The notes below the pieces were generated by a model. That model was not told the origin of the DNA. It did no database searches and saw nothing but the letters and a program-made list of their open reading frames with translations. DNA of 64,000 nucleotides from an uncultured delta proteobacterium (GTDB lineage: Bacteria > Desulfobacterota > RBG-13-43-22), in the NCBI GenBank assembly GCA_963843145.1, contig CAWJJC010000022.1, positions 192,001 to 256,000 of the forward strand, read 5' to 3'. This document shows positions 1-64,000 of this stretch, one piece after another; position 1 is the stretch's first letter, and each line of letters starts with the position of its first letter. The translations under genes and the position numbers were made by a program.

Positions 1-356
1 AGGATATCCCGGACGGCCTCCGGGTAAAAAGGCTTCTGGATATACCCGTTTATCCCTAAGGCCTTGGCCTCTTGGATCCGCTCCTCGCTGCCTTCAGTGG
101 TGATTAACACCACCGGGATATGGCGATAGTTTTCATCCTGCTTCAGCGCCCGGAGCAGTTCCAGACCGTTCATCCGGGGCATGTTGAGGTCCGTCAGGAT
201 GATATCCACCCAGCGGTCGTTTAAGGCCTCCAGGGCCGCCTGCCCGTCCACGGCTTCCCAGCATTCGCCGATTTCAAAACCGGAAAGGGCGACGGTTTTC
301 TTGATCACCATTCGCATGGTTTGCGAATCATCGACGATCAACACATTATAAGCCAT
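1..356 (-). CDS. cheY: CheY-like single-domain response regulator (3' end runs off window)
   Basis: Manual translation MAYNVLIVDDSQTMRMVIKK...IILTDLNMPRMNGLELL...VVLITTEG...YIQKPF; receiver motifs; last gene of che cluster in window. Confidence 0.85.
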   Translation of the reverse strand, partial: MAYNVLIVDDSQTMRMVIKKTVALSGFEIGECWEAVDGQAALEALNDRWVDIILTDLNMPRMNGLELLRALKQDENYRHIPVVLITTEGSEERIQEAKALGINGYIQKPFYPEAVRDI

Positions 357-470
357 GATCCTTCTCCGAGTACCTGCTTTTGCTTTAAAAGGTTCCTACC
401 ATCCGGGGTGAATTCTCTCTGGGATTGGAAGCGGCCGGACCTCAGAAGAAAAGGTTCGCCGTCCTATCTC

Positions 471-1322
471 TTAGTTCACCTCCAGCCAGGATTGGACTAC
501 CTGTAGACGGTCATTAAGCTGAACAATACATTTTTCCAAGTCTTTTTCTCGGAGGCGGAAATGCTTCATAATCTCCGGGTCCCCTTCATAGTACAGGCCG
601 TCTGAACCGCCGCCGATGCCGGTGATCAGGGCCATGCAGTTGGCCAAATGGATCAGGGCCACTAGGTCCGGATCATCTCCCCGGCACAGCCAGGGCGCAT
701 GATGGTATCGAACCGCCTCGATTATGGAGTGGGGGAACCTCCATTTTTCGGCAATCAGTCCCCCCAGTTCGGCATGGTCCATTCCTAACACCTCCCGCTC
801 CGCCGCAATAAACGAATAGCCCTTTTCCCTGACCAAGGTCTTGATCTTCTCGAAGGTCTCCCGCACAAAGGCGCTGAGGACCACTTTGCCCATGTCGTGG
901 AGCAGGGCGGCCGTAAACTGGGTAGCGCTGGGCTCCCGATGTATATGCTGGGCGACAATTTCGGTCAGGATGGCGCAGCTTACCGAATGTTTCCACAAAG
1001 CCCCGGTGTCCAGGTTGTATCCCTGGCAGGGACGGACCAGAACGCCCTGGAAGGAACGGTTTAAAATGATCTGCATTAAAGTATTAAAACCAACGAACAC
1101 CAGAGCTTCTTTTAAGGAATGGACCTGGCGACGGAGGTTGAAGTAGGCGGAATTACAGACCTTCAGCACCTGAGAGGTGACCCCCTGATCGTATTGGATG
1201 ATTTCTACCACGTCCTGGGCGGAACTCCGAGGATCGTTGATGGACTGCAAGGCCCGGAGAATGATCGCCGGGAAAGGCGGAAGTTGGTCGATGGACTGAA
1301 CGATCAAGGCGATCCGGTTCAT
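471..1322 (-). CDS. HDOD domain protein
   Basis: IDQLPPFP, DQGVTSQVLKVCNSAYF, LWKHSV, ALLHDMGK, DHAELGGLIAEKWRFP motifs. Confidence 0.9.
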   Translation of the reverse strand: MNRIALIVQSIDQLPPFPAIILRALQSINDPRSSAQDVVEIIQYDQGVTSQVLKVCNSAYFNLRRQVHSLKEALVFVGFNTLMQIILNRSFQGVLVRPCQGYNLDTGALWKHSVSCAILTEIVAQHIHREPSATQFTAALLHDMGKVVLSAFVRETFEKIKTLVREKGYSFIAAEREVLGMDHAELGGLIAEKWRFPHSIIEAVRYHHAPWLCRGDDPDLVALIHLANCMALITGIGGGSDGLYYEGDPEIMKHFRLREKDLEKCIVQLNDRLQVVQSWLEVN

Positions 1323-1798
1323 AATTCGGTTTCTCCTTCCCCCGAGGTCTTCAGCCAGACCTGGCCGGTGGCCATCTCCAGGCGCATCGTCCGGTTGACC
1401 ATCCCACCTACATGTTCCGCCTTGATCAGAACGTTATTGCGCCATAATATCTTTCGCATGGCCGCATAGTTGCGTTTGCCGATATTAAAGAAACCGGCGT
1501 TATCCATAATTTGGGACCCGCCAGCCACCTTAACGATCATTCGTCCTTTTTCCGCCCCCAATTTATAGGATTCCTTAAAAAGCAGGGGGATCCCCGTGTC
1601 GGCAAACATCCAGGGATTACGCCTGGCCTTCTCCGGGTCGATCTGGGATTCCGGCAGCATCATATGCAGGAGTCCCCCCACCTTGGCGAGAGGATCAAAC
1701 ACCGCCACCCCGATGCAGGACCCCAGGGCATAAGTAATCAGGGTAGCGTCGGGGTTCTTGGTAACCTTCAGGTCAGCGATTTCTACTACGAGGCGCAC
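1319..1798 (-). CDS. cheD: Chemoreceptor glutamine deamidase CheD
   Basis: TYALGSCIGV, GGLLHMMLP, KVAGGS, IGKRN, HVGG motifs. Confidence 0.95.
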   Translation of the reverse strand: MRLVVEIADLKVTKNPDATLITYALGSCIGVAVFDPLAKVGGLLHMMLPESQIDPEKARRNPWMFADTGIPLLFKESYKLGAEKGRMIVKVAGGSQIMDNAGFFNIGKRNYAAMRKILWRNNVLIKAEHVGGMVNRTMRLEMATGQVWLKTSGEGETEL

Positions 1799-1810
1799 GC
1801 AAAAAAGTCC

Positions 1811-2674
1811 TTATTTTTTATAGATGGCCGGTTTAACATATTTAAAGGGGTGCGGAATGCCGGTCAAGCTCTCGGAGTGGCCAATAAAAAGGACGCCCTC
1901 CGGGCCCAGGCATTGGTAAAAACGGTTCACCAAGGTTTCCTGGGTTTTTTTGTCAAAATAGATCATCACATTGCGGCAAAAAATACAATCAAAGGGTTCC
2001 TGGAAAGGAAAAGGTTCCATCAAGTTAAACCGTTTGAATTCCACGGGGTCTCTTAATCGATTTTTGACTTTTATATATTCCCGCCATTGCTGGTCCCCCT
2101 TTAAAAAGTATTTTTTAATCAGCGGGGAGGGGAGATTGCGAATTCGGTCCTGCTCGTAGATCCCGGCCATGGCCTTTTTCAATACTTTGGTGGAGAGGTC
2201 CGTGGCCAAAATTTTGATTTTCCATTTTTCAGGATGCGCCAACCCCTCCAGCAAGGTGATGGAAATGGAATAGACTTCTTCCCCGGAAGAGCAACCGGCG
2301 CTCCAGAGGCGGATTTGCGGGTCCCGGCCTTTCCGGGTCGCCGTCCATTGGGGGAGCAGTTCATTTTTCAGGTAGTCAAAATGGCTTTGTTCCCGGAAAA
2401 AACTGGTCAGGTTGGTGGAAATAGAGTCCAGGAGAAACACCAGTTCCTCTCCCGAGTTGTCCTCGACCACGTACCGGTAATAATCCCGGAAGGACTTAAA
2501 CCGGCCCTGCCGGACCCGCTTGCTTAGTCGGGCCTTGATCAGCTCCTTTTTGCCGTCATGAAGCGAGATCCCGCTTTGCTCATACACCAGGCGGCTGAAT
2601 TGTTCGAAGTCAACCTGGGTTAGTTCAAATTCGGAAACCGGTTGTTGCTGATTAGGCAAACACGGACTCCTCAT
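1811..2674 (-). CDS. cheR: Chemotaxis methyltransferase CheR
   Basis: STNLTSFFRE, WSAGCSSGEE, ILATDLS, IFCRNVMIYFD, GHSESL. Confidence 0.95.
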   Translation of the reverse strand: MRSPCLPNQQQPVSEFELTQVDFEQFSRLVYEQSGISLHDGKKELIKARLSKRVRQGRFKSFRDYYRYVVEDNSGEELVFLLDSISTNLTSFFREQSHFDYLKNELLPQWTATRKGRDPQIRLWSAGCSSGEEVYSISITLLEGLAHPEKWKIKILATDLSTKVLKKAMAGIYEQDRIRNLPSPLIKKYFLKGDQQWREYIKVKNRLRDPVEFKRFNLMEPFPFQEPFDCIFCRNVMIYFDKKTQETLVNRFYQCLGPEGVLFIGHSESLTGIPHPFKYVKPAIYKK

Positions 2675-3155
2675 CCGCCGATAGAACCCGGTCGATATCC
2701 AACAGGATTTTAACCTGTCCCTTGACCTTGGCCAGACCCAGGATATAATCCGTATTGAGCGCGCTGCCGAGGTTCGGGGTGGGTTCGATGTCTTCTCCGG
2801 AAATATTCAAAACCTCGGAAACCGAATCCACTATTATCCCGATGGGGATGGACCCGCCACTGCCCAAAATTTCCACTACGATAATACAGGTCCGATCGGT
2901 GTAGTCCTCCTCCATGATTCCGAATTTGGACCGCAGCGAAATCACCGGGATGACTTTACCGCGCAGATTGATCACCCCCTTGATATGCTCCGGTGTGCGG
3001 GGAACCGAGGTGATCTCCAGAATACCGATGATTTCCCGGACCTTCAGGATCCCTATCCCGTATTCTTCCTGTCCCAGGGTAAAAGTTAAGTATTTCCCTT
3101 CTTTTCCTTTAAGGCCCTGATTAAGGCCTTCCATTTTTCTGGCTGCTTCTGCCAT
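2652..3155 (-). CDS. cheW: Chemotaxis coupling protein CheW
   Basis: YLTFTLGQEEYGI, GVINLRGKVIPVI, GIIVDSVSEV. Confidence 0.95.
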   Translation of the reverse strand: MAEAARKMEGLNQGLKGKEGKYLTFTLGQEEYGIGILKVREIIGILEITSVPRTPEHIKGVINLRGKVIPVISLRSKFGIMEEDYTDRTCIIVVEILGSGGSIPIGIIVDSVSEVLNISGEDIEPTPNLGSALNTDYILGLAKVKGQVKILLDIDRVLSADEESVFA

Positions 3156-3224
3156 TTTTACCCCCCGCTCTACCCGCCCGACCTTTTAAAAAGGCGGGGA
3201 GGATAAGTTAACAATTTGATCTGG

Positions 3225-4862
3225 TTAAAACTCTTTGAAATCTTCCTCATCCAAAGGAATTACCTGGCTGGGAGGGATTTCCCGCCCCGGCGTCGGGATT
3301 AGTCCTTTGGGCGTCGTCCGAGGCAAAGGTGCGGGGAATCGATTGGACCCGGCCGCCTTTGCCGCAGGCTGGCGGTGGCCGTTTTGTCCGGTTTTGAACA
3401 TGGCCATAATGGAGGCCAGTTCTTCGGCCCCGGCGGCGTTCTGCTGGGTTACTTTATTCATTTCCGCGACGGCCTGGTTGATCTGTTCCAAACCCTGGGA
3501 CTGTTCCCGGGTGGCCGCAGCCATTTCTGCTATCAAGTCTTTGACCTTACCGGAATTTATGGTCGCCTCGCCGAAATTCTTATTGGTCAGGGTGACCACC
3601 CCGACACCGCCCTGGATTTTTTTAACGATGTCCTCGATCAAGGTGGAGGTATTCCGGGCCGCCTCCGCGGCCCGCATGGCCAGATTGCGAACCTCATCGG
3701 CCACCACCGCGAATCCTGCTCCCGCTTCCCCGGCTCGAGCCGCCTCCACGGCGGCGTTCAGGGCCAGCAGATTGGTCTGGAAGGCGATTTCGTCGATGGT
3801 TTTGATGATTTTCTGGGTCTGTTCACTGGACGAGGCGATGTCCTTCATCGATTGGGTCAATTCCGTCATGGAAACACTGGTTTTGTCCATTAATTGGTTA
3901 TTGTCGGTAATCAGGGTATTGGCTTGGTCGGCGTTCTCGGCGTTTTGCTTGGTCATGGAGGACATTTCCTCCAGGGAAGAGGAGGTTTCTTCAATGGAGG
4001 CCGCCTGTTCGGAAGCCGCTCCCGATAAGCCCTGAGACATAGCCACGGATTGCCCCACCGCCTCGCCGAATTTTTGCCGCATTTCATTGATTGCCGCGGA
4101 CAATTCCCCAATCTCGTCTCGGGAATTGACCTGCACCTCCTGGGTCAGATCCCCTTGGGCGATTAGTTGCACCGTATGATTGGCTCGGTTGATCGGCCCG
4201 GTGATGGCACGGGCCAAATAAATGTTGATCCCCAACGACAGGACGATGGCGGCGATCAGGACCAGCGTAAAAAAGAATACCGTCTGGTCAAAACCTTTTA
4301 ATGCCCGATCATACTGCTCCTGACTGGCCTTGTCCTGGATATCCAGTATTTCCTGAAGCGTTTTGTTCAGGAGTTGAAATTTTTCCTCCAGCGAGCTGCT
4401 CACCATCATGGCGGCCGAATTGACGTCTGCGGAAGACATATCGATGGCGTCCAGGGCCACCTTTTGATAGGCCTTTAATTGATCCAAGGCGGTTTGCAGT
4501 TTTTTCTTTTCCTCCGCCTCCAGACCGGGCCGCTGCACCAGTTTATCGATCGAGGCCAAGTTTTTCCCCAGCGCAGCTCCCTGGGCTTTTTCCAGCTCTT
4601 CCACCCGGGTTTTGTTGGTATTGGTGTTAATCCAATTCATCAGTTTATTCACATTGCCGTGGATGGTGCCGACGTCCTGCAAAATTTTAGCGAAGGCCTG
4701 GTAGTCCCTGAATTCCACCTGGTAGATATCAGACAAAGCTTTTTTTTGTCCAACCAGCCCCCGGTAAGCCATGCCGGCCAGAACCAGCACAAATAGAATC
4801 ACCACCAGGGGGCCGACCAAGAGTTTTTTCATCATGGATAAGCGGTTGATTAACTGAAACAT
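3225..4862 (-). CDS. Methyl-accepting chemotaxis protein (2 TM, periplasmic helical sensor, HAMP, C-terminal pentapeptide DFKEF)
   Basis: [37 protein letters not shown] hairpin tip; two hydrophobic segments; RDEIGEL HAMP. Confidence 0.95.
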
Positions 4863-5040
4863 ACCTACCTCCCTACGAATGGTGGGGAAGCCGAATCCCG
4901 CAACGGTCCGGCCCCCCCCCGCGCCGGTCTTTACTTGTAAATCCCGCAGCCCACCAATAGATCCCCATGTTTTTCAAGGTACATCGACTTGGGCTCGATC
5001 TTTTTAGTCAGGGGATTGGTGAATTTATAATCCTGCCGGA

Positions 5041-7266
5041 TCAATTCTTATGCAATTCAAAAATCCCGTTGATGTCCAAAATCAGCCCGACCCGACCGTC
5101 GCCCATGATCGCTCCGCCGGCCAGCCCTTTAACCTCTCTGAATTTTTCCCCCAGGGTTTTGATAACCACTTCCTGTTTGCCCACCAGGTCGTCCACCATT
5201 AGGCAGCGTTGTTGACCTTCGTTTTCCACCACCACCACCAGCGCCTCCCAGGGATCCTGCCGCTGGGGGACCACCCCCAGCAGACCATAGAGCCGAACCA
5301 GAGGCAGCAGCAGGTTTCGAACGTTGACCACTTCGCCCCGGCTTTGGATGGTGGATACATCCGTTTGCAGGGGTCGAAAGGTTTCTTTAATAGCCACGGT
5401 GGGGATAATGTAGCGCTCCTGCCCGATACGGACGATAATGCCGTCCATGATGGCCAGGGTCAACGGGACCCGGATGCTGAAGCGGCAGCCCTTTCCTTCC
5501 TCGGAGAAGACTTCCACTCGCCCTTTCAATTTTTCAATGGCCCTTTTGACCACGTCCATCCCCACTCCGCGTCCGGAAACATCGGTAATCTTTTCAGCCG
5601 TGGAGAAACCGGGCTCGAAAATCAAATTGTCGATCAGGTGGTTGGTCAATAGGGCGTCCTCAGGAATCAGGCCTCGCTCCCGGGCCTTGGCCAGGATCCG
5701 TTCCCGGTTCAACCCCTGCCCATCATCCTCAATCTCGATAACGATATTGCCTCCTTTTTGAAAGGCCTGCAAAACAAGTTGCCCAGCCTCGGCTTTGCCC
5801 GATTCCCGGCGTTTCGACGGCGATTCGATGCCGTGATCAACGGAGTTGCGGATCATGTGAACCAGGGGATCGTAAAGGGCCTCGACCATATTCCGGTCGA
5901 TCTCGGTTTCCTCTCCGAACATGTTCAATTCCACCTGTTTTTCCGATTTTCTGGCCAAGTCCCGCACCAAACGAATCATCTTCTGAAAGGTCTGGCGGAT
6001 GGGAATCATCCGCAACGACATTGAAATCTTTTGCATTTCAGCGGTGATTCTTTTCAGTTGGGCGAAATCGCGGGAAAGCTTGGGATCGTTCAGAGAGGAC
6101 ACCGTCGGATTTTGCTGCACCAGGGTCTCGGCGATGACCAGTTCACCCACCATGTCCACCAGATTGTCCAGTTTGTGGGTATCCACCTTGACGGTGGTTT
6201 CGGCAAACTCTCCGGCGATTTTTTTTTGATCCCGGAGGGCCTCGATGACCTGTTTGGGTTTAATTTTTTCCTCGGCAACTAAAATCTCCCCCAATTTTTT
6301 TAGGGGTGGTTGGTCACTCTGGACCCTAAGGGCCTCCTGGACATCCGCCGAGGTAATGAATCCTTTGGAGGTCAATAATTCCCCCATCCGGGGGGGGGCG
6401 GTATCCTCGTCTCCCTTGGGCCGGAGGGCCGCCGGCGATTCGGTCGCGCCCTGCTGCAACCATTCGATTTTTTCGAAATAAGGAGCCAGGTCGAATTCCG
6501 CGTGGCCGATTTGTCCGGCTTCAATATTGGCCCGCAAATCAAAGATCATTTTTTTCAGGAGATCGACGGCCTCTAAGATGAAGTCCACCATTTTCTGATT
6601 GATGGCTAATTTTTCGTTGCGAACGTTATCCAGCAACGACTCCACCCCATGAGAAAAGCGGTGAATGTCCTTGAGATTCAGAAAACCGGAAACCCCTTTC
6701 AGAGTGTGAAAGGGGCGAAAGATGGCATTGATGGTTTCTTTGTCTCCCGGAGACTGTTCGAGGTTGATCAGGTTCACTTCAATGGTATCTAAGTGTTCTA
6801 ACCCCTCGGAAATGAAGTCCCGGTAGAGTTCCAGGTCCTGGGCCACAGAAAAGGCCTCATCCGGAGTTTCTTCCTGAGGGGAAGATGGTTTTTCCTCTTC
6901 CAGAGAAGACGCTTTTTCACCGGCAATCGGCCTCAGCAGTTCCCAAAAGGCCTCCTCTTCAGGGGTCGAGGGTCCGGGCTTGCCGTCTCGAACTTGGGCC
7001 TGAAGGACCTTTACCCCCCGGTTCAGGAGTTCCGAGGCCTTATTCGAATCAGGGAGTTCAGTCAAAATCAGTTTTTCCACCAGGTTCTTGAGGCCTTGAG
7101 CGATGGCAGTCGTCGATTTTAATCCTGATTCCACGGCTGTTATCGTTAGTTTTTCCAGTAGCTCCAACAGGGAACCCAGACCCATGATGTCTTCAGGGTC
7201 CACCAGAACCGTTAGAACGGCTATCTGTTCCACCGTCTCGTTTAATTGCTGCAGATGTTCCGTCAT
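5041..7266 (-). CDS. cheA: Chemotaxis histidine kinase CheA with MshEN-like insert
   Basis: Hpt IFRPFHTLKG, LVHMIRNSVDHGIE, DDGQG, FEPGFST, SGRGVGMDVV, C-terminal CheW domain; likely start MTEHLQ at 7266 after AAGGGG. Confidence 0.95.
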   Translation of the reverse strand: MTEHLQQLNETVEQIAVLTVLVDPEDIMGLGSLLELLEKLTITAVESGLKSTTAIAQGLKNLVEKLILTELPDSNKASELLNRGVKVLQAQVRDGKPGPSTPEEEAFWELLRPIAGEKASSLEEEKPSSPQEETPDEAFSVAQDLELYRDFISEGLEHLDTIEVNLINLEQSPGDKETINAIFRPFHTLKGVSGFLNLKDIHRFSHGVESLLDNVRNEKLAINQKMVDFILEAVDLLKKMIFDLRANIEAGQIGHAEFDLAPYFEKIEWLQQGATESPAALRPKGDEDTAPPRMGELLTSKGFITSADVQEALRVQSDQPPLKKLGEILVAEEKIKPKQVIEALRDQKKIAGEFAETTVKVDTHKLDNLVDMVGELVIAETLVQQNPTVSSLNDPKLSRDFAQLKRITAEMQKISMSLRMIPIRQTFQKMIRLVRDLARKSEKQVELNMFGEETEIDRNMVEALYDPLVHMIRNSVDHGIESPSKRRESGKAEAGQLVLQAFQKGGNIVIEIEDDGQGLNRERILAKARERGLIPEDALLTNHLIDNLIFEPGFSTAEKITDVSGRGVGMDVVKRAIEKLKGRVEVFSEEGKGCRFSIRVPLTLAIMDGIIVRIGQERYIIPTVAIKETFRPLQTDVSTIQSRGEVVNVRNLLLPLVRLYGLLGVVPQRQDPWEALVVVVENEGQQRCLMVDDLVGKQEVVIKTLGEKFREVKGLAGGAIMGDGRVGLILDINGIFELHKN

Positions 7267-7381
7267 ATTTTCCCCTTGTGAAGGCCGATATCTTTTTAAC
7301 GGTGGGGACGCTGCCACACTGAATACTGATCGGAGAAATATTCTTGAAACTTGATAAATTTATTGAACTGTTTGGATAGTT

Positions 7382-7397
7382 AGCAAATTCAATGCCA
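7382..7397 (-). promoter_or_regulatory. sigma54 promoter of che operon
   Basis: Minus strand TGGCATTGAATTTGCT = GG-N10-GC, about 115 bp upstream of cheA. Confidence 0.75.
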
Positions 7398-7765
7398 TAG
7401 AAAACCGCAAACTAACAACAACCTCCGGCCTGGAAATTGGAAGGCCGGGAAGATCTTCGGGCGACCTTTTAACCGTCTGGAATGTAACCTATTTTGGCAA
7501 CAGGTTCCTCCTCTCCCGGGAGCTCCTCGGAAACGGCAACCAGCCGGTCACCCCGAGGGTTCCCGTCAAAAAGCTACCGGTACCCGTCTGAATATTGCCG
7601 GTTCAGGAGAGGTCGCCGAGCGTTCGACGTTCAGGATTCGACCAACCAAAGAGGAGGTAAGTCCTTTCCGCTAATCGTCCGGTTTTTCTGTCTGGCAGGT
7701 GTCTTTCAGCCCTTCGACCCCCCGACCGATTGAGTTCTCGAGATCTTCCTTTTTGCACTTTCAGG

Positions 7766-7792
7766 TAAAGTTACCCGAACCGTAACCGATAA
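7766..7792 (+). promoter_or_regulatory. sigma28 (FliA) promoter of flbD-motAB
   Basis: TAAA-N15-ACCGATAA versus consensus TAAA-N15-GCCGATAA. Confidence 0.8.
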
Positions 7793-7815
7793 TCACATTG
7801 AGGAGAAGACAAAAG

Positions 7816-8016
7816 ATGATTCAGGTAACCCGATTAGATCACACGACGTTGATAGTCAATCCGGATTTGATCATATTTATGGAAGAGACACCGGATACCA
7901 TTATCACCCTGTCCAACGGGGATAAAATTATGGTCCAGGAACGGGTGAGCGAGATTATCCGTCGGGTCATCCAATTCCGCCGCAGCATCTTTAATTCCTC
8001 CATTCCGATAGACTAG
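7816..8016 (+). CDS. flbD: Flagellar FlbD/SwrD family protein
   Basis: MIQVTRLD...VNPDLI..MEETPDTIITLSNGDKIMVQE; directly upstream of motA; AGGAG RBS. Confidence 0.9.
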   Translation: MIQVTRLDHTTLIVNPDLIIFMEETPDTIITLSNGDKIMVQERVSEIIRRVIQFRRSIFNSSIPID

Positions 8017-8028
8017 TTAGCGGAGCGT

Positions 8029-8808
8029 ATGGACAAAGCATCATTAATCGGCATCCTGCTGGGCGTCGGGGCGGTCATCGGGGGGATGGTTTTGGAAGGC
8101 GGCCACCTCGGTTCCATCATGCAGCTCACTGCCGCCATCATCGTCATGGGGGGGACCTTTGGGGCCGTATTCCTGAGCTTTCCCTTTGAGGCGGTCTTGA
8201 CAGGCTTCAAGGACCTAAAAAGAATTTTTATAGAACCGGCCCTCAACCCTTTTCAGTATATCGACCTGATTATCAGTTTTGCCAATAAGGCGCGAAAAGA
8301 GGGGATCCTTTCTCTGGAAAGAGAGATCAAGAACATCGAGCACCCTTTTATGAAGAAGGCCCTGACCATGGCCGTCGACGGGGTGGAACCCAAGATCATG
8401 CGCGAAGCCATGGAAACCGAACTGGCCTACATGGATGAATATGGGAAGTTAAGCGGCAAAGTCTGGCAGGCTGCCGGGGGCTATGCCCCGACCGTCGGGA
8501 TCCTGGGGGCCGTATTAGGGCTTATTCATGTGATGGAGAACTTGAATGACCCCAGCAAACTAGGACCGGGGATCGCCGTGGCCTTCGTGGCTACCGTTTA
8601 CGGCGTGGGTTCGGCCAATTTGTTTTTTCTGCCCATGGCCACCAAATTAACGCACCGTCATCAAGAGGGTTTAGTGATCAACGAAATGATCCTGGAGGGG
8701 GTGGTGGCCTTGTCCACCGGGGAAAACCCCCGGCTGATTGAAGAAAAACTCACCACTTATCTATCGGAACACCAGAAAAATAAAAACCCGAGCCCGAAAA
8801 AGGAATAA
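8029..8808 (+). CDS. motA: Flagellar stator MotA
   Basis: ARKEGILSLE, YAPTVGILGAVLGLI, AFVATVYGV, GENPRLIEEKL. Confidence 0.95.
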   Translation: MDKASLIGILLGVGAVIGGMVLEGGHLGSIMQLTAAIIVMGGTFGAVFLSFPFEAVLTGFKDLKRIFIEPALNPFQYIDLIISFANKARKEGILSLEREIKNIEHPFMKKALTMAVDGVEPKIMREAMETELAYMDEYGKLSGKVWQAAGGYAPTVGILGAVLGLIHVMENLNDPSKLGPGIAVAFVATVYGVGSANLFFLPMATKLTHRHQEGLVINEMILEGVVALSTGENPRLIEEKLTTYLSEHQKNKNPSPKKE

Positions 8809-8822
8809 TAAGGATATCCATT

Positions 8823-9653
8823 ATGGCTAAAAAGAAAAAGGCCGAGGAACACGAGAATTTAGAACGGTGGTTGGTTTCTTATGCCGATTTTATTACCCTG
8901 CTCTTCGCTTTTTTTGTGACCATGTATGCCAGCTCCCGGGTGGATGAACAAAAAATGGGATCGGCGGTGGAATCCCTGCAACGGGCACTGGGCGCGGTGA
9001 TCGCCGTGCCGGTCCCCAGCCGACAGGCTGGAGTATTTCATGATTTCAGCACCCCGGTCCAGGTGACCATTGTTCCCATCGGCGCCCCCCACGCCCAAGA
9101 GGTGAATAAGCTGGCTCAGGAGTTGAAGAAAAAAATTGAAGGACCCCAGGGAAAAGGTGGGAAAAAAGCCGGTACCCAGGCCTACCAGGTAAGTTTTTTA
9201 CTTCAGGAGCGGGGACTGGTAATCCGGGTTTCAGACCAGTTTTTTTTCCAGACCGGAGAAGCGGCCATCCGTCCCGAAGTCCAGCCCTTTTTGAAGGTCC
9301 TCGGACAGACATTGCAGGGCTTGGATAATTCCATCCGCATCGAAGGCCATACCGACAATGTCCCGATCAACACCGCACAGTTTCCTTCCAACTGGGAACT
9401 TTCCACGGCCCGGGCGACCACCATCATCCGTTATTTCCTAACCAACTTCCAATTCGACCCTCAAAAACTTTCTGCCGCCGGTTACGGGGAGTTTCGACCG
9501 ATCGCCGCCAATGACACCCCGGAGGGGCGGGATCAAAACCGCCGGGTGGACGTGGTGATCTTGAACAGCCAGGAAAAGAAGAATGAACCGGCGGGCCTGA
9601 TGAAAAAAGAAAAAGAGGCCGCCCGGAGTCACCCCGGCGCTCCCAAGAGTTGA
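8823..9653 (+). CDS. motB: Flagellar stator MotB (OmpA-like C-terminus)
   Basis: WLVSYADFITLLFAFFV, IEGHTDN, SNWELSTARA, NRRVDVVI. Confidence 0.95.
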   Translation: MAKKKKAEEHENLERWLVSYADFITLLFAFFVTMYASSRVDEQKMGSAVESLQRALGAVIAVPVPSRQAGVFHDFSTPVQVTIVPIGAPHAQEVNKLAQELKKKIEGPQGKGGKKAGTQAYQVSFLLQERGLVIRVSDQFFFQTGEAAIRPEVQPFLKVLGQTLQGLDNSIRIEGHTDNVPINTAQFPSNWELSTARATTIIRYFLTNFQFDPQKLSAAGYGEFRPIAANDTPEGRDQNRRVDVVILNSQEKKNEPAGLMKKEKEAARSHPGAPKS

Positions 9654-9730
9654 TCCCTACCCAATAAAAACCTCAGCCTGGAGGGATTTTTTTTGCCGGG
9701 TCTTCAGCGGCAAAGAAAATATTTTAAGCA

Positions 9731-9756
9731 TTGCGTCCTTAGCGTCTTGGCGGTGA
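9731..9756 (-). repeat. Short intergenic repeat with 9-nt periodicity (copy 1)
   Basis: Minus strand TCACCGCCAAGACGCTAAGGACGCAA; 22/26 identical to 22690-22715. Confidence 0.55.
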
Positions 9757-9816
9757 AAAAATCCTGCAAGTGTTCTCCAACCGAGACCCGCCGCTCGAAA
9801 AACCATGGTCGATTTA

Positions 9817-11388
9817 TTAACCGGCAACCATCACCGACTCCGCCAGCCGCCCTTCCTGATTAACCATAGCCGCGTTCAGGGGATTGTCTCCGTTATTCAC
9901 GATTTCCACCAGGGCTTCCACCACCTGCGGGTCGAACTGCGATTGACTGCAGCGGGTGATCTCCTGGAGGGCCTCTTCTTGATTCAGGGCTTTGCGGTAG
10001 GAGCGGTCGGAAGTCATGGCATCGTAGGCGTCCGCCACCGAAATAATCCGGCAGAGGAAAGGAATTTGATTCCCTTTTAAACCATCCGGATACCCGGCCC
10101 CATCCCAGCGTTCGTGGTGATGGCGGATGATGGACTTTTCCATGGCGGAAATTCCCAATTGATTGATGATCCGCTCTCCGGTGGTGGGATGCATCTTGAT
10201 CATATCGTATTCATCCTTATTCAGCCTGGAAGGCTTCAGCAGGACATAATCCTGGACCCCGATTTTCCCGATGTCGTGCAGCGGTCCGGCAAAGGCCAGG
10301 GCGGCAATTTCTTCTTCGGGGCGGTTCATTTTCCGGGCAATGGTCATGGCCAATTGGGTTACCCGCTCAGAATGCTTCATGGTGTAGGGGTCCTTGGCCT
10401 CTATAGTGCTGACCAGGGCCTTCAAGGTGGCATATAGATTTGAGACCACGTTTTCATACAGGGCGATATTTTCGATGGTCATGGCCGCCTTTTCGCTAAG
10501 AATCGAAAGCAAGAAAAGGTCTTCTTCGGAAAAGGGCCTCCCCTGATCACGATCGGCCAACTGCAACACCCCGAAGGTTTCCTGGCGAATCTTTAGGGGC
10601 ATGGCCAAAAAGGATGAAGGCTTTCCTCCCAGGGACTCGTCGGGAAAAGAGAGCAGGCTTTCTTCTCCCAAACCGAGGACGGGCATCCCGTCCTGGGCCA
10701 CCTTGCCCACAACCCCTTGGCCCAGGGGTACGACCAGGTGATTGATCAGGCTGGGATCCATTCCCACACCGGCAATCAATCGCAGTTGACCCGCCTCCCG
10801 ATCCCAGATGAAAAATGCCACCTTCCGGGCATCGGTCAGATGGGCGGCCATGTTGACAATCTGGTGGAAGAGGTCCTCTTTGCCCCGGACCTGGCTCAAC
10901 TGGTCCATGATGGTATACAAAATGGTTTGTTCCTTGACTTTCTTTTCCAGCTTCAGGTTCAGTTCTTCCAGGATTTTCTTGGCCCGGACTTCTTCCGTCA
11001 GCATCTTATTTTCATTGAGCAGTTTCTTCTCTTTGGTCAGTCGTTCCAAGGTCAGACTCACCTGTTCCAACTGGAAGGGTTTGATCAGGAAGTCCGAGGC
11101 CCCCTTTTGGATGGCCTCGATCATAATTTCAAAGGAAGGCTGGCCGGTCATGAGGACGATCATCACGTCCTTGTTAAGCTGCTTGATTCTGCCCAGGGTC
11201 TCCAGCCCGGTAAACCCGGGCATGTACATGTCCATGAAAACACAGTCCATTTCCACCTTCTGGATCCAATTGAGTCCCTCAATCCCGTCGGTGGCCAGAA
11301 AGACATTGTTGCCTTTGAACTCCCGCAGGTAGGCATCCAACAAATTGCGGATAATGGGATCGTCATCAACCACCAGTATGTTCATCAT
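9817..11388 (-). CDS. REC-GAF-HD-GYP cyclic di-GMP phosphodiesterase
   Basis: N-terminal receiver (VVDDD, DMYMP), GAF, AKDPYT..HSERV, HDIGK, HHERWDGAGYP, ADAYDAMTSDRSYR. Confidence 0.92.
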   Translation of the reverse strand: MMNILVVDDDPIIRNLLDAYLREFKGNNVFLATDGIEGLNWIQKVEMDCVFMDMYMPGFTGLETLGRIKQLNKDVMIVLMTGQPSFEIMIEAIQKGASDFLIKPFQLEQVSLTLERLTKEKKLLNENKMLTEEVRAKKILEELNLKLEKKVKEQTILYTIMDQLSQVRGKEDLFHQIVNMAAHLTDARKVAFFIWDREAGQLRLIAGVGMDPSLINHLVVPLGQGVVGKVAQDGMPVLGLGEESLLSFPDESLGGKPSSFLAMPLKIRQETFGVLQLADRDQGRPFSEEDLFLLSILSEKAAMTIENIALYENVVSNLYATLKALVSTIEAKDPYTMKHSERVTQLAMTIARKMNRPEEEIAALAFAGPLHDIGKIGVQDYVLLKPSRLNKDEYDMIKMHPTTGERIINQLGISAMEKSIIRHHHERWDGAGYPDGLKGNQIPFLCRIISVADAYDAMTSDRSYRKALNQEEALQEITRCSQSQFDPQVVEALVEIVNNGDNPLNAAMVNQEGRLAESVMVAG

Positions 11389-11441
11389 GATCTATTCCTT
11401 TATCTTATTACTTCAGGCGTCGAATCAACGCCCTACTCATC

Positions 11442-11468
11442 CTTTCGACTTTAACCGGCATTTTCTTA
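11442..11468 (-). promoter_or_regulatory. Putative sigma28 promoter of HD-GYP gene
   Basis: Minus strand TAAG-N15-GTCGAAAG. Confidence 0.45.
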
Positions 11469-11616
11469 AATACTTTTTTGGAGCAGACAACGGAAGGGCA
11501 ATGAAAGGGATCAATCTTCGGGCAATGGACTTCCATATGAGGGCGGAAACCTTTTTCCCCTTGACATTCTCTTTTTTACCTCATAAAATACCTCAAATAG
11601 ATGTAAGGAGAGAGTC

Positions 11617-11868
11617 ATGGGTCAGATTACAGTTCGGGGTTTAGGCCCGGAAATAGAACAAAAAATTAGGCAACTATCCAGGGACAAGCACCAGTCCATT
11701 AATTACGTTCTTACCGAAATCATTCGCCAAAAATTTGACGAGGGGAAGCGCATCTCCCCGGCCGCAACGCTAAAACATTTGGCAGGTGGATGGAGCGAAC
11801 AGGAAGCCTCGGATTTTCTGAATTCTATCGGGTCCTGCGAACAAATTGACGAGGAAATGTGGCGATGA
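11617..11868 (+). CDS. vapB: Antitoxin, FitA/Arc-like ribbon-helix-helix (VapB)
   Basis: MGQITVRGL..E RHH start; overlaps PIN toxin gene; acidic C-terminus EQIDEEMW. Confidence 0.8.
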   Translation: MGQITVRGLGPEIEQKIRQLSRDKHQSINYVLTEIIRQKFDEGKRISPAATLKHLAGGWSEQEASDFLNSIGSCEQIDEEMWR

Positions 11869-12272
11869 AGCTTCTTTTAGATACCAACGCCTATGTGGGA
11901 TTCAAAACGGGCCTCCCTGATCTGGTCGACTTCCTTCTGAAAGCAAGCCTGATTTTGATATCACCAATTATCTTGGGGGAATTGATTTTCGGATTTCGCA
12001 ACGGCACCAGATTCCAAGAAAATATGGATGAGCTCCATCAGTTTATCACTCATGATGCAGTGGAAGTGGTCCAGATAGGGGAAATCACCGCCGACCGCTA
12101 TTCAAGAATCGCCGAGCAACTCAAAAGACAAGGAACGCCCATCCCCACTAATGATATCTGGGTTGCAGCCCAGGCAATGGAGCAGGGCGCTGAACTAGTT
12201 ACCATGGATTATCATTTTGAGAAAATCAGAGGCCTGGTTTATCGCCTGTTTCCCACCTCTGAACAACGATGA
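11859..12272 (+). CDS. vapC: PIN-domain toxin VapC
   Basis: LLLDTNAY, ILGELIFG, GTPIPTNDIWVAAQA, LVTMDYHF. Confidence 0.92.
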   Translation: MAMKLLLDTNAYVGFKTGLPDLVDFLLKASLILISPIILGELIFGFRNGTRFQENMDELHQFITHDAVEVVQIGEITADRYSRIAEQLKRQGTPIPTNDIWVAAQAMEQGAELVTMDYHFEKIRGLVYRLFPTSEQR

Positions 12273-12298
12273 TCCTTTTCAGCGGATGGAAATTATAC

Positions 12299-12721
12299 TC
12301 ATTTCACCATATCAACAAATCGCGGCGAGTAGGATTGCGGCGGGATATATCTTTTGACGCCCTGAACCTCCCGGCCCAGGGTGGCCATCTCCTGCTTCAA
12401 ATCCCGGCAGCGCACCTCGGCGTACTGGAGACACTCCAAATTCAAGTCAAAGATCTCCTGCCAGGTTTCCTTAATCTTTCCGATCCAGGTCGCCAGTAAG
12501 GGTTCTCCTTTTTTCTCCAGAGGAACGGCTCGCCGTCCGGGGTAACCCTCCCGGGCGAGTTGTATGTCCACCAGATCGATGGTTTTCAGGATTTCTTCCC
12601 GCTCCCTGGTCAACTGGCTGATCTGGGGGTCCTGTCCCACTTCCAGGGCTTTTTTAAACCCCTCCATGTTGGCCTTGAGCCGGCGATAGAGTCCGTGTTT
12701 TTGCTGCAGTAGGTCAGTCAT
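12299..12721 (-). CDS. FlgN/FliT-like flagellar export chaperone
   Basis: All-helical 140 aa protein directly after fliS; C-terminal Y..P..PRFVD. Confidence 0.6.
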   Translation of the reverse strand: MTDLLQQKHGLYRRLKANMEGFKKALEVGQDPQISQLTREREEILKTIDLVDIQLAREGYPGRRAVPLEKKGEPLLATWIGKIKETWQEIFDLNLECLQYAEVRCRDLKQEMATLGREVQGVKRYIPPQSYSPRFVDMVK

Positions 12722-12786
12722 CAGGTACCCCTTATTCCCCCTTAGGTTTTTTGAGCAGTATGCGCTCGGCTCTCTGCGCCATGCCC

Positions 12787-13227
12787 TTAAACCGAAAATC
12801 CCCTGGCCGCCATGGCCATCTGGCCGTAGGTCTGGTTGGGCATCACCCCGGCCGAAGGCCGGGTATCGATCTCGGCCCAGGCGGAACGGAGTTCGGAAAG
12901 CATCTCGACAATCTGATCGACTAAGCGCATGTCGCCCTTCAAATCAGCATTAATTATGCTCTTTATGAAAAAACCATAGAGGGCCCGGAGATTTTGAGCA
13001 ATCTGACCACCGGCTTCCATATTTAAACATACCATCAATTCGGTTATTAAATTCTGGGCCCGGATTAATAATCTGGCCTTCTCCTCAAACTCTTTCTGCA
13101 GGTAGCACTCCACCCCCTGCTGCAAGGCCCGTATGGCTTCATCATAGCAAATCAGGATCAGTTCTTTTTGATCTGCAGTTTCCACGGCTACATGGTTATA
13201 ACGATTTAGTTGCCAGTACGACTTCAT
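12787..13227 (-). CDS. fliS: Flagellar export chaperone FliS
   Basis: VETADQKELILICYD, AQNLITELM, GGQIAQNLRALY, LRSAW. Confidence 0.92.
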   Translation of the reverse strand: MKSYWQLNRYNHVAVETADQKELILICYDEAIRALQQGVECYLQKEFEEKARLLIRAQNLITELMVCLNMEAGGQIAQNLRALYGFFIKSIINADLKGDMRLVDQIVEMLSELRSAWAEIDTRPSAGVMPNQTYGQMAMAARGFSV

Positions 13228-13247
13228 TCCTTCATTCCTCCTGACTT

Positions 13248-14864
13248 CTACTGTTGAGTGAGTCCGCTAATTTGAGAAGAAAGCCAGGAACTCATGCTCT
13301 GCATTTTTCCCAGAGCTGTTTCCATGGCTACATATTGATTCGTCAAGGTCTCCATCCGCTTGTCCAGCCGGGCTTCCATTTGTTTTATCTTATTATCCAG
13401 GTTGTCCATACTGGTTTGCAGGCTGGTTTGTTTATAGGCCAAGTACCCGCCATGACTGTCGGTGATGTTATACAAGGTCCGGGAGAAGGCCTCAGCGACA
13501 CCGAGGGTTAAGGTGACGTTACCTACATTACCGGTGGCTGTGCCGGAGTAACTCACCACCAGTCCCTCAATCGAGGTTCCGGGCGCCCCGGTTAAAGTAG
13601 TTCCGCTGCCGATGGCCGCCTCCCCGTTGATGGTCCCGGCCACATCCACCCCGGTCGAAGGCGCCTGGGTGATATCGATTACATAGGTCCCGGGGGTTGT
13701 TTTTACCCCATGGGTAACGTAGTTTAAATCGCCGGTGGAGGACGTTCCCTCGGCAATAAACAGCCTTTTGATGTCCTCGAAATTAGTCTCCAGGTACCCT
13801 GTGAGCTTGCTTTCGTTAACCGAAAGATTCCCTTGATTATCCAGATTGATCCCTGCCAGCCCTAAAGTGGAAAATTGAGACGATACTCCCCAGACCTGAT
13901 TGATCACGTTTTTTGTCAGGTTACTTTTTACCGACCTAAGGGTTGTGTCCCCAAATAATATACTGTTCGACTGCCCGTCTCCCTGATGATAAGTTGACTG
14001 GGTTTGAATAGAATTCAGGACCTGATTATATTGATCAACGAACTCTTTGATCAGGCTGGATACCCCATCTAAATCCCGATCTATATTTAACGTAATTGTC
14101 GTCCCGGGTTCGGCCTTTTTGAGGTTCAAGGTAATTCCGGGAAGGACATCGGTTATGGTATTGGACGATCGGGTCAGAGAAATCCCGTCAACCTTTAATT
14201 GGGCGTCCCGCCCGGTCTGAATCTCGGCAAATCCAAAGGCCGCCACCAAATCGGGCGAACCCTCTGGTTCCAGCGTAAACCCCGCCGCTCCTTCCTGCTG
14301 GCTGGTCAGGATCAGGCGATTATCGGTCGAAGAATAGGATACAATGGAGGCCGTAACCTTGGTGGCCTGGTCGCCGCTATTCAGATTGTTAATCTTGGTC
14401 CGGACATCCGCCAGGGTATCGCCCGCAACAACCGTCACCGTTCGGCCGTTAATTTGAAAGGCACCGGCGTAGCCATCACCCAAGGCGATCGATTGACTGG
14501 AAAAACTTTGGCTGGCTCGTTTTTGAACCCTGGCGGTTTGGAGTACCTCGATGTCGTAGGACCCCGTTTCCCCGGCGGCCCCAAGAGCGGCTGTTAGGAG
14601 GTCGTTGGGATCCGTGGCTGAGGAGGAACTGGAAGAACTGGTATAAAGATTAAATTCCTTCGCCGTATTCAGCTTTTCGGCGGCCGTCTTGAGAGAGAGC
14701 AATTTGGTATTTAATTCCTGCCAGGCTTTTAATTTGTCCCCGTAGGTGCCTTTCTGTTTGGTAAGCAAGTCGATGGGCCCATGTTCGGCCGTTCGCAGTT
14801 GATCGATCAGCGATCGCCAATCGATTCCGCTGCTCAATCCGCTGACACTAGTAGTGGAGGCCAT
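13248..14864 (-). CDS. fliD: Flagellar filament cap FliD
   Basis: SGLSSGID...LIDQL, TRSSNTITDVLPGITLNL, FVDQYN, QYVAMETAL. Confidence 0.95.
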   Translation of the reverse strand: MASTTSVSGLSSGIDWRSLIDQLRTAEHGPIDLLTKQKGTYGDKLKAWQELNTKLLSLKTAAEKLNTAKEFNLYTSSSSSSSATDPNDLLTAALGAAGETGSYDIEVLQTARVQKRASQSFSSQSIALGDGYAGAFQINGRTVTVVAGDTLADVRTKINNLNSGDQATKVTASIVSYSSTDNRLILTSQQEGAAGFTLEPEGSPDLVAAFGFAEIQTGRDAQLKVDGISLTRSSNTITDVLPGITLNLKKAEPGTTITLNIDRDLDGVSSLIKEFVDQYNQVLNSIQTQSTYHQGDGQSNSILFGDTTLRSVKSNLTKNVINQVWGVSSQFSTLGLAGINLDNQGNLSVNESKLTGYLETNFEDIKRLFIAEGTSSTGDLNYVTHGVKTTPGTYVIDITQAPSTGVDVAGTINGEAAIGSGTTLTGAPGTSIEGLVVSYSGTATGNVGNVTLTLGVAEAFSRTLYNITDSHGGYLAYKQTSLQTSMDNLDNKIKQMEARLDKRMETLTNQYVAMETALGKMQSMSSWLSSQISGLTQQ

Positions 14865-14884
14865 GAAACTTTTCCTCTTTAAGA

Positions 14885-15268
14885 TTATTCCAGCTTCTCA
14901 TCGACCAGAATACCGGTACCAGAACCGGTATTGCGGGAAAGTCGGGCGATTTCTTCTGGCGGTATCTGCCGTATCACTCTGCCCTCACTATCCAATACTC
15001 GGATGGTGACCCGACCGTTTTCCTGATTGGGGACAAATTCCAGGCTGTATTTGGTGGCATCCAGGAAGGCATTAATCCGGGCGGCCAGGACTTTCCGGGT
15101 TTCCTGACTGTTGGTAAATGGATCGGTCGAAGGCGCGATTTCCAGTGGCTTAGGTATCTTTTTGCCCGATTCCTGTCCCGGTTCCCCTTTGCTAACCTTT
15201 GGAATCGGTTGGGAACCCGCTAAAGAAACGCTGATGGGAACTTTTTCGCCAAATCCTATAGGCTCCAT
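14885..15268 (-). CDS. flaG: Flagellar protein FlaG
   Basis: VIRQIPPEEI..L...GILVDEK; between fliC and fliD; likely start MEPIG at 15268. Confidence 0.85.
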   Translation of the reverse strand: MEPIGFGEKVPISVSLAGSQPIPKVSKGEPGQESGKKIPKPLEIAPSTDPFTNSQETRKVLAARINAFLDATKYSLEFVPNQENGRVTIRVLDSEGRVIRQIPPEEIARLSRNTGSGTGILVDEKLE

Positions 15269-15343
15269 GGTGTTTTCTCCCTCACCTTGCTTAGGCGCTA
15301 ATCCACAGTGGGCAGGGTGTTCCCTACCCACTGTGGATTACGA

Positions 15344-16171
15344 TTACTTGAGCAGGCTGAGTATGTTCTGTGGCATCATGTTGGCCTGGGCCAGCATGGC
15401 CGTACCCGCTTGGAGCAAGATCTGGTTTTTGGTAAAAGTTACCATTTCAGCCGCCATATCTACATCACGAATGGCAGACTGGGAGGCGGATATATTTTCT
15501 ATCGATACCGCCAGGTTGGCAGAGGCATAATCAAATCGGCTTTGGGCCGCACCGATTTGGCCTAAGACGAAGTTCACTGAAACGAGAGAGGCATTGATAC
15601 TCGTTATGGCCGCCTGCGCACTAACCAAAGATCCCAGATTGATGGTACTCAGCCCCACGGAGCTGGAAAGCAAGCCATATGAAGTATTAACGGAAACCGT
15701 ATCTTCACCGTCAACGCTGGCGGACCCAATCTGGAAGGTCATGCTCAAATTTCCACTCAGCAGGTTCGTAGTGCCGTATTTAGTGTCTTTAGCGATACGA
15801 TCGATTTCATCCAACAGCTTCGACGCTTCTGCTTGTAAACCATCCCGACCAGTTTGATCCACGTTGCTGGAAGAAGCCGAAGTAGCCAGTTCCTTCAATC
15901 GTTCGATGATCCCTTCGATCTGGGTGGCTCCTCCTTCGGCCATCTGCAAAAGGGCATTGCCTTGGGTAACATTTAGCTGAGCTACCTGAAGCCCTCTAAC
16001 CTCCATCCTTAAATTATTGGCAATGGAAAGACCGGCGACATCGTCTTTGGCCTTATTGATCCGTAAACCGGAAGACAATCTTTCAATCGACTTCCCCATG
16101 ACGTTATCGGTTTGGGTTAACAGCCGGTGGGCATTCAAAGCCGCGAGGTTGGTGTTGATTCGAAGTGCCAT
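15344..16171 (-). CDS. fliC: Flagellin (short, 275 aa)
   Basis: MALRINTNLAAL, ERLSSGLRINKAKDD, IRDVDMAAEM, QAGTAMLAQAN. Confidence 0.97.
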   Translation of the reverse strand: MALRINTNLAALNAHRLLTQTDNVMGKSIERLSSGLRINKAKDDVAGLSIANNLRMEVRGLQVAQLNVTQGNALLQMAEGGATQIEGIIERLKELATSASSSNVDQTGRDGLQAEASKLLDEIDRIAKDTKYGTTNLLSGNLSMTFQIGSASVDGEDTVSVNTSYGLLSSSVGLSTINLGSLVSAQAAITSINASLVSVNFVLGQIGAAQSRFDYASANLAVSIENISASQSAIRDVDMAAEMVTFTKNQILLQAGTAMLAQANMMPQNILSLLK

Positions 16172-16178
16172 AGTTCAT

Positions 16179-16210
16179 TCCTCCTTGATTTTAATTTTGG
16201 CATCCTTGCC
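16179..16210 (-). promoter_or_regulatory. CsrA binding sites in flagellin leader
   Basis: GGCAAGGATGCC hairpin with GGA in loop, plus CAAGGAGG overlapping the RBS; same layout as B. subtilis hag. Confidence 0.7.
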
Positions 16211-16304
16211 TGAATTTCTTCAAAAACAAATCGGGTCTACCTGATTTTTATATCGTGCTAAACTATCCTCCTTTCCTTTGGGTTCGATGTTCATTTTGAA
16301 AATC

Positions 16305-16331
16305 TTATCGTCAGAACGGGGAAAAACTTAA
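16305..16331 (-). promoter_or_regulatory. sigma28 promoter of fliC
   Basis: Minus strand TTAA-N15-GACGATAA. Confidence 0.75.
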
Positions 16332-16358
16332 GGATTTTTTGGGAGGAGAAGGGACGGT

Positions 16359-18161
16359 TTATCGGGCGGCCGCGGAAAGGAAATTGGGGGTGAGGGCGGT
16401 TGTTGAGGCCTTTTTCAAAGCGGAAAGGTCATCTTCCAACCGTCTCAGGGTGGAGGACAAGTTCCCTATTGTTTTGGCTTCGACCACGATCTGCTCCAAT
16501 ATTTCCCGGGTGGGGTGAAGCGAAAAGCCGATATGAAGGGCTTGAATAGCCAGTGTGGGCTTTCCCCCCTGATCAAGGGCCCCGGCAATCTGGAAGAAAA
16601 GTTCTCCCAAATCCTGGAGGCTTTGGATGGTAAGGTTCCGATCTAAACACAGTAATTCTAGGAGTTCATCGCACACCTTCACCAGACCTTCCACCTCCCC
16701 AACCTTAAGGAAAAGGTCACAAAGATAGAGCCGGACATCCACTAATTGATGATCCAAAGCCAAGGCCTGCTTAAAATATTCGAGGGCCGGGTGATGTTTT
16801 TTCTGCTGATAAAAAACAAGTCCAAGATTAATCAGGGCCTCCAATCGATCAGTGTTTAATTCCAAGGCCTGCCGGAGGGCCTCTTCGGCTTCGGCCCATC
16901 GCTCCAGTTTTCGCAAACAAAGGCCCAGGTTGGAAAACATTATGTCCGAGGCCGCCCCTTTCTGAGCAGCCCTCTGAAAATAATCTACGGCCTCTGAAAA
17001 TTGATTATCCTCCAAGGCCAGCAAGCCTAAGAGTTCTAAGGGTTTGGAATTGTCAGGATCCCGAGCCAGGTACGCTTCCCACACCATCCCGGCCTGTTCT
17101 CTCATTCCTAAGTGTTTATAGCATTCGCATAAAGCATGGAATTGACCATAAGCAAATTGTTCCTGATTCACGGGAAAAATACTTAACTCCTGGGGTAATT
17201 CCAATGATCGGCGGAGTGGAAAGCAGGCGCTTTCATAATCTCCAGCCAGGAAATAACTCTCTCCCAATTCATATTGAACCATCGGATCATCGGGGTGCTC
17301 GTTGACCAATTTCTGGAATAAAAGCTTCGCTTCCGAAAACAGATTAAGTTTTAAGTAAAATTGACCCAAAAGTATGGCACTTTGAAGAAAAAATGCTTTT
17401 TCCCTTTTTTGGATAGTCGAATTTTCTGTAATTATTTTAATGTGTTTGATCGCCTCCTGATAACGGCCCTGTCCGGCCAGGGTGCGGGCCCCATAATAGC
17501 GACTGAATAAATCATTGGGATTCTTTTCTATATCCGCTTCCAATATGGCCCAGTTACGTTCGAATTTCCTTTTGATAGTTGTTGGATCGTTATATCCGGT
17601 ATGCCGAATCCGCATTGGGAGGTATTCAAGGGGTATCCTTAAGCGCTGGAGGCTAAAAACGGCTTGCTCGTGGACCCGCCCCTCAAATAGCACCCCCGGT
17701 TTCTTCGGGAAAAGGCGCATCTGATAAAAAGAGGTAACTCCTTCCTGAAGAGCATGGCTTTGAACAATAAAATAATATGCCTTTGTTCGATAGGGGCGAA
17801 GCTGGGATTTAATTTGACGAAGTTTTTCAATTTCTTCTGGATCGATCCGGTCATCGGCATCCAGCCAAAGGATATAATGGCCGGTGGCCCGCCGGATCGA
17901 TTCGTTCCGGGCGGCACTGAAATCATTTGTCCAGGGAAATTCAAAGACCTTGGCTCCCATCTGCAGGGCAATTTCTCGAGTATTATCCGTTGATCCGGTA
18001 TCCACAATGATGATTTCATCAACAACATCTTTTATACTTTCAAGACATTGAGGCAAAAACGCCTCTTCGTCTTTCACGATCATGCAAAGGGAAATGGTAG
18101 AAGGGCTTTTCTTGCGGGTAATCTGCATATTCTTACGAATTCTTTTCTCTTTTTTAGCCAT
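16359..18161 (-). CDS. GT2 glycosyltransferase with TPR repeats (probable flagellin glycosyltransferase)
   Basis: ISLCMIVKDEE, VDTGSTD, DFSAARN, WLDADD; TPR C-terminus; adjacent to fliC. Confidence 0.9.
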   Translation of the reverse strand: MAKKEKRIRKNMQITRKKSPSTISLCMIVKDEEAFLPQCLESIKDVVDEIIIVDTGSTDNTREIALQMGAKVFEFPWTNDFSAARNESIRRATGHYILWLDADDRIDPEEIEKLRQIKSQLRPYRTKAYYFIVQSHALQEGVTSFYQMRLFPKKPGVLFEGRVHEQAVFSLQRLRIPLEYLPMRIRHTGYNDPTTIKRKFERNWAILEADIEKNPNDLFSRYYGARTLAGQGRYQEAIKHIKIITENSTIQKREKAFFLQSAILLGQFYLKLNLFSEAKLLFQKLVNEHPDDPMVQYELGESYFLAGDYESACFPLRRSLELPQELSIFPVNQEQFAYGQFHALCECYKHLGMREQAGMVWEAYLARDPDNSKPLELLGLLALEDNQFSEAVDYFQRAAQKGAASDIMFSNLGLCLRKLERWAEAEEALRQALELNTDRLEALINLGLVFYQQKKHHPALEYFKQALALDHQLVDVRLYLCDLFLKVGEVEGLVKVCDELLELLCLDRNLTIQSLQDLGELFFQIAGALDQGGKPTLAIQALHIGFSLHPTREILEQIVVEAKTIGNLSSTLRRLEDDLSALKKASTTALTPNFLSAAAR

Positions 18162-18336
18162 TTATGTTTTGCCTTTCATTATCCCATTAATATCTTATTC
18201 ACTTTAAAATTATCCTGAGATTATGCTTTCAATTATCCTTTTGAAATTGCCAATCCATCTGAATGGCCTTCCCAGTTAGCCCACAACGAGGAGGGCGTTG
18301 CCTAAAGTCATAAAAACTTCCCGTTTCCTCTTGCCG

Positions 18337-20493
18337 TTAAAAGGGCTTGGGATTGGGGGCGGTTTCGTCCGGTTCGGGGGCATATGCGCCGGCAAATCGG
18401 GTTAGGTCGCCGATCACTTGGTCGATGCCCTCAGTGGCGGGCGACAGTCTTTTTACGTGCGCATAGGCTCGCAGGGCCACATCGAACCTCGCAAGTTTGA
18501 TCGCGCAATCGCCCAGTGTGCGGAGCGCTCCAACATCTTGCGGGTCGAGATGCAGGGCGCGGTTCACATAGTCGGTGGCTCGGTTGTAATTTTCCTGATG
18601 CAGGTACAAACTGGCCAGATTGTTAAGTAAGTCTAAATTTTGGGGGTCTATTTTCAAGCCGTTGATGAAAGCGATCTCGGCCTGCTCGGGGCGATTTGCC
18701 ATAAAGTAGCTGTAGCCCAGGTCGTTCGAGAGCGATACCGCCGCTTCACTGGTTTGATCAAGATTGAGTGCCTCAGTCAATAATTGAATCGCCTGTTCCC
18801 AATTGCCGGCCGTTAGTTCAGACTGGACCATTTTTTCCAATCCGCCAATGGGGGCCACCGAATCTTCTGCTTTTTTGCGGGGGATTGTATTGACAATTAA
18901 TGGAATCGATGCGCTGGGAGGTAGCGGGATATAATATTGCGATAAATCTCTTGTGTCAAGAATAAGGGTATAGTTGGCGCCATAGGGTAAATTTTGTGGT
19001 AGTTTCCACTTAGTCTTGAATATTTCCCAATTACGCTCCAGGCTTTGCCGATAATTAATCCCGGCGCCCTTGAATGTTTGACTGCCCGTATGATGAATGA
19101 AGGCGTCCTGCGCAATTCGAGCTTTGAAACCGGCTGCAGTTGCTCGAAAGCAATAATCGTCATCTTCAAAATTTCCGCTGCCAAATTGTTCGTCCAATCC
19201 GCCGATTCGGTCAATAACTTCACGTTTAGCCAGCAAACAGAACCCAACAACCCTCGGAAATTCCATTGTTTGTCCCATATGTTCAACCGACCACTGTTTG
19301 GCAAAGTGGTGCATTTCTTCAAGACTCTTGTAAGAAGCTCCCTTGACTTGCTGTGGACCTGAAACATAATTGGAAACCGGGCCGACGATACCTACTTCTA
19401 AATACTTTTCAAATACCGATAACATACGAACCAGCCAGCCTTCGGTCACGACGGTGTCGTTGTTAAGCAGAAGCAAATAATTTCCATTGGCCAAAGCCAG
19501 GCCTTGATTATTGCCAGCGGCAAACCCCAGATTCTCTTTGTTTTCAATAAGTCTGTAATTAGGATTCTCCCGAATCATTTTTCTTAACCATGTAACCGTG
19601 CCATCCGTGGAGGCATTGTCAACGAAAATGATTTCGTGAGCTTCCGGGGTATGACTCTGGATACTCTTCACACACTTTTTCGTACATTCAAGCTGATTGA
19701 AGGTGAGGATGACGATGGACGTCTTATTCGTTATGTAGGTATGATCAGTCAAGCTGTCCCTGAGCACAGGGGGCAACGCGAGGATCGGCTGGTTAACGGC
19801 GTGCCTGTAAGCGGGCGGATGAGTTGGGTGTAGATTTAACAATAAGTTATCAGTATCCCAAGCTTTCCAAACCGATTGAAACCAGTCAGGCCGTATCTCG
19901 TGGGAATGACTGAATGTCGTTATTTTTTTTCTGACTTGTTCATCACTTCTTGCATAGCTCAGGTGATGGCAGAATCCGATTTCCGGCGGAATCATCCCAT
20001 GGCTATTGCTCCCCACATTGCGGTTCTCTTCAAATCTCACCCCGCCGGTTTTTACAAAAACTACCGGTTTGAATGGTTCCCGAGGTTCTATTTTAAACAA
20101 GGGAGATTTCCAATAGGTATCCCATGTCATATGCCAGCATTCTATTTCTGGATGCTTTCTGACAAAGATCATCATGTTTCTTAGCTGGACAGAATCGTAA
20201 ATCTCATCAGCATCCACGACAAAGCAATAATCAAGTCCCTCCTTTTCAATAAGTTGGAGTCCGGCATTGCGTTGATCGGCCTCGTTGTCCCATGTGCCAT
20301 GGATGATTTGTATTTTTCTGTCGGTATCAGGGTAGTCTTGAATACACCTTAAGGTGCTGGTGTTATCCGAACGGTTACCATGCCAAGGTTTGTCCCCGAT
20401 CAAGAAAAATATCTTATCACAACAGCTATAAACCGAAGAGAGTGATTGATGGAGCCAAGTATCATCATCATAAACACAATAGACAGACTGCAA
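18337..20493 (-). CDS. GT2-GT2-TPR glycosyltransferase (probably the 3' part of a frameshifted fusion)
   Basis: VVDADE; second GT2 TSIVILTFN, VDNASTDGT, LLLNNDT, FEDDDYC; TPRs; TTG start without RBS. Confidence 0.8.
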   Translation of the reverse strand: MQSVYCVYDDDTWLHQSLSSVYSCCDKIFFLIGDKPWHGNRSDNTSTLRCIQDYPDTDRKIQIIHGTWDNEADQRNAGLQLIEKEGLDYCFVVDADEIYDSVQLRNMMIFVRKHPEIECWHMTWDTYWKSPLFKIEPREPFKPVVFVKTGGVRFEENRNVGSNSHGMIPPEIGFCHHLSYARSDEQVRKKITTFSHSHEIRPDWFQSVWKAWDTDNLLLNLHPTHPPAYRHAVNQPILALPPVLRDSLTDHTYITNKTSIVILTFNQLECTKKCVKSIQSHTPEAHEIIFVDNASTDGTVTWLRKMIRENPNYRLIENKENLGFAAGNNQGLALANGNYLLLLNNDTVVTEGWLVRMLSVFEKYLEVGIVGPVSNYVSGPQQVKGASYKSLEEMHHFAKQWSVEHMGQTMEFPRVVGFCLLAKREVIDRIGGLDEQFGSGNFEDDDYCFRATAAGFKARIAQDAFIHHTGSQTFKGAGINYRQSLERNWEIFKTKWKLPQNLPYGANYTLILDTRDLSQYYIPLPPSASIPLIVNTIPRKKAEDSVAPIGGLEKMVQSELTAGNWEQAIQLLTEALNLDQTSEAAVSLSNDLGYSYFMANRPEQAEIAFINGLKIDPQNLDLLNNLASLYLHQENYNRATDYVNRALHLDPQDVGALRTLGDCAIKLARFDVALRAYAHVKRLSPATEGIDQVIGDLTRFAGAYAPEPDETAPNPKPF

Positions 20494-21643
20494 AAGATTT
20501 CGTTGTTAATGTTATTGGGTCGCTTTCAAATGGCTTTTTTGCCTGTACATTAATGTTTACAGGATTCCTTTCATTCCCCCATTGCAGCGATTCGATATGC
20601 GTAATCTCAAATCCTGCATTTTCAAGCAATTTCTTTACCTTTTTCTTGGTAAATAGATCTTTGTGCAATCCGCCGATTTTATCTGCCTCACCATATTCTC
20701 CATGTGTATAACGCATGGCCTCTTCAAGATCAAAAATCTTTCGGGTATTTCCATTTGTTTGTGCAATATAGGCTTTAATAACTTCATCAAAATCAGGAAT
20801 GGAATCAATTTTAATAACACCGCCTTGCTTTAAAATACGATGCCACTCAGACAAAGCCTTTTCTTGCTCGAATGAGTAAAGGTGCTCAAAAACTGCATTT
20901 AAATAGATTTCATCGATACTGTCATCTTCAAAATAACTTAAGTCCGTAATGTCAAGCTGCAAATCTGCTTCGCATCGGTACAGATCAATATTAATATAAC
21001 CGGGTAGAATTCTCGCTCCGCAGCCTAAATGTAATTTATTTATGTTAGTTTTTGAAATTCTCTTTTTGCCTTCCGCGGATTTGTTGCCTAGATATTCCTT
21101 GCGGGTCCTTTCGTCAGTTATGTACCAGATGGATGTCTTGTTATATAGTTTTACATTTTCGCCGAAAATCTCATCTACTGCTTGTTTAACTTCCTTGGAA
21201 TGAGAATAGTCATGCCCACAAAGCAATCCTCCGGGCCTTAATAGTGGAATGGATAGCTGTATATCCATTTTGACATTTTCATAAAAATGGCTACCATCTA
21301 CAAAAATTAAATCAAAGTCTTTGTTAAGTATCTTGAGAACTTCTTGACTATTTCCAATGACAAGCTCAATTTTCGTGCCCAATAATTCATGTATGTTCTT
21401 TATATAGGTAGTGGCCAGATCTGCGGTGAGAGAGTATTTGCCGAAATCGCCAACAAATGAATCGATATCTAACAAGGAACCTTTTATGTTCTTGCCTATG
21501 ACATAAGAAGACCGACCCTTGTAGCAACCAATCTGCAAAGCATTCTTTGCATTTGCAGCCTGGCTACCTAGAAATGACAGTTCATCTTCGCTCATCCAGC
21601 CATCAATCTTCAGAGCTTCGACTAATCCTAATATATTCAACAT
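20468..21643 (-). CDS. Tandem class I SAM methyltransferase domains (5' part of probable fusion)
   Basis: IDGWMSEDEL, IGCYKGRSS, IFVDGSH, GGLLCGHDY; second domain LHLGCG...GYINID, VFEHL, EWHRILKQGG; ATG at 21643 after GGAGG. Confidence 0.8.
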   Translation of the reverse strand: MLNILGLVEALKIDGWMSEDELSFLGSQAANAKNALQIGCYKGRSSYVIGKNIKGSLLDIDSFVGDFGKYSLTADLATTYIKNIHELLGTKIELVIGNSQEVLKILNKDFDLIFVDGSHFYENVKMDIQLSIPLLRPGGLLCGHDYSHSKEVKQAVDEIFGENVKLYNKTSIWYITDERTRKEYLGNKSAEGKKRISKTNINKLHLGCGARILPGYINIDLYRCEADLQLDITDLSYFEDDSIDEIYLNAVFEHLYSFEQEKALSEWHRILKQGGVIKIDSIPDFDEVIKAYIAQTNGNTRKIFDLEEAMRYTHGEYGEADKIGGLHKDLFTKKKVKKLLENAGFEITHIESLQWGNERNPVNINVQAKKPFESDPITLTTKSFAVCLLCL

Positions 21644-21657
21644 ATCAAACCTCCCGC

Positions 21658-21860
21658 GTGAGTAGGCCGGGGAATTCCACCCCCATCCCCTCGCAGAAAG
21701 ATGGGTGAGCCTTCTCGACACACCGCGCCCCATCAAGCAAACATGGCAAGCATCACCTGTTACCAGTGAATAAGAAAATGAGGCTGCCTATTCGCAATAC
21801 CTTCAATAAAAAGCCCGACTCGGTACTGCGAATTCTGATGAAATCGACTCATAGCCCCGG
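21658..21860 (-). mobile_element. Degenerate group II intron 3' remnant (IEP C-terminus plus domains V/VI)
   Basis: Minus strand reads ...GLFIEGIANRQPHFLIHW*QVMLAMFA* then GTCGAGAAGGCTCAC...TTCTGCGAGGGGATGGGGGTGGAATTCCCCGGCCTACTCAC, matching the usual DV/DVI pattern. Confidence 0.75.
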
Positions 21861-21934
21861 AATTCTCCGACATTTTCCCAGATTTGAAAAACGATTTCAA
21901 ATAAACCCTGAATACGAGGTTCGCACAACCCTCG

Positions 21935-22130
21935 GAAGCGCTTTAGAGGCATGACCGCCCAGCGGATTCTTCTCCCGTTAACCCCAGACCCACTCCCTGT
22001 TTTCATAGCAATTATTTCTGGTGATGTTGTCCAACACCTTCCGCCAGAACGCCAACCACGACCCTTTGAAACCAGTATGGCCGGTGATCGGGGCGGTCTT
22101 TTCTTTGTAAATGTTATCGAACAATATTCA
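21935..22130 (-). pseudogene. rfbG: CDP-glucose 4,6-dehydratase remnant (internally deleted, in-frame stop)
   Basis: Manual translation LFDNIYKEKTAPITGHTGFKGSWLAFW...NITRNNCYENREWVWG*REKNPLGGH. Confidence 0.75.
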
Positions 22131-22392
22131 TTCCGCCTGATTGATTACCCTGTACAAAAGGCTTTCCGTCATAATTACAGCTCAAACGCCTCAGTATAAC
22201 AAAAGACCCCGCTATAAAAGTAACGCAAGGTCTTGCTTTAGTACAGCAATATTGATGCCACTTCATATTGCAACTCCAAGGATTGATCATAGACACCTTT
22301 AAAGACATCTTGAATTCGTTGAAGTGCTATCCATAAGATCTCCCGATCATTGACCTGCCCAAGGAGACAACAAATTAAACAACCTACATATT

Positions 22393-22593
22393 TTAGGCCT
22401 CCAGGTATTCCTGAGGATCATTTTTCCGACCAGGTTGGCAATTTCTTCCGAAGCCGTGCTCACAGGTCAAATCGATGACATATACGCCTTCCTCCCAGGG
22501 CCAAACAGACCCGGGCATAAACTCCGGCTAGTAAAAATCTCCGCCTTCGATGTTTGGAGGGGTCTCGATCTGGGCGATGAGCATAGGTTCCAT
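22393..22593 (-). pseudogene. Truncated gene remnant, possibly the N-terminus of a glycosyltransferase
   Basis: MEPMLIAQIETPPNIEGGDFY*...EEGVYVIDLTCEH directly after a sigma54 promoter; internal stop. Confidence 0.35.
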
Positions 22594-22609
22594 ATCTAGA
22601 GGTAATTTA

Positions 22610-22625
22610 TGCAAAAAACTTGCCT
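22610..22625 (-). promoter_or_regulatory. sigma54 promoter facing the glycosylation island
   Basis: Minus strand AGGCAAGTTTTTTGCA, GG-N10-GC. Confidence 0.6.
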
Positions 22626-22689
22626 GGATAGCTGGGGAGAGTTTTTTATTGCCGCGGACACCCGCGGACCCTAACGGGAAAAAATAACT

Positions 22690-22715
22690 TCACCGCAAAG
22701 GCGCGAAGAACGCAA
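22690..22715 (+). repeat. Short intergenic repeat with 9-nt periodicity (copy 2)
   Basis: TCACCGCAAAGGCGCGAAGAACGCAA; matches reverse complement of 9731-9756. Confidence 0.55.
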
Positions 22716-23166
22716 AGGAAAGATTGCCATTTCTTCTTTTTCGAAAAGACACGAAAAAATAAAAAGTTCCGTCGTTTCGCCAATGTTAGGTGCAGCCCGA
22801 TGGGTTTGGTGGTTAGGGTGAAGGCAGGTCGAATACCCTGCGGGGCCGGGGCCTCAGGACAAGAAGTTTTTAGAGCAGAGGGAATGTTTTTAGTGTCAAT
22901 TATTTGACATAATATGGAAATAGTTTTTGTAGGCTTTGGTCACCCTGTTTCTTTTCAATCCCACGCTTCAGCTTTACCCTTGCCTTTAGATAAAGCCCGG
23001 GGCAAACCCTTTCGCTCCTCGGCAATTTGCCTGGCCAGATAAATTTTCGCCAGACTCAATAAATATTTTCTCCTCAATGTTTTTGATTGGCCTTTCGTTG
23101 GATGTGGAGAGAACAGTATCCCTCGCCTATCTGTCCGGGGAAGCCGCCGGACCTGGACTTGTCGCT

Positions 23167-23213
23167 AATTCCCATTGACCCATTATGGGAATTGTAATAT
23201 AGTTAGGGTCAAT
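23167..23213 (+). promoter_or_regulatory. sigma70 promoter overlapped by inverted repeats (probable TA autoregulatory operator)
   Basis: TTGACC-N17-TATAGT; AATTCCCAT/ATGGGAATT and ATTGACCC/GGGTCAAT inverted pairs. Confidence 0.6.
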
Positions 23214-23233
23214 AAAGCAAGGAGGCTGGGAGT

Positions 23234-23512
23234 ATGCAAAATAATATCAATATAAACGACGAGTTCCAGGAGATCGGGACAAAAACAATGGATGAACGAA
23301 ACCGGCTCACTTTGGGGGAACTTTTCAAGGGCTATAAAAGAATTCGTTTGTTTAAGAACGACCGGGGCGAAGTTCTGTTGCAACCGATCGTGGAGATCCC
23401 GGCCTCAGAGCTATGGCTGTACCGAAATAAGGAGGCTTTTCAGAGTGTTCAAAGGGGGGTAGAGGACGCTGCTGAGGGGAAAATAACCAAACTTAACCTC
23501 GACGAGCTTTAG
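23234..23512 (+). CDS. Putative AbrB/MraZ-like antitoxin
   Basis: TMDERNRLTLG, GEVLLQP, WLY..EAFQSVQRGVEDAAEGKI; acidic; upstream of a RelE-like gene. Confidence 0.6.
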   Translation: MQNNININDEFQEIGTKTMDERNRLTLGELFKGYKRIRLFKNDRGEVLLQPIVEIPASELWLYRNKEAFQSVQRGVEDAAEGKITKLNLDEL

Positions 23513-23521
23513 GGATCCCAA

Positions 23522-23815
23522 TTGTTTGATTTATTTCTCACCAATGAGGCTGGAAATCAATTAAACGGGCTTAAAAACGATAAAGGCCTGGAAAAAAGAT
23601 ACAATGCCGTCAAAAAAGCCTTCCGGTTTCTTTCTGCGAATCCACGACACCAAGGTCTTAATACCCATGAGTTTACCGGATTGCAAGGACCAGGAGGGGA
23701 GAAAGTATTTGAGGCTTACGCTGAACAATCTACTCCGGCAGCCTACCGAATTTTTTGGTATTACGGCCCCGCCAAAAACCAAATTACCATCCTAGCCATC
23801 ACCCCGCATCCGTAA
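23522..23815 (+). CDS. Putative RelE/ParE-superfamily toxin
   Basis: 97 aa basic protein; NPRHQGLNTHEF, VFEAYA, AYRIFWYYGP, ITILAITPHP. Confidence 0.65.
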   Translation: MFDLFLTNEAGNQLNGLKNDKGLEKRYNAVKKAFRFLSANPRHQGLNTHEFTGLQGPGGEKVFEAYAEQSTPAAYRIFWYYGPAKNQITILAITPHP

Positions 23816-23862
23816 GCTGATTTTTTCATTATCGGAAATCAGTCAGAGGATGGGAGAGTACG

Positions 23863-24108
23863 TTACGACAGGACTAATTTGATCCCCTCGGTGTTTCGCT
23901 CAATTTTGTCTCCCACGGAGGTGAAACAGGCGGCACAGAGGTATTCGTATTTATCCCCTTCGGGGAGAACCAGGAGCAGCCGTTTCTTGACCGGCATGGC
24001 CTGTCGGCACTTCGGACAATAGAGGGCGCTGGCCTCAAACTGATCAAACTGGGCCTGTCTGCGGACGGGCCGTAAAGGAGGATTGAAGTAGGGATTGGGT
24101 TTTTTCAT
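23863..24108 (-). CDS. Small zinc-ribbon protein
   Basis: CPKC and CAAC pairs in 81 aa. Confidence 0.75.
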   Translation of the reverse strand: MKKPNPYFNPPLRPVRRQAQFDQFEASALYCPKCRQAMPVKKRLLLVLPEGDKYEYLCAACFTSVGDKIERNTEGIKLVLS

Positions 24109-24329
24109 CTATCGTTTGTCCTAGGTCCGGTACGATCAAAAATTAAGACTATATTAAGGCGGTTACCTGTACTTGTCAAGTCCTGTGGGAAGTCTTCCTC
24201 CGGATCGCCGGGGCCCGTTTGGGTTTTGAGTTGCAATTGAGGACGAAATTGAATATAACCTAACCATACGGAAACAGATTTGAAAATCCGATTCCAGGCC
24301 TAATAATCGAATCACGGAGGAAAGGTCCT

Positions 24330-24731
24330 ATGAAGATCAAACGGATTGCCCATATCGGAGTGGCCGTGAAGGACGCCGACGCATCCAAGCTCTTTTACCA
24401 GGAGATGCTTACCCTCCCGGTGGATCGGGAGGAACGGCTGGGAGAATTGAAAATTGCCTTTGTCCCGGTGGGACAGACCAATGTGGAATTGGTTCAATCC
24501 ACCGACCCGGAAGGGGTCATGAATAAATTTATCGATAAGCGCGGGGAAGGGATCCACCATATCGCCTTTGAGGTGGAGGACATCGACCAGGCTCTTGAGG
24601 AATTAAAGGCCAAAGGGGTCACCCTGATTGACCAGCAGGCCCGGTCGGGGGCCCACGAGGCCCGAATCGCCTTCCTGCATCCCAAAGGGACTTACGGAGT
24701 GTTGATTGAACTGGTTCAATATACCCATTAG
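24330..24731 (+). CDS. mce: Methylmalonyl-CoA epimerase (VOC family)
   Basis: IAHIGVAVKD, KRGEGIHHIAFEV, IAFLHPK, GVLIELVQ. Confidence 0.9.
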   Translation: MKIKRIAHIGVAVKDADASKLFYQEMLTLPVDREERLGELKIAFVPVGQTNVELVQSTDPEGVMNKFIDKRGEGIHHIAFEVEDIDQALEELKAKGVTLIDQQARSGAHEARIAFLHPKGTYGVLIELVQYTH

Positions 24732-24850
24732 CTCTGAATTCGAAACCCGAAACAAATACGAATTTCAGTTTTCGAAATTAACAAAATAAAACCATAGCCA
24801 GAGAAAGATGTAGTTCAGGCAGTATAAAGCGTTTTGGAGGGATTTGATCC

Positions 24851-25696
24851 ATGTGGGATTATACGGAAAAAGTGAAGGAATATTTTGAGAATCCAAAAAA
24901 TATCGGGGAGGTGGAAAACCCCGACGGGGTGGGCGAGGTGGGTTCCCTGGCCTGCGGTGACGCCCTGAAGCTGACCTTTAAGCTGGACGAACAAAAACGG
25001 ATCCAGGAGGCTAAATTTCAGACTTTCGGCTGCGCCAGCGCCATTGCCTCCTCCTCGGCCTTAACCGAACTGATCCTCGGCAAGACTCTGGAAGAGGCGG
25101 GGAAAATCACCAACAAAGATATCGCCTCCTTTTTAGGCGGTCTGCCGAAAGAGAAGATGCATTGTTCGGTGCTGGGCGAACAGGCCCTGGCCGCAGCCAT
25201 AGCCAACTATCGGGGACAAACGCTTCCGAAGACGGAAGAGGGGGAAATCGTCTGCGAGTGCTTCGGGGTCACGGATAAGGAAATCGAACGGGTGATCCGG
25301 GAAAACGGGCTAAAAACCCGCGAAGAAGTGACCAACTATACCAAGGCCGGAGGCGGTTGCGAATCCTGCCATGAGAAGATTGAAGCCCTTCTGGCCCGAA
25401 TCCTGAAAGAAGACCAAGGCTCCCGGCCGGCGCCGGCAGTCAAAAAAACGGTGTTGACCAATATCCAGAAGATGAAACTGATTGAAGAGACCCTGGAAAG
25501 AGAGATTAAACCGGCGTTGAAGGCCGACGGCGGGGATATCGACCTGATCGACATTGACGGCAACAAAGTGCTGGTGGCTTTACGGGGGGCCTGTTCCTCC
25601 TGCCGGGCCGCTGAGGTAACCTTAAAGGATTATGTGGAGTTTAAATTGAAGGAATTCGTGGCCCCGGAGATCATTGTGGAGGAGGTCAAATCGTGA
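24851..25696 (+). CDS. nifU: Fe-S scaffold NifU (three-domain)
   Basis: GSLACGDAL, FGCASAIAS, KMHCSV, CECFGV...GGGCESC, GACSSC. Confidence 0.95.
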   Translation: MWDYTEKVKEYFENPKNIGEVENPDGVGEVGSLACGDALKLTFKLDEQKRIQEAKFQTFGCASAIASSSALTELILGKTLEEAGKITNKDIASFLGGLPKEKMHCSVLGEQALAAAIANYRGQTLPKTEEGEIVCECFGVTDKEIERVIRENGLKTREEVTNYTKAGGGCESCHEKIEALLARILKEDQGSRPAPAVKKTVLTNIQKMKLIEETLEREIKPALKADGGDIDLIDIDGNKVLVALRGACSSCRAAEVTLKDYVEFKLKEFVAPEIIVEEVKS

Positions 25697-26865
25697 AGGT
25701 TATTTATATGGACAATAACGCCACCACCCGGACTGCTCCGGAGGTGGTGGAGGCCATGTTGCCTTTTTTTTCCACCCTTTATGGGAACCCTTCCAGCATG
25801 CACTTTTTCGGCGGCCAGGTAGCTAAAAATGTTCAGCAGGCCCGGGAACAGACGGCCGCCTTGATCGGGGCCGACCCTTCGGAAATTATTTTTACCAGTT
25901 GCGGTACCGAAAGCGATAATGCTTCCCTCTGGGGAACCCTGAATTCCTATCCCCAAAAGAAACACCTGATCACCACCCGGGTGGAGCATCCGGCCGTTTT
26001 GAACCTGGCCACTTATCTATCCAAGAGAGGGTACCGGGTGACTTTGTTGCCGGTGGACCGGGAAGGCCGTTTGGACCTGGACCAACTGGCCGCCGCCATC
26101 ACCGAGGAAACAGCCATTGTCAGCATCATGTGGGCCAATAACGAAACCGGGGTGGTGTTTCCCATCGAGGAAATAGCGGCCCTGGTCAAGTCCAAGGGTT
26201 CGGTGTTCCACACCGACGCCGTCCAGGCCGTGGGCAAGGCGCCCATCAATCTACAAAAGATCCCGATCGACCTTTTGGCCTTTTCCGGCCACAAACTCCA
26301 TGCCCCCAAAGGGATCGGGGTCCTCTATATCCGGAGGGGAACCCGCTTTACCCCTTTTCTGATGGGGGGTCATCAGGAAAAAGGCCGTCGGGGCGGGACG
26401 GAAAATGTCCCCTATATCATCGGCCTGGGCCAGGCCTGCCAATTGGCCCAGGTCCGTTTGATCGATGAAAACCAGCGGGTGCGGAGCCTGCGGGACAAAC
26501 TGGAGCAGGGGATCCTGGATCGAATCCCCCGAGTCCTGATTAACGGCGACCGGATTCTGCGCCTGCCGAACACCGTAAGCGTCAGCTTTGAATACGTGGA
26601 AGGGGAGTCGATCCTTCTGCTGATGAGCAACCTGGGGATCTGCGCCTCTTCCGGTTCGGCCTGCACCTCCGGGTCCCTGGAACCCTCCCATGTCCTGCGG
26701 GCCATGGGGGTTCCTTTTACCGCCGCTCACGGCTCGATTCGTTTCAGCCTGAGCCCTTATAACACTGAGGAAGAAGTGGACTTTGTTTTGGAGCATCTTC
26801 CAAAAATCATTTCCCGTTTGCGGGAGATTTCGCCTTTCTGGAAGAATCGGGAGCCGAAAATCTGA
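25693..26865 (+). CDS. nifS: Cysteine desulfurase NifS
   Basis: YMDNNATT, HTDAVQ, SGHKLHAPKG, SSGSACTS. Confidence 0.95.
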   Translation: MKVIYMDNNATTRTAPEVVEAMLPFFSTLYGNPSSMHFFGGQVAKNVQQAREQTAALIGADPSEIIFTSCGTESDNASLWGTLNSYPQKKHLITTRVEHPAVLNLATYLSKRGYRVTLLPVDREGRLDLDQLAAAITEETAIVSIMWANNETGVVFPIEEIAALVKSKGSVFHTDAVQAVGKAPINLQKIPIDLLAFSGHKLHAPKGIGVLYIRRGTRFTPFLMGGHQEKGRRGGTENVPYIIGLGQACQLAQVRLIDENQRVRSLRDKLEQGILDRIPRVLINGDRILRLPNTVSVSFEYVEGESILLLMSNLGICASSGSACTSGSLEPSHVLRAMGVPFTAAHGSIRFSLSPYNTEEEVDFVLEHLPKIISRLREISPFWKNREPKI

Positions 26866-26879
26866 AATGAGGAGCGCCT

Positions 26880-27950
26880 ATGTTTGCCGTCATAATGGCC
26901 GGTGGTCGGGGGACCCGTTTCTGGCCCCGGAGCCGCAAGCGCCGTCCTAAACAACTATTGAATATCATAGGGGAAAAAACGATCCTGGAACAGACCGTGG
27001 ACCGCATACGGCCCCTTTGCGACTGGGATCGGATTCTGATCGTTACCGAAGAGGAACAGGCCCCCCTGATCCGGGAGCTCTTGCCCCAACTCCCCGCCGA
27101 TCAGTTACTGGTTGAACCTCTCGGCAGGAACACGGCGCCCTGCATCGGTCTGGCGGCGCTTTTTGTGGCCGAACGGTATCCGGAAGAGGCCATGGTCATC
27201 CTTCCGGCAGACCATCATATCGCGGATATTGATGATTTTCAAATCACCCTGAGCGCCGCCGTGCAGGCGGCTCAAGAGGGCGACGTGCTGATTACCCTGG
27301 GCATCCCCCCTACCTTCCCGGAAACGGGCTACGGTTATATTGAACAAGGGGGGCCGATGAAGTCCGGAGGCCCTCGCGGCGTCTGGGAGGTTAAGGCCTT
27401 TCATGAAAAACCGGATCGAAAAAAGGCCGAAACCATGCTGGCAGCCGGCCGTTTTTACTGGAACAGCGGGATGTTTATCTGGACCGCGGCCACGATCCTG
27501 AAGCAGTTCGCACGCTGGACCCCGGCGCTTTACCAGGAACTGTTAGGGCTTATGAATCAATCGGGATACCCAGGATGGGAAAAGGCCTTGCGGGAGGCCT
27601 ATGAACGGATGGAAGACATCTCCATTGACTACGCCGTCATGGAGAAGGCGGACAACGTGCGCATGCTCGAGGGCCGTTTCGGTTGGAACGACGTGGGCAG
27701 TTGGGAAGCGGTCTATCAATTATCTGAAAAGGACGGCCAGGGAAATGTTTTCCAGGGGTCGGTAGTCGACTTGGACAGCCGGGGTTGTTTGGTGTACAGC
27801 CCCCAAAAAACCGTGGCCCTTCTAGGCGTTCAAGACCTGGTGGTGGTGGAAACCCCGGAGGCCCTCCTGATTTGTCCGCGGGAGCGTTCCCAAGAAGTAA
27901 AAAAAATCGTCGAACGGCTGATCCGAGAAGGGCGGGAAGACCTGTTGTAG
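26880..27950 (+). CDS. manC: Mannose-1-phosphate guanylyltransferase
   Basis: MAGGRGTRFWPRSR..PKQ, EPLGRNTAP, PETGYGYI, WNSGMF, SIDYAVMEK, WNDVGSW. Confidence 0.93.
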   Translation: MFAVIMAGGRGTRFWPRSRKRRPKQLLNIIGEKTILEQTVDRIRPLCDWDRILIVTEEEQAPLIRELLPQLPADQLLVEPLGRNTAPCIGLAALFVAERYPEEAMVILPADHHIADIDDFQITLSAAVQAAQEGDVLITLGIPPTFPETGYGYIEQGGPMKSGGPRGVWEVKAFHEKPDRKKAETMLAAGRFYWNSGMFIWTAATILKQFARWTPALYQELLGLMNQSGYPGWEKALREAYERMEDISIDYAVMEKADNVRMLEGRFGWNDVGSWEAVYQLSEKDGQGNVFQGSVVDLDSRGCLVYSPQKTVALLGVQDLVVVETPEALLICPRERSQEVKKIVERLIREGREDLL

Positions 27951-27968
27951 TAATGAGCGGAGGATGGA

Positions 27969-29336
27969 ATGGAACCCCATATATTTAGAGAATATGATAT
28001 CCGGGCCCTGGTCGATCGGGAAATAACCCTTGACGAAGTGTCCCTCTTAGGCCGGGCTATCGGCACTTATCTGGGCCGGGAGGGGAAAAAAAAGATCACC
28101 CTGGGCCGCGACGGCCGTCTGAGTTCCGGGGCCTTTCGGGACCATCTGCTGGAAGGACTGCTGTCCACCGGTTGCCAGGTCCTGGATATCGGGGTCTGTC
28201 CGACGCCGCTCTTGTATTTTTCCATTCGCTCCCTGGAAGCCGAGGGCGGGGTTATGATCACCGCCAGCCACAATCCACCGGAATACAATGGATTTAAAAT
28301 CTGTAATGGACCGGATACCATCTTCGGGCAAGAAATCCAGAGGCTGCTGGGTATTGCTGAAAAGGGCGATTTCCTTGCCGGCCACGGCCAGTTGGAATAC
28401 CGGGATGTCCTTCCGGCTTATCACCAGTTCATCCTTTCCGATATCCGCCTGTCCAAGCCCTTACGGGTGGGGGTGGACGGGGGAAACGGGACCGGCGGCT
28501 GGCTGGCCTTGCCGCTTCTGAAAAAATTGGGTTGCCAGGTCTTTGACCTGTATTGCGACATCGACGGCACCTTCCCTCATCATGAGCCCGATCCCACGGT
28601 GCCCCGGAATTTGGCCGATTTGATCGACCTGGTGCGTCGGGAAAAACTGGACGTGGGCCTGGCTTACGATGGGGACGGGGATCGCCTGGGGGTCGTCGAC
28701 CATCAGGGAACGATTATCTGGGGAGATCAACTCCTGATCCTGTTCGCCCGGGAGATCCTGAAAACCCGTCCCGGGGCTACCTTCCTCGGGGAGGTTAAAT
28801 GCTCCCAAAATTTGTACGAAGACATCCCCCGCCACGGGGGCCAGGTCCTGATGTGGAAGACCGGGCACTCCCTGATTAAACAGAAAATGAAGGAAGTTCA
28901 GGCCGTGCTGGCGGGTGAAATGAGCGGGCATATTTTTTTCGCGGATCGCTACTTTGGCTTCGATGACGCCATCTATGCCTCGTTGCGGCTTTTGGAAATA
29001 TTGGCCCGATCCGGCCAATCCATATCCGAACTCTTGGCAGGCCTCCCCCAAACCTACGCCACTCCGGAAATTCGAGTGGAGACCCGAGAAGAGCTTAAAT
29101 TTAGCCTGGTGGAGGCCATGAAAAATGAATTGGCCGGTCGTTTTCCGATCATCGAGGTGGACGGGGTCCGGGTACTCTTTGAGGACGGCTGGGGACTCAT
29201 TAGAGCCTCAAATACCCAGCCGGTACTGGTTTTGCGTTTTGAGGCCCGCTCGCCCACCCGTCTAAAGGAAATACAACAACTTATAGAAGGGCTGTTGACC
29301 CAGGTCCGATCCCGGGAAGAAAGCCTTGGGCGGTGA
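27969..29336 (+). CDS. Phosphomannomutase/phosphoglucomutase
   Basis: IFREYDIR, TASHNP, DGDGDR, GEMSGH, RASNTQP. Confidence 0.95.
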   Translation: MEPHIFREYDIRALVDREITLDEVSLLGRAIGTYLGREGKKKITLGRDGRLSSGAFRDHLLEGLLSTGCQVLDIGVCPTPLLYFSIRSLEAEGGVMITASHNPPEYNGFKICNGPDTIFGQEIQRLLGIAEKGDFLAGHGQLEYRDVLPAYHQFILSDIRLSKPLRVGVDGGNGTGGWLALPLLKKLGCQVFDLYCDIDGTFPHHEPDPTVPRNLADLIDLVRREKLDVGLAYDGDGDRLGVVDHQGTIIWGDQLLILFAREILKTRPGATFLGEVKCSQNLYEDIPRHGGQVLMWKTGHSLIKQKMKEVQAVLAGEMSGHIFFADRYFGFDDAIYASLRLLEILARSGQSISELLAGLPQTYATPEIRVETREELKFSLVEAMKNELAGRFPIIEVDGVRVLFEDGWGLIRASNTQPVLVLRFEARSPTRLKEIQQLIEGLLTQVRSREESLGR

Positions 29337-29917
29337 TCCACTCGAAAAGTCATCCATCCAAAAGGGCGAGCAACCTATTTTTTATTTTTCCCTCCATTCT
29401 TTGACCCACCGGAAGGCCGATAAATCACAGCACAAATTCAACCCGCTGCTTCAGGTTCCTCCGGGGACCGCTATTCATCGAAAAAAGGACCTTCCTAATC
29501 CGTCATAACCCCTCGCCTTCCCGGTTTTCTTTATCGAGGGAAGAGGGAAAGGGAGATTTTAGACGGGGAGGGCCGGGAGGCTTTAAAAAAGGAAGAAAAG
29601 AAAAGGAAAACAGAGTTTAAATAATAGGCCCATCGAGGCCTTCAAGCCAGCCAGGAGGCTTAACCCTGAAAACTACTTAGGATTTATTGAATCCAAATAT
29701 AAAATGAATTTCTAACCAGTTAGACCTCTTGAAACCTTGAAGGACCGCTTTCAGGGCTACTTCAGCCTCCTCAACGCTTCAGCCTTGGCTAACTTAAAAA
29801 TCGCCCTTTCCCCCTTTGACAGGGCCTTTCGAATCTATTACAACCGTCCTTAATCCAACCGTAAAAAACAACGCACGCATCCTAAACCAAAACGCAATCT
29901 AAGGGCTTAAAACCTGC

Positions 29918-31260
29918 ATGGAATCGATCTGGATCCAAGTCAAAGGGGAGCTTCAGGCGCAACTCCCCGAAAATCTTTTTCGGATGTGGATCGACCCGCT
30001 GGACACGGCCCAAGTCACCGAACAAGAAATCATTTTACAGTGCCCCAATCTTTTTTTCCTCAACTGGATCAAAGAAAAATATCTACCTATAATCTCTGAA
30101 ACCCTAACCCGCCTACACCACCACCCTCCCCAATTGACGTTACAGTTGTCCAAGCAGCGCTCTTTTCCGGCGGAGGTCCCTCAAACCCATCAGTATATAT
30201 TGCCCGGCCTGGATCGGAAAGAGCCCCGGCGTTTTCAAAACGGTTTTACCTTTGACCAGTTTGTCACCGGTCCGAGCAATCGTTTTGCCTACCTGGCCAC
30301 CCTGGCGCTGGCCTCCGAGCAAAATATTTACAACAATGCCCTCTACCTTTACTCGGCCAATGGTCTGGGAAAAACCCACCTTTCACAAGCCGTAGGCCGC
30401 CATCTGCTAACCCATAAACCACAGGCCAAGGTCCTTTATCTGTCGGCCGAGGAATTTACTCAGGAAATGGTGGTGTCCCTAAAGTCGAACCGGATGGAGA
30501 ATTTTAAAGAGAAATACCGGAAAAATTGCGATTTTCTTCTTTTGGAGGAGATTCACTTTTTAAGCGGGAAGGAAACCACCCAGGCCGAATTGGGCTACAC
30601 CCTGGATACCTTGCTGAACGATAATAAAAAGATCATCTTCACCAGTTCTTTTTTGCCGAAAGACCTCTCCCGAATCGGGGGGAAATTGAAATCCCAGTTC
30701 AGCGCTGCCCTCTTGGGAGGAATTGAACCCCCGATTTTGAGACTCGCTTGGAAATTGTGGAAAAAAAATCCGCTCTTTTGGGGTTGAGTCTGGAACCGCA
30801 GGTTAAAGAATACCTGGCCGATCAACCCCTGACCGACATCCGGCAGTTGGAAAACTGTTTGACCAGTATGAAGGCTCAGGTGATGCTGTTAAATCAACCG
30901 CTGGACCTTGAACTGGCCGAATGTCTAGTCCAACAACACCTCCCCGCCCATCGGGAAATTACCATTTCGGATATCAAGAACCTGGTGGGCCGCTATTTTA
31001 AGATTACTCCGGAGGAGATGATTTCCAAGTCCCGGAAACGGACGCACCTTTATCCCCGGAATCTGTCTATCTATCTGAGCAAAAGGTTTACCAGTCAGAC
31101 CTGTGAGGCCATCGGGCAGTCCTTTAACCGCGATTATTCTTCGATTATCCATGCCGTGAATGCCGTGGAAAAAAGTTTAAAAAAAAATAACGAGGTCTCA
31201 CGACAGGTCAACTATTTAACGGCCAAACTGGAAGAGTTCAGCCAGGGTCGGGCTGCCTGA
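29918..31260 (+). pseudogene. dnaA: DnaA-family protein (non-origin paralogue) split by one missing base at about 30730
   Basis: FTFDQFVTGPSNRFA, GLGKTHL, LSAEEF, LEEIHFL in the first ORF; domain IV in the second; adding one C to C5 at 30728-30732 gives GIEPPDFETRLEI and a 447-aa ORF. Confidence 0.8.
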
Positions 31261-31264
31261 ACGC

Positions 31265-32521
31265 ATGGCCCCCTATCCGCACTCCCCCTTTTGGCCAAAA
31301 ATTCAGCGCCGATTGCGGGGCTATAGAGACGAAGCAGTCCAACTGCTTCGGGAGCTGACGGCTATTCCCGCCCTGGGGCCCGAGAATGGGGGCGAGGGGG
31401 AGCAGGCCAAGGCCCTTTTTCTCAAAAATAGATTAAAGGCCCTGAACCCTCAGCGGATGATCTCTCTTTCTTGTCCGGATCAGCGGGTCCCTTCAAAAAT
31501 TCGGCCGAATATCCTGGCCCTCTTTGCGGGCCGAGACCCGGGTCGAACGGTCTGGATTTTGAGCCACCTGGATACCGTTCCTCCGGGAGACCGCCGTTTT
31601 TGGAAAAGTGATCCCTACAGGCTTCAACAGAAGGGAGACCGGCTCATCGGTCGGGGCGTGGAGGATAATCATCACGGAATCGTATCTTCCCTTTTTGCCG
31701 TTAAGGCCTTTCAGGAGGAAGGGGTCCTTCCGGCCTATAGGATCGGGGTGGTTTTGGTTTCCGATGAAGAAACCGGCAGTCGGAGAGGACTACAATATGT
31801 CCTTAAGAAACAAGGGAACCTTTTTAAACCGGAGGACCTGATCATCGTTCCGGATGCCGGCAACCCGGAGGGTACCCTAATCGAGGTGGCCGAAAAGAGT
31901 CTTTTATGGCTTAAGTTTTCTCTTTTCGGTACCTCCTGCCATGCCAGCCGTCCGGATCTGGGGGTGAATACCCTGCGAGCCAGCGCTCAATTAATCCTGA
32001 CCCTGGAACAACTGCCGCGTTGGTTTAAACAGCGGGATAGGGCCTTTGAACCACCCATCAGCACCTTCGAACCGACCAAGAAAGAAGCCAATGTCTCGAA
32101 TGTCAATACCATCCCCGGAGAGGATGTTTTCTACCTGGACTGCCGGATTCTCCCCGCCTATTCCCTAAAAAAGGTCCTGGAACGCGTTCAGGTTATGGTC
32201 TCTGCCGTTTCCCGCAAAACAGGTGCCCGGATTGTCTGCGAGGTGGTCAATGCCGTTCAGGCCCCGCCGCCGACCTCGCAACAGGCTCCGGTCGTCCGGG
32301 CCCTCCAGGAAGCTGTCCGGGCGGTTTACCGGAAAGAGGCCTGCGCCCGGGGTATTGGAGGGGCCACCGTGGCCGCTTTCTTCCGGGCCCGTGGGCTGCC
32401 GGCGGCGGTCTGGATGACCACCCTGGAAACGGCTCATCAGCCGAATGAAACGGCCCGTTTGTCCCGGATGATCGGCGACGCCCAGGTTCTAGCCCATATT
32501 TTTTGCCACTTCAAAGAATAG
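31265..32521 (+). CDS. M20 family metallohydrolase (ArgE/DapE-like)
   Basis: SHLDTVP, GRGVED, SDEETGS, CHASRP, AHQPNE. Confidence 0.9.
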   Translation: MAPYPHSPFWPKIQRRLRGYRDEAVQLLRELTAIPALGPENGGEGEQAKALFLKNRLKALNPQRMISLSCPDQRVPSKIRPNILALFAGRDPGRTVWILSHLDTVPPGDRRFWKSDPYRLQQKGDRLIGRGVEDNHHGIVSSLFAVKAFQEEGVLPAYRIGVVLVSDEETGSRRGLQYVLKKQGNLFKPEDLIIVPDAGNPEGTLIEVAEKSLLWLKFSLFGTSCHASRPDLGVNTLRASAQLILTLEQLPRWFKQRDRAFEPPISTFEPTKKEANVSNVNTIPGEDVFYLDCRILPAYSLKKVLERVQVMVSAVSRKTGARIVCEVVNAVQAPPPTSQQAPVVRALQEAVRAVYRKEACARGIGGATVAAFFRARGLPAAVWMTTLETAHQPNETARLSRMIGDAQVLAHIFCHFKE

Positions 32522-32602
32522 TCTAAAATTAATTAGATTGACAAATCTCCTGTTCTTATAATAATTATATACATTTTTGCATATTCACGGGAGACGGAAA
32601 AA

Positions 32603-33220
32603 TTGAGCGGGATCTATAAAGGGAAAAAAACCAAAGAAGAACCCCTGGAATTCAACAACGCCTGGTTAGTTCCCAAAAAGATATTTTTCACCAAGGGGAT
32701 CGGGCGGCATAAGGCCAAGCTTCAGTCCTTTGAATTGGCCCTGCGGGATGCCGGGATTGAAAAATGCAATCTGGTTTATGTTTCTTCGATTTTCCCCCCT
32801 AATTGTAAAATCATCCCTTTTGAAGAAGGGATTCTGGAGCTGCTGCCCGGACAAATCACCTTTTGCGTGCTGGCCAAAATCAGTTCCAATGAACCGGAGC
32901 GATTGATGGGGGCCTCTATCGGATTGGCCGTCCCGGCCGATGAATATCATTACGGGTATTTGTCGGAGCACGCCGCTTTCGGAGAGAACGAAAAAGAAAT
33001 GGGGGATTTCGCCGAAGACCTGGCTTCCACCATGCTGGCTACCACGTTGGGCATCGACTTTGACCCCCAAAAAGATTACGACGAACGGCGGGAAATTTAC
33101 CGCATGAGCGGAAAAATCGTGGACACCTTTTCCCATACCTGTGTCGCCCGCGGCAATGGCCTGTGGACTACGGTGGTAGTGGCGGCGGTCTTTCTCCTCG
33201 GAGCGCCCGGCGACCAATAA
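32603..33220 (+). CDS. pdaD: Pyruvoyl-dependent arginine decarboxylase
   Basis: [22 protein letters not shown] (Ser-Ser cleavage site), YGYLSEH. Confidence 0.9.
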
Positions 33221-33264
33221 GATCTCGAAACAGCGCTGCTTTTCCTAACGGACGAGTTAATCCC

Positions 33265-34149
33265 TTGCGGTCACTCAATTTCCTCGGCTTAGACGAAACC
33301 GGCCAAGATCCGGCCTCGGCCGACGTCCTTATTCAGCCCATCCCCTATGATGCCACCACCAGCTTTCAGCCCGGGACCCGCTTTGGTCCGGAGGCCGTCC
33401 TCCAAGCCAGTCAGCAAGTGGAGTTATGGGATGAGGAATTATCCTGGGAACCTTTCAGTCGGTACACCTGTCTGACCTTGAGCGACATCCCGGTAAATCA
33501 TGGGGGGCCGGAGCGCATGGTTCGGGATATACGGGAAAGGATTGAACCCTACCATAAAATTCGGAAGTTGGTCGTAGCCCTGGGCGGTGAACACTCCATC
33601 AGCTTTCCGATCGTCCAATCCTTACAGGAAATGTATCCCGGCCTGGCAGTCTGCTTCCTGGACGCCCATGGGGATTTACGGGAAGAATGGGAAGGTTCCA
33701 GATTCTCCCACGCCTGTGTGCTGCGTCGGATAGCCGAGTTAGACCTCCCGATTTTTCATTTGGGACTGCGCAGCTTTTCACGGGAGGAAGCGGATTTTAT
33801 CCGGGATAATCCCCGGATCCGGACCTATTCCAGCCGGGAAATCCTTCTGGAAGACGGCCTAAGCCGGCTAGCCCGGGACTTGGTCGATAGTGGGGCGAAA
33901 AATATTTACCTGTCTCTGGACGTGGACGTCATTGATCCCGGTCTGCTTCCCGGGACCGGTACTCCTGAACCAGGCGGTTTATCTTGGTATTTCCTGTTGG
34001 AGGCGATCCAGATCATTAACCGACAGGGAACGATTCGGGGCCTGGATCTGACCGAATTGATGCCCATCTCCGGTTCGAAGCAGTCCGAATTCATTGCGGC
34101 CAAGCTGATTTTTAAAATCCTATCGGCCCTGTTGTATAAAAAAGGCTAG
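33265..34149 (+). CDS. speB: Agmatinase (start uncertain)
   Basis: PYDATTS..PGTRFGP, GGEHS, DAHGD, SHAC, SLDVDVIDP..PGTGTPEPGG. Confidence 0.92.
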   Translation: MRSLNFLGLDETGQDPASADVLIQPIPYDATTSFQPGTRFGPEAVLQASQQVELWDEELSWEPFSRYTCLTLSDIPVNHGGPERMVRDIRERIEPYHKIRKLVVALGGEHSISFPIVQSLQEMYPGLAVCFLDAHGDLREEWEGSRFSHACVLRRIAELDLPIFHLGLRSFSREEADFIRDNPRIRTYSSREILLEDGLSRLARDLVDSGAKNIYLSLDVDVIDPGLLPGTGTPEPGGLSWYFLLEAIQIINRQGTIRGLDLTELMPISGSKQSEFIAAKLIFKILSALLYKKG

Positions 34150-34262
34150 CCGAAAAAATTTGCCTTATTGGCAATAGTTTGAATTTCAAATTTAAAGATT
34201 AGGCGGGTTCCAAGAGTAGAAACCAATTCTAAGACCGGATAAAGAGAGAATCTAATTTATTT

Positions 34263-35372
34263 ATGGACGAGACTAATAAATTCAGTTGGCGGGAGTTTCA
34301 TGACGGATCCCAGGATGGCCTGACCCCCTTAAGAAGCCTGGATCTGAAGCAAGTGGACGACTTCTCGTCTTTGCTGGAAGGAATGGCCCAAACGGCCTTC
34401 AGCGGCCGTTCCCTGGGAGAAGCCCAAGAGATTCTCCTGGATATGGTTCAGGACCCAGATTGCTTGGTGGTAGGGACCTTTTCGGGGGCCATGTCGGTGG
34501 CCAAGATGGGGCTCTTGCTCTGCGACATGATCGATTGGGGCTGGCTGGACATCATTATCTCCACCGGGGCCCTCATGGCCCACGGGTTGGTGGAATCCAT
34601 CGGGCTGGTACATTATAAAAATCCTCCTCACCAGACCGACAGCCGTCTCTATGCCTTGGGGTATAACCGAATTTATGATACCCTGGAAATGGAAAAAAAT
34701 TTAAACGATGTGGAAAACATTATCTCTCAGGTACTGGACCGTCTGGACCCCGGGGAACCCTTAGGCTCGGAAATCTTCTGCCGTCAGGTCGGCCGTTATC
34801 TGTCGGGAATAACCGATCAGCCGGGGATCCTGAAAAACGCCTATCAAAAGGGGGTCCCGGTTTTCATCCCGGCTTTTACCGACTCCGAACTCGGCTTGGA
34901 TCTGGCCACCTGGATGGTAAAAAAGACCTTGAGCGATCGGCCTGATCAGGACCTGGTTCAGGGCCTTTCGAAACCCTTTCTCTCCTTCAACCCCTTTCTG
35001 GATCTGGCTAGTTATACCCGGCGCATTCTGGAGGCCAAAAAAGTGGGTATCTTTACTATCGGCGGCGGAGTTCCCCGGAACTGGGCACAACAAGTCGGCC
35101 CTTTTGTGGAGATCCTCCAATACCGTTTAGGCCAAACCTTGCCCCTGAAGCGTTTTTCCCGCGGGATCCGCATCTGCCCGGAACCGGCCCATTGGGGGGG
35201 CTTGAGCGGTTGCACGTACTCGGAAGGAGTTTCCTGGGGTAAGTTCATTCCGCCGGAAGAAGGCGGCCGTTACGCGGAAATCTATTGCGACGCCACGGTG
35301 GCCTGGCCGATCTTAATCGCCGCCGTTCGTCAAAAAATGCAAAAAGAGAAAAAAGGAATCTCGGATGAGTAG
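34263..35372 (+). CDS. Deoxyhypusine synthase-like protein (probable homospermidine synthase)
   Basis: NRIYDT, PAFTDSELG, IGGGVPRNW, GGLSGCTYSEGVSWGK with the catalytic Lys, DATVAWP. Confidence 0.9.
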   Translation: MDETNKFSWREFHDGSQDGLTPLRSLDLKQVDDFSSLLEGMAQTAFSGRSLGEAQEILLDMVQDPDCLVVGTFSGAMSVAKMGLLLCDMIDWGWLDIIISTGALMAHGLVESIGLVHYKNPPHQTDSRLYALGYNRIYDTLEMEKNLNDVENIISQVLDRLDPGEPLGSEIFCRQVGRYLSGITDQPGILKNAYQKGVPVFIPAFTDSELGLDLATWMVKKTLSDRPDQDLVQGLSKPFLSFNPFLDLASYTRRILEAKKVGIFTIGGGVPRNWAQQVGPFVEILQYRLGQTLPLKRFSRGIRICPEPAHWGGLSGCTYSEGVSWGKFIPPEEGGRYAEIYCDATVAWPILIAAVRQKMQKEKKGISDE

Positions 35373-35637
35373 AAAACAGAAACACCTTTTCTTTCTTTTG
35401 AGTTGTCTGGTGCTCTGGTCTTTTCTTATGTCGGCCGTGAATGGGGAAAAGCTGGAACAATTTGAGGGTCGAATAACGCAGATCAATGAAGGGGCAGGAA
35501 CCCTGGTCGTCAATGGTCTAACCCTGGATGCCTCCGATTTTGAGTTGAGTGACCTGGAGGCCGGTTACTGGGTGATGGGCGATTTTATTAGAGAAAAAGG
35601 GAAATTACGTCTAGTGGATATCGAGGTGATTAAGTAA
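35365..35637 (+). CDS. Small secreted beta-rich protein (DUF5666-like)
   Basis: Signal peptide; FEGRITQIN..GTLVVNG; overlaps the upstream stop. Confidence 0.55.
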   Translation: MSRKQKHLFFLLSCLVLWSFLMSAVNGEKLEQFEGRITQINEGAGTLVVNGLTLDASDFELSDLEAGYWVMGDFIREKGKLRLVDIEVIK

Positions 35638-35799
35638 AAAATCTCTTGACATGCCAGATCAAATAGCCTATTATTCCAGTTTAAAATTATTGCAGATTGT
35701 TCTATCTTACTGAAAAAACATGGTTTTATTATTTCCTTGATTTAAAACGTTTTTTTGGAGACGGAAAGAAATTTAATTTAAGAAAAGGAGGTGAAGATA

Positions 35800-36021
35800 A
35801 TGCGCAAACTTATTTCCCTGTTGCTCGTCGTCATGTTGCTGGTAGTTTTTACTTTCGCTATGGGCTGCAAGAAGAAGGAAGAGGCTCCCCCGGCTCCGCC
35901 GGCTGCCACGGAACAAAAAGCTCCTGAAGCCGCTCCGGCTCCTGCTCCGCCGGCTGGAGAGCAAAAAGCCCCTGAGGCCAAAGCCCCCGAAGCTCCTGCA
36001 GCTCCGGCAGAAAAAAAATAG
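35800..36021 (+). CDS. Small Ala/Pro-rich lipoprotein
   Basis: Strong AGGAGG RBS, lipobox AMGC, repeated PAPPA-x(1-2)-EQKAPEA, followed by a terminator. Confidence 0.8.
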   Translation: MRKLISLLLVVMLLVVFTFAMGCKKKEEAPPAPPAATEQKAPEAAPAPAPPAGEQKAPEAKAPEAPAAPAEKK

Positions 36022-36046
36022 CCTCGCTCAAAGCACGTGGTACCCT

Positions 36047-36095
36047 GAGGGGACAATTTTTAGATTGCCATTAAAAATTGTCCCCTCTTTTTTTT
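36047..36095 (+). terminator. Rho-independent terminator
   Basis: 16-bp stem GAGGGGACAATTTTTA/TAAAAATTGTCCCCTC followed by T8. Confidence 0.85.
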
Positions 36096-36101
36096 GGCTC
36101 T

Positions 36102-37190
36102 ATGGATGACCTTTACCGCCAAGTAAACCAAGAGCTCTCCCAGGGTCGGGATATCGTCCTGGCCACCATTATCCGGCAAAAAGGGTCGGCCCCTCGGACT
36201 ACGGGGACCTGTTTTTTGATCCGGTCGGATGGTCAATTCAGCGGTACGATCGGGGGAGGAAAATTAGAGGCCGAGGTGCTCCAGGCGGCCCCTGAGGTTT
36301 TTTCTCGAAGAAAAAATAAGCTGCTTTTTTTCCGCTTGCGGGGGGAGGAGGTGGCGCAAACGGAGATGATCTGCGGCGGTGAGGTAGATGTCTTCCTGGA
36401 ATTGATTTCCGCGCAGAACCCCCATCACCGGCACTTTTTTAACTGCCTCTCCAGTCTGTCGCTTCCTGACCATAAAATCCTATTGGTGACGCGGGTCGAA
36501 GATCAAGGCCGTGCCGACCGGGAGGAGACGAAATTTCTTTTCTATTCCGAAGAGGAGGGGGGGTATTTCCCCAATCCTCCCCCCGCCTGGATCCAACCCC
36601 TCAGGGATCGCCTGTCCACTTTCTTAAATAACGACCCACCGGTCCAAGTCCTGACCGAACCGACGGGAAAAGCTAAACTTTTTCTGGAAACCCGGACTCC
36701 GCCGGCTACCGTGTTTCTCTTCGGTGCCGGGCATGTCTCCAGGCCTCTTTGCCGGCTGGCCAAAATGGCCGGGTTCCGGGTCATAGTCATCGACGATCGA
36801 GAGGAGTTCCCGACGACAGCCCGGTTTCCTGAAGCCGATGAATTGATCGTCCGCTCTTTCGATGCAGACCTGAACGAGCTTTCCCTGGGCCCCAATGCCT
36901 ATATCGTGATCATCACCCGAGGCCATTTGCATGACCATCAAATACTGCGCCAGGTTCTGAAAAAACCTTTGGGCTACCTGGGGATGATCGGCAGTCGCCG
37001 CAAAACAGGAATTATTTTTGAGGCCTTGCGCCGGGAGGGTTTTTCGGAAGAAAAAATTAAAACCATCCATGCCCCTATCGGCCTGGCCATCAACGCCCAG
37101 ACCCCCGAGGAAATCGCCATCTCCATAATCGCCGAAATGATTCAGGTCCGTGGAGAGGGGCAGGTTAAAAAGAAAAACTGGGCGGTTTAG
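36102..37190 (+). CDS. XdhC/CoxI family molybdenum cofactor chaperone
   Basis: GSAPR, GTIGGGKLE, MICGGEV, FGAGHV, ITRGH.HD, YLGMIGSRRK, HAPIGL, TPEEIAISI. Confidence 0.92.
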   Translation: MDDLYRQVNQELSQGRDIVLATIIRQKGSAPRTTGTCFLIRSDGQFSGTIGGGKLEAEVLQAAPEVFSRRKNKLLFFRLRGEEVAQTEMICGGEVDVFLELISAQNPHHRHFFNCLSSLSLPDHKILLVTRVEDQGRADREETKFLFYSEEEGGYFPNPPPAWIQPLRDRLSTFLNNDPPVQVLTEPTGKAKLFLETRTPPATVFLFGAGHVSRPLCRLAKMAGFRVIVIDDREEFPTTARFPEADELIVRSFDADLNELSLGPNAYIVIITRGHLHDHQILRQVLKKPLGYLGMIGSRRKTGIIFEALRREGFSEEKIKTIHAPIGLAINAQTPEEIAISIIAEMIQVRGEGQVKKKNWAV

Positions 37191-37389
37191 GAGTATTCGG
37201 CACTGGCGGGACTTGTTCTATCTATCAAATTTTTCTTGACAATTTTACCGTCTCCTTTTTATTATGAACCTGAACTGCTGGAATAGGTCCTTTGAGGGCC
37301 TCCTCGTTACCTCAGGGGCGGCGGTTGGTTAGAGACTTGCAAGAGACTCTATTTACTATTGAATTTCTAATATTCTATGGCCGGTCCCT

Positions 37390-37851
37390 ATGCTTCAAAA
37401 GATCCATTCATCTAAAACGAACCTTACTCTTTTCCTGCTGGCCCTTTTATTTAACCTGATTGGACTGGGTTGCGGCAGTGATTCCAACAACAAGGATAGT
37501 ATCAGCAGTGGGACCCACACCGGGTCCGGCGGATCCGGGCTTCCGCCGGCGGCTATTACGGTGGTGGCCGGCAATAATGAATTAGCCGCCAGTGGGGGGA
37601 CTACCACGATTACGGTTATGGTCACCGACAGTCGAGGGGCCCGAACCGAGGCCACCTTTTATTTGACCTCCTCTTTGGGCGGGAATTTTGTCATCGACAG
37701 CGGAACGAAGAGCGGAACCATCGTCGGGACCACTACCGGGGGAATTTTTATCACTTCCTTTGAAGCCGGAGGGGTGCTTGGAAACACGGAAATTGCCGCC
37801 ACCATCCCGGGGACCTCTTTACGGAGTTCATTTACCATCAATATCGTCTAA
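37390..37851 (+). CDS. Ig-like (invasin/Big_1-like) lipoprotein
   Basis: Lipobox GLGC, Gly/Ser linker, beta-rich domain. Confidence 0.6.
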   Translation: MLQKIHSSKTNLTLFLLALLFNLIGLGCGSDSNNKDSISSGTHTGSGGSGLPPAAITVVAGNNELAASGGTTTITVMVTDSRGARTEATFYLTSSLGGNFVIDSGTKSGTIVGTTTGGIFITSFEAGGVLGNTEIAATIPGTSLRSSFTINIV

Positions 37852-37879
37852 ATTTTTTTCTAATTTGGAGGTTTAGCCT

Positions 37880-38296
37880 ATGAACCGGATAACTACCCTA
37901 ATCTGTCTGTTGGTCATCCTCACTTTATTCCTGCTGGGCTGCAATTCGAATACCTCTTCTTCCAGCGGCTTTGGGTCCGGGTCGGGTTATAGCCTGAATC
38001 TTACCACCTCCAACACTTCGATTCCCGAAGGCGGCAGCGCCACCTTGATCGTGGCCGGAAAGGACGCCCAAGGCAACCCGGTGAACGATTCAGTGCAGGG
38101 GGTCACCTTTTCCTCGACCTTGGGTGGATCGTTCAGCCCCGCTTCACCTTTTCTGTCCAGCGGTGTCGCCACGACCGTTTTTACCACCTCAGGGGGCACC
38201 ACCCCCACCCCCACCGCCGCCGTCGGGGTCACCCAGATCACCGCGTCTTACAAAGGGGCGTTTGCCTACATGAGTATCTATGTTTTTCAACCCTAA
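37880..38296 (+). CDS. Ig-like lipoprotein, probable paralogue of upstream gene
   Basis: Lipobox LLGC; KDAQGNPV..VTFSSTLGGSF. Confidence 0.65.
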   Translation: MNRITTLICLLVILTLFLLGCNSNTSSSSGFGSGSGYSLNLTTSNTSIPEGGSATLIVAGKDAQGNPVNDSVQGVTFSSTLGGSFSPASPFLSSGVATTVFTTSGGTTPTPTAAVGVTQITASYKGAFAYMSIYVFQP

Positions 38297-38379
38297 CCCC
38301 AGGGCCGGAGAAGAAAACTATTCCCGCCAATCCCCCCTTACCGGGGGATTGCCCATTTAAGGTACTTAGCGCAGGCCTC

Positions 38380-40221
38380 ATGACGGCGATCGCCCCTATC
38401 AGGCCGGGTTGGAAACAGAGGTTTTCTTTAGCCTCCCTTTTGTTTATTCTCCTTTTCCCGGGTCACCCCAACGCCACCCCTGCCACCCGGGAAGTATTAT
38501 CCGCTGAACAGGTTTTTCAGGTGGAGGGACGGGTAGCAGGACCTGATCATCTGGAGGTGCTTTTTCGCATAGCGGACGGGGCTTACCTGTACCGCGACAA
38601 GTTGAAATTTGAGATTCAACCTCCGGAGATTCAACCCGGGGAGATTCAACTCCCCCCCGGACAGCCTCATGAAGACCTCGTTTTCGGACCCACCGAAATC
38701 TATCGCCAATCCCTCCAGGTGCGCATTCCGATCAAACGTCTTAACCCGGAAACGCGGGAAATCATCCTGACCGTCAAATATCAGGGCTGCTCGGATAGCG
38801 GGTTTTGTTACCCCCCCCAAAGAAAAAAAATCAACCTGACCCTGCCCCCGAGCCCTCCGGCTGCGACCTTGAAAACCAAACCCGGTCCGGAGCCGATCAA
38901 GTCGTCGGACCTCAATAACTATGACCGCCTCTTTCGGGAAGGTAATTATTTCTTTGTTTTGTTGAGCTTCTTTGGTTTTGGACTGCTCCTTTCCCTGACC
39001 CCCTGCATGCTTCCCATGATTCCCATCCTCTCGGGTATTATTGTGGCCCAGGGGACTTGCCTGCGCCGGGGACGGAGCTTTACTTTATCTCTCATTTATG
39101 TGCTCGGCATGGCCCTGACCTTCGCCGCCGTCGGGGTGATCGCCGGGCTGACCGGCTCCCTGATCTCCGCCCTGCTGCAGAATCCCTGGGTCATCGGTTC
39201 ATTTTCTCTAATCTTTGTCCTTCTGGCCCTGTCCATGTTTGGCTTCTATGAACTCCAGATGCCCGGCACGCTCCAGACGCTGTTGTGCCGAACGAGCAAC
39301 CGTTTTTCCGGCGGAAACTTTTTGGGCGTCTTTTTCATGGGCATCCTTTCGGGCCTGATCATGGGCCCCTGCGTCACCCCTGCTTTGGCCGGGGCCCTAT
39401 TGTTTATCGGCCAGACCCAAAACATCTGGGTGGGCGGGCCGGCCCTTTTTATCCTGGCTTTGGGCATGGGGGTCCCGCTACTGATCGTCGGCGCTTCGGC
39501 CGGGTTAATCCTCATCAAGGCCGGGCCGTGGATGGAGGCCATCAAAACCTTCTTCGGGGTTCTGCTCCTGGGTCTGGCCCTCTACCAGGTGAGTCCCTTC
39601 ATCTCCCTTTCCTGGCAGATGTTCCTCTGGGCCGCCCTGCTGATCATCTCTTCCATTTTCCTGCGCGCCCTGGACCCCCTGCCCGAAGGGGCCCGGGGCT
39701 GGGCCCAATTCCGGAAGGGCGTGGGAGCGCTCATTTTTCTGATCGGCCTGGCGTTGCTGATCGGGGCCTTAGGCGGCGGGAAAAATCTTTATCAACCCTT
39801 GGAGGGACTTCTGGAAAGGAGAGGAACGGGTACACCGCTTCAAGGAACAACTAGCCCTTCGGGATTGAACTTTCAACGCCTGACTAGCCTCGCGGAATTG
39901 AAGCAGCAATTGCAATCGGCTCGGGGTCAAAAAGTCTTTCTTTATTTCGGGGCCGAGTGGTGCGCGTCCTGCAAGGCGTTGGAGCGAGGCGCTTTCCGGG
40001 ATGCTCAGGTTCAGGAACGGTTGAAAGGAGTGAAACTCCTCAAGGCCGACCTCACGGATATGACGGAAGAGGCCCATGCCCTCCTGATGGAATTCGGCCT
40101 TTTCGGGCCTCCGGCAATCCTTTTTTTCGACGAGCAGGGGCAGGAGATCAAAAATGCCCGCCTGATCGGCGAGCAGGACTCCACCAGTATGTTGGAACAT
40201 CTCAATAAAGTGTTGAGGTGA
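38380..40221 (+). CDS. dsbD: Protein-disulfide reductase DsbD
   Basis: YQGCSDSGFCYPP, LTPCMLPMIPI, GPCVTP, AEWCASCK, FGPP. Confidence 0.95.
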   Translation: MTAIAPIRPGWKQRFSLASLLFILLFPGHPNATPATREVLSAEQVFQVEGRVAGPDHLEVLFRIADGAYLYRDKLKFEIQPPEIQPGEIQLPPGQPHEDLVFGPTEIYRQSLQVRIPIKRLNPETREIILTVKYQGCSDSGFCYPPQRKKINLTLPPSPPAATLKTKPGPEPIKSSDLNNYDRLFREGNYFFVLLSFFGFGLLLSLTPCMLPMIPILSGIIVAQGTCLRRGRSFTLSLIYVLGMALTFAAVGVIAGLTGSLISALLQNPWVIGSFSLIFVLLALSMFGFYELQMPGTLQTLLCRTSNRFSGGNFLGVFFMGILSGLIMGPCVTPALAGALLFIGQTQNIWVGGPALFILALGMGVPLLIVGASAGLILIKAGPWMEAIKTFFGVLLLGLALYQVSPFISLSWQMFLWAALLIISSIFLRALDPLPEGARGWAQFRKGVGALIFLIGLALLIGALGGGKNLYQPLEGLLERRGTGTPLQGTTSPSGLNFQRLTSLAELKQQLQSARGQKVFLYFGAEWCASCKALERGAFRDAQVQERLKGVKLLKADLTDMTEEAHALLMEFGLFGPPAILFFDEQGQEIKNARLIGEQDSTSMLEHLNKVLR

Positions 40222-40330
40222 GGGTGAAGAGGAGATAATCGGGACGCAGACCTTCGCCCTTGGAAGCCCAAAAGACAATTAAAATACGAAGGCCCAAAAG
40301 CCAATTAAGCGCTTAAAGAAAAAGCGGATA

Positions 40331-40376
40331 AAAACAAAAAAGGGGTTGAACGGAAGCTCAACCCCTTTTTTGTTTT
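40331..40376. terminator. Bidirectional terminator between dsbD and csp
   Basis: AAAAAAGGGGTTGA-loop-TCAACCCCTTTTTT. Confidence 0.85.
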
Positions 40377-40393
40377 CTTGAGAAATCTGGTTT

Positions 40394-40597
40394 CTATAAA
40401 GCTTTTACATTGGTTGCCGCCGGGCCTTTTTTGCCTTCTTCGATATCAAAGCTCACGCGTTGACCTTCGGCCAAAGTCCTGAAGCCTTGCATAGTGATTG
40501 CTGAATGGTGAACAAAAACGTCTTTTTCCTGACCATCGACCGCGATAAAACCAAAGCCCTTACTTTCGTTGAACCACTTCACGTGTCCTTCTGGCAT
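40394..40597 (-). CDS. Cold shock protein
   Basis: [37 protein letters not shown]; AGGAGG RBS. Confidence 0.97.
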
Positions 40598-40795
40598 ACT
40601 CGTATCCCTCCTTTTCAGATTTCTCAAGTTGGGATACGAATAAAAAAATAAAGGCACCGACTCACTATCCACGATGCTTGGACTTTTTCTTATCTACCGC
40701 CAACTTCGACCGCTATGACATTCCGCATGAACTCATAACGGATTTAACTGCTTAACAATAAATTTTATCACGAATAATAGGCTTGTCAAGTTTTT

Positions 40796-42244
40796 TTAAT
40801 GACTCTCTTTTAAGCTATGCAGGCCTGTGCCCAAGGACTGATGGGCCGCTTCGAGAACCGCCTCGGACAGGGTGGGGTGGGCGTGGATGGTCCGCGCCAG
40901 ATCTTCCACCGTGGCCCCCATTTGGATCGCCAGGGTCCCTTCGGCGATCAGATCGGTGGCGTGGGGCCCGACGATATGGACCCCCACTATCCTCAGGTTT
41001 TTCCGCTCCGAAATGATTTTGACCTGCCCCACGATTTCTCCCAGGGCCTGGGGTTTTCCCAGTGCCCGAAAGGGAAAGCTGTCGGCCCGCACTTCCAGGC
41101 CCCGCACGCCGGCTTGGGATTCGGTGAGTCCCACGTTGGCTACCTCGGGGAAAGTGAATATTCCCGAGGGCACCACTTCGTAATCCATGGTCCGCTTACG
41201 GCCCATGATGTTTTCAGCGGCCAGGATCCCTTCGGTGGAGGCCACGTGGGCCAGCATGATCTTGGACGGCCCTAGGGCGTCCCCAATGGCATAGATCCCG
41301 GGGATATTGGTCTCCAGCCGTTCATTGGCCCTGATCCAGCCCCGGGTGTCCCGCTCCAGGCCCAAGGCCTCCAACCCCAGGACCTCGGTGTTTGACTGCC
41401 GTCCTATGGTGACTAAGACCTGCCGCACCTCCACCTCGACGGTTTTTTTATCCTTTTCTTTTGCTTCCACAAGAAAGGGGGAAGGCCCGATGGTAACCTT
41501 GACCCGTCCGTTTTGGACTGCTGTCTGTTCCACGGTCTTGTCCAGGTAAAGACGGATCTTCTTTTTTTTCATTTCCCGCTGCAGGACCGTGGAGCAGTCC
41601 CCATCCACCGAGGGCAGGCCGATGACCCGGGGCAGGGCCTCCACCACCGTCACCTGGCTGCCCAGGGCCTGGAAAATAAACGCGAATTCGCAACCGATCA
41701 CCCCGCCGCCGATGATCAGGATGGATTCCGGAATCGTTTCCAGGGTCAGGGCGTCGTTGCTGGAGAGGATGTGGGTCCCGTCAAAGGGAAAGGTCGGAAA
41801 GGCCAGAGGCCGGGAACCGGGAGCGAGGATCATTTTATCCACCGGGAATTTCTGTTCCCCGCCCTGGCTTTCCCGAACCTTGATCATCCAGGGATCGGCC
41901 ACGAAGGCCTGGCCCGAGACCCGTTGGATTTTATAGCTGCTCAGAATTTTTCGGATGCCCTGGACCAGGATCTGAATTACTTCATTTTTCCGGGCCATGA
42001 TCCGCTCCAGGTTGGGTTTGAAGCCGCCCTCCAGATCAATTCCCAATTCCCTCGCCCGGTGAAACTGCTCAAGGGCCTCGGCGGTGGTCCTCAGGGTCTT
42101 AGTGGGGATGCAACCCCAGTTCAGGCAGGTGCCCCCCACTTCCTCCTGTTCAAAAAGGAGGACCTCCGCCCCCAACTGGGCGGCGCGGATGGCGGCGATA
42201 TAACCCCCCGGTCCGGCGCCGATAATGCCGATGCGGATACTCAT
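40796..42244 (-). CDS. lpdA: Dihydrolipoyl dehydrogenase
   Basis: GAGPGGY, GGTCLNWGCIPTK, GGGVIG, HAHPTLSE. Confidence 0.95.
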   Translation of the reverse strand: MSIRIGIIGAGPGGYIAAIRAAQLGAEVLLFEQEEVGGTCLNWGCIPTKTLRTTAEALEQFHRARELGIDLEGGFKPNLERIMARKNEVIQILVQGIRKILSSYKIQRVSGQAFVADPWMIKVRESQGGEQKFPVDKMILAPGSRPLAFPTFPFDGTHILSSNDALTLETIPESILIIGGGVIGCEFAFIFQALGSQVTVVEALPRVIGLPSVDGDCSTVLQREMKKKKIRLYLDKTVEQTAVQNGRVKVTIGPSPFLVEAKEKDKKTVEVEVRQVLVTIGRQSNTEVLGLEALGLERDTRGWIRANERLETNIPGIYAIGDALGPSKIMLAHVASTEGILAAENIMGRKRTMDYEVVPSGIFTFPEVANVGLTESQAGVRGLEVRADSFPFRALGKPQALGEIVGQVKIISERKNLRIVGVHIVGPHATDLIAEGTLAIQMGATVEDLARTIHAHPTLSEAVLEAAHQSLGTGLHSLKESH

Positions 42245-42257
42245 CTCTGAAAATCAG

Positions 42258-42629
42258 TTAATTGGAGACCTGGGCGAGGTAAGCGGCCTCTTCCATCAGG
42301 ACATCGAATTCAGCCGGGTTTTTCAGTCTGACCCGGGTGATCCATCCCCGTTCATAAGGGGAATCGTTGATCAGGGTGGGCTCTTGATCCAGGTCCTGAT
42401 TGGATTCTATTACTTCGCCGCTTATCGGAGCGATGAGATCGGAAGTCACTTTGCTCGATTCCAGTGCCCCCAGCGGTTCTCCGGCTATAACCTCGGTCCC
42501 GGGCTCGGGCAATTCCACATAAATAATCTTGCCCATCTGCTCCTGGGCGAAATCGGAGATGCCGATGATGCCGATTTCGCCCTCTATTCGAATCCAGGCA
42601 TGGTCCGGATGAAATTTTAAGTCGGTCAT
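42258..42629 (-). CDS. gcvH: Glycine cleavage H-like lipoyl carrier
   Basis: HAWI, GISDFAQ, LESSK (lipoyl Lys), NDSPYERGW. Confidence 0.92.
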   Translation of the reverse strand: MTDLKFHPDHAWIRIEGEIGIIGISDFAQEQMGKIIYVELPEPGTEVIAGEPLGALESSKVTSDLIAPISGEVIESNQDLDQEPTLINDSPYERGWITRVRLKNPAEFDVLMEEAAYLAQVSN

Positions 42630-42736
42630 GGTCGGTCTTTTCCTCTTTTGAATCCTTAAATTTTATTAGGAGCCGTGATCATTTTTACCATAGCCTTCCC
42701 CCCATCGTCCATTAAATTTTGCCGAATGGAAATGGG

Positions 42737-43324
42737 TTATTCCCTGGATTGGGAAAGATAGGGAGATTTCCCTTGGCAGGCTAAACAGATTCCTGGAGCG
42801 TCTGCCGGAAAGGATTCCTGACATTGGGGACAGACGACCCGTTTTCCCCGGGGCCTTTTTACCAGCAACGCGGGCTGAATCCGGATTTCCTGTAGGGAGC
42901 AGAGCGCAGGCCCGGATTCTTGGATAGCTTTCAGGAGTTGGCCGGAGTCCACTTCCTTTTTGGGTTTCAATTTGTAGTACCAGTCTTTGATTTCGGGCCA
43001 CTCTTCTACCCGGACCGGATTTAAAACCACCCTGGTCCCCGTCCCCGTTTCTTTATTGTAGAGAGCCAGGGCGAACCGACCCCAATCCTGAACCCTTAGC
43101 CACCCGTTGCCCACCGTACAGGGGGTCAGCAATTGAACGGCATCCGGCAGGCACTTATCGGTTTCACAAAGGGCATCATACAAAATATGATCCGGCAAAT
43201 TTTTTATGGCCAAATCGACCATGACTCCGCCCAGGATCACCCCGGGGGCGGGAAAACCATGGAAGGCCTTTACCCGGTCGACGAATTCCCCGAAAGCAAA
43301 CCGGCCAATCGTCTGGATCATCAT
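42737..43324 (-). CDS. FmdE family protein with C-terminal Zn ribbon
   Basis: FHGFPAPGVILG, ETDKCLPDAVQLLTPCTVGNG, CPQC..CLAC; likely start MMIQ at 43324. Confidence 0.88.
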   Translation of the reverse strand: MMIQTIGRFAFGEFVDRVKAFHGFPAPGVILGGVMVDLAIKNLPDHILYDALCETDKCLPDAVQLLTPCTVGNGWLRVQDWGRFALALYNKETGTGTRVVLNPVRVEEWPEIKDWYYKLKPKKEVDSGQLLKAIQESGPALCSLQEIRIQPALLVKRPRGKRVVCPQCQESFPADAPGICLACQGKSPYLSQSRE

Positions 43325-43421
43325 TGCGGACCTTTCTTGGGACGGCAGGACCACACCGGGCGTTTCTCCAAACGTCGCCTGGAAAATGGTCCTCGGTGCG
43401 GCGGGCAGGGACCCGGCCGGG

Positions 43422-43634
43422 TCACTCCGGCAGGGGACGCAGGCAGTCCTGGGGGAAGCGGTACGTGCCCTTGCCTTCCACACTCACCTCGATCAAGGCA
43501 TCCGGATCGTTTTTGGAGGTATCCGGATCGGTGATGATCCCGTGGCGGCCCAGGTACTGGTCCATGTACTTCTCCCAGCCCTCGTCTTGGGATTTACAGA
43601 ATATCTCCACTTTTTGACCTCGGTGAAAAGCCAT
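43422..43634 (-). CDS. Small hypothetical protein (SH3/KOW-like)
   Basis: AAGGAG RBS; FHRGQKVEI...YLGRHGII...IEVSVEGKGTYRFP. Confidence 0.6.
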   Translation of the reverse strand: MAFHRGQKVEIFCKSQDEGWEKYMDQYLGRHGIITDPDTSKNDPDALIEVSVEGKGTYRFPQDCLRPLPE

Positions 43635-43673
43635 GGATGCGCTCCTTATTACAGCGGCCGCAGGCGGCCGGGG

Positions 43674-45839
43674 TTAGGCCGGGTGCATTTCCACATGGGC
43701 CCTGGCGGTCTGCTGGCGGGCACAGGCCTGGCACAAAGGCCGGGTGGTCAGGACCGGACCGACGCCTTGGGTCCGCTTCTGCAAAAATTCCAGGTACCGC
43801 GCCGGACCCAGGACCGCGCCACAATTCCGGCAGTATTCCAGCTTCTGGCGGTTTAAAATGGTGCCGCAGTAGGACAGAAGCCGCTCGTCGCCGCGGTCGA
43901 TGATGCGGAGGGCCTGGTTGGGGCAGTTGGCCGCACAGGCGCCACACAAGATGCAACGTTCGGCCGTCAACCGGAAGTCCGTGGGCGCCGGGTGATCGAA
44001 ATTCAGGAACCCGAAGTCCAGGGCGTCGATGCCCATTTGGTCCCGGCAGACCTCGACACACCGGCCGCAACGCAGACAGATGTCGCAGCGCAGGCAGCGC
44101 CGGGCCTCTTCCCGGACGGCGTTTTCGGGGTAGCCGAGCTCCACCTGCTGAAAGGTGATGCGCCGTCGTTCGAGGTTGAGCAGCGGCATTTTCGGACGCC
44201 GGAGGGTCATCTTGGTACTGGCCGGAACCTCGAGCCATTCCACACGCTCGCGACGCACCGGGACCGGCGGCATCTTAGGCTGGGGGATCCCGGAAAGGTA
44301 GCGGTCGATGGCTTCGGCGGCGCGCTTGCCTGCCCCAATGGCCTCGACGACCGTAGCCGGGCCGGTGACGGCATCGCCGCCGGCAAATACCCCGGGGATC
44401 GCAGTTTCCAGGGTAATGGGGTTGGCCAAGATGGTCTGGCGCCGCGACCATTTGAGGTCTTTTAAATCGTCCAGGCACTCCAGGCCGATGCGCTGGCCGA
44501 TGGCCGAGATGATCGTATCGGCCTCGATGAGGAAGTCACTTCCCTCCACCGGGACCGGAGAGGGGCGGTCGCTGCCTTCTTTCCGGATCATTTCCGCGCG
44601 GTGACAAAGCAAGCCGGTCAGACGGCCGTCCCGGCCGAGAACGGCTTTGGGGATGGTCAGGAACGACAGGACAATACCCTCCTCTTCGGCCTGGTCCAAT
44701 TCCTCGACATCGGCCGGCATTTCGTTCCGGGTTCGCCGGTAGGCTATGATTACCTCATCAGAGCCCAGCCGCAGACAGGTGCGGGCCGCGTCGATCGCCA
44801 CGTTGCCGCCGCCGACGATGACCGCCCGCTTTCCGGGAATCCGGTGGTCTCCCAGCGCCACCCGTCGTAGAAAGTCGACGGCCTCGATGACCTGCGGAAA
44901 ATCATTTTCCCCCGGGATGTAGAGCTTTAAGGACGCATGGGCGCCGATGGCCAGGAACAGGGCCTGAAAGCCCTCGGATTTCAAACCCTCCCAGGTGACG
45001 TCCCGGCCGTAGCGGGTGTTGAAGCGGAAGGCCACGCCCAGGTCCTCCAACATGGCCGCCTCGCGGTCGATGACCTCCCGGGGCAGCCGGTACCGGGGGA
45101 TGCCGAGCATCATCATACCGCCCGCCACCGGCTGCGCCTCAAACACCGTTAGACCATAACCTTGGAGCGCCAGATAGTAGGCCGCCGTCAGGCCCCCGGG
45201 ACCGGCCCCGATGACGGCGACGCGCCGGCCCCGGTCCGGCTTTTTAGCCGGGTTCCGGTATTGCCGGTCCGAGATGGCGCATTCGGCGGCAAAGGCCTTG
45301 AGAAACTTGATGGAAATCGGTTGGTCGATCCGGCCGCGCACGCACATGAACTCGCAGGGCCGGGTGCAGACCAGGCCGCAGACCCAGGGGAAGGGATTGT
45401 CGCGGCGAATGACCTCGATGGCTTCGGCGTCCTGGCCGAGACCGATAAGGTTCACGTAGGTGGGGACGTCGATCCCCGCCGGACAGGTCATCTGGCAGGG
45501 GGCCGGGACCAGACGGACGCAATCGCCAGTGATGCAGTTATGGGTCTGGATATGGCTGAGAAATACTTCCCGGTGATCATGAAGGGCGGATTGAATATAA
45601 TCTCCGGCCTCCTTGCTGACCGCATCCGGGCCCTCGTCGATTAACTCCTGGGACAGCGCGTTTAGAAAATCCAGATGCTGTTCGCCGGCTCTCCCCCAGG
45701 CGATATCATTCAGAAGCTGGCGCAACTCCTCGACCAGCCACCGGCTTTTCGGATCTTGGAGGAGGCCGGAATTCAGGGTTTCATCCAGTTGGGTTATACT
45801 TTGGCTGACCGGGCATGTGGTTACAGGCATAATCGCCAC
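43674..45839 (-). CDS. GltD/NfnB-like FAD/NAD(P)H oxidoreductase with degenerate NuoF-like N-terminus and C-terminal 2x[4Fe-4S]
   Basis: APCQMTCPAGIDVP, VCGLVCTRPCE, IGAGPGGL, GGGNVAIDAAR, YRRT, FAGGD, CDICLRCGRC, CILCGACAANCP. Confidence 0.9.
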   Translation of the reverse strand: MAIMPVTTCPVSQSITQLDETLNSGLLQDPKSRWLVEELRQLLNDIAWGRAGEQHLDFLNALSQELIDEGPDAVSKEAGDYIQSALHDHREVFLSHIQTHNCITGDCVRLVPAPCQMTCPAGIDVPTYVNLIGLGQDAEAIEVIRRDNPFPWVCGLVCTRPCEFMCVRGRIDQPISIKFLKAFAAECAISDRQYRNPAKKPDRGRRVAVIGAGPGGLTAAYYLALQGYGLTVFEAQPVAGGMMMLGIPRYRLPREVIDREAAMLEDLGVAFRFNTRYGRDVTWEGLKSEGFQALFLAIGAHASLKLYIPGENDFPQVIEAVDFLRRVALGDHRIPGKRAVIVGGGNVAIDAARTCLRLGSDEVIIAYRRTRNEMPADVEELDQAEEEGIVLSFLTIPKAVLGRDGRLTGLLCHRAEMIRKEGSDRPSPVPVEGSDFLIEADTIISAIGQRIGLECLDDLKDLKWSRRQTILANPITLETAIPGVFAGGDAVTGPATVVEAIGAGKRAAEAIDRYLSGIPQPKMPPVPVRRERVEWLEVPASTKMTLRRPKMPLLNLERRRITFQQVELGYPENAVREEARRCLRCDICLRCGRCVEVCRDQMGIDALDFGFLNFDHPAPTDFRLTAERCILCGACAANCPNQALRIIDRGDERLLSYCGTILNRQKLEYCRNCGAVLGPARYLEFLQKRTQGVGPVLTTRPLCQACARQQTARAHVEMHPA

Positions 45840-45864
45840 CCTTTAAGGTATCATTTCCTTATCC

Positions 45865-46653
45865 TTAGGCAACCGGTTTCCCGCCAAAGGTCTTGGCCAG
45901 TTTGGGAGCCGTGATACGGAGCTTTCGCTTCATAGAGAGCTTCGCACAAGAAGGGCAATGATGATGGGCTTCCTTTTCACCGGGATGACCGCCCTCGCTG
46001 GTCTTCACGTATTCCAAAAACCGTTCCGTGGCATAATACCGGCCGCAGATATCGCATCGTTCCAGGATGTGTTTCCCGATGATCTCGTCTCTGATCCGAA
46101 TGGTTCTTACCTGGCCTTCATCTTCGGAGAGAATCGCTTCGGTCGGGCAGATTTTGGTGCAGGTGCCGCAGCCGATACAGGTCCCCTCTTCGGAGGGGAC
46201 CACAAACGGCCGGCCTTCCCGCAAGACCATTTTCAGGGCCTGGGCGCCAATGATCTCCTTACAAACCCGGATACATAGTCGGCAACGAATACAGCCGTCG
46301 GGCTTTACCCCGGTCGTCAGGCTGAACTCCAATCCGATTTTATGAATAGCGTCCGCATGGGGCGCCAATTTCAGCAGATTGCCGATGGCCTCGTTTCTTA
46401 ACTGGTGGACCATGACGCTCTCGGTGGTGATCTCCATTCCCGCCCGTGGTTTTACCACGCAGGACAATCGGGTCCGGGGCGTCCCCTGGTTATCCTTGAC
46501 TTCCACCACGCAAAGCTTACAGGAGCCCCCCGGTGTCAAGGCCGGATGAAAACAGAGGTGTGGAACTTTAAAGCCTTTTTCCATTAAGACCTGGATCAGC
46601 CTTTTTTCTTCATTGACCTCAAAAGCCTGTCCGTTGATTTTAATGGTCACCAT
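45865..46653 (-). CDS. [2Fe-2S] plus 2x[4Fe-4S] electron-transfer subunit (NuoG N-terminus-like)
   Basis: PHLC...GSCKLC...LSC; CIRCRLCIRVC; CIGCGTCTKICP; CDIC/CPSC. Confidence 0.88.
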   Translation of the reverse strand: MVTIKINGQAFEVNEEKRLIQVLMEKGFKVPHLCFHPALTPGGSCKLCVVEVKDNQGTPRTRLSCVVKPRAGMEITTESVMVHQLRNEAIGNLLKLAPHADAIHKIGLEFSLTTGVKPDGCIRCRLCIRVCKEIIGAQALKMVLREGRPFVVPSEEGTCIGCGTCTKICPTEAILSEDEGQVRTIRIRDEIIGKHILERCDICGRYYATERFLEYVKTSEGGHPGEKEAHHHCPSCAKLSMKRKLRITAPKLAKTFGGKPVA

Positions 46654-46668
46654 CGAAGAGGTCCGTGG

Positions 46669-47190
46669 TTATTCGAGGAAGGCGCCACCCTTGGTGGAGG
46701 ACATGGCCATCGCATAGCGCTGTCTTTTCATCAGAGGCATCTTTTCCGTCATGCCAAAATCGAGACAGTGGGTCGTGCAGACGGTAACACAGGCTGGCTT
46801 CAGCCCCGCGTCGATCCGATCCATGCAGTAATCGCATTTAACCACTTTTCCGATTTCGGGGTTCCATTGAGGCGCTCCCCAGGGGCAGGCGGCAATACAG
46901 GTTTTACAGCCCACGCACAAGTCGTGATCCACAAAAACAATCCCGTCCTTTTCCCTTCTTTGCATGGCGCCCGTGGGGCAGGCTGCCACGCACCAGGGGT
47001 TTTCGCAGTGAAAGCAGGGCATGAAAATAAACGAGCCCCGCGGCAGGCCGTTGATAAATTTGGGGCCCACGGGTATAATTTGACAGGGCTTGGGCCCGAT
47101 GGGCAGGGATTTATTGCTTTTGCATTGAATTTCGCAGGAATGACAGCCGATACACTTCTGCTGGTCCTGCAATAAGAAATATTTACTCAT
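46669..47190 (-). CDS. 4x[4Fe-4S] subunit (PsrB/DmsB-like)
   Basis: CIGCHSCEIQC, CFHCENPWCVAACP, CVGCKTCIAACPW, KCDYC..PACVTVC. Confidence 0.92.
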   Translation of the reverse strand: MSKYFLLQDQQKCIGCHSCEIQCKSNKSLPIGPKPCQIIPVGPKFINGLPRGSFIFMPCFHCENPWCVAACPTGAMQRREKDGIVFVDHDLCVGCKTCIAACPWGAPQWNPEIGKVVKCDYCMDRIDAGLKPACVTVCTTHCLDFGMTEKMPLMKRQRYAMAMSSTKGGAFLE

Positions 47191-47298
47191 TTTTTGGCTC
47201 CCGTTATTTAGGACGATCGGCCAACGAGGATCGAAGCGGGTTGAGCGGCCGTGGCTTCATTCCCGGTCCAATCTGAAATCGTCCACAATTCATTCCGA

Positions 47299-49383
47299 TC
47301 AAGCCGGTTTTACGGTTATAAAGGTTTCGTGAAGGGCCGGGCTGCCACCGATCCGGTCGGAGAGGTTCTCCTGCAACACGGCGTCCGAGCAGCCCTTATG
47401 GAAAGCACGGGCGGCCAGGTTGGATTCATGGCCGAAACCATGGAGCATAAAGACCGCCTCCGGATGAATAAGCTCGGTCACCTTGGCCTTGAGTGTGCCC
47501 TCACCGACCTTGGAAGAAACTGTTACCTCCCGGCCGTCCAGAACGCCCAGTTCCTCCGCCTTTTGTTCATTGATCCAGAGCTCATTTTCCGGACAAATCT
47601 CGTTCAGGTAGGGATTATTCTGGGTGGAAAGGTGGGTATGCAGGGCATTGCGCCCCACCACCAGTCTGAACCGGCCCTCCGGCGGTGACGGTATGGGTTC
47701 ATAGGGCGGAAAGGAGGGGAACCCGGCGGTTTCCAGCAAAGAAGATTTGAATTCAATTTTACCGGAAGGGGTTTTGAATTTTATCCCATCTTTCCGATCC
47801 CAGAAAATTTGGTTTTTGGTGTAGGCGACAGAGCCCTTAGCCTCAAAATCCTCCAGGGTGAAACCGGTCCCTTCCAACTGCCAGGCGACCAGTTCCTCCA
47901 TGCTTCCGTAGGGAAAATATTTTCCAATCCCGATCCTTTCCGCGATCTGTTTAAGGATCATGGCCCCCTCCCGGGTATCGTAGCGGGGGAGCACCGCCTG
48001 CCTTCTTAAAAACATCTGCGGTTTCAAGCCATTGGCCTGCTGGACGCAGTCGGTTCGCTCCAGATAGGTGGATTCCGGCAACACCACGTCCGAATACCAG
48101 GCGATGTCGCTGGGGTTGATATCGATGGAGACGATCAATTCCAGTTTGCTCAAGGCTTTTTTGGTCAGGGTCGTATCCGGAATGGATTGAAGCGGATCAA
48201 ACCGAAAGGCGAGGAGCGCCTTGATCGGGTAGGGGTCCTCATTCAAGATTGCCTGGGGCAGCATCTGACCCACCCCGTGATTCGGGTCCGGCAAGGGGAA
48301 ATCCCGAGTGCCCACTTTGTCGAAGCGGGGAACCTCGATTTGGGGGAATTTCTGCTCGGTCAGTTTTCGGGCCGGCTGGCGGTCGACCGCTCCCGGTCCT
48401 TTCTTGAAAAAGAACCCCCCCCGGGCCTCGACACTACCCATCAGCGCGTTGAGCATCATGATGGAACGACGCATATAAATTTCGTTGGTTTGATTGGAGC
48501 CCCGATAACCGAAATGAAAGATAACCGAGGGTTTGTCCTGGCTGACCTCCCGGGCCAGGTCCACAATCTGTTCGGCGGGAATCCCGGTTTCCTTTTCGGC
48601 CCATTCCGGGGTATAGGGATAAATAAAATCCTGCAGTTCGGCCAGTCCCAGCACCCAACGGTCGACATAGGCCGCGTCATAAAGCCGCTCTTTGAGAATC
48701 ACCTGGATCAGGGCGTAATTGAGCGCCAGATCGGTCCCCGGCCGGATCATCCAATACCGGTGAGCCTTGGTGGCGGTAATGGACACCCGGGGATCGATAT
48801 AGGTCAGCCGAGCCCCTTTTCCCAGGGCCTCCATCGTCTGGTTAACCGCCTTGACCTCGATGGCCTCAAAGAGATTCCGGCCGTACAGGACCAGGTGCTT
48901 AGTGTTCTTGTAGTCCAGGCCCATCTGAGCGTCGGTGTACCCGAAAAGGCTACGGCAGGCCGTGTTGATCGAACCCTTGCAGAGGGCGTCATGGGTAAAA
49001 TGGTTCGGAGATTGAATGGCCCGGGCAAAGGTTTTGGTAACATGGGTGGCCAGTTGGGTGCGCTCGCCGAGGATCACACTGTGCCCCCCGTGGGCAGCCA
49101 TGACGGTTTTCAATCTCTCGGCTACATAATCCAGGGCTTGATCCCAGGAGACTTTTTTAAAGTGCCCCGACCCGCGCTCGCCGACCCGCATCAGGGGGTA
49201 CTTGAGCCGCTGATCGTCATAAAGCATGGAGATGCCGGCCGCCCCCCGGGGACACAGGCTTCCTTCCATTCCCGGCACGTGCGGGTTCCCCTCGATCCAT
49301 CGGACTTGCCCGTCCTTGACCAGCACCTTGATGGGGCAACGGACCGAACACATGAAGCACAGGCTATAAATTTCTTTTTCCAT
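47299..49383 (-). CDS. Mo/W-bisPGD oxidoreductase catalytic subunit, PsrA/PhsA-like, without Tat signal
   Basis: CFMCSVRC...LCPRG FS0 site, THDALC putative Cys ligand, IRPGTDLA, DVVLPESTYLER, HTH, HGFGH. Confidence 0.9.
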   Translation of the reverse strand: MEKEIYSLCFMCSVRCPIKVLVKDGQVRWIEGNPHVPGMEGSLCPRGAAGISMLYDDQRLKYPLMRVGERGSGHFKKVSWDQALDYVAERLKTVMAAHGGHSVILGERTQLATHVTKTFARAIQSPNHFTHDALCKGSINTACRSLFGYTDAQMGLDYKNTKHLVLYGRNLFEAIEVKAVNQTMEALGKGARLTYIDPRVSITATKAHRYWMIRPGTDLALNYALIQVILKERLYDAAYVDRWVLGLAELQDFIYPYTPEWAEKETGIPAEQIVDLAREVSQDKPSVIFHFGYRGSNQTNEIYMRRSIMMLNALMGSVEARGGFFFKKGPGAVDRQPARKLTEQKFPQIEVPRFDKVGTRDFPLPDPNHGVGQMLPQAILNEDPYPIKALLAFRFDPLQSIPDTTLTKKALSKLELIVSIDINPSDIAWYSDVVLPESTYLERTDCVQQANGLKPQMFLRRQAVLPRYDTREGAMILKQIAERIGIGKYFPYGSMEELVAWQLEGTGFTLEDFEAKGSVAYTKNQIFWDRKDGIKFKTPSGKIEFKSSLLETAGFPSFPPYEPIPSPPEGRFRLVVGRNALHTHLSTQNNPYLNEICPENELWINEQKAEELGVLDGREVTVSSKVGEGTLKAKVTELIHPEAVFMLHGFGHESNLAARAFHKGCSDAVLQENLSDRIGGSPALHETFITVKPA

Positions 49384-49550
49384 ACCTTCCTCGTCCAGCT
49401 TTCAGATAATCTTTATTGTTATTAAAAAGTTATAGAACTGCTTTTCTTCAAAAGCAAGCGCATTTATTAGCGACGATGGGCCCGAAGGACAGACCCTCTT
49501 TCTCTGAATAACATAAAACCCAGGTGGAATTGTATCTCCTCACCAATCGA

Positions 49551-49979
49551 TTACCAACCCTTATCGGTCATGATTTTCTTGATCTTCTCCTCCGTGGCCT
49601 TTTCCACTAAAATCATTTTCTTAGCCTGGGCCTTCTTGATTTTGTCCGTTAATTCCTGGAGATCCGCCGGCTTTTCCAGGAAATCCATGGCCCCCAATTT
49701 CATGGCCTCAATGCCCTTGGCCACTGTAGCGTGGCCGGTGAGTAAAATCACCTGCACTTCGGGTTTCTTCTGTTTGATGGCTTTCAGGGCCTCCAGGCCG
49801 TCCATCTCCGGCATCTGCAAGTCCAGAATGATGGCGTCAAAGGATCCCTCTTCCGCCATCTTCAGGGCCTCTTTAGCGGAACCGGCAGTGGAAACCTCGA
49901 TATCCCTGGCTTTCATCCGTTCTCCAACGGTCTCCAGAAAATCCTTTTCATCATCAACTAACAACACTTTTTCCGACAT
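49551..49979 (-). CDS. Single-domain response regulator
   Basis: LLVDDE, LDLQMP, LTGH, FLEKP. Confidence 0.93.
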   Translation of the reverse strand: MSEKVLLVDDEKDFLETVGERMKARDIEVSTAGSAKEALKMAEEGSFDAIILDLQMPEMDGLEALKAIKQKKPEVQVILLTGHATVAKGIEAMKLGAMDFLEKPADLQELTDKIKKAQAKKMILVEKATEEKIKKIMTDKGW

Positions 49980-50009
49980 GGGTTCGCTCCTTTCATTGAT
50001 TGAAACCGA

Positions 50010-50669
50010 TTAAACCGTATTCCCCAAAGTCAATTGAATTACTCCAGCCTGGGGATCAAAGCGCAACTCGGCCTTAAGGACTGCGGCCAAGGCTTCTTCC
50101 CTTTCCGTGGGAAAGGAATCCAAGGAATTATAATCAATCTCTTTAGAGCCGGTGAAGGTTATTTCTATCTGGTTAACCTTTTTGTGTGCGCCGATCAAAA
50201 TTTTTTTCTCTTTTCCCGCTGTCTTGAGGGCCTGATCCAGACAACACCAGATCAGATTTTCCAGGAAAAAGGGCCAGGTTAATAAGGAAATGGGCCCTGT
50301 GGCCGGAACGGCCTCCAGGGCCACCCCTTTTTGCGAAGCGTAGCGCTGGGCCAGTGCCAGGGTTAATTCCACCACCTCCCAAACCTCAACCACCATTTCC
50401 GGCTCATCGATGCTGTGGGCAAAGCGGTTAACATTTTTCATAATCCCGTCGGCCCGCTGGACCTGAGCCCGGATTCTTCCCGGCAACGAATTAAAAAGTT
50501 CCTGATTGAAGGGCTTTCCTTTGGCGGCCATCAGGATAAAATCATCCAATAGTCCCGCACTTTCGTTGATAATGGCCAAGACATTTTTTATTTCGTGCGA
50601 AACGGAGGCCGTCACCTTCCCGAAAAATTTCAAACCTTCCGGGCCGACCGTGTCCCAGGAACCGGCCAT
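50010..50669 (-). CDS. HisKA protein with degenerate ATPase domain (probable phosphotransferase)
   Basis: H-box ASVSHEIKNVLAIINE intact; no recognisable N-box Asn or DxGxG/G2 boxes; no sensor. Confidence 0.7.
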   Translation of the reverse strand: MAGSWDTVGPEGLKFFGKVTASVSHEIKNVLAIINESAGLLDDFILMAAKGKPFNQELFNSLPGRIRAQVQRADGIMKNVNRFAHSIDEPEMVVEVWEVVELTLALAQRYASQKGVALEAVPATGPISLLTWPFFLENLIWCCLDQALKTAGKEKKILIGAHKKVNQIEITFTGSKEIDYNSLDSFPTEREEALAAVLKAELRFDPQAGVIQLTLGNTV

Positions 50670-51040
50670 CAGTTTTCCCCTTTCCGATTGAGGAGGGTAT
50701 TCATTTTATCGATCAAGACCTGGATATCAATCGGTTTCACCAGGTAATAGTCCTCACCGGCCTCGGCCGTTCCCTTCCGGAAATCCTCTTCAGAGCCGTG
50801 GCCGGTGATAAAAATAAATTTCATCTGCGGATATCTTTCCTCCAATTTTCTTTTGAGGGAAAAACCGCTGATTTTGGGGATTTTAATATCCAGCAGGGCC
50901 ACATCATAGGATTTTTCTTCGACCTGTTTCAAGGCCGCTTCGCCGCTGGTGACCCAATCGGCTTCAATCCCTCTAAGATTCAATCGTTCCGCCAGAGTGG
51001 AGACCAGTTCCAATTCGTCGTCAACCAGTAGTACCCGCAT
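50669..51040 (-). CDS. Single-domain response regulator
   Basis: LLVDDE, LDIKIP, ITGHGS, YLVKP. Confidence 0.92.
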   Translation of the reverse strand: MRVLLVDDELELVSTLAERLNLRGIEADWVTSGEAALKQVEEKSYDVALLDIKIPKISGFSLKRKLEERYPQMKFIFITGHGSEEDFRKGTAEAGEDYYLVKPIDIQVLIDKMNTLLNRKGEN

Positions 51041-52775
51041 GGTGTTCTCCTTTTTTTTTCGGATGCAGCGGCAAGGTAATGAAAAAGGCGGTCCCCTTCC
51101 CTACTTTGCTCTGGACGAAAATTTGGCCGCCCAACTCCTGAACCAGGCCGTAGGTGACGGAGAGCCCCAGACCGGTACCTCCGCTCTGGGCCTTGGTGGT
51201 AAAAAAGGGTTCAAAGATACGCTTAATATCTTCTTCCGGGATTCCGCGGCCCGTATCGGCAATGCGAATGACAACGGAATCCGGATCTTTTTTTTGAATG
51301 GTGATCTCCAGACGGCCTCCGTCGCTCAAGGCGGCAAAGGCATTATTGATGATGTTGAGAAAAATCTGTTGCAACTTCCCCCGGTCGCTCTCAAAGGGGG
51401 GGACCCGGTCCAGCACTATTACGGAGATGTCAATACTCCGGTATTCCGCTTCCTTGCCGAGAAAGCCCAGGACCTCTTTAATGACTTCTTCCACTTCAAT
51501 CGACGACAGTCCGACCTCCATATGGCGGGCGAAACCAAGCATACGCCGGGTGATGGTAGAACAGCGCTCCACGGAGGAAAGAATGGAATCAATCAAACTC
51601 ATCAACCGGGGATTTTGGGTATATTCCTGCTTCAGGGCGAATAAGTCTTTAATCAACCCGGCTTTTTCATTAATAATGGCCAGGGGATTATTGATTTCAT
51701 GGGCCACCCCGGCAGCCAGTCGGCCGATAGAGGCCAGTTTGTTGGAATATTCGACCTTATGCAGGGTGGCCACCCGCCTTTGATCAGCCAGAAAGGTTCG
51801 GTTAACCAGATAAGTCGCCACCCCTAATATGACCAGGATTATCAAAAGGGAACTGAGCGCCAGGAAACCCAGCAACTCCGTCCGGGTTCGATACCAGCTT
51901 TTCATGAGCTGTTCTTTATGTTTGGCCACCATCAGGATAAAAGGGGTATCGGAGAGGTAGGCATAGCCGATGATGAGGGGTATTCCCGCCGGATCGCTTA
52001 TCTCCAGCACTTCGGTTTTTTTTGAAAAGGCGGGGACCGGCAAGGCGATCCGGGTCAGAATTTTTCCCTGAGAGGTGGAGGGCGTTTGAAGAATTCCTTT
52101 CCGGTTGATCAGAAAGGCATCCCCCAGCCCGCTGATCTCCAGATTCGATAACAGATTGTTAAAGCGTTCGGTATCCAAAGTGGCTCGAAGGATATAAAAT
52201 GATCCCCCGGGCAGGTCATGTTTTACCGCAATAACCAGATGGGGTAAATTGCGGAATCCTAAAAAGACGTCACTGATATAAATTCCCCGTTCAAGTACTT
52301 CTTTGAACCAACCCTGATCCCTGTAGTTCTTGCCTTCCAGCGGATAAGGGCCGATATAGGTCTTTTGCTCTCCGGCAGCGTCAATGATTCCCAGGTCTAT
52401 AAATCCCCCCACCCCGACCTTCTTCAGATTGGACAGCAGCCTTTGCAGCCTTTGAGGGTTGCTGAGGGCCTCCAGCGTATTGTCCTGGGCAATAAAGTCC
52501 AGAGCGGCTTTTCTTTCCTCCAGGAAATAGGATATCGATCGACGGGTATTGGAAGCCAGCCGGGAGGTTCGCAGCAGGATTTCCGATTCTATCGATTTTT
52601 GAGTGACCTGGTAATCGATGATGGCTAAAGAAAAAAGAGGAATCAGCGCAACGCTGGCGGTTAAGGCCACCGCTTGTATCCAGATCCGGCGAAAATTGAA
52701 CAAGTGGGGATAGGGGCCGGCGGCCACATCCAGGTGATCCCAAAATTTTGGTTTTATTTTATTCCAAAAGGTCAT
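51021..52775 (-). CDS. Membrane sensor histidine kinase with Cache-like domain
   Basis: 2 TM; YISDVFLG; AHEINNPL, QIFLNIINNA, DTGRG, FEPFFTTK, GTGLGL; likely start MTFWN at 52775. Confidence 0.92.
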   Translation of the reverse strand: MTFWNKIKPKFWDHLDVAAGPYPHLFNFRRIWIQAVALTASVALIPLFSLAIIDYQVTQKSIESEILLRTSRLASNTRRSISYFLEERKAALDFIAQDNTLEALSNPQRLQRLLSNLKKVGVGGFIDLGIIDAAGEQKTYIGPYPLEGKNYRDQGWFKEVLERGIYISDVFLGFRNLPHLVIAVKHDLPGGSFYILRATLDTERFNNLLSNLEISGLGDAFLINRKGILQTPSTSQGKILTRIALPVPAFSKKTEVLEISDPAGIPLIIGYAYLSDTPFILMVAKHKEQLMKSWYRTRTELLGFLALSSLLIILVILGVATYLVNRTFLADQRRVATLHKVEYSNKLASIGRLAAGVAHEINNPLAIINEKAGLIKDLFALKQEYTQNPRLMSLIDSILSSVERCSTITRRMLGFARHMEVGLSSIEVEEVIKEVLGFLGKEAEYRSIDISVIVLDRVPPFESDRGKLQQIFLNIINNAFAALSDGGRLEITIQKKDPDSVVIRIADTGRGIPEEDIKRIFEPFFTTKAQSGGTGLGLSVTYGLVQELGGQIFVQSKVGKGTAFFITLPLHPKKKGEHHAGTTG

Positions 52776-52940
52776 TTGATAACCTTGCAAAAAGTCAAAT
52801 AACGACTTTCTGCTCGGCGGGGGATCACGCCTTAGGCGTGACTCCCCCGCCAGTTGAAATGAATTCAAATGGTCCCACGCCCACCCCAGCCCGGCGCTTA
52901 ACCCCGCCGGAGGCGGGGCGGACTTTTTGTGAGTCCGTCA
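52776..52940. mobile_element. MITE/REP-like intergenic element with terminal inverted repeats
   Basis: Left TGATAACCTTGCAAAAAGTC versus right GACTTTTTGTGAGTCCGTCA; internal palindromes CACGCCTTAGGCGTG and CCCCGCCGGAGGCGGGG. Confidence 0.6.
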
Positions 52941-54152
52941 GCGCTGCCTCTGGATTTTCTCATTCGCCTGTTTGATGGTTTCGCTCAACAGATCCACATC
53001 CACCGGCTTTTGAAGATAGGCAAAGGCCCCCAAACTCAGACAGATCTCCTTATCCGTCTCCGACCCATGGCCGGTGAGAATGATGACTTCTATCAGCGGA
53101 TGGGTCTGTTTCACCCTTTTCAAGACTTCCATCCCATCGATGCCGGGCATTTTGAGATCCAAAATCATCACCTCGGGTTCATCTTCCCGGACCATACTCA
53201 GCGCCATTTCCCCGTCATAAGCTACCGCCGAGCCCATCTCCCGCAGCAGCAATCGCTCGGAAAGGGTTTGGACAAACTCCCGCTCATCATCCACCAGGAG
53301 TACTTTGGAGGGAATATCAAAATCGAATTTCCGGTAAATGTCGGACTGATGAAATTCCTGGCCCACTTTGGTCTCCACGGCAGTGACTCCCGGGATGCGG
53401 ACGGCGATGGATTTCAATTCCTCCTCCAAACGGCTCAACATTAAAACATGTTTATTGATGGTTAAAGTGATTTCCCCGCCCCGGGCTTCCACCTTGACCT
53501 GGTGCCCTTCCTTGGCCAAGGCTACTTCGACCTGGGCCGCCAAGGAAAAATCATCCACAGCCTTTCGGGAAGCCGCGCTGGGTTGAAGGATGTCTTTGGC
53601 TAAATTTTTCTCCACCAAGGCCAGGATTTCTTCCAGGTTCAGCTTGTCGGTGGGAATAATCATGTCATACAAGGAGGGGTCCCAAGGATCTTTTCGGCCG
53701 AATAAGGCCGCGACCCAGGCGGCGCAATCTTCGTCCTTCCGGTGAATTATTTTAAGGGCTTCCTGGGTGGAGAGAACTAAATCTTTTTGGGCGGCCGCCA
53801 CCCGGTTTTTCATGTCGGCAATCAGACAGATCCGCAGGGCATGGGATATCCTTTTAGGAACCAGTAAGCTGACCAGACCCTGTATCAGCAGGTTATCTTC
53901 CCGCAGCATTTCGGACATAACCATTTTAAGGTAGGCGATGGCCCGTTCCTTTTCGTGGGTGAATTGATTAAAAACCGAGGTTTTGGCCGAAAAAGCCCGT
54001 TCGATTTTGTTATCCGGCAAACCCGAAGCCTTTTTGGCCCGGGAAACAATATTGGTGTCCGACAAATGCCGGTATCCGGTTTTTTCCATCAACCGGGAGA
54101 CAACCTGATCTTCCCGACAATAGGTCCCGCTGAAGACGGTAATGATCGGCAT
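52938..54152 (-). CDS. Cytidylate-kinase-like domain plus small alpha/beta domain plus C-terminal receiver
   Basis: MPIITVFSGTYC, LRICLIA, DPSLYDMII; C-terminal VLLVDDE..LDLKMP..LTGHGS..LQKP. Confidence 0.85.
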   Translation of the reverse strand: MPIITVFSGTYCREDQVVSRLMEKTGYRHLSDTNIVSRAKKASGLPDNKIERAFSAKTSVFNQFTHEKERAIAYLKMVMSEMLREDNLLIQGLVSLLVPKRISHALRICLIADMKNRVAAAQKDLVLSTQEALKIIHRKDEDCAAWVAALFGRKDPWDPSLYDMIIPTDKLNLEEILALVEKNLAKDILQPSAASRKAVDDFSLAAQVEVALAKEGHQVKVEARGGEITLTINKHVLMLSRLEEELKSIAVRIPGVTAVETKVGQEFHQSDIYRKFDFDIPSKVLLVDDEREFVQTLSERLLLREMGSAVAYDGEMALSMVREDEPEVMILDLKMPGIDGMEVLKRVKQTHPLIEVIILTGHGSETDKEICLSLGAFAYLQKPVDVDLLSETIKQANEKIQRQR

Positions 54153-54310
54153 GGCAACCCCCTTATCTTTTACGCTAACCCCAGCCCAAAAAAATGTCAT
54201 TTTTTTGGCTGAAATAAAAACCACCTTAAAAGATTTAGAAAAATGTTTTCTATATTAGATTTTTACATCCATTGTTAGAGACAAAATCTCAAAACAATGG
54301 ATGTAAAAAT

Positions 54311-56434
54311 CTAAAGGTGACAAACCGCTAAGAGCGGACAATTCGTTTCTTCTTCCCCTTTATGGGTCAGGGGATAAATAGCACTAAGGGCCTGTTCCAT
54401 GGTCGGGTAAAAATGGTCTTCTCCGATTTTTTCCGGGAAATGGGTCCTCATCAGCACCTTCAACACGGTCTCGTTCACTCCGCTCAAGGAGAGATCCAAG
54501 CCGGCGCTGCGAATACGGTCCACCAGTAAGGATAGCGTTTCTTCCCCGGAGGCGTCAATATCATTGATGCCGTTGCAGACCAGGACCAGGTGTTTTAAGT
54601 TTTTCTTTTTCCGCATGAGGTCCATGATCTTGTCTTCCAGGTAGCTGGAGTTGGCAAAAAACAAGGGTCCCTCAAAACGGATCATGGCCAGATATTCACA
54701 TTCCTTCAAGCTATGGGTATCGGCACAACGCAGCGATTGGTCCTCATGCCGAGAGAGGGCGGCCAGCTTGGGCCGCATGCTCTTATAAAGGAAAACCAGA
54801 AGCGAAAGGACCACCCCCACCATAATGCCCTTGTCCAGATGGGGGGCAAAGGCCAGGGTGCAGAGGAAGGTAATGATGGAGATGAGCCCGTCATACCACT
54901 GGGCCTTCCAGGCGTGGACAAACCCGGAAACATTAATCAATCCGATGACGGCCATCATGATCACCGCCGCCAGTACCGACTGAGGCAGATGATAGAGCAA
55001 GGGGGTGAAAAAAAGCAAGACAATCACCACGGCCACGCTGGTAAAGGCGCTGGAAAGCCCGGTCAGGGCTCCAGCCTGCAGGTTGACGGCCGACCTGGAA
55101 AAGGAGCCGGAAACGGGATAGCTCTTGCCGACCGCCCCCACCAGGTTGGCCAAGCCCTGGCCGATCAATTCCTGGTTGGGGTCCAGGCGCTGCCCGGTTT
55201 TTCCGGCCATGGCCTTGGCGATCGAAATCGCCTCCATAAAACCTAACAGGGAAATAATGGCGGCAAAGGGCAAGAGATGCAAAAATACGCCGAGCTCCAC
55301 TGGAGGAACGGTAAAGGAGGGCAATCCCCGGGGGACCACTCCCACCACGGCGCCTCCTCCCATGACCAGGATTTTATCCTCGGGGATCGGTTTGTTCCCC
55401 ACCCGGATTCGCCAAATCCGACCGTCTCCCCGAAGTCCGGGAGGCCGCTCTGCTTTCAGATAGAAGGCCGAAGATCCATCCGCCCGGACCACATGCTCCA
55501 AAATCAAATTTCTGATATTCTGCCGCAATATTTGGGCCTGGAGCTTTTGTTCATCTATGTTCATGGCCAGGATATTTTGGGCATGTTCCGCCTGAAGCAA
55601 CCCCAATTTTTGGTGATTTTTTTTGGCTTCCTCCCTGGCCCGATTTAATTCGGTTCGTTTCGTTCCCAGGGTCGTAATCTCCCCGGTAACAAGGTTGAAT
55701 TGACGGATCAGTTCCTGGACCTGAGGGGAGCCTATTCGGGACAAATCCACTCGAAGGTTATGTTCCAGGCCAAAAGCCGCGGCCAACACCGTGGTAATCA
55801 CCACCGCCACCAGTACATTCGGGACCTTGGGCGCCAGCCTTTTCAGCCCGTACATGATGGCAAAGGCCAAAACCCCCATGAAAAATGTCGGCCAATAGGT
55901 GAATTGGTAAGCGGCCTGGACGACCCGCATGATGGTCTGGTAGTGGTGGTCGGCCGTATCCACTTCGACCCCGAACATCTTGGACAACTGGGAAGTGGCG
56001 ATAATAATCGCCGCGGCATTGGTAAACCCATTGACTACCGGGTGGGATAAGAAATTTACCACGAGGCCCAAGCGGAGGACGCCCAAGAGCAACTGGAAAA
56101 CGCCGACCACCAGGGCCAGCAGGATGGCATAGGCGATATAGGTATCCCCGCCGGCCGTGGCCAACGGCCCCAGAGAGGCGGCCGTCAGCAGAGAAACGAC
56201 GGCCACCGGGCCGGTGGCCAACTGACGGCTGGACCCGAACAGGGCGGCGATCATGGGGGGCAAAAAGGCCGCGTATAAACCATAATAACTCGGCAGGCCG
56301 GCCAACTGGGCGTAGGCCATGGATTGAGGGATGAGTACCAGGGCTACCGTCAATCCGGCCAGGGCATCGGCCCGCAAGCTATCCAGTCGATACCCTTTAA
56401 CCCAGCTCAAAAAGGGGAAAATACGGTATAACAT
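54311..56434 (-). CDS. SulP/SLC26 anion transporter with STAS domain and large insertion
   Basis: DALAGLTVALVLIPQSMAYA, GSSRQLATGP, NQELIGQG, SGSFSRSA, LFFAN, IDASG. Confidence 0.95.
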   Translation of the reverse strand: MLYRIFPFLSWVKGYRLDSLRADALAGLTVALVLIPQSMAYAQLAGLPSYYGLYAAFLPPMIAALFGSSRQLATGPVAVVSLLTAASLGPLATAGGDTYIAYAILLALVVGVFQLLLGVLRLGLVVNFLSHPVVNGFTNAAAIIIATSQLSKMFGVEVDTADHHYQTIMRVVQAAYQFTYWPTFFMGVLAFAIMYGLKRLAPKVPNVLVAVVITTVLAAAFGLEHNLRVDLSRIGSPQVQELIRQFNLVTGEITTLGTKRTELNRAREEAKKNHQKLGLLQAEHAQNILAMNIDEQKLQAQILRQNIRNLILEHVVRADGSSAFYLKAERPPGLRGDGRIWRIRVGNKPIPEDKILVMGGGAVVGVVPRGLPSFTVPPVELGVFLHLLPFAAIISLLGFMEAISIAKAMAGKTGQRLDPNQELIGQGLANLVGAVGKSYPVSGSFSRSAVNLQAGALTGLSSAFTSVAVVIVLLFFTPLLYHLPQSVLAAVIMMAVIGLINVSGFVHAWKAQWYDGLISIITFLCTLAFAPHLDKGIMVGVVLSLLVFLYKSMRPKLAALSRHEDQSLRCADTHSLKECEYLAMIRFEGPLFFANSSYLEDKIMDLMRKKKNLKHLVLVCNGINDIDASGEETLSLLVDRIRSAGLDLSLSGVNETVLKVLMRTHFPEKIGEDHFYPTMEQALSAIYPLTHKGEEETNCPLLAVCHL

Positions 56435-57037
56435 CTACGGAATACCTCCTGACCGCGTTTTATTCTCCAGCATCCGGCGGACCCCGCTAATTAGTTCATT
56501 GTAAAGGGATCCGGCATCGTACAAGTTATAGGTCTTAAATCGCACCAGACCGTCCACCAGGGCGAAAAGGATCAAGGCCGTTTTTCGGGCCGGCATCTCA
56601 GCGATCGAACCGTCCTCCTGACCCCGAATAATCGACCTTTCAAACAGTTCAATTAAGCAGTTATAAATCGCCTCCAGGTAGTCCCGGCAAAGCGGATTAT
56701 TCTCAGCTAACTCATAGGGGTAGCGGTGATGGAGGAGGTGAAACCGCTCTTCCTTCATGCCGGCCAGATAGAGATAAAAAGAGATTGCCCCTTCCACCAT
56801 CTCCAGGCCATTTTCGAATTGGGTCTCGGCCAGATATTGCTCAAAGCCCCCCAGCAGATCTTCTTTAATCCTTTCCAGGATCTGGAGGAATAACCCCTCC
56901 TTATTCTTAAAATGATAAAAGATCGTGCCCTCGGCCACCCCGGTCAGTTTACAAAGATCCTGGATGGAGGTTTCCTTGAAACCTTTTTCCGTGAAAAGTT
57001 TAGTGGCGGCCTGCATTATGGCTTCTTTTCTTTTCAT
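56435..57037 (-). CDS. TetR/AcrR family regulator
   Basis: IMQAATKLFTEKGFKETS..GVAEGTIFYHFKNKE. Confidence 0.93.
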   Translation of the reverse strand: MKRKEAIMQAATKLFTEKGFKETSIQDLCKLTGVAEGTIFYHFKNKEGLFLQILERIKEDLLGGFEQYLAETQFENGLEMVEGAISFYLYLAGMKEERFHLLHHRYPYELAENNPLCRDYLEAIYNCLIELFERSIIRGQEDGSIAEMPARKTALILFALVDGLVRFKTYNLYDAGSLYNELISGVRRMLENKTRSGGIP

Positions 57038-57057
57038 AAACTCTATTAAAGAAATTA

Positions 57058-57071
57058 ACTGAGTACTCAGT
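57058..57071. promoter_or_regulatory. Probable TetR operator
   Basis: Perfect 14-bp palindrome ACTGAGTACTCAGT between a minus-strand TTGACA (57099-57104) and the tetR start. Confidence 0.7.
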
Positions 57072-57401
57072 CAGTTTCTTATTATTTATCTTTTTTAATG
57101 TCAATAAAAATTTAGAAGAAAGGAGGAAGCAGTCGGGAGAAAAGGGTTGGGGAATGATCGAACCCACTCTTCGGAATTAGTATCCTAAGGAGCAGGCAGG
57201 GGGATGGGAATCTATTTCGGGTCGACCGATACTAAGGCCAGAAAGTCTAGGGCCGAGATATTTTTCCTAATTTTTCTTTCCAGAGGGAAAAAAGATAATG
57301 GATTTTTCGGAAGAAAGTTCTTACCGGTTGTCTGGGGTTGGTAATAATCGTATCCTCTTCTTGTTTATCCAGGATTTTTTCCATATTACTGCGATAGATT
57401 T

Positions 57402-57791
57402 TCATCGTTTTCCCTCCTTTTCCAAGGTTTGAGCCGCCTTCAGAATAACCTCTCGGATTTTTCCGATTCGAAACGGTTTGGCAATAAAATCAAAGGCCCC
57501 TTTGGCTATGGATTCGTGGGCCATATCCAAGGTGGCGTAGCCGGTGATCATGATCACCTTAGTGGCGGGAGACTTTTGAAGTACGTTTTCCAATACCTGC
57601 AGCCCGTCCAGTTCCTCCATGCGGATGTCGGTTACCACAATATCAAAATTTTTTTCCTCCAAACGGGCGACCGCCTCCTTCGGATCCGTATAAATCTCCA
57701 CCCGGTATCCTTCCTTGATTAGTGCGGGCTTGAGCCGTTGACCCACCAGCGGCTCATCGTCAAGAATTAGTAACTCCCAAGGCCTTCCCAT
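57402..57791 (-). CDS. Single-domain response regulator
   Basis: LILDDE, VTDIRM, ITGYA, IAKPF. Confidence 0.93.
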   Translation of the reverse strand: MGRPWELLILDDEPLVGQRLKPALIKEGYRVEIYTDPKEAVARLEEKNFDIVVTDIRMEELDGLQVLENVLQKSPATKVIMITGYATLDMAHESIAKGAFDFIAKPFRIGKIREVILKAAQTLEKEGKR

Positions 57792-57838
57792 CGCAGCTCC
57801 TTTGTCTCTTAACCTATTTTATCTTTATAGACTCAAAA

Positions 57839-57933
57839 TACAAGATAAGGGCCAAACATAAAAAGTCAATTAATTTAAGATTGTTAACCTTTAAAACCAA
57901 TTAGTCGCCAATAGCTTTGTTTCAAATTGAAAC
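57839..57933 (-). promoter_or_regulatory. Putative sigma54 promoter plus enhancer palindrome
   Basis: Minus strand TGGCCCTTATCTTGTA (57839-57854); TGTTTCAAATTGAAAC at 57918-57933. Confidence 0.5.
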
Positions 57934-58055
57934 TGCAAAAAACTGACCGAGCGATTGACTTTTATTCAAAACCCTGGTTGTTTGATTTGGAAAATACGGG
58001 AAAAAGAGTTGTCTGCCCGCCGACTGAAATTTGGAATTGTAAAAAAAGGATACCT

Positions 58056-59486
58056 CTAGACGCTGACCGCTCCCTCGGAAAAAGGAAGGTAAAGGGAAAA
58101 GGTGGTTCCCCGTCCTTCCGTACTTTGAACCTCGATCCGGCCTCCCTGGTTTTGGAGGATATTATAACTTACCGAAAGACCCAGGCCCGTCCCTCCTTTC
58201 TTAGTGGAGAAAAAAGGGTCAAAAATCCGGCCCAGGTTCTCGGCGGGAATGCCCGGTCCGGTGTCGACGATGTCGATTCGCGCTTCATTATTGACCCGAT
58301 CCAGGATAATACTCAACTTGCCGCCCCCGGGCATGGCTTGGATGCTGTTTAATAAGAGATTGACCAACACCTGCTGCAAGCCGCTTTTATCCAGGAGCAG
58401 TTTGGGGAACAACCATTTAATTTCTTTGTCTATTTTTATTCGATGGACCTTGAATTCGTTGTTCAGTAGGCGGATGGTTTTGTCGATCAGTTCTTCCAGG
58501 GAAACTTCCTCCCGTCGAGGATGATTGGCTCGGGAAAATTCCAGAAGATTTTTTACAATGTCACTGGCCCGGTCGGCCTGATCCAAGGCCTCTTGGTATA
58601 ATTGCAGCCGTTCTTCCGGTGATAGGGTTTGATTGTCTTCAGCCAGGGTTTCCAGGGTCAGAACAATGTTATTGATGGGATTGTTGATCTCGTGGGCGAT
58701 TCCCGAGGTCAGGGTGCCGACGGCGGCGATCTTTCGGGATTGCACCAGTTGCTCCTGGCGGCTTTCTAGTTCGGTCATCATCCGGTTGAGGGCTGCGGTC
58801 AGGCGGCAGATTTCGTTGTCGGTATTCCCCAGTAGCTGTGAAATCTTTCCGTGAAAAATGCCCTGGGCAATGGCCTCGGATTCCCGGGTAATCCGGGCCA
58901 GCGGACGGACGATTTTTTCCCCGATAAAAAAAACCACAAATCCCAGTAACAGGACCAGAACGACTAAATTAAGCATGGGAAAAGATATCATGCGCTGCAG
59001 GCGCTGATTGATTTCCCGGCGTTCACCGGCAATTAGTTGATCGGCCAGGACCAAGAGGTTCTGGCCGGTCCCCCGGATTTTTCCCTGGAGGGCTAGGTTC
59101 TCTTCTTTCTTCAGGGGATTCTTCCTCAACGCCTCCATCGAGGAGGAGTATTCTCCAGTATTCTTTATAAAACGATCGTAATTCTCCTTTCCCATGGACC
59201 GGATCAGGTTTTCCCTTTCTCGATTCAGGATCAGTCCCAGCCGGTTGGTATAGGTCAGGTTTTCTTCAAAGTCATATTCTTTCTGATAAAGGAAATAGTT
59301 TTTCTCGTAGCGCCGCATTTCCAGCAGGCTGCTGTTGAGTTCCTCGGCGATTTCAAAAAATTGCATGGAGCTGCTCAAACGGTAAAAATTACCGTAATTG
59401 ATGGCGATCATCAGGGCCATGAACAGGAAGCAGGCTGAAAAGGCCATGATGACCTGCCCCCGGATGGTCGAAGGAAATACTTTCAT
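58056..59486 (-). CDS. HAMP sensor histidine kinase
   Basis: LEMRRYEKNYFLY sensor; AHEINNPI, NLLLNS, DTGPG, FDPFFSTK, GTGLGL. Confidence 0.93.
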   Translation of the reverse strand: MKVFPSTIRGQVIMAFSACFLFMALMIAINYGNFYRLSSSMQFFEIAEELNSSLLEMRRYEKNYFLYQKEYDFEENLTYTNRLGLILNRERENLIRSMGKENYDRFIKNTGEYSSSMEALRKNPLKKEENLALQGKIRGTGQNLLVLADQLIAGERREINQRLQRMISFPMLNLVVLVLLLGFVVFFIGEKIVRPLARITRESEAIAQGIFHGKISQLLGNTDNEICRLTAALNRMMTELESRQEQLVQSRKIAAVGTLTSGIAHEINNPINNIVLTLETLAEDNQTLSPEERLQLYQEALDQADRASDIVKNLLEFSRANHPRREEVSLEELIDKTIRLLNNEFKVHRIKIDKEIKWLFPKLLLDKSGLQQVLVNLLLNSIQAMPGGGKLSIILDRVNNEARIDIVDTGPGIPAENLGRIFDPFFSTKKGGTGLGLSVSYNILQNQGGRIEVQSTEGRGTTFSLYLPFSEGAVSV

Positions 59487-61069
59487 CGGTCCGGGGTCCC
59501 TCCGGTTTTTTCCACTTTGGAACTTAATTCCGGAGCCGGGAAGGTGGTGACGGGTAGGAGGACGGTAAAGGTCGTGCCGACTCCCACTTGGCTGTCTGCC
59601 CGGATCTGCCCCCCGTGACGGGCAACAATTCCATGAGAAACCGAAAGCCCTAAGCCGGTCCCTTTCCCTTTCTTCTTGGTTGTAAAGAAGGGATCAAAGA
59701 CGTTGGGCAGGATATGTTCGGGTATCCCCGGACCATTGTCGGAGATTTTGACCGCCAAGAAATTAGGCCCCTCCTGGGCCACGGAAATTTGAATCCTTCC
59801 TCCTTTGGGAATGACGTCGATGGCGTTTAGAACAATATTTAAAAAAACCTGGGTCAATTGCTGGTGATCCCCGTGGATGCGCGGGAGTTGGGGCAGGACG
59901 CTGACCTCCAGGTGGGCCCCGGAAATCTTGATCTGGTTGCCCGCCAGCCGAACGGTTTCTTGGATGATCTGGCCCAAATCCAACGGTTCGATTTTGGATT
60001 CGCCCTCCCGGGCGAAATCCAGCAGGTTCCGGATGATCCCCTGGGACCGATCCGCCTGACTGATGAGATCCCGGATCATTTCCAGTCGCTCCTCGTCCGG
60101 TAGGTCGCCATAATCTTCTAAGAGGATATGGGCGGTCAGCGAAATGTTGTTGATGGGGTTGTTCAGCTCGTGGGCCACGCCGGCCGTCAAATTGCCTACG
60201 GCCCGGAGCTTATGAGACTGGACCAATACTTCCTGGCGGTGGCTGAGTTCTTTCAACATGCGATCCATGGCTAAGATCAAGGCGGAAAACTCATCTTTAT
60301 AGTGCCGGGTGGGAATTACGGGTTTGAAGTCTCCTTGGGAAATTCGTTGGGTGTAACCTAATATCTGTTTCAAGGGTCCTAAAATTTGCCTGGTTAAGAG
60401 ATGGGCCAAGTAACCCATCAATAAAAAAAGGAAAATCATGAAATAGATAGGAACCCGTTTGGCACTGGTAAACATTTCCTCGACCGATTGTCGCTCTTCC
60501 TGGACCAAATTGAAAGCCAAGGAAATCATCTCCCCCCCATGGATGCGGAGGTCCGATTCCAGTTGGTTGCGTTGTCCGGGGGGAGCCGATTCCCGTTTGC
60601 TGACGATCAATTGCAGATTTTCCAGGAGCGACCGGTAGGTCTCGGTATGGGAGAACAGGGTATCATAGGACTTCCTCCCGATGACCCCGGCGATTTTGAG
60701 GTGATTGGTGTCCAGAAAGGACAAGGCCGTATTTACGTGGTAGAGGGCATCGGCCAGATTGGTTCCGTAGAGGAAATAATTTTTTTCAAATCGACGCGCC
60801 TGTTGGATTTCAAAGGAGAAATTGTCGGCCACTTTTAAGAAATGAAGCTTGTCTTCCAGGCGATAGACGACATAAAGGGAGGCCAGCGTTATACCCAAGG
60901 CCATGACAAAGCAGATAAAAAAACCGAGGGTGATGCGGGTGCGAATACTTAAGTTGGGTTTTCCGGAAAAACCGCTTTCTGTGGCTTCGGCTTGGCTTTC
61001 GGAAGAAGCTTCGGGGAATAATGGCTTTGGATGATCCGTTTCTGAATTCGTCGGATTCACAGTCGGCAT
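59483..61069 (-). CDS. HAMP sensor histidine kinase (paralogue of neighbour)
   Basis: [13 protein letters not shown] sensor; [25 protein letters not shown]. Confidence 0.93.
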
Positions 61070-61257
61070 GAGGGTATTTCACATCGGTCGGTTGACTTTA
61101 AGGGCGTACCTTAACAGGCCAAATCAACGGCGGGCCGGCAGCGAGAATCAAAAAAAACCCCGGTATTGTTAGGTTCGCAAGCCAGGTCAATTAAATAATT
61201 GATTAATCAGTATTTTGCAGTTGTAAACCCTAATATTCCATTATATAAAATGAAATT

Positions 61258-62634
61258 ATGAAAAACAAGAATATTCCTCGACCGGAAAAATTACGCCTGG
61301 CCGTTATTGATGATGAGCCGATTGTCTGCCAAAGGCTTAAGCAGATTTTCAGAAAAATGCCTTTCGAGGTGGAGACCTTTACGGCGGCTGAACCAGCCCT
61401 GCAACGGATGGCGGTCAGGCCCTTTCACCTGGTCCTTTCGGACATTCGGCTGCCGGATCGGAATGGATTGGAGGTCCTGACGGAGATCAAGAAAAAATTT
61501 CCCGAAACCCAGGTCATTCTAATCACCGGCTACGCTACCCTGGATCAGGCGGTGGAGGCCGTAAAACAGGGGGCCTTTTATTACTTGGCTAAACCGTTTA
61601 CTCCCGATCAGGTTTTAACCATTGTGGAACAGGCGTTGGAACACCTCACCCGGTCGCATGAAAATCAACGGCTCCGTCAAGAACTCTCCAAAAGACCTCC
61701 GCTTAAGGGGATCGTGGGAATCAGTCCCCAGGTGAAAGAGCTGCTGCAGGCCATCGACAAGGTATCCAAGATTGATTGCAATGTGTTAATCCAGGGGGAA
61801 AGTGGAACCGGAAAAGAATTGGTGGCCCTTTCGATCCACCATCACAGCCAACGGCGGGAATATCCGTTTATCGATTTGAACTGCGGGGGGTTTTCGGAAG
61901 ACTTGATTGCCAATGAGCTGTTCGGGCACGAGAAAGGGGCCTTCACCGGGGCCGATTCCACCAAAATCGGCCTGATGGAGGCCGCCCAGGGCGGGACCCT
62001 CTTTCTGGATGAAATTGAGGAGATGCCCATCACCATGCAGGTAAAACTTCTCCGGGTGATCCAAGAAAGAAAAATATTTCGTTTGGGCGGGATCAAACCT
62101 ATCCCTTTGGATATCAGGATTATCAGCGCCACCAACCGGGAATTGGAAAAGGAGGTCAAAGAAGGTCGCTTTCGGGAAGATCTTTTTTATCGTCTGAAAG
62201 TGGTCTCCATTAAAGTGCCCCCCATGCGGGAACGCAAAGAAGATATCCCGGTTCTGCTGAATTATTTTATTGAACAATTTAATCAAGCCTATAAAAAAAA
62301 GGTCAGGGGTTTTTCCAGGGAAGCCCTGGAAATTCTCATGCGCTATTCCTTTCCCGGAAACGTGCGGGAATTGGAGAATATCGTAGCCAGTGCCTTAGCG
62401 CTGTCGGAGGGAGACCTCATCGGCCCGCTTGATCTTCCGGAAGACCTGAAGCAATTCGAAGTCGAGAGCCTGGGGGGAGAGCAGTGGCTTTCCTGGGAGG
62501 AACAGGAGAAGGCCCACATCCGGAGAATTCTGGAGAGCACTTCGTATAACAAACTGAAGGCGGCCGGTATATTAAAGATGTCCCGGACTACCTTATGGCG
62601 TAAGCTGATCAAGTACGGATTGATCGACCCATGA
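61258..62634 (+). CDS. NtrC-family sigma54-dependent response regulator
   Basis: Receiver, GESGTGKE, GAFTGA, FLDEI, FPGNVREL, Fis HTH SRTTLWRKL. Confidence 0.95.
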   Translation: MKNKNIPRPEKLRLAVIDDEPIVCQRLKQIFRKMPFEVETFTAAEPALQRMAVRPFHLVLSDIRLPDRNGLEVLTEIKKKFPETQVILITGYATLDQAVEAVKQGAFYYLAKPFTPDQVLTIVEQALEHLTRSHENQRLRQELSKRPPLKGIVGISPQVKELLQAIDKVSKIDCNVLIQGESGTGKELVALSIHHHSQRREYPFIDLNCGGFSEDLIANELFGHEKGAFTGADSTKIGLMEAAQGGTLFLDEIEEMPITMQVKLLRVIQERKIFRLGGIKPIPLDIRIISATNRELEKEVKEGRFREDLFYRLKVVSIKVPPMRERKEDIPVLLNYFIEQFNQAYKKKVRGFSREALEILMRYSFPGNVRELENIVASALALSEGDLIGPLDLPEDLKQFEVESLGGEQWLSWEEQEKAHIRRILESTSYNKLKAAGILKMSRTTLWRKLIKYGLIDP

Positions 62635-62650
62635 CGGGTTAGCCATTAGA

Positions 62651-62855
62651 TTTTCCAAAATGAAACATCGCCTGTCCGGCGAAATCATCACCTAACCTTT
62701 TAAATTTCTTTCCTTTTTAAATTTCCTCCGCCGGTTCTTCCAAAAAAGTCCGAAATCGAGTGTTTCAATATGAACCAATGGTTAGGGCCGGAAGGACTAT
62801 CTCTAATTTATCTGGTTGAATAGACAACTAATTTTACTGTGGTCCCGGATTTGCT
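62651..62855 (+). promoter_or_regulatory. Two enhancer-like palindromes and a sigma54 promoter
   Basis: TTTTCCAAAATGAAACA (62651), TGTTTCAATATGAACCA (62761), TGGTCCCGGATTTGCT (62840-62855). Confidence 0.7.
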
Positions 62856-62877
62856 TATCAAGGAACCGAGGCGAAAC

Positions 62878-63384
62878 ATGCACAAGCTTCTAATCCCCAT
62901 AGAAAATTTTTCAGGCCTGTCGTTATCGGCCACCTATTTCGCGATCGAGTTTGCTAAGCGGAATCCGGCTAAGCTCTTTTTTTTGATTTTTTCTAACTTT
63001 CCCCAGGAAGAGTCCGGTTCCGCGGCCGTCGAAAAAAAACGAAGTCTCCAACGAAAACAGTTTGAAGACCTGCTTCAACGAGCCAGGGCGGAAAAAATCA
63101 ACCTGGAAATTTTTTATTCGAAAGAACCTTTTTATGAGGGTACCAGCCAATTTTCTAAGGATCACGGCCTGACGGAAATAGTCATGGCCCTTCCTTCCGA
63201 AAGAGACCCGGCCTATCCTCGCTTAATGGAGCAGGTCGGCCAAATGCGAAATGATCTGGAGAGCCAACTCATCATCGTTAAACCAAAGGAGGAAAAGATT
63301 GTGACTTTAGAAGAAGTGAAGGCCGGAGGGGATTCGCCTCCAGCCCTGAAACCAAAGCCGCATCCAGGCAAGAAAGGATCGTGA
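62878..63384 (+). CDS. Universal-stress-protein-like hypothetical protein
   Basis: MHKLLIPIE...ATYFAIEFAKR..AKLFFL, ending LIIVKP; USP-like pattern. Confidence 0.55.
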   Translation: MHKLLIPIENFSGLSLSATYFAIEFAKRNPAKLFFLIFSNFPQEESGSAAVEKKRSLQRKQFEDLLQRARAEKINLEIFYSKEPFYEGTSQFSKDHGLTEIVMALPSERDPAYPRLMEQVGQMRNDLESQLIIVKPKEEKIVTLEEVKAGGDSPPALKPKPHPGKKGS

Positions 63385-63386
63385 TT

Positions 63387-64000
63387 ATGGCCCTGATCAT
63401 TATTTCGAGCACCTCAGCAGCCCTCCGCCGGGAAGTTTCCGAAAGTCTGGCCCGCAAACTGGGTTACGCCTGCTTGAGTCGTGAAAAATTGGTCGAAGAA
63501 GCCACGGCGGCGGGCATACCGGTGGGTAAACTGGAAATGTCGATTATCAAAAGACCGGCCCAGACCGAGCGGCAGGCCCGTTTAAAGGAACGCTACCTGG
63601 CCTTCATCTCCTCCGGGCTTTGTGAGCAGGCCGGGGACGGAAACCTGGTTTATCATGGCCGGGGAGGGCATCTTCTGCTGCCCAATGTCCCTCATATCTT
63701 TCGGATCCATCTGGTTCCCAACCAGGAGCAGGAGATCCACGCCAAGATGCAGCAACTGCGCCTGGACCACCCCAAGGCGGAAAAATACATCGAACAGGTC
63801 AACGAGGATATTGAGAAATGGGTCCATTTGATTCACGGTCAAGACATCCATGACCCCAAGCAATATGATCTTATTTTGAATTTGGAGAACATGAGTCTGG
63901 CCAACGCCAGCGCCGCTCTTTGCTCCATGGCGGAACTGCCTGATTTTCGCCCGACCCCGGCCTCCCTGAAGGCCATGGGTGATTATTGTCTGGCCGCAAG
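63387..64000 (+). CDS. Cytidylate-kinase-like family protein (3' end runs off window)
   Basis: Manual translation MALIIISSTS..LARKLGYACLSRE..VYHGRGGHLLL..FRIHLV..DPKQYDLILN. Confidence 0.85.
   Translation, partial: MALIIISSTSAALRREVSESLARKLGYACLSREKLVEEATAAGIPVGKLEMSIIKRPAQTERQARLKERYLAFISSGLCEQAGDGNLVYHGRGGHLLLPNVPHIFRIHLVPNQEQEIHAKMQQLRLDHPKAEKYIEQVNEDIEKWVHLIHGQDIHDPKQYDLILNLENMSLANASAALCSMAELPDFRPTPASLKAMGDYCLAA

Follow-up and report, generated by a model that had tools for sequence, protein, structure and literature searches.

The catalytic and iron-sulfur subunits of the operon described here, termed A and B, are homologous to those of PsrABC of Thermus thermophilus (2VPZ) and PhsABC of Salmonella, with which they also share the FS0 motif and a cysteine at the PsrA position. 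Unlike in these systems, A carries no Tat leader, the operon lacks a quinol-oxidising NrfD/PsrC anchor, and a flavoprotein rather than quinol would be the source of electrons. From PhsABC, A differs further in scoring below the PhsA equivalog cut-off and in belonging to a separate, Tat-less clade. Leaderless, anchor-less A-B pairs of this kind have been published as Tat-less PhsAB/PsrA2B2. In the accessible text of these papers, Tat-less PhsAB/PsrAB enzymes are discussed for Dissulfuribacter, Desulfolithobacter, Desulfovibrio, Desulfotignum and Sulfurimonas, the named members being Dissulfuribacter thermophilus, Desulfovibrio alaskensis Dde_1076/1075 and Desulfotignum phosphitoxidans Dpo_3c03810/20; all these PhsAB-like and PsrA2B2 enzymes are from Desulfobacterota and Campylobacterota. 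Since cytoplasmic PhsAB-like enzymes are thus already in print, the premise of a preliminary description of this locus, namely that characterised Psr/Phs/Ttr enzymes are periplasmic, is dated. The published accounts, in their accessible parts, present PhsAB as a two-subunit enzyme with an unknown donor and make no mention of the flavoprotein, WorA-like and SH3-like genes, and a literature search found no paper on the wiring of Tat-less PhsAB-like enzymes to an NAD(P)H module. What appears to be new here is this wiring to an NAD(P)H flavoprotein; Tat-less cytoplasmic PhsAB-like enzymes as such are already known.

The remaining subunits recall other described enzymes. Residues 106-590 of the flavoprotein, D, align to the NADPH/FAD domain of NfnA from NfnABC (9BOV, 410 bits) and of its StnA-type counterpart from Stn (8OH5, chain 8oh5_C, 356 bits). 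NfnA itself contains an N-terminal [2Fe-2S] domain like that of our subunit C, two [4Fe-4S] clusters and a pterin-less Fdh/NuoG-like domain, so its parts recur in C, D and the MopB partner as building blocks that are fused in NfnA and split here. Unlike in NfnABC/Stn, the MopB partner would here be a real PsrA-like enzyme with complete cofactor domains, and the Bfu bifurcation site is absent, since A-E include no NuoF or NuoE subunit. WorABCSL of Acetomicrobium mobile (9MQX) similarly joins a pterin enzyme and a polyferredoxin through a small BfuA-type connector, but its pterin enzyme is an AOR-family tungsten aldehyde oxidoreductase, whereas A belongs to the DMSOR family, and it uses WorBC (FMN, NADH, ferredoxin) instead of a GltD-like NADPH flavoprotein. 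A Bfu-linked version does occur in a relative of the present locus, G145. The polysulfide/thiosulfate reductase of Thermotoga maritima, likened here by description, is reportedly a flavoenzyme of the pyridine-nucleotide-disulfide-oxidoreductase type without a molybdopterin subunit. It shares with our operon a proposed cytoplasmic, NAD(P)H-driven chemistry, and the accessible text of its description presents the flavoprotein as akin to archaeal NAD(P)H-dependent enzymes (PMC9431562).

Within the window, as we call the whole 64-kb stretch of DNA that was analysed, five minus-strand genes lie close together at 43422-49383, in the positions and on the strand given in the preliminary description. 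They encode the leaderless PsrA/PhsA-like, putative Mo/W-bisPGD catalytic subunit A (47299-49383, 694 aa); the PsrB-like four-cluster [4Fe-4S] electron-transfer subunit B (46669-47190, 173 aa, Fer4_11); the WorA/BfuA-like connector C (45865-46653, 262 aa), predicted to hold a [2Fe-2S] cluster, two [4Fe-4S] clusters and a C-terminal four-Cys Zn-finger-like module; the NfnL/GltD-like FAD flavoprotein D with an NADPH-type YRRT motif (43674-45839, 721 aa, GTG start); and E, a conserved 70-aa SH3-fold protein (43422-43634). The intergenic gaps A-B, B-C, C-D and D-E measure 108, 15, 25 and 39 nt. A scan of all five proteins found no 19-residue stretch with a mean hydropathy of at least 1.6 and no haem motif, the sole CxxCH of A-E belonging to the first Fe-S motif of B, and no NrfD domain was detected in the ORFs scanned across 38 to 57 kb, in agreement with the earlier statement that neither an NrfD/PsrC anchor nor a cytochrome is encoded. 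These results support a soluble, anchor-less cytoplasmic enzyme that is genetically wired to an NADPH-type flavoprotein.

The N-terminus of A reads MEKEIYSLCFMCSVRC, and the motif FTHDALC is present further on. Its open frame is only 700 codons long, which leaves no space for a leader, and no RRxFL-type motif was found in its first 60 residues. Furthermore, the alignments of A with PsrA and PhsA start past the leaders of these proteins, at PsrA residue 38 and at position 41 of the NCBIfam PhsA model, which argues that A has no Tat leader. The ORF, the alignments and the motif scan thus confirmed a subunit that begins at FS0, lacks a twin-arginine leader and carries the THDALC cysteine, as had been noticed before. 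Pfam detected Molybdop_Fe4S4 (PF04879, 50 bits), Molybdopterin (PF00384, 156 bits) and Molydop_binding (PF01568, 62 bits), each above its cut-off. NCBIfam PhsA (NF012032) scored 595.1 bits, under the curated cut-off of 694, with the next family at 245 bits; no protein of the genome itself exceeded the PhsA cut-off. The best PDB match was Thermus PsrA (2VPZ, 388 bits). In that alignment, HDALC of A is paired with VSLC of PsrA, and a Glu stands at the position of PsrA His145. The partner of the HDALC cysteine is PsrA Cys 173, which we take to be the Mo ligand. With all three cofactor domains and a cysteine at the ligand position, the sequence of A marks it as a putative Mo/W-bisPGD enzyme of the PsrA/PhsA/SrrA lineage.

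We then compared A with its relatives. In a tree that contains no characterised PhsA, SoeA, SreA or SrrA sequences, the Tat-less side comprised 72 of 102 rows, the window included (support 96), apart from Tat/NrfD-type PsrABC. The window lies in a subclade of 22 rows, with a support of 96 in this tree and an SH-aLRT of 98 in a 70-row IQ-TREE. Desulfovibrio and Dissulfuribacterales-type loci fall inside the Tat-less clade together with A, while named disproportionators group with L086. The FS0 motif lies at most 31 residues from the earliest possible start in 49 of 73 related rows. An RR motif in A occurs in eight of the 73, six of them with an A of at most 39% identity; NrfD accompanies four of these six and was seen solely at these four Tat-bearing loci. 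A belongs to the Tat-less, anchor-less 'PhsAB-like' clade, with B adjacent.

The link to the flavoprotein is conserved among close relatives. D follows A-B within 3 kb downstream in all 24 assessable genome-contig loci with an A at least 58% identical, and is linked in 25 of 32 Desulfobacterota genomes with an A of at least 59% identity; four of the 32 have A-B without D. The Desulfotignum MAG loci L046 and L047 show the A-B-D-E(-C) layout found here, at 70-71% identity. Across a wider sample, 78 of 301 Desulfobacterota genomes, roughly one in four, had relatives of A at E <=1e-120; these are mainly sulfur-cycling genomes, and only some carry D. A second D-linked clade (L098, L099, L103, L105, L110) comes from MAGs that bear the labels of other phyla. 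C and E were found only in the subclade carrying the 720-aa D and, as they are absent from many D-linked loci, the five-subunit composition is not general. Of the expectation that the genes are conserved together, the part concerning A-B-D stood, while C and E accompany A-B in some loci only; A did not fall inside a characterised clade with the same partners, and no Tat-bearing partner or anchor accompanies the genes that are kept together. Flavoprotein wiring of A-B was also observed to be common among relatives of the source bacterium.

Other modules can take the place of D. In G145, whose A is 77% identical, A-B is followed by NuoE-like, NuoF-like and two WorA-like genes instead of D; the Desulfobaccales-type D is a NuoF-like/GltD fusion; and a sister clade of A is located in front of nuo genes. 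A GltD-like D, a NuoF-GltD fusion and a Bfu-type NADH/ferredoxin cassette are thus exchanged at one position, directly after A-B. This exchange bears on whether A-B and C-D-E might be separate enzymes within one operon, with D a stand-alone NADPH:ferredoxin or glutamate-synthase-like oxidoreductase, as the abundance of GltD-like paralogues (a match at E <=1e-60 in 282 of 301 genomes) and the many genomes with A-B alone could suggest. Apart from the swapping of partner modules, the near-universal adjacency in a clade spanning several orders, its recurrence in the second clade, the tight gene spacing, and a C-terminal module common to C and D that resembles the WorA adaptor all speak against such a separation, which we regard as very unlikely.

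B matched PsrB (2vpw_B, 103 bits) and WorS (9mqx_E, 76 bits) in the PDB. It contains 18 Cys, has neither a leader nor a TM segment, and is 60-85% identical in related loci. C comprises the Pfam domains Fer2_4 and Fer4, and its best PDB match was WorA (9mqx_A, 120 bits), with residues 3-247 aligned to 6-244 over the full length. All 16 of its Cys are invariant across eight homologues, including the four C-terminal ones. C is present in ten related loci, and a 59% identical copy occurs in the Bfu-type operon of G145. The predicted [2Fe-2S] N-terminal domain and [4Fe-4S] clusters qualify C as a probable BfuA-type subunit; in WorABCSL, the Zn finger and helix of WorA recruit WorS.

In D, Pfam detected Fer4_20 (PF14691, 64 bits), followed by Pyr_redox_2 (PF07992, 98 bits) and a C-terminal Fer4. 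Two [4Fe-4S] sites lie in its N-terminal part and two more in its C-terminal part, and its four-Cys tail resembles that of C, residues 586-713 being 30% identical to C. NCBIfam PRK12771 scored 508.3 bits, just below the cut-off of 516, and the PDB matches included, besides the NfnA and StnA-type chains, NfnB (4ylf_B, 302 bits), GltD and DPD. AYRRT of D aligns with LYRRT and IYRRT of NADPH-binding NfnA/StnA-type chains, YRRT being identical. The Arg pair of this motif would bind the 2'-phosphate. D would accordingly appear to be an NfnL/GltD-type Fe-S flavoprotein (Fer4_20, then FAD and NAD(P)H Rossmann domains) with NADPH as its putative donor; Pfam, PDB matches and motif agree with its earlier designation as a GltD/NfnB-like flavoprotein of the YRRT, NADPH type. 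Bifurcation by D, which had also been considered, is unlikely by homology, the closest solved relative being the non-bifurcating NADPH/FAD arm of NfnABC, where the homologous FAD accepts electrons from NADPH and passes them into an Fe-S chain. Pfam detected neither Complex1_51K nor 2Fe-2S_thioredx in A-E, and the domains of an NfnS/PyrK-like FAD/[2Fe-2S] small subunit were absent from the neighbouring ORFs. Residues 1-110 of D share 29% identity with the four-helix domain of a NuoF/BfuB-like protein and form a vestigial bundle that has lost the cluster ligands.

E matched no Pfam or NCBIfam family. Its predicted fold is an SH3-like barrel (AF2 pLDDT 82.9), for which VIA returned Mind-bomb REP, PetP, KOW, PsaE and NdhS at Z 9.1-7.5 (PetP 8.7, PsaE 7.6, NdhS 7.5), although folds of the SH3 type are very widespread and a Z of 7-9 falls within the background range. 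The ESM Atlas feature score against the PetP family was 0.92. E is 51-81% identical and located directly 3' of D in 13 of 80 genome-contig loci, and it occupies the same place in five more regions taken from other genomes. It is probably an accessory subunit. PsaE and NdhS are ferredoxin-docking subunits.

Ferredoxin docking at E, or at the C-terminal ferredoxin domain of D, would allow for confurcation, in which NADPH at D and reduced ferredoxin jointly reduce a substrate of low potential, for example thiosulfate, or for bifurcation, in which the reverse oxidation reduces both. The standard potentials are -320 mV for NADPH and about -402 mV for thiosulfate. The latter lies between the values given for NAD(P)H and ferredoxin in vivo (about -280 and -500 mV, respectively, in the WorABCSL paper). 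The true Bfu parts in the close relative G145, the fused Desulfobaccales-type D, the NuoF vestige in D, the WorA-like nature of C, and PsaE and NdhS among the fold matches of E (Z 7.5-7.6) all point in the same direction. However, the operon has no FMN/NuoF or NuoE subunit; the Bfu site consists of FMN with the B1 and C1 clusters, and the bundle in D is without ligands; the FAD homologue in NfnABC does not bifurcate; and the matches of E are of background strength. A joint use of both carriers by A-E therefore seems unlikely.

Three further minus-strand genes lie beyond E. They encode an FmdE-like protein with a treble-clef Zn finger, a possible maturation factor (42737-43324; PF02663 and PF23475), the lipoyl carrier GcvH (42258-42629; PF01597; TIGR00527, 126.6 bits, above cut-off) and a dihydrolipoyl-dehydrogenase-type flavoprotein (40796-42244; TIGR01350, 511 bits, above cut-off). 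A 70% identical FmdE-like copy follows A-B-D-E in G229, and FmdE-like matches occur near A also in L094, L101 and L102; GcvH was not found beside the operon in the related loci compared. Copies of the dihydrolipoyl-dehydrogenase-type gene, 73-75% identical, stand after A-B in G105 and after A-B-D-E-FmdE in G229, and a gene of this type is a recurrent downstream neighbour across relatives of A.

Upstream, also on the minus strand, a cassette of five genes identified by Pfam as candidate regulators (49551-54224) encodes a response regulator, a 219-aa protein, a second response regulator, a dCache histidine kinase and a cytidylate-kinase-like/receiver protein. In L112, a Tat-less A has a similar cassette upstream of it, with identities of 37-49%. 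The SulP/STAS anion permease (54311-56434, minus strand; PF00916 and PF01740), previously proposed as a neighbouring importer, is 4.9 kb upstream of the operon with the five regulatory genes intervening. SulP appears in no neighbour cluster common to at least three related loci, so this link is not conserved, and the recurrent neighbours are instead TauE-family permeases. A TauE/SafE-family permease is found near A in 30 of 73 rows; these include just one of the eight rows with an RR-type motif in A (L103, a doubtful case of the motif) and not one of the six whose A is at most 39% identical. The TauE-like permease of the genome itself is 71 kb away from the operon.

As to the substrate, PhsA is the best curated family by far (595 versus at most 245 bits) and PsrA the best solved structure. 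Family membership, the neighbours and, by analogy, the literature on sister-clade PhsAB suggest thiosulfate or polysulfide. According to the accessible parts of that literature, a PhsAB-like protein of Dissulfuribacter is up during thiosulfate disproportionation, phsAB mutants of Desulfovibrio are mildly impaired in fitness on thiosulfate, and phsAB transcription is high in a Desulfobulbus epibiont; the proteomic and fitness data come from sister clades 42-45% identical to A. A part in disproportionation, as also suggested earlier, would be an extrapolation from the sister clade of about 44% identity to which the published proteomic link belongs. The same architecture could serve in detoxification or assimilation by acting on another substrate (selenite, arsenate, tetrathionate, trithionate or an organic S/N-oxide). 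PsrA His145, which is replaced by Glu in A, presumably has a functional role, and the score of A stays below the PhsA cut-off. The lineage, moreover, includes reductases of polysulfide, of thiosulfate and of selenite as well as archaeal sulfur reductases, which the accessible published text treats as not separable by sequence alone. Nevertheless, the TauE/TSUP neighbours, the concentration of A in sulfur-cycling Desulfobacterota and the data on relatives favour sulfur oxyanions, and the likelihood of a different substrate appears small.

The TauE/SafE family is named for sulfite export, which fits a cytoplasmic dehydrogenase working in the oxidative direction, from sulfite to sulfate as in SoeABC or on another reduced oxyanion, with NADP+ as acceptor. 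The sulfite/sulfate couple, at about -516 mV, could reduce NADP+, and in Nfn enzymes the GltD-like FAD site works in both directions. Cytoplasm-facing sulfite-oxidising Mo enzymes of the superfamily also exist (SoeA, listed with bSreA in the accessible part of a review). That review, however, sets bSreA/SoeA apart as a separate lineage, the comparison made here comprising no SoeA sequence, and the best curated and structural matches of A are PhsA and PsrA. Direct sulfite oxidation would, in a sulfate reducer, short-circuit sulfate reduction, and the phenotypes and proteomics of relatives, as far as the accessible accounts go, favour thiosulfate. We consider an oxidative role quite unlikely.

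Taken together, synteny, homology, family, neighbours and relatives lead us to a reading whose chances we put at about even, namely that A-E is a cytoplasmic, NADPH-fed complex reducing thiosulfate or polysulfide. By synteny and homology, and by analogy with NfnABC and WorABCSL, the five proteins would assemble as a soluble complex. The FAD of D would oxidise NADPH, and single electrons would pass from the [4Fe-4S] clusters of D through the Fe-S clusters of C and the four clusters of B to the Mo/W-bisPGD of A, an order drawn by analogy with the same two enzymes. There, A would split an inorganic sulfur-sulfur compound reductively, the most probable ones being thiosulfate, which would yield sulfite and sulfide, and polysulfide; E would be a structural accessory or a dock for ferredoxin or another redox partner. 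For a sulfate reducer, such a complex would mean that thiosulfate, whether taken up or released as a side product when sulfite is reduced, could be used inside the cell independently of the quinone pool. Thiosulfate reduction by NADPH is uphill at standard potentials; it would have to be pulled by removal of the products or assisted by a second donor of lower potential.

The locus bears on how thiosulfate is cleaved in sulfate reducers and sulfur disproportionators, on the side of the membrane where this happens and on the electron donor that is used. A cytoplasmic PhsAB-like enzyme has been put forward in recent proteomic papers, whose accessible text states its donor and function as unknown. 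The conserved NADPH flavoprotein is a concrete donor candidate for one large subclade; in relatives, a Bfu cassette or nuo genes are attached in its stead. The thiosulfate couple is a low-potential one, which makes quinol-driven reduction energetically hard, and a direct link to NADPH, to ferredoxin or to a proton-pumping module would account for the loss of the anchor. More tentatively, and with considerable doubt, the loci may form a modular series in which one cytoplasmic thiosulfate-reductase-like Mo enzyme is combined with interchangeable electron modules (the GltD-type NADPH flavoprotein, NuoF-GltD fusions, a complete Bfu NADH+ferredoxin cassette or the 11-subunit Nuo complex), the window being the NADPH-only end member and E a PsaE/NdhS-like ferredoxin dock. 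If true, the Psr/Phs family would gain its first reductases driven by NAD(P)H/ferredoxin, electron-confurcating in some lineages, and these would catalyse the cytoplasmic first step that is missing for thiosulfate reduction and disproportionation. The locus also connects an apparently functional Mo enzyme with the pterin-less, Fdh-like remnant of NfnABC/Stn and thereby bears on the evolution of Bfu-type enzymes. Should the substrate differ, A-E would, judging from its genes, still represent an uncharacterised NADPH-dependent molybdoenzyme.

The minus strand at 43422-49383 carries five co-directional open reading frames, separated by intergenic gaps of 108, 15, 25 and 39 nt. This confirms the five-gene locus of the preliminary description, with one correction. 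A (47299-49383, 694 aa) shows the three-domain make-up of a Mo/W-bisPGD enzyme of the PsrA/PhsA type, and is followed by B (46669-47190, 173 aa), a PsrB-like four-cluster protein with a Fer4_11 domain, and C (45865-46653, 262 aa), a WorA/BfuA-like protein with a [2Fe-2S] domain and two [4Fe-4S] motifs. In the GltD/NfnL-like flavoprotein D (43674-45839, 721 aa), a Fer4_20 two-cluster domain precedes the FAD/NAD(P) Rossmann domains, and a di-cluster domain lies at the C-terminus. Finally, E (43422-43634, 70 aa) has no family match. The correction concerns SulP, which had been described as the neighbouring importer: its gene lies 4.9 kb upstream, with five regulatory genes in between. SulP was rejected as a conserved partner of the operon, as it fell in no cluster common to three or more related loci, and so was GcvH, which was seen only in the window and not beside the operon in relatives.

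The sigma-54 promoter pattern (up to 2 mismatches) gave 20 matches against 23 expected, none of them within 49384-49550, and sigma-70 and terminator scans of 40.3-50.1 kb showed no excess over shuffled controls; the sigma-70 scan returned a single weak promoter-like site at 49557-49529. Upstream, at 49551-54224, lies a cassette of a histidine kinase, a receiver, a protein of about 215 aa and a receiver, which recurs at 37-49% identity in another fetched locus (L112), where the downstream A is Tat-less and 44% identical to that of the window. Elsewhere in the window, dnaA appears split into two overlapping reading frames, one with DnaA_N and the ATPase (29918-30787) and one with the C-terminal domain (30748-31260), which could reflect a frameshift or sequencing error.

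Judging from its sequence, A is a cytoplasmic protein. The FS0 motif forms its very start (MEKEIYSLCFMCSVRC), the open frame spans just 700 codons, and the alignments of A with Thermus PsrA and with the PhsA model begin at residue 38 and position 41, respectively, in both cases past the leader. No twin-arginine motif, hydrophobic 19-mer or haem motif was found in A-E, and the domain scan of neighbouring ORFs detected no NrfD protein. Frame, motif and domain scans thus bear out the earlier observation that a Tat leader, an NrfD anchor and a cytochrome are missing. The best curated model for A was PhsA (NF012032), with 595 bits against at most 245 for all others, although this is below the model's cut-off of 694 bits; a control-genome search with NF012032 yielded no locus and nothing over the cut-off. 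The best solved structure was PsrA (2VPZ, 388 bits). Compared with PsrA, His145 is replaced by Glu and the Arg332 region is poorly conserved, and this active-site comparison gave no usable signal on the substrate of A. We consider it unlikely that another oxyanion is the substrate.

The genome of the window contains 21 MopB-type matches, the nearest paralogue of A being 31-32% identical. In a set of 5.8 billion proteins, the 120 best matches listed were 76-93% identical to A and 684-714 aa long, and a homologue (E ≤1e-120) was present in 78 of the 301 sampled Desulfobacterota genomes and in 69 of the 259 high-quality ones.

To place A among its relatives, we used a locus set in which 600 pattern matches gave 582 confirmed loci, of which the best 80 were kept, as named loci together with up to 10 kb of flanking sequence; ORFs were called in these and clustered, the A cluster comprising 73 rows. 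FS0 lies at most 31 residues from the earliest possible start in 49 of these 73 rows, and an RR-type motif precedes it in 8. Six of these 8 are the rows with at most 39% identity to A, and four of the six have an NrfD gene. A FastTree phylogeny of 102 rows, built like the IQ-TREE run below without characterised PhsA, SoeA, bSreA and SrrA sequences, placed 72 rows on a Tat-less side (support 96) and 30 on another; the latter holds all Tat/NrfD rows, along with L090, P0122 and P0159, in which no RR motif was detected. The A sequences from the loci with at least 58% identity to A of the window formed a 22-row clade (support 96), which was recovered by IQ-TREE (SH-aLRT 98) on 70 of the 102 rows, after seven long-branch representatives had been dropped and the AB-only rows and other representatives thinned.

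Searches with the window proteins by tblastn placed D no more than 3 kb downstream of A-B at 30 of the best 80 of the 582 loci, including all 24 assessable loci in which A is at least 58% identical. Locus L054, whose contig stops inside A, was left out of the 24; L055 and L059, two rows of the 22-row clade, had been labelled as A-B only through ORF calls on the opposite strand, and D was found in both. In two cross-read searches of the 301 genomes, D lay within 6 kb of A in 25 of the 32 genomes with A at least 59% identical, counting one (G195) whose D-like fusion is cut at the contig start. Three could not be judged because of contig ends (G024, G070 and G225), and four deviate: G266 and G035 have A-B only, G105 has an Lpd-type gene after A-B, and G145 carries a Bfu-type cassette. 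A, B and D are thus conserved together, and the flavoprotein is, from gene order, a conserved partner of A-B. Given this conservation, we regard it as improbable that they are unrelated enzymes that merely share an operon. A second D-linked clade comprises MAGs labelled Chloroflexia, Bacteroidales, Acidobacteriota, Solirubrobacterales and betaproteobacterium. E directly follows D in 13 of the same best 80 loci and in five further regions of other genomes, and C occurs in 10 of the 80 and in one sampled genome (G264); both are confined to the subclade with a D of roughly 720 aa. Two Desulfotignum MAG loci (L046 and L047) show the layout of the window operon.

The closest solved relative of D was the NfnL-like domain of NfnA (9BOV, Caldicellulosiruptor NfnABC; 410 bits), followed by Stn chain 8OH5_C (356 bits) and NfnB/NfnL (4YLF_B, 302 bits), and AYRRT of D aligns with LYRRT and IYRRT of these relatives. 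According to excerpts of the work on NfnABC, NADPH binds beside the FAD of the NfnL-like domain, this FAD terminates an Fe-S chain and was judged incompatible with bifurcation, and the fused Fdh-like domain is a remnant without pterin. Residues 1-110 of D share 29% identity with the four-helix [4Fe-4S] domain of a NuoF-like protein, with the cluster Cys replaced, and its tail (586-713) is 30% identical to the cluster-plus-four-Cys module of C. The best solved relative of C was WorA of WorABCSL (9MQX_A, 120 bits over the full length), whose four-Cys Zn finger and C-terminal helix are described in excerpts as recruiting the polyferredoxin WorS. The four C-terminal Cys of C are invariant, and B matched WorS with 76 bits. 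A complex prediction for B and C (alignments A2 and A3) scored 0.00 in two runs whose controls were not folded, and counts neither for nor against their association. E is predicted to form an SH3-like barrel (pLDDT 82.9) with structural matches to PetP (Z 8.7), PsaE (7.6) and NdhS (7.5) amid many KOW and Tudor matches, and an ESM Atlas PetP-family feature score of 0.92; on these predictions, the matches confirm the fold and give no function.

Other electron-input modules accompany A-B in relatives. In G145 (L133, G145:C56:1-7400), which has the closest A of the genome sample (77%), the genes after A-B encode, in this order, a NuoE-like ORF, a 593-aa NuoF/HydB-like protein (Complex1_51K, 149 bits; NADH_4Fe-4S; 2x Fer4), a C-like protein and a 59%-identical C. 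By gene content, D is here replaced by a cassette of the Bfu type, the NADH/ferredoxin bifurcating family with NuoF-like BfuB and NuoE-like BfuC. At Desulfobaccales-type loci (L048-L053, L056, L063 and L137), the D encoded after B is about 1130 aa long and joins its GltD-like part to a region resembling NuoF (a weak FMN domain, SLBB, NADH_4Fe-4S); these loci lack E and C. Confurcation with ferredoxin in the window complex appears rather doubtful.

One sister clade (Caldimicrobium, Desulfobulbus, Ca. Desulfobia and others), whose A is 43-48% identical, has nuoA, B, C, D, H, I, J and K after its Tat-less A-B, and L/M-type genes as well. These nuo-linked loci, seven among the best 80 of 582 (L064, L066, L069, L082, L089, L106 and L107), have nuo genes starting directly downstream of the A-B match (about 10001-12600 or equivalent) with no nuoEFG between, and the PhsAB-like protein may be the electron module of an 11-subunit Nuo complex. 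At three further loci (L062, G206:C3 about 3282633-3287871 and G236:C58 about 13039-19000), a D-type partner 58-64% identical to that of the window stands beside a divergent A (42-48%) of another subclade, which suggests that catalytic and electron-input modules have been exchanged; L062 additionally has E (73%) and C (48%). In 30 of the 73 rows from the best 80 loci, a TauE/SafE-family permease is encoded near A, in most cases together with a small 2-3-TM partner; among the 8 RR-motif rows this holds only for L103, whose motif is doubtful. The window's genome has a TauE-like gene 62% identical to those beside A elsewhere, 71 kb from the operon (G000:C22:310914-314963; L126, L132), where it and its small membrane partner adjoin a sigma-54 activator and a 1013-aa Fe-S protein.

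G+C content is higher in the operon (0.54-0.625 at 43674-49383) than in the window (about 0.51). Compared with genomes of the same genus and the same family, A and D reach an identity of only 59-62%, while proteins from other families match A at 74-77%; for the adjacent FmdE and Lpd genes, identity within the family is 70-75%. From sequence comparison, this looks like an in-place replacement of the cassette by a foreign version. The Lpd-type flavoprotein of the downstream region 40796-43324 follows the operon in 2 of 5 other genomes of the family at 73-75% identity, preceded in G229 (L141) by a 70%-identical FmdE-like gene; in G105 (L136) it directly follows A-B without D.

Excerpts of published work touch on relatives of A-B. 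In Dissulfuribacter thermophilus, a cytoplasmic PhsAB-like protein that lacks both a Tat leader and PhsC is one of the proteins that rise most in thiosulfate disproportionation, its donor being given there as unknown (PMC13490349). Homologues of the Dissulfuribacterales-type locus L086 include proteins named from Dissulfurimicrobium, Desulfolithobacter, Desulfurivibrio, Desulfocapsa and Thiovibrio, all of about 704 aa. Further excerpts report mild impairment of Desulfovibrio alaskensis phsAB mutants on thiosulfate (PMC4215793), annotated PhsAB (Dpo_3c03810/20) in Desulfotignum phosphitoxidans (PMC4046663), high phsAB transcription in a Desulfobulbus epibiont (PMC7117923) and use of a cytoplasmic psrA2B2 in Sulfurimonas (PMC10045233), and an excerpted review places Psr/Phs/Srr in the periplasm (PMC10100899). 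PMC10553843 describes an fdhF2-nfnB pair only, the PhsAB of PMC6378623 bears Tat, and PMC11887813 and bioRxiv 10.1101/197269 add nothing on the window's system. A full-text search of freely accessible main texts turned up no account of a GltD/Nfn-type or Bfu-type module attached to a PsrA/PhsA-like enzyme; nearest in function among its results, judging by the title entry, is a Thermotoga flavoprotein (PMC9431562).

Synteny and homology point to a complex of A, B, C and D, possibly with E, in which NADPH would reduce the FAD of D and electrons would pass through the Fe-S clusters of D to C, B and the pterin site. There, thiosulfate or polysulfide, putative substrates suggested by the family, the neighbours and the data on relatives, would be reductively cleaved. 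This reading as a whole is the most likely one, with about an even chance. The standard potentials are about -402 mV for thiosulfate and -320 mV for NADPH, so that the reaction needs product removal or else an additional low-potential donor; in a sulfate reducer, sulfite reductase could remove the product. An oxidative function of the sulfite-dehydrogenase type, set beside relatives tied to thiosulfate, seems quite unlikely. The gene system itself is real and conserved. Tat-less PhsAB-like enzymes are already known, though uncharacterised, and the A-B core is already in print; the new element is the linkage to an NADPH flavoprotein. Although its substrate is putative, the operon opens the cytoplasmic thiosulfate step directly to experiment.
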